DNA of 32,681 nt from a virus (taxonomy: Duplodnaviria; Caudoviricetes): the IMG/VR virus record IMGVR_UViG_3300048599_000907, positions 1 through 32,681 of that record; one strand, written 5' to 3'. A program made the position numbers and the translations under genes. The notes beneath the pieces are model-generated. The model ran no database searches. It saw only the letters and a list, made by a program, of their open reading frames with translations, and had not been told where the DNA came from. Below are positions 1-32,681 of the stretch, in pieces (position 1 is the stretch's first letter; each line of letters starts with the position of its first letter).

Positions 1-152
1 TCACTCGGCCGCGCGGGCGAGTTCGCGATTCTCGTCGAGGATCCGCCCGAAGGCGCCTAATGGCAGGGATTGCGCGACCGGCTTCGCAGGGCGGCGCACG
101 GCTCGGAATCGACGCTCGATAATATTTAACGAAAAGAAGGGGGCCGCCACAT

Positions 153-330
153 TGTAATCTATAGCAATCAATGATAAATCCCCAAAATCCCCAAAAACCT
201 TTATAAAATAAGGATTCGTGGCCATTTTCAGGGTTTATTTCATGATAATCGATATCCCTGGAAAACAGCTTGTAAATGCCTATTTTATGGCCCTTTTTCT
301 GGTATCCTGTTACCATTCTTGTTACCTTGA
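153..330. repeat. Probable prophage end with short repeats (candidate transposase-binding sites)
   Basis: TGTAATC at 153; tandem AATCCCCAA x2 (177-194); TTTTCAGGG (225-233) vs CCCTGGAAAA (256-265) inverted; TGTTACC x2 (308-314, 320-326). Mu-type ends begin with TG. Confidence 0.4.
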
Positions 331-354
331 CGATTCTATGAAAAGAGGTATACT
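327..354 (+). promoter_or_regulatory. Sigma70-like promoter pointing at the 3' end of the MuF gene
   Basis: TTGACG (327-332), 16-nt spacer, TATACT (349-354). Confidence 0.5.
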
Positions 355-384
355 TAATAATGATCGCTGGATTATTCCTGCGAG

Positions 385-438
385 AAAGAAAGGCGCGAAG
401 CACCCACTGCTTTTGGGTGTTTGAGCGCCTTTTCTTTT
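385..438. terminator. Long, probably bidirectional intrinsic terminator downstream of MuF
   Basis: AAGGCGC-GAAGCACCCA / TGGGTGTTT-GA-GCGCCTT stem, with a T-rich tail on both strands. Confidence 0.65.
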
Positions 439-1928
439 TACCGGAGAAAATCACCTTTATTGATCGTTTTACGGTCGAATACCCATGTTTTGTCCTGCCA
501 TTTCAAGATTACCTTTTGGGCCATATTCTTGAACATGCCTCTGTAGATACCTTTCTCAATATCCTCTTTCGACATCTCCGGAAGCGCATGAATAATTATC
601 GTCCTGGCGTGTTGCGATCTTCCCGCTTCGGTTATCTCGTTCTTTATACTGGTCCATTCGGGTACTGTTTGCCTTTTCATTTCTCCTATCTCATTATTGA
701 TAAGCATATCGGGGCTTTTCATGTTGTTTTGAGGAAGTAGGTATATCTGATTACCGTCTTTCGCAAGGTCTGTTGCGTCGGCTATTTCCTGCTGAGAAAA
801 CATGCCATTTTTTGCTTTTTCGAGATACCCGCCATTCTTGAATTCCGAAATACGCGAATAGCCATTGAGCATTTCGGTCTGATAATTCGTCATGCCGAGA
901 TCGTGAGCCTGCTGCAGGATATCACCGATTATTCCGTACTTCTCGGCCCTTTGAATCATCCCGTCCGTGAGTTTCCACCAGCTCTCTTTTTCGATCGGAT
1001 TACCGCCAAATCCTTTCATCGGTTTAAATGTTTTTCGGAGGTCGGTCATGCTGGGATTTTCTACCTGAACGGTCCGACCTATCTCTGATTTTCTTACCGC
1101 GCGAATACTGTCACGGCAACCGTAATGATAGGGAGGAAATCCGTATATTTTCCAGAAAGGATGATTTGCCGGCATGGCAATTCCATATCCGGACGCAGAG
1201 AGAAGCGCTCGGCAAATTGCGGTAGTTCTATTGTCATCAATGATGAATAGCTGATATGCAGGCGGACTCGTTTTCTCGTACTGCATGAGCTTTCCGGAAA
1301 CATAGCAACTCTGAATATTCGTCCGATAAACAGTTTCCCAATAGCCCGGTTTCCACTCGTATGCTCCTTCTTCTTTCGCGATAGCCTTGATGTCAGCCCA
1401 TGATTTTGCGAAGCCTTCACCGTTTTCTACGGCCGAAAGAAGACGACCGCGAACTGCTTCTATATAGTCAACTTCGCTGAGTCTCGCAACTGTGAAGGCG
1501 CGAAATCGCAGTTTTGGTTCAAGAGCCGACCATTCCCTTTTCGTCAAAGGTACTTTTCCCTTGAGCATGGAAACGGCCTCTTCGAACGGTAAAAGCTCAT
1601 CGAGGGATGTAGAAATATTCGGGATCGATTCATCTGCGGCCATGATTGTCTTCGTCGCATGATCCATGCCAAGAAGTAATGCAGACGCGAAAAGCCGCTC
1701 TGCATTTACGACGAGATCTTCATTGATTTCTGGATACGGAAGCTGCGAAAGGACCTCTTTACTTGGCGGTGATCCATCAGGAGAAAGATCATTTATCCAG
1801 GTTGATACGGATTTTCCGAGCTGTTCTTCTACCCGTTTTTTTCCGGCGTCCGCCAGCGAATCAACTTCTCTTGACTTGGCCGTTTCGTCTTCTACAGGAT
1901 TCGAATTTCCGTTCGTTGCTTCAGGACT
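438..1928 (-). CDS. MuF (Mu gpF/SPP1 gp7-like) head protein with C-terminal PD-(D/E)xK CdiA-like nuclease; frame open from the A9 run, probably translated as a portal fusion
   Basis: MuF motifs RAFTVA, TVYRTNIQS, DDNRTT..C, HPFW...PPYHYGCR; C-terminal KSPDMLINNEIGEMK. The frame stays open 87 codons upstream of the ATG at 1667 with no ATG/GTG/TTG, and that ATG has no SD. Confidence 0.85.
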   Translation of the reverse strand, partial: SPEATNGNSNPVEDETAKSREVDSLADAGKKRVEEQLGKSVSTWINDLSPDGSPPSKEVLSQLPYPEINEDLVVNAERLFASALLLGMDHATKTIMAADESIPNISTSLDELLPFEEAVSMLKGKVPLTKREWSALEPKLRFRAFTVARLSEVDYIEAVRGRLLSAVENGEGFAKSWADIKAIAKEEGAYEWKPGYWETVYRTNIQSCYVSGKLMQYEKTSPPAYQLFIIDDNRTTAICRALLSASGYGIAMPANHPFWKIYGFPPYHYGCRDSIRAVRKSEIGRTVQVENPSMTDLRKTFKPMKGFGGNPIEKESWWKLTDGMIQRAEKYGIIGDILQQAHDLGMTNYQTEMLNGYSRISEFKNGGYLEKAKNGMFSQQEIADATDLAKDGNQIYLLPQNNMKSPDMLINNEIGEMKRQTVPEWTSIKNEITEAGRSQHARTIIIHALPEMSKEDIEKGIYRGMFKNMAQKVILKWQDKTWVFDRKTINKGDFLR

Positions 1929-3151
1929 TTTTTTTTACCGGAGTCAGACAGGTTTTTTTCTGTCTGATTTGGTGCTCCGGGTGAGCTTGTTTTCAAAAAA
2001 GAATCCGACGCGTCGCGGGGCTTTGGCAATCCGTAGACGGTATAGAGAGCATCTTTACTGACCTCGACGCCGCTTTCGATCGCCTTGATTACCTGGTCAA
2101 AGGATGCCCTCCGGTTCACATCGAACTCTATCTGCGGGGCTACCACGGATTCGCCGTAATTCAGCTCTACCATCCAGTTGATGATCTTCTGCATAACGGT
2201 CTGTATTTCAAGGGCGATTCCCTTTGCGTCTTCATAAAAGAGATCTGCCTGAACCTCTCCGAGCGCGAGGCTTCCGCCTTCGGTTTTTGACGTGGCGATC
2301 GACTGGCCGGTGAGTCCGTAGGATATCTGCGTGTCGCAGGCATCGACCAGGGAAGAGAAGTCGATAAGATCGCCGCTCATTCCGACTTCCTTGATGTCGC
2401 TCACGTTCCCGACGGCCGCCGCCGAACCGGACGAAATAGAAAGGAGTTGCGAAGCGATGAGGTTTGCGCGCTCCTGGGTAGCCGACGGATCACCGTCAAA
2501 CTGGAAAAGCGCAATAATGGTTTTTACCGAGAATTTCTCGGTCGCCTGGAGCCAAAAATCATACCCGGCCCGTTTGAACATGTAGGCCCAGTATACGCAC
2601 CGGAGAACACTTGTGCCGTACGGATTCTCGTCGTCCGGATCGTGATGATAGAAAAGCCATTTATAATTCTGATCGAGTTTTGACCGACCGCCGAGCGAGT
2701 TCCAGTAGCAATTCCATTCGTGATCGAAATAGAATCTGTCGGGTTTTCTGGTGATGATGTTGTCCGGCACCCACAAGCCGTTTTCGGTATTCCAGACAAC
2801 CTCGGATACCGAAAAACCGTAATCCAGAGCCGATAGCATTCTTTTCATCTTCGCATAGAGCTTCTGGGTCAGAAGTTTGTTTTTCGAGACGAACTCAAAC
2901 ACTTCGTCCGGGCACAATTCCGGCTGAGTAATTCTGACCGGAAAATTGAGCGCGGTTGTCTTCAGCTTGTTAAGGAGAGATTTTATTCTCGGGTCGGTTT
3001 TCATCATCCGATACGTCTCGTAAGACGTTAAAGTACCGGCCACGATGTCGTCGGGATTCGGCATATATTGCAGGAATGAGCCGAGTACGCTATCGGTAAT
3101 GACTTGCGTGGTGAGGGTCTGTTTCTGCTCGTTCGTAATGTTCTTTTTCAT
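1892..3151 (-). CDS. Portal protein (Mu gp29/DUF935-like)
   Basis: DPRIKSLL, ALDYGFSVSEVVW, NPYGTSVLR and GSLALGEV motifs; follows terminase; AGGAGG before ATG at 3151. Confidence 0.9.
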   Translation of the reverse strand: MKKNITNEQKQTLTTQVITDSVLGSFLQYMPNPDDIVAGTLTSYETYRMMKTDPRIKSLLNKLKTTALNFPVRITQPELCPDEVFEFVSKNKLLTQKLYAKMKRMLSALDYGFSVSEVVWNTENGLWVPDNIITRKPDRFYFDHEWNCYWNSLGGRSKLDQNYKWLFYHHDPDDENPYGTSVLRCVYWAYMFKRAGYDFWLQATEKFSVKTIIALFQFDGDPSATQERANLIASQLLSISSGSAAAVGNVSDIKEVGMSGDLIDFSSLVDACDTQISYGLTGQSIATSKTEGGSLALGEVQADLFYEDAKGIALEIQTVMQKIINWMVELNYGESVVAPQIEFDVNRRASFDQVIKAIESGVEVSKDALYTVYGLPKPRDASDSFLKTSSPGAPNQTEKNLSDSGKKKVLKQRTEIRIL

Positions 3152-3153
3152 GA

Positions 3154-4698
3154 TTACCACCTCCTGACGCGGTTAATAATGGATTGAGCGGTCGTTCTGA
3201 CGGTGTTTCCGACCGGTACGATGATCGGCGCGGAGCCGCCGGACGGGATCACCCTGACGGCTAATTCAAGCGCATCGCAACGATCGTCGAACGCGCCCTT
3301 CGGGAATTGGGTCAACTCATCGCGAAGGTCCCGAGAGCCTTCCTTCCGTATTCTGATGATTCCGTTTTCGATCAGCGGGGAAATTGAGCGAACGCGAGAC
3401 TCTTTCGACATCCCTCTTGTCTGCAGTTTCTTTATTGGCAAATAGATATTTTGCTCCGCGGCGAGTTTCATGATGTAGTTCCCGTAGATGCCTGAAAACG
3501 CCACTTCTTCCCAGCCGATCAGCTCGAAATGAAACCGTTTGTGCATCAGAATAAGCTGGTTGCACGTTTCTGTTTCCGAGCAAGCTTTCCCCCAACAGTC
3601 GAGATCCCAGATGGTTCCGGTTTTCTCAACGCCGATCGCTTCCATGGCCGTGCGATCGTGCTTTCCGGTCGCGGGGTCTACGCCGCAAAATGTTCTCATC
3701 CGATCAATAGTGGCGCGCTCGTTCATCACGTACCAGTTACGCTCTATCCATTCCGGCTTGATTATTCGTTCTTCATCGCTCAACGGCTCATTGCAGTATT
3801 CCGTGCTGAATACGTCGAACCCGAGCTGTTGCCGTTTTTCTTCGAGCGCTTCGGCGCTCCAGTATTCCGGCCAAAGCGGGGACCCGTCCGGGCGAATGCA
3901 TGAAAGGCGAACGGCTATCCAGCGCTTGAGCGTACCTTCCTCTACCTCGCGCATAAGCCGGGATATCGGATCGTCGTTATGGAAAATGGTGTTTACCCAG
4001 ATTACGAAAGCCGTTTTACCAAGGTTAAAAACAACTTTTTTCAGCCATCTATAGATCTTGTCGCGCTGCGACGGCGACTCGACGGCATCATCTTTGAGAA
4101 CATCATCAAGAATGATAAGGTCAGGTCGATACTGCTTGAATCGCGTTCCGCGCATCGATGCACCGGAGCCCTTTGCCTGGACACACGCGCCGTTACCCAG
4201 TTCGATACGATCGTCTCGCCATATCTGACCTTTCAAGTCACCATAATCGTCGAGAATCATTTCGTTCTCTTCGATTTCGCGCTTTATGTTGATGAGGTTT
4301 TCTTTTGCGGAATCCGCTGATGCTCCAATAAGAAGGATGTATTTTCGTTTTCCCGTCAAAGCGCACCAAAGCGTATAGGCAAATGACCATCGTACTGTTT
4401 TTCCATGCTCGCGCGGCTCGATGAACATCGCACCGGCGAGATGTTCGGTTTGCCGGAGTAGTTTCCGATATTGCTCTGCGACGAACGGTTCAAGCTTTTT
4501 CGCGGTATCGGCTGAAAGGGATTGCGTGTCGGCGACATCATAAAGTATTTGCTGGTACTCAGCGGGATCGGTAAAGAAATAATCCGGCAAATACGTCCGG
4601 CAGAAAAAACCGAAATCTTTCTTTGCCCGGTTCAGGCGCTTGCGTTTCTCTATCGATGAATCGGATTTTCCGACAAGCTCTTCAAGCAATTCAGCCAT
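3154..4698 (-). CDS. terL: Terminase large subunit
   Basis: Walker A PREHGKT, Walker B LIILDD, RG..RPD, nuclease motifs GVDPA and FP....DD..DA. Confidence 0.93.
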   Translation of the reverse strand: MAELLEELVGKSDSSIEKRKRLNRAKKDFGFFCRTYLPDYFFTDPAEYQQILYDVADTQSLSADTAKKLEPFVAEQYRKLLRQTEHLAGAMFIEPREHGKTVRWSFAYTLWCALTGKRKYILLIGASADSAKENLINIKREIEENEMILDDYGDLKGQIWRDDRIELGNGACVQAKGSGASMRGTRFKQYRPDLIILDDVLKDDAVESPSQRDKIYRWLKKVVFNLGKTAFVIWVNTIFHNDDPISRLMREVEEGTLKRWIAVRLSCIRPDGSPLWPEYWSAEALEEKRQQLGFDVFSTEYCNEPLSDEERIIKPEWIERNWYVMNERATIDRMRTFCGVDPATGKHDRTAMEAIGVEKTGTIWDLDCWGKACSETETCNQLILMHKRFHFELIGWEEVAFSGIYGNYIMKLAAEQNIYLPIKKLQTRGMSKESRVRSISPLIENGIIRIRKEGSRDLRDELTQFPKGAFDDRCDALELAVRVIPSGGSAPIIVPVGNTVRTTAQSIINRVRRW

Positions 4699-5234
4699 TA
4701 TTTCACCTCAGCCGAATCGACTATCGAGCACAGTCGATCCAGTAATTCAGGATCTGATTGAATCGATTTCTGAAGTTCTTCCTTGATTCGCCGCTTTGCT
4801 TTTTCGAGTGCGTCGATAGCCTTGGTACGATAATTTGAAAGTTTTAGTTGTGTCTCAGCGACCTTGCTTGCAGCCTGAATTAACTCTGAAGGATCATCAA
4901 AGTTGATGCTGTCGATTGTGCGAAGATTTGTTGTAAGGAAACTTGCAAGCTGCATCATCATTGCTTCGCTTGCCTCAGTCGCGGGATAATCCTTGAGTAT
5001 CTCCGCCATGGCCTTTGCGCCTTCGATTCCCCTTCTTGCCTCGACTATCTGCTCTTCATGAGTTTTGATCGCGCGCCGAATACCTTCGCGACTTATGGTT
5101 ATCTTGTATCCATTTTCCTGCAGCCACTGATTCACCTCGTCGGTGACATAGACAATGGTCTTCTTCCCGCCATCCCATTTTTCGGCAACGAGTTCCTGAA
5201 GACCGAATTCTTCTACTTTCCCTTTTCGTCCCAT
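4698..5234 (-). CDS. Terminase small subunit (Mu gp27/DUF3486-like)
   Basis: MGRKGKVE start, WLQENGYKITISREGIRR motif, directly upstream of terL; start moved to ATG at 5234. Confidence 0.75.
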   Translation of the reverse strand: MGRKGKVEEFGLQELVAEKWDGGKKTIVYVTDEVNQWLQENGYKITISREGIRRAIKTHEEQIVEARRGIEGAKAMAEILKDYPATEASEAMMMQLASFLTTNLRTIDSINFDDPSELIQAASKVAETQLKLSNYRTKAIDALEKAKRRIKEELQKSIQSDPELLDRLCSIVDSAEVK

Positions 5235-5235
5235 A

Positions 5236-5529
5236 TCATGCCTCGCGGGAAAGAGTAATCCCCGGATCTTCCGGGATATTACCATCGATGAGGTCGATGC
5301 CGGACGGGGCGATCTTGTATCCCACGATCATTTCGCCCGGTTTCAATAGGTGAGGCGTTTGCTTCGTGAGGATATAGCTCTTGTCGGCGAGATAGGCCAA
5401 TGATGCGCGGATATCGTCTGGCTTATAGTATTCGTGCTCGATCATGATGATCGCCATTTCTTCCATTCCGTCGGGATACAGCTCTTTTAAGAGAGAGAGG
5501 AGCTTGCCGCGTAAAATGTTATGTTTCAT
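5236..5529 (-). CDS. Mu gp26-like winged-helix protein
   Basis: 97 aa, R..LL..L / LAYLADK.Y / I.P.G.D pattern; syntenic position before the small terminase. Confidence 0.65.
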   Translation of the reverse strand: MKHNILRGKLLSLLKELYPDGMEEMAIIMIEHEYYKPDDIRASLAYLADKSYILTKQTPHLLKPGEMIVGYKIAPSGIDLIDGNIPEDPGITLSREA

Positions 5530-5942
5530 TCGCCTTTTCCTTTATCCCGCCATAGGTCTATGATTTTGTTCGAGATCCCCGTCATTTGTGTCATAATCAA
5601 ATCAGACAGACGGTTGATCTCGGTTCGCCATCCGGATGTAGTTCTCAAAAACTCTTCTTTCCGTACCGCGTCCTGCTCAAGAATCCGAATGCGTCTTTCA
5701 TGTTCATCGAATCGCTTGTTGGTTTCATCCTGGTATTTTTCAAGTTGATCGATTACCGATTTCTTGAGGCCCTCCATCTGGTCGGCGAATTCTGTTTTCA
5801 TCGCCGCATCGCGCGCGCAATTATCTTTTTCGTTCTTCTGAATCTGGCTGTTAAGCCAAATAATTAGGGGAATGAGAATCACCGTGGCGGCGGTCGGCGC
5901 CCAGGCCTTTAAGCCGGTAAGAAAAACAGTCAGGGCGTCCAT
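5526..5942 (-). CDS. Mu gp25-like membrane-anchored coiled-coil protein
   Basis: N-terminal hydrophobic helix then coiled coil; lies between lysis and packaging genes; ATGA overlap with the next gene. Confidence 0.6.
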   Translation of the reverse strand: MDALTVFLTGLKAWAPTAATVILIPLIIWLNSQIQKNEKDNCARDAAMKTEFADQMEGLKKSVIDQLEKYQDETNKRFDEHERRIRILEQDAVRKEEFLRTTSGWRTEINRLSDLIMTQMTGISNKIIDLWRDKGKGE

Positions 5943-5945
5943 CGG

Positions 5946-6332
5946 TCACCTCACGTACGCATTCGTTATAAAGCCAGCAAAAAAACCTCCCAGAATGGAA
6001 GCAGGTATCGCCCATCCCGGTATTTCTATGCGCGATTGTTCAGCTTTCAATTCTTTATTTATCTGGTCGGATTGAACCCTGTAGTATTCCTTTTTTGGTT
6101 CAGACCCGAGCAATCCGGCCTTGTATCCATCAGCGTACGCCTGATCGATAGATTTGTCGGCTTCATCAACAGCCATATCGATCAGGTGAGCGACTTCGTC
6201 ACTGGTGTATGTTCTGTCCGATTCGAGACCGTAATCGTTCGCGGAAGTCTCGTTTGATTTCGTCGGTTCGTTCGCGGTGAGCGTCAGCGTCAGGGCTATC
6301 GCGCACAAGAGTACGGCTATCAGTCTTTTCAA
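5946..6332 (-). CDS. Exported protein with C-terminal membrane anchor (spanin-like partner)
   Basis: GGAGG then TTG at 6332; signal peptide KRLIAVLLCAIALTLTLTA; C-terminal TM GWAIPASILGGFFAGFI; overlaps the upstream gene in another frame. Confidence 0.6.
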   Translation of the reverse strand: MKRLIAVLLCAIALTLTLTANEPTKSNETSANDYGLESDRTYTSDEVAHLIDMAVDEADKSIDQAYADGYKAGLLGSEPKKEYYRVQSDQINKELKAEQSRIEIPGWAIPASILGGFFAGFITNAYVR

Positions 6333-6489
6333 TTTTTTCCTCCATGTTTTTTTCAGCCTCGCGCGCTGCCGAATCATCGTCGGTGAAATCAGATTTTCGT
6401 CCTTTCCCGAAAAGTATTGCGATCGCTCCTGCGATAAAGGAGGCGATAATTGCCCCGATCAGGGCTAGCTTCTGTTTAGCCGTTGCCAT
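6199..6489 (-). CDS. Inner-membrane spanin-like protein
   Basis: N-terminal TM (LALIGAIIASFIAGAIAILF) followed by a charged helical domain; follows the holin. Confidence 0.6.
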   Translation of the reverse strand: MATAKQKLALIGAIIASFIAGAIAILFGKGRKSDFTDDDSAAREAEKNMEEKIEKTDSRTLVRDSPDADAHRERTDEIKRDFRERLRSRIGQNIHQ

Positions 6490-6760
6490 TTGCCGCTGCC
6501 TTTGCCGCTTCGGATGCGTCCGCCGGGGGCGCGGCATCGTCACCAGGCGAAACCGGCTTGCCGCGGATTCCGGCGAATGTTTCCATCCAGAGGGAAATAT
6601 CGACCGGAGAGAATACCAGCGCCATGAATAGCGCTACCTTGATGACATCGTCCATCGGGATATTGAAAGACGTGAAGACGTTCACGCAAAAACAAAGAAG
6701 GACGAAAAATACCGCGAGAAGTTTTGAAAGAAGCGACAAAGGCTTGCCTTTAAGAATCAT
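6476..6760 (-). CDS. Putative holin
   Basis: Two hydrophobic segments, 94 aa, AGGAGG RBS, ATGA-coupled to the upstream peptidase-like gene. Confidence 0.6.
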   Translation of the reverse strand: MILKGKPLSLLSKLLAVFFVLLCFCVNVFTSFNIPMDDVIKVALFMALVFSPVDISLWMETFAGIRGKPVSPGDDAAPPADASEAAKAAANGNG

Positions 6761-7290
6761 AGAGCTTTCCTCCTGAAATCGGACTGATAGCAGTAAACGA
6801 TTGTGTAAAGGGTCCCCTGTGACGTAATAGCAGGGTTGTGCGGGTCCCACACTAATCGATCGTTATTGTCCACGATTCTGAAATGTATTTTTTGCGGGCC
6901 GTTTTGAGCGATTTTCTGAATGAATGCATCGGCACGCTGAAGCGCGCTTCCCTTCACCCAATCGTACCAGGTGATGATTCCGTTCTTCTTCGTACCGACT
7001 TCGATAAATCTCCCCGGCGCCCCAAGTATCTCGAGTGTTTTATTTGCCAGAACAGCACTTGAGTTCAGGACGTTTTCGCCGTCGATAAGCAAGCGTTTTT
7101 TTCCGGATACAAAGATCGAGTAATCCTTTCCCCAAAGCCAGATAGCATTTATCTGGCTTGTCGTCAGGGCATGTCCAGTCGCTATCTCGGCGATTCCCTG
7201 GGCGCTTCGTGCGAAACATCCCGATGCCTGAATAATGGGAAGACAGTCGGGATTATTCTGGGGCAACAGATCCATCTGTTTTGTATTCAT
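6757..7290 (-). CDS. DUF261-like papain-fold (C39/NlpC-like) peptidase, candidate endolysin
   Basis: IQASGCF (Cys), IHF (His), VWDP motif; first gene of the lysis block. Confidence 0.55.
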   Translation of the reverse strand: MNTKQMDLLPQNNPDCLPIIQASGCFARSAQGIAEIATGHALTTSQINAIWLWGKDYSIFVSGKKRLLIDGENVLNSSAVLANKTLEILGAPGRFIEVGTKKNGIITWYDWVKGSALQRADAFIQKIAQNGPQKIHFRIVDNNDRLVWDPHNPAITSQGTLYTIVYCYQSDFRRKAL

Positions 7291-7338
7291 GGATTAATGG
7301 TAGCGGACATAGACGAGATTCACTCTAAATCAGATAAA
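7291..7338 (-). promoter_or_regulatory. Late promoter (left arm), leaderless
   Basis: TTTATC-N3-TTTAGAGT-N19-TACCAT-N6-ATG; same layout at 19402-19452. Confidence 0.7.
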
Positions 7339-7339
7339 C

Positions 7340-7369
7340 AAAAAAGCGCCCCGGATATTTCCGGGGCGC
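7340..7369 (-). terminator. Intrinsic terminator ending the early/middle operon
   Basis: GCGCCCCGGA-aata-TCCGGGGCGC followed by TTTTTTGTTT on the - strand. Confidence 0.85.
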
Positions 7370-7375
7370 CTGCAT

Positions 7376-7567
7376 TCAAGGATTTGTCTGACTGACTAAT
7401 TCTCTTTTCCACAACATGTATATGTAATTCGCAGCAGTAATAGATTTTAGCATGTCACGCACAAGAGCTAGACAAAACTCGTCAGGAAATCCGGACTTGT
7501 GATAGTTATCAAAAAGGGAAAACATACTAGTCCTAAACTCATCCCATGAAACTCGTTTTTCGTCCAT
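7376..7567 (-). CDS. Hypothetical protein (63 aa)
   Basis: AAAGGT upstream, same strand as the operon, ends before the terminator; AT-rich. Confidence 0.5.
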   Translation of the reverse strand: MDEKRVSWDEFRTSMFSLFDNYHKSGFPDEFCLALVRDMLKSITAANYIYMLWKRELVSQTNP

Positions 7568-7596
7568 TACATACCTTTTGTATGAAAATTATTTTT

Positions 7597-7824
7597 TTAA
7601 TATTCCTTCCCGCAAAAGGGACAAAATACCGGCGTAATACAAACGGTCGTTTTATTTTCCTGAAAAGAACCGTTTCGTTTCTTCTTCCTATACGTCATTG
7701 CGAGGCCGGAAGGTTTCACGGAAAGCTTGTTGCCTCCAAGGGAAAAACCGACATTGACCGATGCTTCCGGGTCTTCGTATTCCTCACGGATAGACTTATT
7801 TACCTTTTCGATACAGTCACACAT
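7597..7824 (-). CDS. Small Cys-rich (Zn-binding) phage protein
   Basis: MCDC...FCPFCG; AAGGAG RBS. Confidence 0.7.
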   Translation of the reverse strand: MCDCIEKVNKSIREEYEDPEASVNVGFSLGGNKLSVKPSGLAMTYRKKKRNGSFQENKTTVCITPVFCPFCGKEY

Positions 7825-7976
7825 ATTTCACTCCTTATTTGTTGATCTAAGTTAGGCGTCTTCCGAAGAAGCGCTGCCAAATGAACTGTGCAGTAAAGAC
7901 CATAAGTATTTGCATTGCCGCATTCATCGATCTCTTTCTGAGAAAGTTCTTTCTTACAATCAATACAATATGCCAT
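7800..7976 (-). CDS. Small Zn-finger-like protein (58 aa, MAYCIDCKKELSQ...YCTVH)
   Basis: Read by hand (below the ORF-track cutoff); GGGAGG RBS; CxxC...CxxH. Confidence 0.6.
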   Translation of the reverse strand: MAYCIDCKKELSQKEIDECGNANTYGLYCTVHLAALLRKTPNLDQQIRSEICVTVSKR

Positions 7977-7992
7977 TCGTTCCTCCCGCGTG

Positions 7993-8172
7993 TTATGCGC
8001 CGCCTTTCTTTTTGTTCAACTCGGCGTAAATCTGTTTTTCCATTCCGTCAAGTTCGTGCCGCGCCCGAGCGATCATCCCGAGTGCAAGATTCGGTGATGC
8101 TGTGCATCGCACGGATAACTTGTCATCATAATCGACGCTCGAAACCTTAATCATTAAAACCTGTTCATCCAT
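7993..8172 (-). CDS. Hypothetical cassette protein (59 aa, MDEQVLMIKVSS...KKKGGA)
   Basis: Read by hand; AAAGGA RBS; the stop TAA lies inside GCATAAC (attC R''-type box). Confidence 0.65.
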   Translation of the reverse strand: MDEQVLMIKVSSVDYDDKLSVRCTASPNLALGMIARARHELDGMEKQIYAELNKKKGGA

Positions 8173-8249
8173 ATTTATATCCTTTCCGATAAATCCGGCT
8201 TGGCGTGTGTCGGCATAGTGCGCTTGCGCGGTATGCCGCTAAAACGTCC

Positions 8250-8311
8250 GCATAACATTTGCTTAACCTGCGACGACGTTAGTCGGAGTCAGGTTGAAGC
8301 TGTTGTTGGAT
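8250..8311 (-). mobile_element. attC: Integron attC recombination site (62 bp)
   Basis: Minus strand: R'' ATCCAAC, 5-nt spacer, L'' CTTCAACC, TGAC-TCCGACTAACGTCGTC-GCA, L' GGTTAAG, 5-nt spacer, R' GTTATGC. The extra C in L'' and the extra A give the two canonical extrahelical bases. Confidence 0.85.
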
Positions 8312-8482
8312 AGCCGCCCGGTGCTTTTTGTAAAACTTCTTTGCGGCGGTGTCTTCTGGGCAATTATAGTCCTCGACAAATTCGCAATCATCGCATGAGA
8401 TTTGAGTTACTTGCATTTCACGGCTTGAATTGATCGACAATTCACCGCCGCATTTCGGGCAAACCATATCGTCTATATCCAC
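8279..8482 (-). CDS. Zn-ribbon protein carried on an integron-type cassette (67 aa)
   Basis: GGAGG then GTG at 8482; CPKC...CDDC; stop lies inside attC. Confidence 0.7.
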   Translation of the reverse strand: MDIDDMVCPKCGGELSINSSREMQVTQISCDDCEFVEDYNCPEDTAAKKFYKKHRAAIQQQLQPDSD

Positions 8483-8571
8483 GGTAAATCCTCCGGGCGG
8501 CGAGGTGCGCCGTCCATATAATCGCTTGCCGATTATGTGGCAAGCATCCAACTCTGCTTATCTCGTTCCGC

Positions 8572-8907
8572 CTATCGCACTTCCTCAAGCACCCCGCCGA
8601 TCTCCTTCGCCTTTTTCTCCGCCGTCATTTGCGAGAAGATTACCGCCCTTGATTTGCGGACTATCAATGGCATTCGCGAGATTTCCTCGACTCCTCCGTA
8701 GTATCCATCGTCGGACATCTTGATGAGGTATCGTTTTTCGCGCTCGAGCCGGATGAATCCCGCGAGTCCCAGAAGAGGGGCGATGATGATAGCGAGCGTG
8801 AAAAACACCAGAAAAAAAGGCGTAATAACCAGAAGTACGAGAGAGACAAGGAAACCGTATACTACGCTTTGAAGCCACGGGCCCCGGCCGATCGTTATCT
8901 TGCTCAT
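8572..8907 (-). CDS. Hypothetical membrane protein
   Basis: Long hydrophobic N-terminal half; GGGAG RBS; ATGA-coupled. Confidence 0.6.
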   Translation of the reverse strand: MSKITIGRGPWLQSVVYGFLVSLVLLVITPFFLVFFTLAIIIAPLLGLAGFIRLEREKRYLIKMSDDGYYGGVEEISRMPLIVRKSRAVIFSQMTAEKKAKEIGGVLEEVR

Positions 8908-9029
8908 TTGCTTTTACTCTCCCTTTCTTGTTTTTTCCGTTGCGCTTCTTTGTAGAAAACGGAACACGGATTCTTGCAATTCTTTTGCGCGCACTCTTTA
9001 CAGTTTTTCGGTATTGTCCAGGTTCTCAC
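8904..9029 (-). CDS. Small Cys-rich protein (41 aa, MRTWTIPKNCKEC...)
   Basis: Read by hand; AGGAG then GTG; ATGA overlap with the next gene. Confidence 0.55.
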   Translation of the reverse strand: MRTWTIPKNCKECAQKNCKNPCSVFYKEAQRKKQERESKSK

Positions 9030-9039
9030 AGGCTTGCTC

Positions 9040-9411
9040 CTAAAATGCGAACTCAAGCTGGCTTAAAGGTTTGAGTTCTTGCTGCAATACTTTCGGACGT
9101 CGGCGCGGGTAATGCACCATTCCTCGTCGTCGTCCTTGTAGGCGTCCAGTTCTTTTCGGTAGATCATTCGGTAAATCGTAAGCGGCTGCAGCGAGAAGAA
9201 ATTCGCAACTTCCTCCACGGATAGAATCGCGTCCAGGGATTCTATTTTTTCTGTCAGGGTGTTGCTTATCATATTCGATGACTCCCTCGGGCAATACTCG
9301 CCAGGCTCCTGAGACCTTTACCGCCTCGACGCTTCCCATTACGATCAGGTAGTACACCTGCCACGTTTCCATACTTAGGTATTCCGCCGAAATCCTCACC
9401 GTCCAGAACAT
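9040..9411 (-). CDS. Excisionase/MerR-type HTH protein with C-terminal extension
   Basis: WTV...AEYL.M...QVYYLI..G.VEAVKV.GAWRV pattern; AGGAGGGG RBS. Confidence 0.65.
   Translation of the reverse strand: MFWTVRISAEYLSMETWQVYYLIVMGSVEAVKVSGAWRVLPEGVIEYDKQHPDRKNRIPGRDSIRGGSCEFLLAAAAYDLPNDLPKRTGRLQGRRRGMVHYPRRRPKVLQQELKPLSQLEFAF
9063..9272 (-). CDS. Excisionase/MerR-type HTH (HTH_17) protein
   Basis: LSVEEVANFF......IYRMI..KEL.A......W.I pattern; GAGGGAG RBS; nested in 9040-9411. Confidence 0.8.
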   Translation of the reverse strand: MISNTLTEKIESLDAILSVEEVANFFSLQPLTIYRMIYRKELDAYKDDDEEWCITRADVRKYCSKNSNL

Positions 9412-9428
9412 AGGTCCCCTCCTGACTG

Positions 9429-9457
9429 TTGACAGCGCCTTCGCATCGCGTTAAGGT
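9429..9457 (+). promoter_or_regulatory. Antisense sigma70 promoter
   Basis: TTGACA (9429-9434), 17-nt spacer, TAAGGT (9452-9457). Confidence 0.65.
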
Positions 9458-9461
9458 GTTC

Positions 9462-9533
9462 ATGAGTTTTATGCGCGGTAGTACCGCAGTCAGGAAGGGC
9501 GCCATCTGTTCGAGAGATGGCGCTCTTTTTTTT
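9462..9533 (+). ncRNA. Candidate ~70-nt antisense sRNA
   Basis: Lies between the promoter above and a + strand terminator (stem 9497-9525, T8 9526-9533); no ORF. Confidence 0.55.
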
Positions 9534-9750
9534 ATGCTATATTCAAATCGAGCTGTCCATTTTCCGACTCGACGATCCGAATGTCATCAAGAAGTTTGAA
9601 CAGCACGATTCCGATAGAGTCGAGCGCGAGACGCTGCTTATCGCACCTTCGCTCAAGAATGAAGAGTTGTTGTTTTGTAAGTTCTATTTCAGAAAGGATC
9701 TTTTCCAAGGTTAACCCCTGTGATCCGGGTTGAGTCCGGCTTTCCAGCAA
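9532..9750 (-). CDS. Small coiled-coil protein
   Basis: Follows gemA; heptad-like pattern; true start uncertain. Confidence 0.5.
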   Translation of the reverse strand: MLESRTQPGSQGLTLEKILSEIELTKQQLFILERRCDKQRLALDSIGIVLFKLLDDIRIVESENGQLDLNIA

Positions 9751-10160
9751 ATATCCCGTAACGCGAGAATTACGCTTGAGGCGCTTGATCGTGGCAGAAA
9801 TGATATATCGTCTACCTTTCCTATCCGCTTGATTATCGCCTTGAGGCTAATCTCGTCTTTCACGCGGCTTGCCAGTTGCCAGAGGCCCCGGATGTAGTAT
9901 TCCTGACGCTTCGTGATATACCCCGGAGCGCCGCCAACCGTGGTCTTTCGCTTGTTACCTGAAGCGGCGCTTGCTCGCGGATCGTATCGGAAGCCGAGTC
10001 GCGAGAACGCGAGCATGACTTCCTTGAACTGTTCTACGTCGCGAATTTCTTTCGAGCTTTCGCACCCGACGCCGGAGAGAATCCCCCGGTATGCCGCCTC
10101 GTCGATGCCCGTTTTTTTCTTCGCCACATGGATTATTCTGATCCAATCTTCTTTTCCCAT
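9711..10160 (-). CDS. gemA: GemA (Mu gp16, DUF1018) regulatory protein
   Basis: IHVAKK..GID...YR..L....SSKE motif; T.RQ..YI..LW; AGGAG RBS. Confidence 0.85.
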   Translation of the reverse strand: MGKEDWIRIIHVAKKKTGIDEAAYRGILSGVGCESSKEIRDVEQFKEVMLAFSRLGFRYDPRASAASGNKRKTTVGGAPGYITKRQEYYIRGLWQLASRVKDEISLKAIIKRIGKVDDISFLPRSSASSVILALRDICWKAGLNPDHRG

Positions 10161-10220
10161 AGTGCCGCTCCTGGTAATGTCGTCCGGGGCAGGACGTCCA
10201 GATCTGCCCCGAAGTGGAGA

Positions 10221-10832
10221 TCAAAGCCTCGCGACATCAAGATTAATCAGATCATATTCTCCACGATTATTCCGATGATAAACGCGAATATATTCCTTGC
10301 TCTCGGAGACTTGAATTGAATCCCCGATTGCTTCCATTGCTTTTTTCCATCGTAAATCATCAATGGAAAGGCGACGTAATCCAAGAATACGATTTGTGTT
10401 GATCTTTCCTGCTTTACCGACATAGAAGGCATCATTGACTAATGCCTGAATCTCACTTCGTGAGTCTTTTGACCAATCGGTTATGCATGCGTCGATAAGC
10501 TCTTTTGCAACCTGAAGGCGTTCATCGAATGAGATTAATTCGTTAACCGCTACGAGAACCTTGAACTCTCCGTCATATGACAGAAATTGCATGTTGCCTT
10601 TTTCGCCGCCAAACTTTACACCGTATTGTTCGGCACTCAGTTCTACAAACGCTCGGATGTCTCCGAACATTTCTTCTTTGAGTTCTCGGAGCTTCTCTGA
10701 CATGGAAAGAGTCTTTCTGACGACATCTTTAACCAGATCATCGCGGGCTTTATCAACATCCTTGACCATCGATACGGGATCAAGTCCGCCCTTACTGTTT
10801 TTCATGTACCCGTCGGGAATTTCGTTGTTCAT
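10221..10832 (-). CDS. DUF3164 family protein
   Basis: GYM.N.KG.L.P, GGEKGN....SYDG, FDERLQ.AKELID, W..AM.AI motifs; typical of transposable phages. Confidence 0.85.
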   Translation of the reverse strand: MNNEIPDGYMKNSKGGLDPVSMVKDVDKARDDLVKDVVRKTLSMSEKLRELKEEMFGDIRAFVELSAEQYGVKFGGEKGNMQFLSYDGEFKVLVAVNELISFDERLQVAKELIDACITDWSKDSRSEIQALVNDAFYVGKAGKINTNRILGLRRLSIDDLRWKKAMEAIGDSIQVSESKEYIRVYHRNNRGEYDLINLDVARL

Positions 10833-10845
10833 ACTTTCTCCTTTT

Positions 10846-11055
10846 TTATGCAGCTTCCGGGCCGGTTCCGGACGGAGCGATGCTCGTTTCGTTTTTCAGG
10901 ACTTGCTTTGCTTCAAAGACCAGCGTTCCTATTTTCAGGCAGCAGTCCCGAGGGCTCTTGTTCAGGATCGCGGCGGATGCCGTGTCCTGTATCTCGTCCA
11001 GAAGCTTGTTCAGCATTTCGTAGCCTGAATCGTTAATCATCATCGTGTTAGGCAT
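10846..11055 (-). CDS. Hypothetical protein
   Basis: GGGGAGG upstream of ATG (MPNTMM...); in-operon. Confidence 0.55.
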   Translation of the reverse strand: MPNTMMINDSGYEMLNKLLDEIQDTASAAILNKSPRDCCLKIGTLVFEAKQVLKNETSIAPSGTGPEAA

Positions 11056-11080
11056 TAGACACCTCCCCAAGTGCCGTTAT

Positions 11081-11788
11081 TCAGTCATCGCCTTTCGTCC
11101 CGGCAATGATTCCCTTCTCCTCGTACTGCTCGATGCGTTCGTAGTATTTCTCGATCGCGATCTGCACGTTTTTCAGGAGTTCCTTCTGCTCGATATCGGG
11201 CAGGCCTTGCGGTGGCGTCGTATACAGTTGAACGACCGGAATATGACCGCCGCTCTTGCTGATAAGCCAGAGCCGGTTCGTTTCATGGAACGACTCGACA
11301 CGGTAGTTTTTCAACCGAGCCTTCGAGAGGCAGGGTTCTGCGAACAGGGCTTCAATGTCGTAGTCGAACTCCGTCTGTTCATCGCCCGCGAACTTGACGC
11401 GGCCCGGCTTTTCTTCGTCGCCCTTTTCTGCTTTCACGCCGGCAAGCCCGGCGAGCGCATACGCTTCGGTCTTCGCCTTGTCTTCGAGCAATGACGGGTC
11501 TTCCTTGAAGAACTCGAATGTCCTGATGTAGTTGTTCGCCGTGTTGTAGCTGAAATCGAAGTTTTCCTTGACGAACTGCATCCAGGGGAGGCTCGCGTCG
11601 GAATTCCGCCTGATCGTGTAGAGCCGTTGCCCGATGTCGAACGCGATCATCGCGGACTTCTTCATCGAGGCAATGAACTTCTTGTGAAGGGCGTTTACCT
11701 CCCGTACCGCCCCGGCGGAGATGTCCGCCGGGGCGGTCGCCGCGAGTCCGGTTTCCGGCTCGTTGGGCGCAATCTTGTTGTTTTTCAC
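11081..11788 (-). CDS. DUF3102-like protein
   Basis: IGQRL..I......W..FV.ENF.FS..TANNY motif; GGAGG RBS with GTG start. Confidence 0.7.
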   Translation of the reverse strand: MKNNKIAPNEPETGLAATAPADISAGAVREVNALHKKFIASMKKSAMIAFDIGQRLYTIRRNSDASLPWMQFVKENFDFSYNTANNYIRTFEFFKEDPSLLEDKAKTEAYALAGLAGVKAEKGDEEKPGRVKFAGDEQTEFDYDIEALFAEPCLSKARLKNYRVESFHETNRLWLISKSGGHIPVVQLYTTPPQGLPDIEQKELLKNVQIAIEKYYERIEQYEEKGIIAGTKGDD

Positions 11789-11792
11789 GGCC

Positions 11793-12704
11793 TTACCTCC
11801 AGTTCCTGCGGATTACCATCTGGGCGGCCATCTCGACGACCTCAAGGTCGCATTCCGCGATCTTGTTGACCGCCATGGTGTTTTGTGCCCGCTCGATGAT
11901 CTTGGTGAACTGCCTCACGTCCGTCCGGCTTATCGCGTAGATGGCGTCGATCACCTCCTTGTCGACCGCGGGCCATACCTTCTGGGCGATCATCGTCGCG
12001 TCCCGTTTCGTGAGGCCGCAAAGAGGGAGGTATACGCCGATGCGCGATTCGAGTTGCCGGTGGTCGTTCTTGAGGTTCTGAATGAGCCCGGTCAGTCGCG
12101 GAAGGCCGATAAGGACCAGCCCGGAGCCGCCGAGGTCATATACCAGGCGCCGGGAGAACTCGAGGGCGTCAGCCTTGAGATTATCCGCCTCGTCGAGGAT
12201 TACTACCATGTCGCGTTCCGCGAGCGCGGCGGCTACGTTCTGGATCAGCGTTTGATTCGGTACGCGGTAGATGTCGACGCCGAGGTATTTCGCGATCTCC
12301 TGAACGAGCGCTTTCTTGTTCATTCCCGAAACGACATTGACGAGTATCGTCGTGCGCGGATTGCGGTCGGCGTACCACTTCGCGGCGGTAGACTTCCCCG
12401 CGCCGGCATCATCGACGATGAGCGCGATGTCCTTTTCCGAATGGGCAAGCGCGATCGCGTTGGTGATCTTGGTCAGCGCGTCCGTCTCGACGATCTCGAC
12501 TTTCTTGCGGGCGTGTGCCTGTTCGAGCCGGGCGATCCACTTGATGATCGCCTCCTCGAGTTTGTCGACATCGCCCTTGTACTTCCCGCCCCGGTAATCC
12601 GATATAACCGGGCTTGAGTACCCGATATCCTTTGCCGCGCGATTCTGGCTGATCTCGTACTTTTCGAGCGTCGCCTCAAGTCTCGTTACCACTGTCTGAT
12701 TCAT
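11793..12704 (-). CDS. MuB-like transposition ATPase (N-terminal HTH + AAA+)
   Basis: SQNRAAKDIGYSSPVIS HTH; Walker A DAGAGKS; Walker B VVILDEAD; LVLIG and L.SRIG motifs; follows the transposase. Confidence 0.92.
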   Translation of the reverse strand: MNQTVVTRLEATLEKYEISQNRAAKDIGYSSPVISDYRGGKYKGDVDKLEEAIIKWIARLEQAHARKKVEIVETDALTKITNAIALAHSEKDIALIVDDAGAGKSTAAKWYADRNPRTTILVNVVSGMNKKALVQEIAKYLGVDIYRVPNQTLIQNVAAALAERDMVVILDEADNLKADALEFSRRLVYDLGGSGLVLIGLPRLTGLIQNLKNDHRQLESRIGVYLPLCGLTKRDATMIAQKVWPAVDKEVIDAIYAISRTDVRQFTKIIERAQNTMAVNKIAECDLEVVEMAAQMVIRRNWR

Positions 12705-12713
12705 AAATCCCCC

Positions 12714-14648
12714 TTATAAATCCGGTAGATAATCTTCCGCCCGCGCTTCGAGCGGGCTAATCATTACGCGTTTCTGCTTCCGGGGCGGGTCAGGGGATGG
12801 TATCGATACGTCCTCCGCGCCTGCCGCCTTCGGAAGCGCCAGTTGTTCGTCGATATCGGGCAGGTCGTTCTGTTCGTAGATGCGACCCGCGACATCGATC
12901 ATCGTGCGGAACTCGGGAGCCGCCTTGACCTCGCCCGACCCCATTTGCGCGAGCATCATGAGGTTCTTCTTTTTCGCCTCGCGGACTCGTCCGATGGATT
13001 CGCCAAGATTCGCGGTTTCCTTGGTGTAGTCGGCGATCGCCGTGCAGATAACCGCCCCGTGCGCGTCCGTGACGAGGACTTCCTCGTCGTTCGTCAACGA
13101 TTGCCGCACGATCACGTCCCGGCCGGAATAGGTGAAGAGCGCCTGGGCGAAATAGGACCGGTCGCCGATCTTCACGCAGTTGCCGCGCACCCGCCTGACC
13201 GTCCCGCGCGACAGGGCAAGCGTTAGCACTTCCTTGTCCGCCGCGGGCACGTCGTCGGGGTAGTTCTCGGCGAATACCTGCGAGGGCGTTTTCCCGTTCA
13301 TACCCTTGCCGTCCGACTCAAAACGGTCATTGACGAGCTGGATCGTCGACCCGAGGGCTTTCACGAACCAGTCCCAATCGTTGAAGTCTTCCCGTTGTGC
13401 GACTCCGTTGATCGACCGGTAAAAGGTTTGAACCTCGTCGGGGCGCGTCCGGGTATCGCTGCCGGTATACGCTCCCGTGTCCTTCGAGAAGTATTCCGCG
13501 AGCGTTCGGAAGAACCGTTCCTGCCGGCCTTTCGATTTACCGTTGTACGTTTCGGTGAAGGTGATCCGGGTACCGACCATCGAGAAGACGCCCTCAAGAT
13601 GTACCATTACCTCTTCCGAAAGTCCTTCCGGGGTGTAGACGGTGATCTTCTCGAATGACCCGTTGAGGATCTTCGAACGGTAATCTTGCCCGTTGTCGAA
13701 TACGCATTCCTTCGGGATGCCGTACCGGAGCGCCATCATGTAGAAAGCGACGATGATCGACATGCTCGACGGGTTTACGCTCGGGCACCATCCGATGATC
13801 TTTCCGGACCGGTAGTCCTGAAACGTCGTGATCCATGGGCGGATCAGTTTGCCCTTGTACCGGATGACGCAGTCGAGGCAGTGATGGTCGGATACGACTT
13901 TGTCCATGCTTCGATAGCGCAAGACGTTCTGGTCAACGTGCGGGTGATGGTAGTTCCCGGCTCGCGTCGCGCCGAGTCGCTTGAAGTCGATTAGCGGTTT
14001 CGGTAGGGAATTGAGGTATCGGTATGCCGTCTGGTAGGAACAGGAGGAGTCGGGAATATTGAACCGCATGAGCCGCCACGCGTGCCGGGCCGAAGGTTGC
14101 TCGGGCCGGAGCCAGAAATACTCGAGGTATGACCGTTCCGTGTCCGTAAGGCTTTCGCCCGCGCCGCCCCGCGTTGCACCGTAGAGCGGGACGAGGCCAG
14201 CCGCTCCGCGCATTTCGCTTCGTGCTTTGAGCCACCGGTACAGGGTCGGAACCGATACCGTGCCGAGTTTCTCCCGGATAGGCCGCGCTACGGCACCGGA
14301 ATTGTACGCCCCGACGAACGTCTCGAGATTCACCCCGGTCTGTTTCGCCCGGTCGTATTCCGCGAGCAGCGCCGCGCGCCATGTCGCGATCTCGCGCGAG
14401 CGGTCGCTCGCCGCCTTGAATCCGTGTCCCGCGATGCTTTCCTCGGCATCTTCCCGCTCGACCATCGGCACTGTCTTTTTCGTTGACGATAACGCCATGC
14501 GAATATCCAGCGGGAGCCGCGTTTCCACGAACTGCAAACCGCCCGACTTTTCTATATATGCCCAGCCTTCCCGACGCGCTCGCTCAATAACGGTTTTCCG
14601 CGCAAGGCCGATGGCGTCGCTTATCCGTTTTGTGCTTATCGTCGTCAT
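12714..14648 (-). CDS. MuA-like DDE transposase
   Basis: N-terminal Mu DNA-binding region (RARREGW), SVPTLYRW HTH, catalytic SDHH / FDNGQDY / KGRQERFF, Mu C-terminal domain. Confidence 0.95.
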   Translation of the reverse strand: MTTISTKRISDAIGLARKTVIERARREGWAYIEKSGGLQFVETRLPLDIRMALSSTKKTVPMVEREDAEESIAGHGFKAASDRSREIATWRAALLAEYDRAKQTGVNLETFVGAYNSGAVARPIREKLGTVSVPTLYRWLKARSEMRGAAGLVPLYGATRGGAGESLTDTERSYLEYFWLRPEQPSARHAWRLMRFNIPDSSCSYQTAYRYLNSLPKPLIDFKRLGATRAGNYHHPHVDQNVLRYRSMDKVVSDHHCLDCVIRYKGKLIRPWITTFQDYRSGKIIGWCPSVNPSSMSIIVAFYMMALRYGIPKECVFDNGQDYRSKILNGSFEKITVYTPEGLSEEVMVHLEGVFSMVGTRITFTETYNGKSKGRQERFFRTLAEYFSKDTGAYTGSDTRTRPDEVQTFYRSINGVAQREDFNDWDWFVKALGSTIQLVNDRFESDGKGMNGKTPSQVFAENYPDDVPAADKEVLTLALSRGTVRRVRGNCVKIGDRSYFAQALFTYSGRDVIVRQSLTNDEEVLVTDAHGAVICTAIADYTKETANLGESIGRVREAKKKNLMMLAQMGSGEVKAAPEFRTMIDVAGRIYEQNDLPDIDEQLALPKAAGAEDVSIPSPDPPRKQKRVMISPLEARAEDYLPDL

Positions 14649-14920
14649 GCCGCTTGTCCTCTCTCCCTCATGGTTTCGAGGTCGCCGCGCGTCCTGATCG
14701 GGAAGAGGTCTTCCCGGCGAAGGCCGAAGAATGCGGCGATGCGGGTTTCGGTAGCGGGGGATCGGCGCGTACCCCAGATGATTTCCGACAGGTGACTTTT
14801 CTGAATCCCTACAGCATCTGCAAGTTCATCTTGCGTCATCTCATTTGCATAGAGCCGCTGCATGACAAGCATCTTTCGTTCGATGTCTTTCGGGTAAGGT
14901 CTTCCGGGTGCCTTTTTCAT
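14645..14920 (-). CDS. Ner/Cro-like XRE HTH regulator
   Basis: MTQDELADAVGIQKSHLSEII.G HTH; ATGA-coupled to the transposase; AGGAGG RBS. Confidence 0.8.
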   Translation of the reverse strand: MKKAPGRPYPKDIERKMLVMQRLYANEMTQDELADAVGIQKSHLSEIIWGTRRSPATETRIAAFFGLRREDLFPIRTRGDLETMRERGQAA

Positions 14921-15189
14921 TATGTCCTCCTCTGTTCAAGTTCCTTTATGCGGTCCTTCAATAAACCGATTGTTGAATACGCGATGTCGCGGGAGTCGAC
15001 CAGCAGATCGATCGCCTTCCGCTGATATTCGATGATCTTGTCCTGGGCAAGTTCTCTTCGCTTTTGCATGGCGAAATCGCCGCATAACCGGCTGATCGCC
15101 CGATCCTGCATACGCAGCCTTGCCCGTAGCCGTCGGCACTTCTGGCATTGCCGTTGTGCCCTCTTGTTTTTTCTTCCGTTTCTGTTCAT
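14920..15189 (-). CDS. Basic coiled-coil hypothetical protein
   Basis: AAAGGA RBS; TAATG coupling to the Ner-like gene. Confidence 0.6.
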   Translation of the reverse strand: MNRNGRKNKRAQRQCQKCRRLRARLRMQDRAISRLCGDFAMQKRRELAQDKIIEYQRKAIDLLVDSRDIAYSTIGLLKDRIKELEQRRT

Positions 15190-15249
15190 ACTGTTGTTCG
15201 TCCTTTGATCGGCGCAGCAGCTTGCAGGCCGTCGCGCGCCAATCGAGAT

Positions 15250-15277
15250 AGCGGTTCCCTACGGAGCCGCTTTTTTT
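15250..15277 (+). terminator. Intrinsic terminator on the + (antisense) strand
   Basis: AGCGGTTCC-ctac-GGAGCCGCT followed by a T run. Confidence 0.7.
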
Positions 15278-15289
15278 ATGCCCGAAGCC

Positions 15290-15342
15290 CCTTCGTGGTA
15301 TACTGGAATCACCACAACCCCAGAACGCCACGAAGGAGGCAA
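15290..15342 (+). repeat. Repeat A copy 1: extended -10 promoter plus RBS within an inverted repeat
   Basis: CCTTCGTGG-TATACTG...CCAGAACGCCACGAAGGAGGCAA; second copy at 15818-15869. Confidence 0.85.
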
Positions 15343-15350
15343 AAAAACAA

Positions 15351-15557
15351 ATGAAGATTTATGAAGGTGAGAAGCTGTCACCAAAGGATCGACTGGCTCA
15401 AACAGTCGAGTTGACGGAATGTCCCGCATGCGGGCAGTCAATCAAATGGCCGCCGAACCAGAACCTGATTATTCACTGCCCGTACTGTCAGGAGTATTTT
15501 TTTGGGAAAAAGGTTTTAACAGATTTGGAACTCGATTCAGTAATGGATGAAGAATAG
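15351..15557 (+). CDS. Zn-ribbon protein (68 aa)
   Basis: CPAC-x15-CPYC; AAGGAGG RBS from repeat A1. Confidence 0.7.
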   Translation: MKIYEGEKLSPKDRLAQTVELTECPACGQSIKWPPNQNLIIHCPYCQEYFFGKKVLTDLELDSVMDEE

Positions 15558-15774
15558 TTCTAACTGCCCACGGGAAGGTTGAACAGTATTTCGTATACCG
15601 GAGATAGCCACCTTCAACCTTCCACCAGTATTTTCTGTTAAGTACACTTGGACATCCTTGTTCGATAAATAGCCTATGAAATTCTTTGAATGTTTCAGGA
15701 TCGTCCAGACATTCTCGACGTCGACGCATTGCGAAAGCGTAATCTTTCGTGACGGTGAATCCGAATAGTTTCAT
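15469..15774 (-). CDS. Hypothetical protein (101 aa, MKLFGFTVTKDY...)
   Basis: Preceded by repeat B1 (hairpin + AAAGGG); 3' end overlaps the + strand Zn-ribbon gene. Confidence 0.5.
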   Translation of the reverse strand: MKLFGFTVTKDYAFAMRRRRECLDDPETFKEFHRLFIEQGCPSVLNRKYWWKVEGGYLRYTKYCSTFPWAVRTILHPLLNRVPNLLKPFSQKNTPDSTGSE

Positions 15775-15781
15775 TGCCTTA

Positions 15782-15801
15782 CCCTTTGCCCCATCCGGGG
15801 C
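15782..15801 (-). repeat. Repeat B copy 1: GCCCC-loop-GGGGC hairpin plus RBS
   Basis: 19/20 identical to 16324-16343; each copy directly precedes a - strand ATG. Confidence 0.85.
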
Positions 15802-15817
15802 CGATAAAGAAAGCCTT

Positions 15818-15869
15818 CCCTCGTGGTATACTGACCGTGTCACAAACCAGAACGCCACGAAGGAGGCAA
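15818..15869 (+). repeat. Repeat A copy 2
   Basis: TCGTGGTATACTG and a 23-bp stretch identical to copy 1. Confidence 0.85.
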
Positions 15870-15875
15870 GAAGCC

Positions 15876-16316
15876 CTATGGATTACAGTTCCTTTTCCAG
15901 ATGGTGTAGCAATTCAATCGAAGAATTGGCAAACGAACTGACAGAAGAAGTAATTGAAGAATTGCGGAAGGAAATCGCAGGAGCGAGCTTGCAAACGATT
16001 TTATCTCGCGCTTCGCCCCAAGATATTTTAGACTTTCTTTCCTATACTCCGAAAAAGCGGGCATCATTAAAGAAATTCGGTCCAGAGACTCGTCGGGTTC
16101 GGCTGATGTTTGATTCGCTGTTATTGTTGCAACAGGTTCAAGGTATGCTTCAGGAGGTCGAGAACTTAAAGATCTGCGAGAAGGATATCGACCTTCTCGA
16201 GGCGTTCCTGTTTCTACGTCAGAGCGTCTTATATCCGAAATTGAAACACCCTGCGCTAATTCGTCAAGAATACGCCGAATCTTTGCGTTATTTTCTTTCG
16301 TGATTCGCGGCTTCAT
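15876..16316 (-). CDS. Hypothetical protein (146 aa, MKPRITKENN...), fully antisense to 15878-16303
   Basis: Preceded by repeat B2 with AAAGGGG RBS; N-terminus helical, remainder less protein-like. Confidence 0.4.
   Translation of the reverse strand: MKPRITKENNAKIRRILDELAQGVSISDIRRSDVETGTPREGRYPSRRSLSSRPPEAYLEPVATITANQTSAEPDESLDRISLMMPAFSEYRKESLKYLGAKREIKSFASSLLRFPSAILQLLLLSVRLPILRLNCYTIWKRNCNP
15878..16303 (+). CDS. Hypothetical helical protein (141 aa, MDYSSFSRW...)
   Basis: AAGGAGG RBS from repeat A2; protein-like composition. Confidence 0.65.
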   Translation: MDYSSFSRWCSNSIEELANELTEEVIEELRKEIAGASLQTILSRASPQDILDFLSYTPKKRASLKKFGPETRRVRLMFDSLLLLQQVQGMLQEVENLKICEKDIDLLEAFLFLRQSVLYPKLKHPALIRQEYAESLRYFLS

Positions 16317-16323
16317 AAGATTC

Positions 16324-16343
16324 CCCTTTGCCCCGTCCGGGGC
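16324..16343 (-). repeat. Repeat B copy 2
   Basis: CCCTTTGCCCCGTCCGGGGC on the + strand. Confidence 0.85.
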
Positions 16344-16345
16344 GA

Positions 16346-16405
16346 TACGGCTGCCGGAGCATTGCACTCCCGTGAACCTTCTGGTTCGCGACTTTCGCAG
16401 CCGTG
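16346..16405 (-). ncRNA. Candidate structured RNA (three-way junction, tRNA-like 3' half) in the early leader
   Basis: ACGGCTGC/GCAGCCGT closing stem, GAACC-agaa-GGTTC, GGAGT-gcaat-GCTCC. Confidence 0.4.
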
Positions 16406-16591
16406 CTTCACCGAATTGGATATTGAACGCCGTGCGGCCGGTGATACCGGGCGTTCAGAAGTAAGAAACTTCACTATCAAAGAACCGTGCCCCCTTCCGG
16501 TTTTGGCCGGAAAAAAGCGATAATGGTATCGGTTGTCAACCGAAACTGCCGATAATCTAGCGAAGGCAGCTTGCAGGGCTGGAAAAGAGCA

Positions 16592-16709
16592 GGGAACATG
16601 TTCCCCGTTTCTTCTTTCTGCCGTTATTTTCCGGGGAACTTGTTCCCCATGAATTAGTATTATCACGCAATGTGATTGTCGTCAACTAAATATTAGATGT
16701 TTACGACAA
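16592..16709. promoter_or_regulatory. Divergent immunity control region: operators and early promoter
   Basis: Palindromes GGGAAC-AT-GTTCCC (16592-16605), GGGGAAC-TT-GTTCCCC (16633-16648) and ATCAC-N5-GTGAT (16662-16676); TTGTCGTCAAC...GTTTACGACAA; - strand TTGACG-17-TAATAC. Confidence 0.65.
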
Positions 16710-16743
16710 AATAATCTAATTTTGTGTATTTTTAAGGGTTTTT

Positions 16744-17427
16744 ATGTCAACAATAGGAATTCGTTTCAAAGAAATACGTGATTCAACCGGTTTGAACCAA
16801 TCACAATTTGCGAAACTTATTAATGTTAACCCCAGTTTAGTAAGTGATATCGAAAGAGGAGATAAAGAACCGTCTAAAAACGTGATTATTACTATGATAA
16901 ATGAATTAAAAATAAACTCTAACTGGCTGTTAACAGGTGATGGTGAGCGGGTCATTAATGGCCCTCCTGCTGTTTGTTCAACGAAAATACCTCTGCTCAA
17001 GCAAACGGCCTCATGCGGGCCGGGGCAGGATTGGGGCGATGCTGACATGATCGAGGACTACATAGAGCCGCTTGCCCTCGTTCCGTCTCTCCAGGGCGCA
17101 AAGGTATACGCCTTTCGGGTACGCGGTAGCTCGATGATCGGTGCTGGTATCTTCGACGGCGACATCGTTCTGTTTGACGGTCGGGAAGGCGTTGATCCGA
17201 CGGACGACCTCTACGTGTTCGCATTGGACGGGGCCGTCTATTGTAAATGGCTCAAGTTCGATCCGATCAGTCACCGCATCCAGATTTATTCCGTGCATTC
17301 GCCGGAGCTGGAGAAGGCCGAGCTGCTCAAGGTCATCGATACCGACAACCCCGACCAGATCACCGCCTTTCACGTTTTCGGCCGGATTCTCGCCTGGGTA
17401 CGCGAAAACCGGATGGTCTACCGATAA
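16744..17427 (+). CDS. cI: CI/LexA-like repressor (XRE HTH + S24 peptidase)
   Basis: LNQSQFAKLINVNPSLVSDIERG HTH; NWLLTG.G; ASCG cleavage-site region; VRGSSM (Ser) and YCKWL (Lys). Confidence 0.9.
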   Translation: MSTIGIRFKEIRDSTGLNQSQFAKLINVNPSLVSDIERGDKEPSKNVIITMINELKINSNWLLTGDGERVINGPPAVCSTKIPLLKQTASCGPGQDWGDADMIEDYIEPLALVPSLQGAKVYAFRVRGSSMIGAGIFDGDIVLFDGREGVDPTDDLYVFALDGAVYCKWLKFDPISHRIQIYSVHSPELEKAELLKVIDTDNPDQITAFHVFGRILAWVRENRMVYR

Positions 17428-17489
17428 AAAAATCTTGTTGAGCAAGAAATTCACGTTTATAGTCAGTAAATAAGGGAGAACGATCAAAT

Positions 17490-17957
17490 ATGCAAAGAAC
17501 GACAAAGATTATTATTCTTGTTGCAATACCAGTGTTTATCGCAATAATGCTTGTTTCGGGATGGCTTGGAGAGCGAAGCGTTACCTCACTCAATACTTAT
17601 GGGCCGTATTCAAAAGTTGATTCATGGTATGAACAGGATGGAAAACATCAAAACTTGGCAGAAATCTACGTTTGTAATGGAACTATGGATATTGAGTCAT
17701 TACAAAAACTGTGTTCAAAAAAGAAAAAAGTGTATGAAAATGGAACGTATTCATCATACACACTTGTAGTATTCGAAAATAAGGAATCCGTAATGCGCTC
17801 AAGTTATCCGATAACAGCGTTGTATGGTGATGAGCTCGAAAAACAAAGGCATATACTTGCGTTTTACTCATACGTTCCCGGTAACGAATATTCAGTACTT
17901 AGCTATTACGAAAAAAATGCTGCCGACAGTATGGAAAATACAATAAGAGTCCAGTAA
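17490..17957 (+). CDS. Membrane-anchored moron protein
   Basis: N-terminal TM; AT-rich; own promoter-like TTGTTG-17-TATAGT (17435-17463), AAGGGAG RBS and terminator. Confidence 0.75.
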   Translation: MQRTTKIIILVAIPVFIAIMLVSGWLGERSVTSLNTYGPYSKVDSWYEQDGKHQNLAEIYVCNGTMDIESLQKLCSKKKKVYENGTYSSYTLVVFENKESVMRSSYPITALYGDELEKQRHILAFYSYVPGNEYSVLSYYEKNAADSMENTIRVQ

Positions 17958-17967
17958 TGATCTTTTT

Positions 17968-17995
17968 GCCCCGGTTCCTTCCGGGGCTTTTTTTT
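17968..17995 (+). terminator. Intrinsic terminator
   Basis: GCCCCGG-ttcctt-CCGGGGC followed by T8. Confidence 0.85.
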
Positions 17996-18191
17996 ATGCT
18001 CTTTTCAGAAAGCAGAATAAAAGCGCCTTCGTCCACCCCGGAAAGAGGTCAAAATACCCCTGCCAGCCGCGAAACCCCGTTAGAAAACCATTAGAGGCAA
18101 AAAATGAGGTAGTTTGACGTAAAATCCCCCGCCCCCCTGTTTTTCGTGATAAACTGGTCACATCAAATAATACCAATTCAGGGGATGGAAT

Positions 18192-19346
18192 ATGGCAAAA
18201 AAAGCTGCAAAAAAACCTAAAGGGAAAAGCCCTGCCGCAAAAACAGGGAAGGAAAAAAGCGCTGTTGTAAAGCGACCTGTGGAATCCAAGAGAATAAAAC
18301 TACAGGCTTTCAAGGATTCTTCTCCGGAACAACAACCTGAAATCAAAGAAATCCGCCTAAAGACTGAAAAAGACTTTATCGCGTTCTATAAGAACATCGA
18401 CAATATTGATTACCAGAAAGCGAACATAGTCGACCTTACTTCGATTTCCGTTTCACTAAAACTTGAAGGGGCCGACTTCGATTCATCCCTGACAGGAAAA
18501 GCAATCGAGGTACTGAACGAATATCAGACGAAAATATATCGGGCCTATAAGCTTCAGAAGTATGGACAAAGTTCAAAGAAACAGTTAACTACTGAAGAAC
18601 AGCATTTATTCGAGATAAAGGTCACGATTCAACCAGGGTGCACGGAAGCCTTGGTCGAATTTGTTAAGGCGGCTGCGGCCGAGGGAATGAAGGGTATGGA
18701 CGGTTCTCAGATCCAGAATACGATACTTGGCGTTGCGGCGATCGCCGCATCGGCCTTCGTGATAAAAGGCGTGGCATCACCGGTAATCCGGGAAATATTC
18801 CAGACGAAGCGTAAGGAGATCGAAAGTAAAGTTGCCATTGAGGAAGCCCGGCTAAAAATCGAAAGCGAAAAAGTCTCTGCTGAACAGAACCTTCAGTTTT
18901 TACGAAGCGTCGAATCCATATCGAATAATGCCATTGATGCGGTTCGAAGTGTTTCTGAAAAGATGGTTGATGTTACAGCGGACAAAATAAAGATCGATAA
19001 TAAGGTCGTAAAAAAAGCTGACATTGCGCTGATACCCGCAAGTCTCGCTCCGGAAGTTATAAAGGAAAAGGTCGATCGTCAATACACAGTCGAGGGTATG
19101 TTTAGGGTTCTGGATTTGAATTATGAAGGCGACGTAACTTTGATGAAGGCGCAACATATAGAAAGCGGAACTGTGTATAACGATATATCATTGCAAAATG
19201 ACTGGCTGACGAAAAAAAACATGCAAGTTATTGAAAATGCCCAAAGTCGCGAGCCCGTTTTCTTCCGCATAATGGTTCATGAATTAAACAAAAAAGTATC
19301 CAGTGCGATCGATGTCGACAGTATCGATCCTGAAAGAAAAGCATAA
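18192..19346 (+). CDS. Moron protein of unknown function (384 aa; Lys/Ala-rich N-terminus, central hydrophobic helix)
   Basis: Long ORF, AT-rich, flanked by terminators. Confidence 0.8.
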   Translation: MAKKAAKKPKGKSPAAKTGKEKSAVVKRPVESKRIKLQAFKDSSPEQQPEIKEIRLKTEKDFIAFYKNIDNIDYQKANIVDLTSISVSLKLEGADFDSSLTGKAIEVLNEYQTKIYRAYKLQKYGQSSKKQLTTEEQHLFEIKVTIQPGCTEALVEFVKAAAAEGMKGMDGSQIQNTILGVAAIAASAFVIKGVASPVIREIFQTKRKEIESKVAIEEARLKIESEKVSAEQNLQFLRSVESISNNAIDAVRSVSEKMVDVTADKIKIDNKVVKKADIALIPASLAPEVIKEKVDRQYTVEGMFRVLDLNYEGDVTLMKAQHIESGTVYNDISLQNDWLTKKNMQVIENAQSREPVFFRIMVHELNKKVSSAIDVDSIDPERKA

Positions 19347-19352
19347 CGCTTC

Positions 19353-19388
19353 AAAGCCCCGGAAAACCTCCGGGGCTTTTTCATTTTT
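19353..19388 (+). terminator. Intrinsic terminator
   Basis: AAAGCCCCGGA-aaacc-TCCGGGGCTTT followed by a T-rich tail. Confidence 0.85.
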
Positions 19389-19401
19389 CACGTCCGCTTG
19401 A

Positions 19402-19449
19402 TTTATCCCGTTTAGAGTAGCCCCGTTCGAATCGGCGTAAGCTGACATC
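19402..19449 (+). promoter_or_regulatory. Late promoter (right arm), leaderless
   Basis: TTTATC-N3-TTTAGAGT-N19-TAAGCT-N6-ATG. Confidence 0.7.
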
Positions 19450-20430
19450 ATGAAAACACGAACGAGGGAAATTGCGAAAGTCGGAATCTTCGGATCTATC
19501 GACAACCCCACCATCGTCACGGAAAAAGACCTCAAGGAGATCGCCGAAACCTTCCTGGAAATCAAGAAGGCTCCGGTGCAGTTCGGCCATTGGGGCGACG
19601 CGGCGAATCCGCGTCTCGCGAACGTCGTGGCGGTCAAGTATGATCCCGTCGCAAAATCGCTCACCGCCGACATCGATGAGGACGACACGCTCAGCGCTGC
19701 CGTCGACCAGGGATATTATCCCGACGTGTCGATTGGAGCGAAGCAGCGCGCGTCCGACGGCAAGATGTATCTCCATCACCTCGCGTATCTCGGCCAGGAA
19801 GCGCCCGCGGTCAAAGACCTTATCGACTCCATCAAGGAGCCGCTCGGGATCGCCGCGTCTGACGTTGCCGACGTCAAATGCCTTCCGACCCCGACCTCGC
19901 GCGCCCTCGTTCTTTCCGAGCCCTTTAATGACAAAAGCATAAAGGGAAATGAAGGAACGCCGCCTGCGGCGAGCTCAGGAATGAGCTCCCTTCCCCCCGC
20001 AGGCGGCAAAACTTCATCTCCAAATCCCAAGGAGGAACCCAAAGTGACGGAACAAGAAGCTGCCGATCTCGAGGCAGAAAACAAGAAGCTCAAGTCCGAC
20101 ATCGAGAAAAAGGACGTGCTTCTTTCCGATTCGGAAAAGCGCCAGAAAGACACCGAGCGGGAAAAGCTTCGTACTTCAATGGACGGCCGCGTTCCGAAGG
20201 CATTGCAGGATCGCGTAATCGCGCTTGCTGATTCCTTCGACAACGCCAAGACGATCGAGCTTTCCGACGGCGACGCGAAACGTACCGTTCGGCCGGCGGA
20301 AGCCCTCGCCGAAATATTCGCCGCGCTCCCCAAGCTCGTCGAGCCCGGCGAGCTCAACCTGAGCGACGGTGACCCCGCCGCGTCCCCCGCAAAGCCCGGC
20401 GCCGCGCGCGCCATGATGGGCCACGTATAA
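19450..20430 (+). CDS. Prohead protease/scaffold (Mu gpI-like)
   Basis: APV..GH, G.Y..VS, YLHHLAYLG..APAVK motifs; coiled-coil C-terminal half. Confidence 0.8.
   Translation: MKTRTREIAKVGIFGSIDNPTIVTEKDLKEIAETFLEIKKAPVQFGHWGDAANPRLANVVAVKYDPVAKSLTADIDEDDTLSAAVDQGYYPDVSIGAKQRASDGKMYLHHLAYLGQEAPAVKDLIDSIKEPLGIAASDVADVKCLPTPTSRALVLSEPFNDKSIKGNEGTPPAASSGMSSLPPAGGKTSSPNPKEEPKVTEQEAADLEAENKKLKSDIEKKDVLLSDSEKRQKDTEREKLRTSMDGRVPKALQDRVIALADSFDNAKTIELSDGDAKRTVRPAEALAEIFAALPKLVEPGELNLSDGDPAASPAKPGAARAMMGHV
20044..20430 (+). CDS. Scaffold protein from an internal in-frame start (Mu gpZ-like)
   Basis: AAGGAGG then in-frame GTG at 20044, at the start of the coiled-coil domain. Confidence 0.65.
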   Translation: MTEQEAADLEAENKKLKSDIEKKDVLLSDSEKRQKDTEREKLRTSMDGRVPKALQDRVIALADSFDNAKTIELSDGDAKRTVRPAEALAEIFAALPKLVEPGELNLSDGDPAASPAKPGAARAMMGHV

Positions 20431-20440
20431 GGAGAAGAAC

Positions 20441-20785
20441 ATGGATGCAGTCATTGGTTCTATTGCTGTTACCGAGGATTCAATCCTCCGGGGCGGCCAT
20501 CATATCGTAACCGCGATCCCGCTCAAAGATGGCCTTACCGGCCTCAAACCGGGAATGCCTCTCAAGGTCGATACCGGCGAGTATGTCCCGTGCGCGGGAA
20601 CCGGCACCGAAGATCCCGTCACGGTGCTTCTCGAAGTCCCCGCGATGCCCACCTCGGCGGCCGTCGAACCGGTAGTCGTACACGGCGAGGTTCGGCGCGA
20701 AAAGCTCGTCTATTCGGACGGAACCACCGCGATTACCGATGCCTATGTGGAGTTGCTCCGCAAGAACGGCATTTACGCCCTGTAA
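20441..20785 (+). CDS. Head decoration protein (lambda gpD-like)
   Basis: 114 aa between scaffold and capsid; HG.V...KL and LR..GIY motifs; AAGGAG RBS. Confidence 0.65.
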   Translation: MDAVIGSIAVTEDSILRGGHHIVTAIPLKDGLTGLKPGMPLKVDTGEYVPCAGTGTEDPVTVLLEVPAMPTSAAVEPVVVHGEVRREKLVYSDGTTAITDAYVELLRKNGIYAL

Positions 20786-20803
20786 AACAGGAGGAGAAAA
20801 ACA

Positions 20804-21793
20804 ATGCAGATTTCTATTTCCGGGCTTCGCCCGTTCTTTACCCAGGACGCGATCGCTGAAGCGGTCACCGCCATGGCGAAACCGCAGACGCCGCTTACCG
20901 ATCTTCTTTTTCCGGTCGCCAAGCGTCAGCAGAAGACGAGTCCCTTTATCCCCGAGGGGGATGTCGAGGACGTAGTCGGATCGGCACCGGTCGTCCGGCG
21001 CGGTTCCGAATCTTATTCCGTCGACGGTAAATCGACGGCAATCAAGCTCATCGAAGTACAGCCGATTTCTCTCAACCGGTTCGCCAAGGCCAAGGAACTG
21101 AATGACCTCATGGCGCTCGGAACCACGAACGGAATCCAGGCGTACGTGAACGAGACGCTTGAGTATCTCCGGGACAAGACGAGCGCCGTGACCGAGATCC
21201 TTGTCCGTCAGTCGCTTTCCGGGAAGATCGAGTACCCGATGGCGACGGCCGGATCAATGTCCGAGAAGTACACGGTCAATTTCGGCACCATCAAAACTCT
21301 GGATGCGGTGACCATCGCTGCCGATGATCTCGCGAAGCTTCAGATCAAGCTGGAAAAGCTTTATCAGGCCCAGCTTGCTACCGGGGCGTCGGGTGATATC
21401 CGCTTTCTCTGCGCGGACGACGTTTACACGAAAATCGTGGCGATCGTGGTCGCGGCGGGGACTATTGCCCCGGTCATCTGGACCGACACCGGCCTTACGC
21501 TCTTCGGAAAGTACAAGATCATGACCATGGGCATGACGTACATTCTGCCCGGTACCACGGCGGCCGTTCCGGTTATCCCGGCGGGATACATCCAGACGGT
21601 CGACATCACGAACGCGGGCAAGCTCTTCTATGCCGCGCTCGACGATCTCGACGCGAACCTCGCGCCGCTTCCGTTCTACGCGAAGCCGATCAAGTCCGAC
21701 GACCCGTCCGGATACAAGTTCGTCTCCGAGTCGAAACCTCTCCCGGCCCCCGCGATCAGCAAAATGCGCCGTCAGCGGTTCTTGCCGGAGTAA
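20804..21793 (+). CDS. Major capsid protein (gpE-like HK97 fold)
   Basis: APVVRRGS, DPSG......SKPLP motifs; 329 aa; AGGAGG RBS. Confidence 0.85.
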   Translation: MQISISGLRPFFTQDAIAEAVTAMAKPQTPLTDLLFPVAKRQQKTSPFIPEGDVEDVVGSAPVVRRGSESYSVDGKSTAIKLIEVQPISLNRFAKAKELNDLMALGTTNGIQAYVNETLEYLRDKTSAVTEILVRQSLSGKIEYPMATAGSMSEKYTVNFGTIKTLDAVTIAADDLAKLQIKLEKLYQAQLATGASGDIRFLCADDVYTKIVAIVVAAGTIAPVIWTDTGLTLFGKYKIMTMGMTYILPGTTAAVPVIPAGYIQTVDITNAGKLFYAALDDLDANLAPLPFYAKPIKSDDPSGYKFVSESKPLPAPAISKMRRQRFLPE

Positions 21794-21811
21794 CAAGCAG
21801 GACGAAATGGA

Positions 21812-22267
21812 ATGAACGATATAGCCGAATCGGGACTTGACGGTATTGCCGTCCACGGGAAACGCCCGGAAATTGAAATCTCCCCGCTGGGAACCGCGAT
21901 CACACCGGATGAAGTTTCCGATCGGCTGTCCGCGAATCTCTACAAGGCCCTGAGCGATGGCAGCGCGGATACGACCGTCGCCGCCATCGCCCGCGCCCAG
22001 ATCTATGTCGGAACGATTCTGCGCCGCCTGGGCGTCGCGTTTAACATCGACAACCAGGTCGTGCGCGAGATCGTTCTCCTCAACGTGGTATACGAGCTAC
22101 ACATCGCGCTCGGCCACGAAGAAGCGGGACGGGAATACCGCCTGAAAGCGAAGGACATCATCCTTGCGGCCTTCGGCGATTACCCGGATACCGACAACAA
22201 GGCCCCGGGAAATCCTCCGGTAGCTTCGGTCGCCGTACCGCCCCGCCGGCGCCCGGCCGGATTCTGA
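21812..22267 (+). CDS. Head-tail connector (Mu gp36-like)
   Basis: Position after capsid; helical AI.RA...V...L and VYELH pattern. Confidence 0.6.
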   Translation: MNDIAESGLDGIAVHGKRPEIEISPLGTAITPDEVSDRLSANLYKALSDGSADTTVAAIARAQIYVGTILRRLGVAFNIDNQVVREIVLLNVVYELHIALGHEEAGREYRLKAKDIILAAFGDYPDTDNKAPGNPPVASVAVPPRRRPAGF

Positions 22268-22839
22268 TGGAAGCCATCGAAGAGCTTGAGCGGAAACTGA
22301 AAAGCCCACGCGCTCGGCACCTTGTCGGGCAAATGGCCGTTGACGCCATCCGTACCCGGCTCGTGAAAGGCGAAGGCTTTGCCCCGCTTTCCGGGGCTAC
22401 GAAGGAATACCGGGGAGGCACCGCGAAACCGCTCCAGGACACGAGCCATTTACGGGAATCGTTCAGTTATCGTTTGGATGGCGAAAGCGATGTCCTGGTC
22501 GGTTCGGACAATCTGGTGGCCGCGGTTCAGAACGACGGAAAGACGATCCGGGCCAAGAAGTCCTGGCTCTTCATTCCGGCCTCGGCCTTTACCCGGCAGC
22601 TTATGCGCCGGTATGGCTACAGCCCGAAGGAAGTTCTCGCAGGGCTCAAGGGTGACGGCTATTCGGTATTTCGCGCCGGCCGCGCGGTCGGGTATCGCGC
22701 GAAACGGAAAGTAAACGGCGAATACAAGGTGACGTGGATCTACTGGCTCAAGAAGGAAGTAATCATTCCGGCGCGCCGGTTCTTCTACCTGGACGATAAC
22801 GATATCCGGAAGATATTCGCGGAACTGGAGTTGCTCTGA
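22267..22839 (+). CDS. Virion morphogenesis protein (Mu gpG/tail completion S family)
   Basis: FAPLS.AT, PLQDT.HLRES, VGS...AA..N.G and V.IPARRF motifs. Confidence 0.8.
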   Translation: MEAIEELERKLKSPRARHLVGQMAVDAIRTRLVKGEGFAPLSGATKEYRGGTAKPLQDTSHLRESFSYRLDGESDVLVGSDNLVAAVQNDGKTIRAKKSWLFIPASAFTRQLMRRYGYSPKEVLAGLKGDGYSVFRAGRAVGYRAKRKVNGEYKVTWIYWLKKEVIIPARRFFYLDDNDIRKIFAELELL

Positions 22840-23276
22840 TGAAAACGATGGATGCCCTGAACGATTTTATCGCCCAGCTTGAGCGAAACGTTTCGCTCGG
22901 CGAGGACAAGACGAAAGTCGTGCTGACGCCGTCAAGCGTCAACGAAAAAGGACTCGTCATCAAGGTCGGGCTCAAGAAGACCTACCTTTCCGCGCAAACA
23001 CAAGCGAGGACGACGCGAATCCTGAAAATCAGGCTTGCGGTTTGCGGGACTATCGAATCGGTGACCGGCCTTTCCCAGGCAGTGAACGCGATCGAGGCGC
23101 TCGATACCTATTTCGAGAAGCTTCGGCACCTTGAGAACTTGACCGGAGATAAACTGGCCGATACCCGCATCATGCAGACCGTCTCGCAGGAGGATTCCTT
23201 TATCGACTCCCCTGATTCGATCGAGGAACAGGAAGCGCTCGACGAGAGAGTCATAACGATAACGATTCCGGCATAG
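22839..23276 (+). CDS. Putative tail terminator/completion protein
   Basis: Size and position before the tail tube; TGATG coupling. Confidence 0.5.
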   Translation: MKTMDALNDFIAQLERNVSLGEDKTKVVLTPSSVNEKGLVIKVGLKKTYLSAQTQARTTRILKIRLAVCGTIESVTGLSQAVNAIEALDTYFEKLRHLENLTGDKLADTRIMQTVSQEDSFIDSPDSIEEQEALDERVITITIPA

Positions 23277-23285
23277 GAGGGAACG

Positions 23286-23429
23286 ATGGCAGAAACGCTG
23301 GTCGAAAAGACCGAATACGAAACCGATGGCCAGGGACGTACGTTCCGAAAGGGAACGCACCCCGAGGACAAAACCACGAAAAAAGGCCGTGCGGCCGAAA
23401 CGAATGAAAGCCAGGAGGATAACAAATGA
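23286..23429 (+). CDS. Small hypothetical protein (47 aa, MAETLVEKTEYETD...)
   Basis: Read by hand; GGAGG RBS; ATGA overlap with the tail tube gene. Confidence 0.6.
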   Translation: MAETLVEKTEYETDGQGRTFRKGTHPEDKTTKKGRAAETNESQEDNK

Positions 23430-24124
23430 GCGACGAAAAAGCGCTTGAGCTGATTGGAGACGACAGCCAGATTTTTACCGGAGCCCTTGCCTCGACCGAG
23501 CTGGTCGGCGACGGCACGAAAACCCTTGATGCCCTGGGCGGTGGAACGCTGGGCGACAAATCCGGGGCGGGCATGTACATCGTGACCGCCAAGGGGGCGA
23601 ACTCTTTCTTCCCGTCGCTCCTGAAGGTCGGGGAACTTTTCCCCGCAGCCGGATCAGAGGTCCTTACGGTCGGTGACAAGGTCAAAAAACTGACCTTGAC
23701 GCAGGTCGCCGACGCGACGGGATGGAAGCTCTCGATATCCCGAAGCAAGATCGAAACGACCCGCCTCGCGCACCGGTTCAAGAAGTATCGCCTCGGTAAG
23801 TACGACGCCACTGGAACCCTCTCGTCGATCTTTACCGTCGGCATCACTGACGCGAACGGCGGTCTCATCTCGAAGACCATGAAGATGTTCAAGAAGGCCG
23901 CCAACGGGACGATCACCATCACCGAGGTCGACGATAGCTCCCTGTACTTCCTCGGCTATGTCCGCAAGTCGGATGTTTCGGGAGAGACCGAAGATTTCGT
24001 GTTCGGGCAAATCTACCTCCACGACATGACCCTCGGCGGTCAATCCGGAAGCGCCCAGTCCTACGACGCGAACATGAGCCTCACGGGAATCGATCCGGTT
24101 TTCTACTCGATCGATATCATCTGA
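23426..24124 (+). CDS. Major tail tube protein
   Basis: Beta-rich, IETT.L.....KY..G...ATGT.S motif; precedes chaperones and tape measure. Confidence 0.7.
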   Translation: MSDEKALELIGDDSQIFTGALASTELVGDGTKTLDALGGGTLGDKSGAGMYIVTAKGANSFFPSLLKVGELFPAAGSEVLTVGDKVKKLTLTQVADATGWKLSISRSKIETTRLAHRFKKYRLGKYDATGTLSSIFTVGITDANGGLISKTMKMFKKAANGTITITEVDDSSLYFLGYVRKSDVSGETEDFVFGQIYLHDMTLGGQSGSAQSYDANMSLTGIDPVFYSIDII

Positions 24125-24143
24125 CGCAAGAAGGAAAACAACA

Positions 24144-24548
24144 ATGGCAATCAAGACCATCTCGAAGGAAAAGACCTACATTCCGAAGTTCGACGGCAAC
24201 CGCGACGAAGCCCCCGAGAATCAGTGCGTCGTTCGCTACAAGGCCGCGACTATCGATCTGAAAAGCCAGATCGTATCGACGCCCGTTGCGATCGGTGAAT
24301 TTGACTCAGCCGGGAAGAGTACCGGCATGAAGGTCGAAATCAAGCAGAACGACGAGATCATGATCCGGAAGATGATCTCCAGCATCTCGCACCTGGGATA
24401 CCAGGAAGAGGGCTCGGACGACATCACCTATATCAAGGGCGGCGCGGATCTCCTGAAGGCTCCGATCGAGTACGAGCCCCTTATCAAGGAACTTCTCGAA
24501 GTTCTCAACAAGGAACTGAAGTCCGACGGAGTCGACCAAAAAAACTGA
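24144..24548 (+). CDS. Tail assembly chaperone (gpG-like)
   Basis: Position; ends in slippery A AAA AAC. Confidence 0.75.
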   Translation: MAIKTISKEKTYIPKFDGNRDEAPENQCVVRYKAATIDLKSQIVSTPVAIGEFDSAGKSTGMKVEIKQNDEIMIRKMISSISHLGYQEEGSDDITYIKGGADLLKAPIEYEPLIKELLEVLNKELKSDGVDQKN

Positions 24549-24877
24549 GGATTGCTTACCGTGTCCTCAAGGCCGGTAAGCAAAATGTGCGGATCAGGGA
24601 ATCCCGCCGCGATCGTCTGCTCTGGAACACGGGCGTACTCGATGAGGCCGGTCAAGCTGTCTTCATCAAGGCGATCGACGCGGGGACATACCTGACGGAG
24701 GAGTTTTACCAGGCCCTCCACGTTTATTACACCACGGAAAGCCTTGGCGTCCTGCCGTTCGCGGGCGGCTGGGCGGAGCAGCCTGAATGGGTCGTTACGG
24801 TTCTGACGACGATTAAGGCCGAACAGGCACGCATCGAGCGCGAAGAGTTGGAAGAACGAAAGAAGAACGCGAAATAG
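24545..24877 (+). CDS. Tail assembly chaperone frameshift extension (gpT-like)
   Basis: The -1 frame at A AAA AAC (24539-24545) is open into LRIAYRVLKAG...GVLPFAGGWAEQP. Confidence 0.75.
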   Translation: MRIAYRVLKAGKQNVRIRESRRDRLLWNTGVLDEAGQAVFIKAIDAGTYLTEEFYQALHVYYTTESLGVLPFAGGWAEQPEWVVTVLTTIKAEQARIEREELEERKKNAK

Positions 24878-24892
24878 GGAGGTACCGGATAA

Positions 24893-27800
24893 ATGGGCAA
24901 CCAGAAAACAACGCTGGAACTGCGAATAGAACTCGCGGCGAAAGAAGCCCAGGCGTCCGTGACCTCCCTCAATTCGGAAACCGTCCGGCTTGCGCAAACC
25001 TTCAAGGACATGAATCTCGGGACTGCGGCAAGCCAGACCGCGATGAAGAAACTGGAGACGTTCACCGCGTCGGCCGCGAAGCAGATGCAGGTGTTCGGCG
25101 CTTCATCGTCGGATGTACGAAAGACGCAATCAGCGCTCCAGACTACCGTAAAGAAACTGATCGATGACGGCATCGATCCTGAATCCGAATCCATAAAAAA
25201 ACTCGCCGCCGAGTACAAAAAACTTGGCGAGCAATCGAAAGAGCTTGATACCGTCAACGACTCGAATCTCGAGGGTTTCAATAAACTCAAGGATGGTATC
25301 GCCGCGTCCGCCGAGGCGGTGGCGCTGTTCAAGGTACTCGACAAAGCGCGCGAGTTCGGCTCGTTCGCGCTCGAATCCGCCGACACCTTCCAGAAAGCCC
25401 GAAACGAGTTCGGCACTCTCCTCGGCGACATGTCGGCCGGGGCCGGTCTCTTTGACCGGATCAAGGCATTCAACGACATTACCCCGTTCAATCTCGAAAC
25501 GACCAAGCAGGGCGTTAATGTCCTCTTGTCCGCCGAAGTCCCGCTCTCGGATCTCAATGCGAAACTGACCATGTTCGGCGATCTTTCCCAGGGCAACGCC
25601 CAGAAGTTCACGAGCTTCATAAACGCATTCTCAAAAGGCGCGGCCAAGGGCGCCGTTGACATGGAAGTGCTCAACGTCTACCTCGATCAGGGGCTTCCGA
25701 TCCTCGCCGAACTTGCGAAAGGTTACGATACCACGAAAGCGGGCGTAATCAAGATGGCGAGCGAAGGGAAAATATCGTTCGAGGATTTCTCCGCAGCGCT
25801 TGCCCGTCTTACCTCCGAGGGTGGTCGCTATTATGGCGGCATGGCTCTCGGTGCGAAAGATCTTTCCGCGATGCAGGAAGGTCTTAACGAATCCGTCACC
25901 GGACTCGCGGCGAGCTACGGCACGATGTTTCTTCCAGCGGCGAAGACTGTACTCGGAGCACTAACCGGTATTACAACCGCTATTAATGACAGTCCGATTC
26001 TAAAAGGACTCCTTGCCGCTGCCATTACAGGTGTTGTCGCGGTTTTAGTGATCGCCACGGTTAAAAGTATTGCTCATGCAGTCGCCAAATGGTCGGAATT
26101 TTCTGCAATCATGGCAGTCAATAGTGCGCTGTCAGTTACGCAAATCGCTCTTGGCGTTGCAATCGCTGCGACAATGATCGCCGTAACGGCATCTACAGCG
26201 TACGCGACCTCTCAGCAAAAAGCGGCCAGTGCGACAGCAGCAACATCTCTTCGCTTGAAAGAACAGGCGCAATACGCCGAAGAAACAGCCGCGGCGATAG
26301 AAAAATGCAGGGATGCCTATAATGGCATGAGCGATGCCCAGTTGAAAAACGCCCTGGCTGCGGCCAAATCAAGCTATGCGCAATCTATGGCAGATTCCAG
26401 TCGGTATCGAGCTGTAGGGAATATGTCAATGGCGACTGAATTACTGCAGCAGGCAAATGCCGCGAAATCTGACATCGATTCCATAATGCAAATATTCTCG
26501 AATCGTAAAGATGCCTTTATCGACGATCTTTATAAAGACACCGTTGACGGAAAACTTAAGTCACTTCAGGATCAGCTTTCAAAAGCGAAAGGCTATCTCG
26601 CCGATCCCTCGACGACGCAGGAACAGAAAGACAAAATTTCCGCGATCATCGTGAAGCTTCAGCAGGAAATAGCCGACGCGAACAAGAAGGCGAACGTCAC
26701 CATATCGCTCGGCACCGACTGGCAGGACAAGAACCTCACCGGCATCGATGCCATCAATCGCGAGCAGGAAAAATCCCTCGACTCATTGAATGAAAAAGCG
26801 AAAACCATCTACAAGGGAAACTACGCAACCCAGTCAGACTATATCGCCGAGCTCGCGGCGCTGAATGACTACTACGACGCCAAGCGCGCCGAGGCCCTCA
26901 AAAAACAATATGCGGAGATCGCGACGACGTGGCGCGATAAGTCACTTTCAGCCGGCGAACAGCTTACCGCGCAACTGGGAACGGAACTCGCAAAGCTCGC
27001 AGACCAGTACAACAAATCAGCTCAAACGCCCGATGACGAATCCGCTTATAAAGCAGAACGCGCCGCCCTCCTGTCGTGGGAAGCGGATGAACGTAAAAAG
27101 ATCGAGATAAACGCCGTACTTGCCGCCCATGAATTACGCATTAAAGCAATCAAGGACGAATGGGAGTACCAGAAAGAACTCGCACGCCAGAAAATAGAAT
27201 CCGGTCAAGGTTCGGCCTCCGATTATGGCACCTATGCTTCCGGCAAAACGATGAGCGAGATTTCGAATACCGATGTCGGCTCTCTCATCACTGCAATTAA
27301 GTCTGGAACTTCACCAATTCTGACGATCATCGATATTGTCATCTCTGCTGTCGCCAGCCTTGAATCGTTCCAGAATGCCCTCAATTTCATCACGTACTTC
27401 GTTAAAAAAATCTTCGAGCCGATAGACTCATTAATCGACGATTCCATTCAACCGTTATTTACTCTTCTTGATGAGATAGCGGGAAGCCTTAGTGATATTT
27501 TGCCGCTCTTTATCGGTATCGCACAAATTACGAACAGCTTGATTTACGTCGCCCTTCAGCCGCTTGTCTTTGTTCTAAAGGCTGTTTCTGATGTATTCAA
27601 ATGGCTGTACAACAGCGTTATCATGCCGATCGGCAACAAGTTCATCGATATCGTCAATGGTGTTATCGACGCGCTGAACCATATCCCGTTCGTCAACATC
27701 TCGAAGCTCGACAAGCTCAAGGTTATCGGTGAAGCGTCACAGGACCTCGCCGACTCGATATCCGCTGCGAAAGATAAAATTAATGACGCGTATGACGACA

Positions 27801-28531
27801 AGATCGATGCGATCAATGACCTGCTCGACTCGCAGATTGATTCTCTGAAAAAACAGTACGAATTGGGTTTGATAACCGTAGACAGTTATAACTCGCAGGT
27901 GTCTTCTCTGAACGATGCCGCCGATACCAAGATCGATGCTCTCGAAACCGAGAGAAACAAATACCTTGCCGCCATTGAAGCGCAAACCGATGTTGCGGGT
28001 GTCGAGACATTACTTGGTCATATTCTTGATTACCTGAAAGGTTCTTCGACAAATACAGCTGATGAAATAATCAGTTCATCGTCCAGTTCCGGATCGACGA
28101 CAACAACTACAGAACCGAAAAATGCTGCAGAATTGGCACAAAAAGTACTTGATTCTATTACAAACAATCCTGTGAATGACTTCTTTACCGGCGTTGGTAA
28201 CTGGATTTCTTCCTGGTGGCCATTTGCTGATGGATCAACGAATATCCTTTCCGAAATGCCTTCGATCGTTCATCCCGGCGAGATCATTGTCCCGAAGTCT
28301 TTCGCCGATGGTGTCCGGTCAGGAGACCTTACCATATCGGGCGGGGTGCGATCCGGTGATCTTTCCGTCGGATCCTCCGGCTCGTCCCGGTCGTCGTATA
28401 CCCAGCTTACGGTGAACCTTACCGTACATGGATCGGTCACAACCGAAAAAGACCTGGTCAAGGCCGTTCATAACGGGATATCGGAAGGCATTCTGTCGGG
28501 TGATCTCGACGTATTCCCGGAGGCGGGCTGA
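24893..28531 (+). CDS. Tail tape measure protein
   Basis: 1212 aa, Ala-rich helical, TPF tape-measure motif, hydrophobic segments, C-terminal FADG...VHPGEI.VP. Confidence 0.92.
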   Translation: MGNQKTTLELRIELAAKEAQASVTSLNSETVRLAQTFKDMNLGTAASQTAMKKLETFTASAAKQMQVFGASSSDVRKTQSALQTTVKKLIDDGIDPESESIKKLAAEYKKLGEQSKELDTVNDSNLEGFNKLKDGIAASAEAVALFKVLDKAREFGSFALESADTFQKARNEFGTLLGDMSAGAGLFDRIKAFNDITPFNLETTKQGVNVLLSAEVPLSDLNAKLTMFGDLSQGNAQKFTSFINAFSKGAAKGAVDMEVLNVYLDQGLPILAELAKGYDTTKAGVIKMASEGKISFEDFSAALARLTSEGGRYYGGMALGAKDLSAMQEGLNESVTGLAASYGTMFLPAAKTVLGALTGITTAINDSPILKGLLAAAITGVVAVLVIATVKSIAHAVAKWSEFSAIMAVNSALSVTQIALGVAIAATMIAVTASTAYATSQQKAASATAATSLRLKEQAQYAEETAAAIEKCRDAYNGMSDAQLKNALAAAKSSYAQSMADSSRYRAVGNMSMATELLQQANAAKSDIDSIMQIFSNRKDAFIDDLYKDTVDGKLKSLQDQLSKAKGYLADPSTTQEQKDKISAIIVKLQQEIADANKKANVTISLGTDWQDKNLTGIDAINREQEKSLDSLNEKAKTIYKGNYATQSDYIAELAALNDYYDAKRAEALKKQYAEIATTWRDKSLSAGEQLTAQLGTELAKLADQYNKSAQTPDDESAYKAERAALLSWEADERKKIEINAVLAAHELRIKAIKDEWEYQKELARQKIESGQGSASDYGTYASGKTMSEISNTDVGSLITAIKSGTSPILTIIDIVISAVASLESFQNALNFITYFVKKIFEPIDSLIDDSIQPLFTLLDEIAGSLSDILPLFIGIAQITNSLIYVALQPLVFVLKAVSDVFKWLYNSVIMPIGNKFIDIVNGVIDALNHIPFVNISKLDKLKVIGEASQDLADSISAAKDKINDAYDDKIDAINDLLDSQIDSLKKQYELGLITVDSYNSQVSSLNDAADTKIDALETERNKYLAAIEAQTDVAGVETLLGHILDYLKGSSTNTADEIISSSSSSGSTTTTTEPKNAAELAQKVLDSITNNPVNDFFTGVGNWISSWWPFADGSTNILSEMPSIVHPGEIIVPKSFADGVRSGDLTISGGVRSGDLSVGSSGSSRSSYTQLTVNLTVHGSVTTEKDLVKAVHNGISEGILSGDLDVFPEAG

Positions 28532-31500
28532 TGAACGCGATAATTACGGTTTCCGATGGAGTAACGTCGCTCGATATTTCTCCGAAGTCATGCATACTCA
28601 CGGAAGCGGTCTGTAACAAGAATCTGCAGCATGTGGAAAACTCATGTACGGTATCGTTCGAGTACGATGCTGATCTCTTTGGCATGTTCGTCGCGAACGA
28701 GCAGCTTTCTGCTGTCGTAAAAGACTCGAACGGAAACACGAAATTTACGGGGCTCATTACTTCCGACCTTTCCTGGAAAGATCAGGGGAAACCGTATCCG
28801 ATCGAATCGCTGGATGTGACGGTTAAGGACTATACAGGCAAGCTTGACAGGAAAATAAAAGCTGACATTGGATTGATAAATACGACTGTCAGCGCAGTTA
28901 TTACAAAATGCACCAGCGACTGCGGTCTCTCCATTGGAAGCGCACTCCCGACTACCGCCGTACCCGCTTTCGTTGTAAAAAAGGGTCGCACGTATCTTTC
29001 TGTTTTGAACGTATTTCTGTTTCAGCATGGGTATTCGTTCTATTTCGACGCCGTCGGGAATTTTTGCCTGTTCCAGTTCTCGAATATTCCGTCATCGCTC
29101 GAAACGATTGACGATCAAAGCCTTAATGCTGGAGTGGAAAGTAAAAAGACAGCGCGCGAATATACCGGGATTGAATCAACCTACAATCCGCTCCGGACAA
29201 CAAAGAATACGCAAGTGTTCCTTGATACGCCGACCTATAGCGACAAAAATATCGCCGAGGCCATCACGATCTCTGCAGGGGCCTATTACCCGGCTGAATC
29301 GACCCCTGTTGTCGAAGCAGACGAAGGGCAGGTGTATCAAAGTTTCGATTCCGGAACTTCAGAAAGTAAAATTAAATACAATGGTGAAATCGAATATAAG
29401 AGTTCGGAAACTACCGAGCTTTTATATACGACGAATCAGTATGTCGTTGAAAACTGGACTGGCTCTCTGGTTATTGATCGCACGGGATTCGAGTTCTTGC
29501 GGGCTTCTGTTCGTTTCCATAACACTGGTTCGGGGTTTGCTTATCTGAAAACGTTTCAGATTCGGGCCGATGCAATCTACCGCGAGGCTGATGTCACGAT
29601 AACCATCGGATCGGATGAATCCCCGTATTCTCTTGACTGTGAGTTCATCTACGATGCGACGCAGGCAACATTCATCGCGTTAGTCCTCTCGCGGTATCTC
29701 CTGCTCGGAAACTTCTCTTCGACAATCAGCCTCGATTCAATCATTGACATTGGCGTGTATCGGCATCTTGATTTCGGTCTATCCGGATTGAGCTTTGATG
29801 CCTTGCTCTACTCCCGAACTTTCGATTTCGACACGGAAGTGTATTCCTATGCCGTGATGTCCATCAGTGCGGCCGCCGTCGACGTAACGCGCTTCAAAAC
29901 GCAGAACAGCAACACGATGCCCCAACAGGCCGCCACAAGCGCTGAAATTGGCGAGATCTCAACGACCGTAGCCCGCGAGGAAACCGTCGCACTGTCGCTT
30001 TCTGCTCCGTACGCCACGCGTAACCGCGCCGGGGTCGTAACGCCAGAGACCATTAAGGCGAGTGCCTCCTATTCAACCCTGAATCTTTTCTCGGGTATCT
30101 TCGTCATATCCGTATCGGCTGACGGGACCACGTACATCGACAAATACACCTCGTCGGATAAGGAAACGAGCAAGACCTATACGCTCCCCGCGACGGTATC
30201 GATTTCAGGCGTAAATTACTATGTCGCATTCGTGCGCTTCCGCCTCTATTCCGACGATAGTTTCACGATTCTGAAGAAAGAACAAATTATTTCGATTTCT
30301 GCTGACGCCTCCGTTGCTCCTTTGTATCTCGGGGCGTTCACTACCGCCCCGACATCTGGATTCCTCGTCAACGATTACTATTTTGATAAACGTACCTCAG
30401 CTGACGGTGGCGGTATTCTCCGTTACTGGACCGGTTCTACATGGAGCGAACTTTTAGCGACGAACATCCTGTGGGCGGAGGCAGTAGGAAAGGCAATTTC
30501 CGACATGGTAGCATGGAATACCACGAACTTAGGTACAATAGGATCCGTAACGGCTTTTTTAACGGCTATCATCGGGAGCGTCATAGCTAAAGATGGCGTA
30601 ATCGCTAATCTCGCAACCTCGACACAATTTTCGTCAGCTCTCTGCGATGACGGCGCCACTCGCCGCATGGAAATCGCCTGGGATTCTGCGGTTGAACGTC
30701 TTCGAAGTTATGATCGTTCCAGATATACAGAAATCAACGATGCGTCAATAAACTTATATAATGATATTTTGCATTTGAGAAAACTAATTAGTATAGGAAA
30801 TGGATCTATAACGTGGAAAGATTCCCCGATTGGATTAACGGAGACATATATAGCAAGTCTTTCAAGACTTGCATCATCTGGGAATCTTTTGTTTGACGGA
30901 AACGTTATGGCCAAAATATCGTGCCCATGGGGGAGTGGTATCCCAATATCATCAGATATTGGTGCAGGAACCACCTATGTACAAGGTATTAATGGAGAAT
31001 TACGAATTGCATATAGGAATTCATCAAAAATACTAATAGAAAGAATATGGAATAGTTCTACATCGACTTGGGGTCCCGCTTTACCAATAGCTACAATGAA
31101 TACAAACAATGTTAAACCATCCTATATTCAGCGTGCCAATGGAGATTTACGAATTGCATATACAAATGCATCTGATAATCTTGTCGAACGAACATGGAAT
31201 AAGAGTTCTTCTACATGGGGTGATGAATCACCAATAGAATCTGCAGGATATGAACCTAACTATATTGAGTTAGCTAATGGTGATTTACGAATTTCTTATA
31301 ACGACAAAAATGCAGTATTATATGAGCGAACATGGAATAGCTCAACACAAACTTGGGGCATGCCACTAATAATAAGTACATGGGGTAGTAACGCTGCATA
31401 TATTCAGCTTGCTAATGGAGATTTACGAATTGCATATACAAATACATCTGATAATCTTGTCGAACGAACATGGAATAAGAGTTCGTCGACATGGGGTGAT

Positions 31501-32115
31501 GAATCACCAATAGAATCAGGTGGAAATTTCCCGACATACGTGCAGCTTTCAAGCAAGGAATTGCACATTATTTATAATACTTCATCGCTTTCGTTGGTCG
31601 AAAAAATTTGGAATGCTTCGACATCAACATGGGGATCTACATCTCCGATAAGCACAAGTCAATTTACCCGACCATTCGCCATACAAACAGCAGATGGCGA
31701 ATTGCGTGTTGGTTATTCCAATAATCTTGGAATAATATCGGAGATGCGCAAAACTCAATATGCCAAAATCGGTGCGGGAATCATCGAGTCAGGATCGAAT
31801 ACTACCGGGCATTGGCTTGTTTTTTCAAATGGACTAGTAATTGAATTTGGAACGATTTTAGTTCCATATACTCAACAGCTAGACGGTTATTATGGCAGTA
31901 CATCCGGTTATACAGCTTATGGGGTTACATCAGTTACATTGCCTTATAAAGTATCAAGTATACTTATTGGACTTGGTAGTCCCGGAAGACAAGGAGGTGC
32001 GATGACTGCACGAGCAGAACCAACCACTTCAGATTCACTTACCGTTACATGGTCTGATGGTTCTATTTATACAGGGGCACACGAAGTTTGTTGGCTTGCA
32101 ATAGGAGTCAAATAA
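28531..32115 (+). CDS. Tail tip/fibre protein with 6-bladed beta-propeller and gp53-like C-terminal domain
   Basis: Follows tape measure; ~46-aa repeats YIQ.ANGDLRIAY......L.ER.WN....TWG...PI; C-terminal NGL.IE.G ... WLAIG. Confidence 0.8.
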   Translation: MNAIITVSDGVTSLDISPKSCILTEAVCNKNLQHVENSCTVSFEYDADLFGMFVANEQLSAVVKDSNGNTKFTGLITSDLSWKDQGKPYPIESLDVTVKDYTGKLDRKIKADIGLINTTVSAVITKCTSDCGLSIGSALPTTAVPAFVVKKGRTYLSVLNVFLFQHGYSFYFDAVGNFCLFQFSNIPSSLETIDDQSLNAGVESKKTAREYTGIESTYNPLRTTKNTQVFLDTPTYSDKNIAEAITISAGAYYPAESTPVVEADEGQVYQSFDSGTSESKIKYNGEIEYKSSETTELLYTTNQYVVENWTGSLVIDRTGFEFLRASVRFHNTGSGFAYLKTFQIRADAIYREADVTITIGSDESPYSLDCEFIYDATQATFIALVLSRYLLLGNFSSTISLDSIIDIGVYRHLDFGLSGLSFDALLYSRTFDFDTEVYSYAVMSISAAAVDVTRFKTQNSNTMPQQAATSAEIGEISTTVAREETVALSLSAPYATRNRAGVVTPETIKASASYSTLNLFSGIFVISVSADGTTYIDKYTSSDKETSKTYTLPATVSISGVNYYVAFVRFRLYSDDSFTILKKEQIISISADASVAPLYLGAFTTAPTSGFLVNDYYFDKRTSADGGGILRYWTGSTWSELLATNILWAEAVGKAISDMVAWNTTNLGTIGSVTAFLTAIIGSVIAKDGVIANLATSTQFSSALCDDGATRRMEIAWDSAVERLRSYDRSRYTEINDASINLYNDILHLRKLISIGNGSITWKDSPIGLTETYIASLSRLASSGNLLFDGNVMAKISCPWGSGIPISSDIGAGTTYVQGINGELRIAYRNSSKILIERIWNSSTSTWGPALPIATMNTNNVKPSYIQRANGDLRIAYTNASDNLVERTWNKSSSTWGDESPIESAGYEPNYIELANGDLRISYNDKNAVLYERTWNSSTQTWGMPLIISTWGSNAAYIQLANGDLRIAYTNTSDNLVERTWNKSSSTWGDESPIESGGNFPTYVQLSSKELHIIYNTSSLSLVEKIWNASTSTWGSTSPISTSQFTRPFAIQTADGELRVGYSNNLGIISEMRKTQYAKIGAGIIESGSNTTGHWLVFSNGLVIEFGTILVPYTQQLDGYYGSTSGYTAYGVTSVTLPYKVSSILIGLGSPGRQGGAMTARAEPTTSDSLTVTWSDGSIYTGAHEVCWLAIGVK
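31138..31517 (+). repeat. 104-bp near-identical intragenic direct repeat
   Basis: 31138-31241 vs 31414-31517, 3 mismatches, 276-bp offset. Confidence 0.9.
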
Positions 32116-32681
32116 TGCTGTATATAAAATATGAGCCGGTAAAATCAGATAAATCAGACGCGATATTCATTCGGAATGAATGTAGTATTATTATCAATAA
32201 TTGTGGGCTTGCATTTCCGAATACCTACAGAGAATTCCGTAACGTCTCTGAAAAAACTAATGGACTAGTAAATAAAGCATACTACGAAAACGACGATTTG
32301 TTTTTATCAATTCCCCGGCACTACCAGAATGAAGATTCAATGGAATGGGACGTAGGAACTTATAGCGAAATAAAAGAAATCGACTTTAATAACGATGTTA
32401 TACCAGAAACCTTGATAGAAATAACTGGTACAACTGCCGACGAGATATCGAACGAAAAGAACGAACATTTGCGTATGACTATCCGGCTTGAGCAATACGC
32501 ACGATGCCAAGCCATTCAATGGCGTATCGATCGTTACAGGGATCAGATTGACAACGGGGAACCCACCACAAACTCAGAATCTGAGTATAAAGCACTTCTG
32601 GAATATAAAAAGGAAATTCGATTGATTGACAAACAATCTGGTTTTCCGGAGACAGTGAATTGGCCAGAAACACCTGTTTAA
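32115..32681 (+). CDS. Tail fibre assembly chaperone
   Basis: C-terminal Y...IR.I..Q.GFP..V.WP..P motif; TAATG coupling. Confidence 0.8.
   Translation: MLYIKYEPVKSDKSDAIFIRNECSIIINNCGLAFPNTYREFRNVSEKTNGLVNKAYYENDDLFLSIPRHYQNEDSMEWDVGTYSEIKEIDFNNDVIPETLIEITGTTADEISNEKNEHLRMTIRLEQYARCQAIQWRIDRYRDQIDNGEPTTNSESEYKALLEYKKEIRLIDKQSGFPETVNWPETPV

Follow-up and report, generated by a model that had tools for sequence, protein, structure and literature searches.

A conserved adenine run at the portal–MuF junction of Mu-like phages as a probable site of recoding

The portal gene of the phage analysed here ends shortly after a run of nine adenines, at which a shift of one position leads into a second, long open frame that has no start of its own. 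Judged from comparative evidence, this portal–MuF junction is a real and conserved recoding site. It is highly probable that a portal–MuF fusion is produced there, whether by polymerase or by ribosome, as held by the original prediction of a recoded portal–MuF–nuclease protein, which is supported by conservation of the frame relationship in 86 of 92 loci, by purifying selection, by the missing start signal and by fusions that occur naturally in frame. Slippage of RNA polymerase on the run is the mechanism that we favour, with a probability of about 0.6. Papers are given below by PMC number.

The portal operon and its second frame

The window, by which we mean the whole virus record of 32.7 kb, contains genes for a MuA-like transposase, MuB, a repressor, terminases, a Mu gp29-type portal, a protease, the capsid and tail proteins, and on the strength of the hallmark genes matched (phrog_310, phrog_296, PF11985 and PF06074, covering MuA transposase, MuB and the gp27-29 head genes) it is assigned to the Mu-like transposable phages. 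Since the portal's closest named relatives come from Treponema and Spirochaetia assemblies, the host would be a spirochaete. The portal gene (1892..3151, minus strand) encodes a short form of 419 aa (PF06074, E 1e-62, 212.8 bits, above the cut-off; phrog_113), which has distant sequence matches to solved portals and, by comparison of tail lengths, is without the C-terminal extension of about 100 aa found in two-gene Mu-type portals. Its ATG at 3151, served by the Shine-Dalgarno (SD) sequence AGGAGG (3160..3165, minus strand), is likely the only start for both products of the gene. Upstream in the same operon stand the genes for both subunits of the terminase, large and small, recognised by profile matches (3154..5285, minus strand).

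A position check bore out the predicted T9 at 1928-1936, which is the sole A/T run of at least nine in the window and, together with the base preceding it on the coding strand, constitutes the T-A9 slip site (1928..1937, minus strand). The reading of the two frames around it was likewise accurate. The portal ends GGT AAA AAA AAA GTC, and a zero-frame tail of 11 codons and a stop (1892..1927, minus strand) completes the plain protein; the -1 frame opens at a TAA whose T is that of GGT, and it then continues without a stop over 498 codons (438..1934, minus strand), encoding a helical linker, a MuF domain and a nuclease-like tip. For 87 codons after the run this frame contains no ATG, GTG or TTG, the nearest approaches to start codons being CTG, ATA and ATC only, and the ATG at 1667 that finally appears lacks an SD sequence, as had been claimed (+1.2 kcal/mol vs -11.6 at the portal start). 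One added A or, equally, a -1 shift gives the identical fused protein, which does have the predicted 904 aa. The TAA at the run is not a meaningful boundary, the -1 frame opening earlier in relatives with the run in phase 2, and the tryptic peptide proposed for detection of the junction lies wholly past the lysines, so that it would report translation of the -1 frame rather than the junction.

Conservation of the run and of the frame relationship

The original prediction called for a conserved A-run and frame relationship in relatives, and both were found. The portal end was reached in 116 loci, 86 of which have distinct tails, and 77 of the latter, the window included, share at least 40% portal identity and form the family considered here. 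The run is A9 in 70 of these and A10 in 6, and the 77th (L018) is an in-frame portal–MuF fusion with A10 inside it. Since only 14 other A runs of nine or more occur across 452 kb of the same family loci, the presence of A9 or A10 in all 77 exceeds chance. The MuF frame in the family is at -1 in 67 loci, at +1 in 2 and unscorable in 8. When the search was extended with profiles, 143 distinct portal loci were obtained. Among those with the run, 86 are split at -1, 2 are split at +1 and 4 are fused in frame, these being the 92 loci in which both run and MuF are visible; among those without it, 13 are fused and 11 split, and a further 27 have no MuF that could be seen. The loci share ancestry and such counts overstate their independence. 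In a sister clade the equivalent place and frame are occupied by T8-T10 (5 loci).

In a portal tree (84 portals, redundancy-reduced from 133 that were long enough; FastTree, midpoint root, monophyly not tested), run-bearing loci appear as three separate groups amid fused and two-gene forms, and the portal stop falls about 25, 75 or 135-160 residues past the core. This pattern suggests that the run arose repeatedly. The minor frame states may be errors: one of the +1 loci (L061) has a cluster mate at 90% identity with an ordinary tail, such that its state may reflect a recent loss of one base or a mistake in the record, and P0121 and P0122 are single contigs.

A selected linker and the missing start

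In alignments, the stretch that precedes ATG 1667 behaves as a single helical domain, free of stops for 90 codons in 70/70 relatives, and its predicted model reaches a pLDDT of 86. Among 15 close pairs the -1 frame has a pN/pS of 0.22 and 0 stops, whereas the other two frames show values of 1.5 and 2.1 and contain 110 and 162 stops. From these comparisons the linker upstream of ATG 1667 is under purifying selection, and that ATG is internal to a domain of the -1 frame (1638..1927, minus strand), most of which lies upstream of it. The methionine itself (in LLGMDHA) is kept in 46/70 relatives and replaced in 24/70. The first in-frame starts of the -1 frame scatter from -10 to +347 nt (67 loci), and an SD of -6 kcal/mol or better accompanies 2/67 of them vs 47/56 portal starts; a start codon lies within 60 nt of the portal stop in 11/67 loci, in none of which is the SD good. 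Many MuF genes would thus have been annotated with false starts, some 90 residues being missing. That the linker might be homologous to the C-terminal extension seen in two-gene Mu-type portals was considered and set aside, the match being weak (hhalign probability 16%, E 0.0016), and a fold search of the linker against viral models returned 0/384 at E 0.001 or better.

These observations bear on three explanations that dispense with recoding. Translation of MuF by itself, be it from ATG 1667, from a non-canonical codon or by re-initiation past the portal stop, would conform to the two-gene layout common in Mu-type phages (8/14 annotated records), and could draw on the CTG, ATA and ATC codons of the start-less stretch or, in L139 and L039, on an ATG that overlaps the portal stop; we nevertheless consider it very improbable, because the scattered first starts are without SD sequences, the conserved domain begins upstream of them and the invariant run would be left unexplained. 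Slightly less improbable, though still remote, is phase variation at the level of DNA, in which replication slippage would produce a minority of A10 genomes making the fusion. Length variants do exist, in the form of the 4 in-frame A10 fusions, the 2 loci at +1 and the lysine runs at the junction in P0122 and P0123, yet a single state is shared by 86/92 loci, a genome of one form would be unable to mix both proteins within one infection, and purifying selection on the linker is steady. The least credible of all is an assembly error concealing a plain A10 fusion: homopolymers are indeed error-prone, but the same split recurs in 86 loci from many assemblies as well as in records of isolated phages, and the adenine run is crossed, free of indels, by three contigs; these come from two sequencing runs of a single study, which may be the source of the window itself.

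Polymerase or ribosome

What favours slippage of polymerase over a ribosomal -1 shift is that the length of the run is kept while its codon phase and its base vary. The A9 run falls at codon position 1 in 44 loci and at position 3 in 26, A10 occurring in other phases, and the sister clade has T8-T10 instead. T stands before 70/70 A9 runs and C or G before 8/10 A10 runs, a rule that fails in proteobacterial phages, which have C-A8 or C-A9. Lys codons inside the runs are AAA in 73/73 cases vs 59% elsewhere (28 clusters, which are related, so that no P value is claimed), and a pattern search found tRNA-Lys(CTT), whose presence has been linked to slippage in Thermus dnaX (PMC5009743), in 4/5 host genomes checked. 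Runs of 9 A/T support efficient slippage in vivo (PMC5009743). The best -1 motifs of E. coli, of the form X_XXA_AAG (PMC4066793), are found in 0/86 of the loci split at -1. Counting against polymerase are a report that the E. coli enzyme slips less on A runs than on T runs (PMC6260861) and the rule that one dominant direction of shift indicates ribosomal shifting (PMC3711429), together with the occurrence of only 2 loci at +1 and the bridging of the same junction in related phages by true ribosomal heptamers.

The same fusion could be made by the ribosome, either with two tRNA-Lys slipping by -1 in tandem on A_AAA_AAA or through sliding on iterated AAA codons. A_AAA_AAA or T_TTT_TTT is present in the appropriate phase in 86/86 loci (A_AAA_AAA in the window), and the -1 direction dominates. 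The fifth of the host genomes checked, a single and possibly incomplete one, gave tRNA-Lys(TTT) only in the pattern search, and its prophage (L221) carries A_AAA_AAG, a site with no more than six A; this site, along with the heptamers in 9/10 phages of the Bacillus group described below, implies that ribosomes are able to bridge the junction. Seven A would suffice for such a shift, yet 9-10 are kept, in differing phases, there is no AAG-ending heptamer and no conserved downstream structure or SD, and sliding at A9/A10 is weak, yielding little product (PMC4363877). For the window and its family we therefore regard the ribosomal route as unlikely, albeit the only rival of any weight.

Structures in the mRNA around the run do not form a family-wide pattern. 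Downstream, folding of 60 nt without pseudoknots gave z below -2 in 2/79 loci and z +1.5 in the window, and an internal SD near the run is not conserved in the family loci, being weaker there than background. Upstream, the window has a hairpin ending one base before the A9 run (1938..1980, minus strand; -20.8 kcal/mol, z -6.8); the predicted 8-bp arms (1944-1951/1960-1967) are real, the fold to which they belong being longer than had been supposed. A 5' hairpin as stimulator for the whole family was rejected, as it is not conserved (family mean z -0.03; 4/79 loci below -2). By analogy with Roseiflexus IS630 (PMC5009743), the hairpin that abuts the run in the window could act as a local stimulator of slippage.

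The cargo and the element behind it

The MuF domain (Mu gp30 / SPP1 gp7-like; 1113..1454, minus strand) is recognised by phrog_220 (E 6.5e-26) and by PF04233 (E 3e-6), the latter scoring 28.4 bits on the -1 frame, just under its cut-off of 29.6. The tip (504..719, minus strand) had been labelled a nuclease, a label that gains one fold match, the corresponding Pfam match (PF18451, E 4e-5) falling below cut-off. When the model of the -1 frame was compared with solved structures, the single match at E 0.001 or better was CdiA-CT (4g6v_A; Foldseek E 5e-4, prob 1.0, target TM 0.62), and the tip carries the PD..E.K motif; a sequence search of the tip against solved structures gave nothing. Accordingly named a PD-(D/E)xK CdiA-CT-like domain, the tip is a predicted tRNase on the basis of the model, and it is polymorphic among relatives: 48 of 57 loci have a CdiA_C-like tip and 9 another domain or none.

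No open reading frame with a start signal, and no immunity gene, follows the tip in the window. In its place lies a structured non-coding stretch on the opposite strand (327..440, plus strand), composed of a sigma70-like promoter that faces backwards (327-354), hairpins over some 80 nt and a terminator; an Rfam search of 1-5000 gave no match. The back-facing promoter motif occurs behind 35/46 CdiA_C-like tips and 0/9 others (sense strand 1/46, shuffles 1.4), a contrast scored with a looser motif drawn from the very loci on which it was scored, and a strict promoter consensus combined with a crude domain classifier shows no contrast (9/39 vs 5/16). We thus treat the promoter behind CdiA_C-like tips as a lead, with a small RNA as its possible product.

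The same junction in isolated phages

Fourteen annotated records were hand-picked from 117 and 382 matches. Four of them (EBPR siphovirus 4, RcapMu, RcWaterboi and RR1-B) have an A8-A9 run 1-4 codons before the portal stop and the next gene at -1, as exemplified by the C-A8 of RcapMu with its MuF at -1, and in each the run is the sole A/T run of at least seven in about 5 kb of DNA of 59-66% GC. The remaining records comprise two with G_GGA_AAG at the stop and the eight ordinary two-gene layouts mentioned above. G_GGA_AAG is the motif of lambda's G/G-T site. It recurs among Bacillus/Geobacillus siphophages, where 9/10 phages have G_GGA_AAG or A_AAA_AAG either at the portal stop or a single codon ahead of it, the next gene being at -1 (10 of 40 matches examined; the portal of DZ1 is split in its record and was left unscored). 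For Curly and GBK1 the annotated starts come with SD sequences of moderate energy (-6.4 and -6.6), which speaks against a shift in this group, although these starts sit at different places in a conserved frame. The layout is thus shared by RcapMu and RcWaterboi (Rhodobacter capsulatus), 276BB001 (Bacillus subtilis) and GBK1 (Geobacillus), and since isolated phages of laboratory hosts provide one group for each kind of site, recoding can be tested directly.

A proposed pathway from slippage to cargo delivery

On the reading that polymerase slips, the host enzyme would add one A at A9 in a minority of transcripts, the 9-10 A of the run matching the 9-10-bp RNA-DNA hybrid of polymerase. Slipped transcripts would yield the 904-aa portal–linker–MuF–nuclease beside the plain 419-aa portal, and both forms could then co-assemble in one ring of 12 subunits, such that the frequency of slippage would set a low number of cargoes without a separate step in which MuF binds to the portal. 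That a portal–MuF fusion is viable is indicated by the run-less fusions (13/143 loci) and by those already published. Attached to the C-terminus of the portal, the cargo would hang within the head. The portal of phage JBD30 is dodecameric, and its crown and wing remain within the capsid (PMC11445458), from which it follows that a C-terminal cargo would face the DNA.

Low-confidence segments flank the linker on both sides in the model of the -1 frame. In Mu, head maturation includes trimming of the portal's C-terminus. The cargo of the window would likely be cut off at the same stage, the head maturation protease (19450..20430, plus strand; phrog_976, E 1e-16) being the candidate cutter, and would enter the next cell with the DNA, where the tip could act as a tRNase on the infected or a competing bacterium. 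Recoding of this kind would set the cargo ratio genetically and make the portal a mixed ring, and it offers a mechanism by which one or two copies of MuF/gp7-like proteins, with their toxins, could be brought into the capsid.

A broader picture can be put forward tentatively, as one that we hold to be rather less than even in its entirety. Tailed phages, whose tail chaperones provide a first widespread site of recoding, might have a second in the portal–MuF junction, one with several origins at different positions, operated according to host by polymerase on A/T runs or by ribosomes on X_XXA_AAG, and tracking the tRNA-Lys set. The resulting rings would be mixed, a few of the 12 subunits loading a swappable toxin that is released by protease and, in the family of the window, is restrained not by an immunity protein but by a small RNA transcribed in the reverse direction.

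Relation to known systems

The class of mechanism and the domain fusion are both known, and their combination has barely been noted. A RefSeq remark on RcapMu (NC_016165, RcapMu36/37) states that the portal is shorter than its Mu-like relatives, that MuF is without a good ribosome-binding site and that a 'possible +1 frameshift would allow readthrough'; it concerns a single record and includes no conservation analysis or mechanism. In the literature searched, namely main texts, mostly of papers outside subscription journals, no account of recoding between portal and MuF came to light. 'Frameshift' is absent from the main text of PMC5576092, 'portal' occurs 0 times in the portion covered of PMC5009743, and 'portal' and 'DUF935' occur 0 times in that of PMC3711429.

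The arrangement resembles the MuF polymorphic toxins, in which MuF adjoins the portal and carries a variable C-terminal toxin, and the portal-bound gp7 of SPP1, present at 1-2 copies per capsid (PMC5576092); those toxins are described as separate genes with immunity genes, whereas no immunity ORF follows in the window. In Microbacterium phages of clusters EA3/EA5/EA8 and EB the same order of domains is found in one chain, as fixed portal–MuF fusion genes, so that every subunit carries MuF and recoding is not involved (PMC7302621). The G/G-T frameshift of the tail assembly chaperones is likewise a conserved phage recoding that gives a minority protein extended at its C-terminus (Xu, Hendrix and Duda 2004, as cited in PMC2628397 and PMC7302621). 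It differs in that the genes here belong to the head module and that the window has a homopolymer conserved in length in place of a heptamer-type site.

The closest parallel is dnaX, one gene with two products of one oligomeric machine, for which Thermus thermophilus employs transcriptional slippage on a run that is also of nine and E. coli a -1 ribosomal shift (PMC5009743). Among dnaX orthologues some take the route by polymerase and others that by ribosome, perhaps in step with their set of tRNA-Lys (PMC5009743), an alternation to which that of the portal–MuF junction may be likened. Unlike dnaX, the gene in question here is structural to the virion, and slippage would give rise to the longer product, bearing a polymorphic cargo.

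Slippery runs at the portal ends of other loci

The arrangement in which an A8-A9 run precedes the portal stop, with MuF in the -1 frame, recurs in RcapMu, RcWaterboi, RR1-B and EBPR siphovirus 4 (portal loci L282-L284 and L257), and in loci L226, L241, L246, L253 and L254 a T8-T10 run takes the place of the A run, with position and frame unchanged. The window itself contains three further runs of eight (T8 at 9526-9533 and 17988-17995, A8 at 19212-19219). The RcapMu record (L282, locus 1841) also marks another 'potential -1 frameshift', in the small gene immediately upstream of the portal.

Ribosomal slippery heptamers are found at the portal end of nine of ten Bacillus, Geobacillus and Rossellomorea phages read (L277, L278, L287-L294), where G_GGA_AAG or A_AAA_AAG is followed by the stop and the head-morphogenesis gene lies at -1. 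The portal end of these isolated phages is a candidate for an unannotated ribosomal frameshift. In L221 the portal runs through A_AAA_AAG and one further codon to its stop, again with MuF at -1; a pattern search of the host genome found tRNA-Lys(TTT) as the only tRNA-Lys type.

Four in-frame portal-MuF fusions (L018, L216, L218 and L237) retain an A10 run, around which stops lie nearby in both remaining frames. Possibly the logic is inverted here, such that slippage would generate the short portal, or these are assembly variants. Elsewhere (L229, L239, L243-L252 and similar loci) the portal stops directly after its core and is followed by neither MuF nor a helical extension, and a profile survey of portal loci gave 16 without MuF or run; a plain short portal therefore appears to be sufficient in some lineages.

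The element behind the nuclease tip and the operon layout

Behind the nuclease tip, at 327-440 on the + strand, a σ70-like promoter facing back is followed by a hairpin-rich stretch of about 80 nt with a terminator, an element that may encode a small-RNA antitoxin. A similar promoter motif lies behind 35 of 46 CdiA_C-like tips as against 0 of 9 other tips, a partly circular comparison, the motif being drawn from the same loci.

The leftward transposition operon (1-17427) ends with terminase, portal and MuF, and is separate from the rightward operon (17490-32681) carrying the protease, capsid and tail genes. A like arrangement, with terminase-portal-MuF apart from the protease-capsid-tail operon, has been described for KS10 (PMC2628397).

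Follow-up and report, generated by a model that had tools for sequence, protein, structure and literature searches.

An attC site and integron-type gene cassettes in a variable slot of a Mu-like provirus

The stretch of DNA analysed here (32,681 nucleotides, hereafter the window) spans the entire IMG/VR provirus record IMGVR_UViG_3300048599_000907, which is 51% complete. The distal end of its early/middle operon carries a real integron attC site at positions 8250-8311. On balance, we lean towards reading the region around this site as a partly decayed integron platform, into which the integrase (IntI) of the host, acting in trans, would have placed cassettes drawn from a pool circulating among phages. 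Because the integron parts occur without an integrase and match a pool found in unrelated phages, the enzyme was likely borrowed from a host integron.

A variable slot at the end of a Mu-like operon

PHROGs and Pfam annotation bore out the Mu-like prophage operon proposed in the initial annotation. The window encodes the gene set of a Mu-like transposable phage: a DDE transposase A (PF02914, PF09299), a B-type ATPase, DUF3164, GemA, and a Mu-type terminase and portal. The slot forms the distal end of the early/middle operon, between the gene for a 111-aa protein and a terminator-like hairpin, with phage genes flanking it on both sides.

8572-14920, minus strand: Mu-like early/middle operon 5' of the slot, with ner-like, transposase A, MuB-like ATPase, DUF3164, GemA and HTH_17 genes and the 111-aa gene (PHROGs, Pfam)
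7344-7371, minus strand: intrinsic-terminator-like hairpin that closes the variable slot; homology with the relative L075 restarts here

As first noticed, there is no sign of an integrase: neither intI (TIGR02249) nor a tyrosine recombinase (PF00589) was matched in the 51%-complete record. Positions 7000-10400 hold one sigma-70-like site against 3.7 expected, and no promoter stands above chance. Transcription of the promoterless cassettes would come from the phage operon and stop at the terminator at 7371; their genes may provide accessory functions.

The early and packaging genes point one way and the protease, capsid and tail genes (16744-21793) the other, the repressor lying between the two groups. 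This divergent layout is also found in the related prophages L075, L077-L084, L086, L089 and L092, and is unlike that of phage Mu. Two lower-GC genes at 17490-19346, in the interval from the repressor to the head genes, encode proteins of 155 aa and 384 aa (phrog_6191); the 384-aa gene was not found in the related loci compared, and both are likely moron genes. At 30968-31634, in a low-GC stretch, five repeats of ~138-147 nt lie in the part of the gene that encodes the C-terminal part of a 1194-aa tail protein, probably a repeat-built receptor-binding module.

A complete attC and an intact cassette

8250-8311, minus strand: complete attC, 62 bp (boxes, fold and attC model)
8256-8551, minus strand: cassette 1, intact, 296 bp; its core GTTGGAT (8552-8546) matches its R''
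8483-8552, minus strand: leader of cassette 1, with hairpins and a ribosome-binding site (similar to the L016 leader)
8279-8482, minus strand: gene for a 67-aa CxxC/CxxC zinc-ribbon protein, its last codons running into the attC (four homologues)

Read on the minus strand, the attC consists of R'' (ATCCAAC, 8311-8305), a 5-nt spacer, L'' (CTTCAACC), L' (GGTTAAG), a second 5-nt spacer and R' (GTTATGC, 8256-8250), so that the core consensus (RYYYAAC, GTTRRRY) and the L boxes lie in an imperfect hairpin. When the R and L core is constrained, one G and one T are extrahelical and the central spacer is unpaired; this core accounts for 28% of the ensemble at its present position, rising to 73% when the junction of an in-silico circle is folded. 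The bottom-strand fold has a z of -3.3, equalled by 2 of 200 shuffles. An alignment of host sites shows covariation, both sides having changed in 6 of 16 pairs (0 of 500 shuffles). Boxes, spacers and extrahelical bases are all as originally described for a complete 62-bp attC.

Our attC calls rest on two models of our own, R1 and R2. To avoid circularity, R2 was built from host sites, namely 36 attC sites adjoining a true intI (a TIGR02249 match over the cut-off) in the Treponemataceae genome G044, with the window's site left out. An attC-model search had been suggested as a check, and this host-derived model matches the claimed site: R2 matches a single place in the window, 8250-8311 (on both strands), with 48.7 bits and E 4e-10 on the minus strand. 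No second complete attC was found by R2 or among the repeat families listed, and the 'array' first described reduces to one complete attC, with one intact cassette plus remnants. In the available text of Qi et al. (PMC9892861), two sites of the same family, attC1 and attC2 of phage TJE1, recombine with attI1 under IntI1, and IntI recombination of the window's attC is predicted likewise. That the structure could be a chance hairpin or a terminator, with no function in recombination, seems to us so improbable that it can be set aside. There is one complete site only, and Rfam lends it no support, its five weak matches in the window all lying elsewhere; however, the reading is refuted by the R2 E-value, by two matched cassette ends, by boundary matching in 46 of 59 adjacent units of such arrays (see below) and by identity to parts of TJE1.

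The core GTTGGAT at 8552-8546 is the exact complement of R'' ATCCAAC, which confirms in sequence the 296-bp cassette (8551-8256) proposed earlier. Its zinc-ribbon gene also stands, with a corrected start: GTG at 8482 (67 aa) is the most likely start codon, since two of the four homologues are 64-65 aa long and the longer ones begin in the leader, in another frame. Pfam Zn-ribbon and Lar matches to the protein were all under their cut-offs, the structure model was poor (pLDDT 51), and the atlas matches were to generic small zinc-ribbon-like or unnamed clusters only. The gene was not found in other contexts in viral contigs, and a scan of 28 of 64 metagenome parts gave eight weak, uninformative matches. 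The leader is 93% identical over 69 nt to that of cassette 1 in contig L016, and the 4-nt gap between the two is filled in contigs from runs X1 and X4. The two cassettes have the leader family and the last 12 codons in common, around an unrelated middle gene.

A truncated cassette and possible eroded units

7992-8255, minus strand: cassette 2, truncated; core GTTATGC, 59-nt leader, gene for a 59-aa protein (8172-7993) and R'' GCATAAC (7998-7992)
7800-7976, minus strand: small Cys-rich ORF, possible eroded unit 3; R''-like GCCTAAC at 7857-7851, from sequence only
7597-7824, minus strand: gene for a 75-aa protein (phrog_7033), possible eroded unit 4

The second unit of the initial annotation holds up at its end, where CGCATAAC at 7999-7992 is the complement of this next unit's first 8 nt, but its attC stops directly after R'' and the remaining arms are gone. 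The sole match for its 59-aa gene was spurious. The first 59 nt of cassette 2 are identical at 58 of 59 positions to cassette 3 of TJE1 and at 59 of 59 to a cassette in viral contig L147. All three units have the same R'' end, after which the TJE1 and L147 cassettes keep a full attC, and their three proteins show no BLASTP similarity to one another.

Unit 3 has no matching start core and no attC-model match, and the sole homologue found is identical to it; for unit 4, no cassette boundary was confirmed. The slot would then comprise an intact and a truncated cassette and possibly two eroded units. Later deletions may have taken the downstream attC arms, fixing those genes in place.

An attI-like head before the first cassette

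8553-8576, minus strand: degenerate attI-like head, overlapping the stop codon of the 111-aa gene

Overlooked in the initial annotation, this head consists of a pair of inverted 7-nt boxes with 6 nt between them; a further 4 nt lead to G|TT. The comparison set came from 36 viral arrays, 19 of which include the start of a first cassette (core plus NGAY required); one duplicate was dropped. The motif is present in 14 of these 18 heads, the other four being out of register, and the viral heads average 10.8 bits in leave-one-out scoring, against at most -1.3 for random sets. In a record that was not used for training, two heads score 18 bits. When applied to host integrons, the matrix puts the start of the first cassette first in four of the five placeable loci and third in the fifth.

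With a matrix of all 18 heads, the window's head (8576-8553) scores 3.2-3.4 bits and ranks fourth among 980 GTT sites; with the 14 in-register heads, it ranks first of 980. Most viral heads score 10-25 bits; at 3-5 bits, this one appears weakly recognisable but worn. Reading the 8552 junction as an eroded right arm of an attC fared worse, at rank 35 of 981. With a single attC in the window, the 296-bp unit could leave only through an attI x attC reaction, which is less efficient than one between two attC sites.

Directly after the intI stop codon in G044:C1 (L098 ~15840-15860), ~360 nt before the working attI, there is also a nearly perfect head-type palindrome.

Variation of the slot among related prophages

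Relatives of the window differ in what the slot contains. Prophage L075, whose B protein is 94% identical, aligns on either side of the slot and has other genes inside it. Its slot carries two pool leaders (92-93% identity), one of them behind a head-like site of 8.0 bits, and its attC sites are mutated. Contigs from runs X1 and X3, which belong to one wastewater study, keep window positions 8721-8545, with a diverged 111-aa gene, and then continue into a leader of another known family; in a comparison by eye, 27 of 30 letters agree with the L009 leader. No contig was seen to run across cassette 1 or to bypass it, which carries no weight either way. The suggestion that gene content should change exactly at the G|TT points thus agrees with X1 and X3, which differ from the window at the same junction, but not with L075, where the borders of the slot are the 111-aa gene end and the terminator. 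The change of first cassette in X1 and X3 would fit IntI insertion; homologous exchange could also account for it, because the first cassettes there and in the window have ~15 nt in common after the G. No leader follows the 111-aa gene of L076 within the 130 nt available, and no attC was detected in the other 22 Mu-like viral loci, many of which stop short of the slot, or in three prophage stretches from genomes.

These relatives bear on a second explanation, in which the cassettes were put together by IntI in a different phage, and head and cassettes then passed whole into the Mu-like phage by homologous or illegitimate recombination; IntI would never have acted in this lineage, and the sites would simply be decaying. 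We regard this fossil block capture as a real possibility, short of likely. It accommodates the weak head, the truncated cassette 2, the eroded sites of L075 and slot borders away from G|TT, and a leader in L146 that is chimeric between two families shows that leaders can recombine homologously; the available text of Qi et al. (PMC9892861) proposes such routes for TJE1. It is harder to reconcile with the overlap of the head and the stop codon of the 111-aa gene resident there, with the intact attC of cassette 1 and with the lineage of the diverged 111-aa gene, which has another cassette behind the same junction. According to the reading that we favour, the cassettes would have been inserted at the 8553-8576 head rather than captured as a block, into a platform that is now partly decayed, as its single attC, its weak head and the eroded sites of L075 indicate.

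The attC that follows one matched cassette (L075:12613-12675) has turned into a nearly perfect palindrome: its left arm is the complement of a right arm, and it no longer has the extrahelical base. This suggests that inverted-repeat correction may be one way in which attC sites die.

Cassettes shared among tailed phages

An exact pattern taken from the window's site occurs in 45 stretches of 40 viral contigs and in 17 stretches of the genome collection, counts that are biased by the derivation of the pattern and do not amount to viral enrichment. By model R1, 29 of the 40 viral contigs have at least two attC sites within 3 kb, some of these phages being near-identical. No intI was found in any of the 40 attC-bearing viral records, most of which are fragments, and no PF00589 match in the 36 that were searched. 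The carriers are tailed phages of different kinds, as judged from six partly annotated records (75 proteins), and in these six the arrays mostly adjoin replication, recombination or methylase genes. From their motifs, with no family search, the cassette ORFs of the pool presumably resemble methyltransferases, a kinase, RtcB and small Cys-rich proteins.

Boundary matching of the kind produced by IntI recombination holds in these phage arrays. There are 62 adjacent pairs, four of them from small genome contigs, and 59 are unique with intact GTT/AAC; R'' is exactly complementary to the preceding core in 46 of the 59, whereas shuffles gave 5.0 on average and 13 at most. The inner part of the attC tracks the upstream gene, at a mean identity of 0.87 over 15 pairs, but does not track the downstream leader, at 0.66 over 33 pairs against a background of 0.70; this places the crossovers at the R' end. 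The closest tie to the window is TJE1, the sole phage among 50,697 records that matches window 8150-8570, with 92% identity between window 8274-8198 and TJE1 1051-1127.

Among 47 matched units, 18 pairs of leaders are at least 85% identical, and 13 of these pairs have unrelated bodies, all with the same core. We refer to a 55-75-nt leader plus its matching R'' and attC as a shell. Three records carry the shell of cassette 2 around three unrelated genes, in addition to those 13 pairs. Near-identical ends around unrelated genes may offer a lead on how cassettes arise. Since integrated attC sites tolerate R mismatches, typically two, selection need not hold the ends matched, and the match probably reflects the making of the cassette. 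We suggest, as a tentative and rather doubtful generalization, that phages hold a pool of their own, in which attI-headed platforms that lack an integrase are run by host IntI and reusable shells enclose unrelated genes.

Individual arrays show further rearrangements. In L147 (~2410-2352, minus strand), an inverted attC lies directly 5' of a cassette start, as if by top-strand insertion or inversion of the site. L146, the record with the chimeric leader, has one attC cut after L'' and a duplicated 60-nt module (2135-2195 and 739-800, minus strand) that ends in an attI-like head, each copy heading its own cassettes; the module is a candidate promoter-plus-attI unit.

Host integrons and the source of the cassettes

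Relatives of the window's B protein (62-69%) occur in 5 of 401 genomes from the phylum of a Treponemataceae genome, which suggests, rather than shows, a spirochaete host. Such a host would carry an integron and supply IntI in trans. Of five genomes with a related Mu-like prophage, one has intI and ~30 attC sites of the same family. The same boxes recur at 73 sites of the intI-adjacent G044 array, and among G044 cassettes shorter than 1.5 kb, R'' is exactly complementary to the preceding core in 62 of 63. By the G044 boxes and the R2 match, the window's attC belongs to the family of Treponemataceae chromosomal integrons, in keeping with the treponemal style first attributed to it. Short attC length as a phage-specific trait was ruled out by sites of 63-68 nt in the G095 chromosomal array.

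It could be supposed that the cassettes came from a host chromosomal integron, by secondary (attG) insertion or by capture of a piece of an array, an origin that we hold to be improbable. Boxes and spacers are identical in host arrays, one genome combines a related prophage with 63-68-nt attC sites of the same family, and SALIN formation at genomic GWT sites has been shown, in the available text of bioRxiv 2022.09.11.507474. However, the pool proteins and leaders had no match in 80 kb of the G044 array; in the G095 and G303 stretches, the proteins again had none and the leaders gave matches of 18-25 nt only. A search of the phylum's 401 genomes, run with no positive control, did not recover the leader of cassette 2, whereas this leader is 98-100% identical across three phage-derived records, the window included. 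A look for these cassettes in host arrays, as the initial annotation advised, thus turned up none in the arrays sampled. The matches lie in other phages, so the source looks like a phage pool. The capture through host IntI that was first envisaged is partly supported, by the IntI-type boundaries, the attI-like head and the alternative first cassette, but the source appears to be phage rather than host.

Relation to known systems and implications

Integrase-less cassettes in phages have been published as CALINs, with 17 in 10,705 phage genomes in the available text of Qi et al. 2023 (PMC9892861). The TJE1 CALIN is the nearest parallel: R1 matches all three of its sites, which are complete, whereas the window has one complete attC and is a temperate transposable prophage. 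The available part of PMC9892861 describes the motif before the TJE1 array as a terminator containing inverted GTTRRRY. In our analysis, it fits the attI-like head once a missing base is allowed for, scoring 17.2 bits with the gap and -16.8 bits ungapped. TJE1 (NC_019930.1) is recorded as an actinobacterial phage, yet it has pool cassettes with attC sites of the Treponemataceae type, and actinobacteria are reported to lack complete integrons in the available text of PMC4889954; the host range or assignment of TJE1 deserves a check. The cryptic Shewanella prophage M16-3 resembles the window in that an attI heads its cassette cluster, but it also encodes a complete integron with intI, according to the available text of PMC9892861.

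The sedentary chromosomal integrons of Treponema and Treponemataceae (Wu et al. 2013, PMC3607928, in its available part; G044, G095) resemble the window in their L and R boxes and spacers, which are the same, in their hairpin leaders after the core and in a similar attI geometry. The window differs in having no intI and a phage-type cargo that was not found in the host arrays sampled. The variable stem of its attC is short (62 bp in all), whereas G044 sites are 109-122 nt and G095 sites 63-68 nt long.

A CALIN contains two or more attC and no intI in the available text of PMC4889954; the second attC of the window is an R'' only. A complete integron has intI by the array, and none lies there in this 51%-complete record; of its other parts, attI has a low-scoring counterpart in the head, and for a Pc promoter there is the one sigma-70-like site, below the number expected. 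By the available definitions in PMC4889954 and bioRxiv 10.1101/2022.09.11.507474, the locus is a SALIN and not a CALIN, with a single complete attC and no integrase nearby, although a SALIN has no other att site close by and here an attI-like head and an R'' remnant are present. The attG sites described there, as far as that text is available, have a GWT consensus only, whereas the window has an upstream flank that looks like a structured attI, and there is a second cassette after the first.

In the literature covered, which takes in little of what lies behind subscription, we found no description of a shared attI-like head on phage arrays, of the reuse of shells or of cassettes in Mu-like prophages. 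With 40 viral contigs reached by one exact pattern, 29 of them with at least two sites, phage arrays appear commoner and more ordered than reported. The shared attI-like head turns what would be passive remnants into candidate working platforms that can be assayed directly. How cassettes originate is still called unknown in the available text of PMC4889954, and identical shells around unrelated genes provide named sequences, one of them in a cultured phage, for testing how a cassette is created. If phages do hold a pool of their own, new cassettes would be made in them, and a transposable prophage would carry these between hosts; such a temperate carrier would open a further route for cassettes into new chromosomes.
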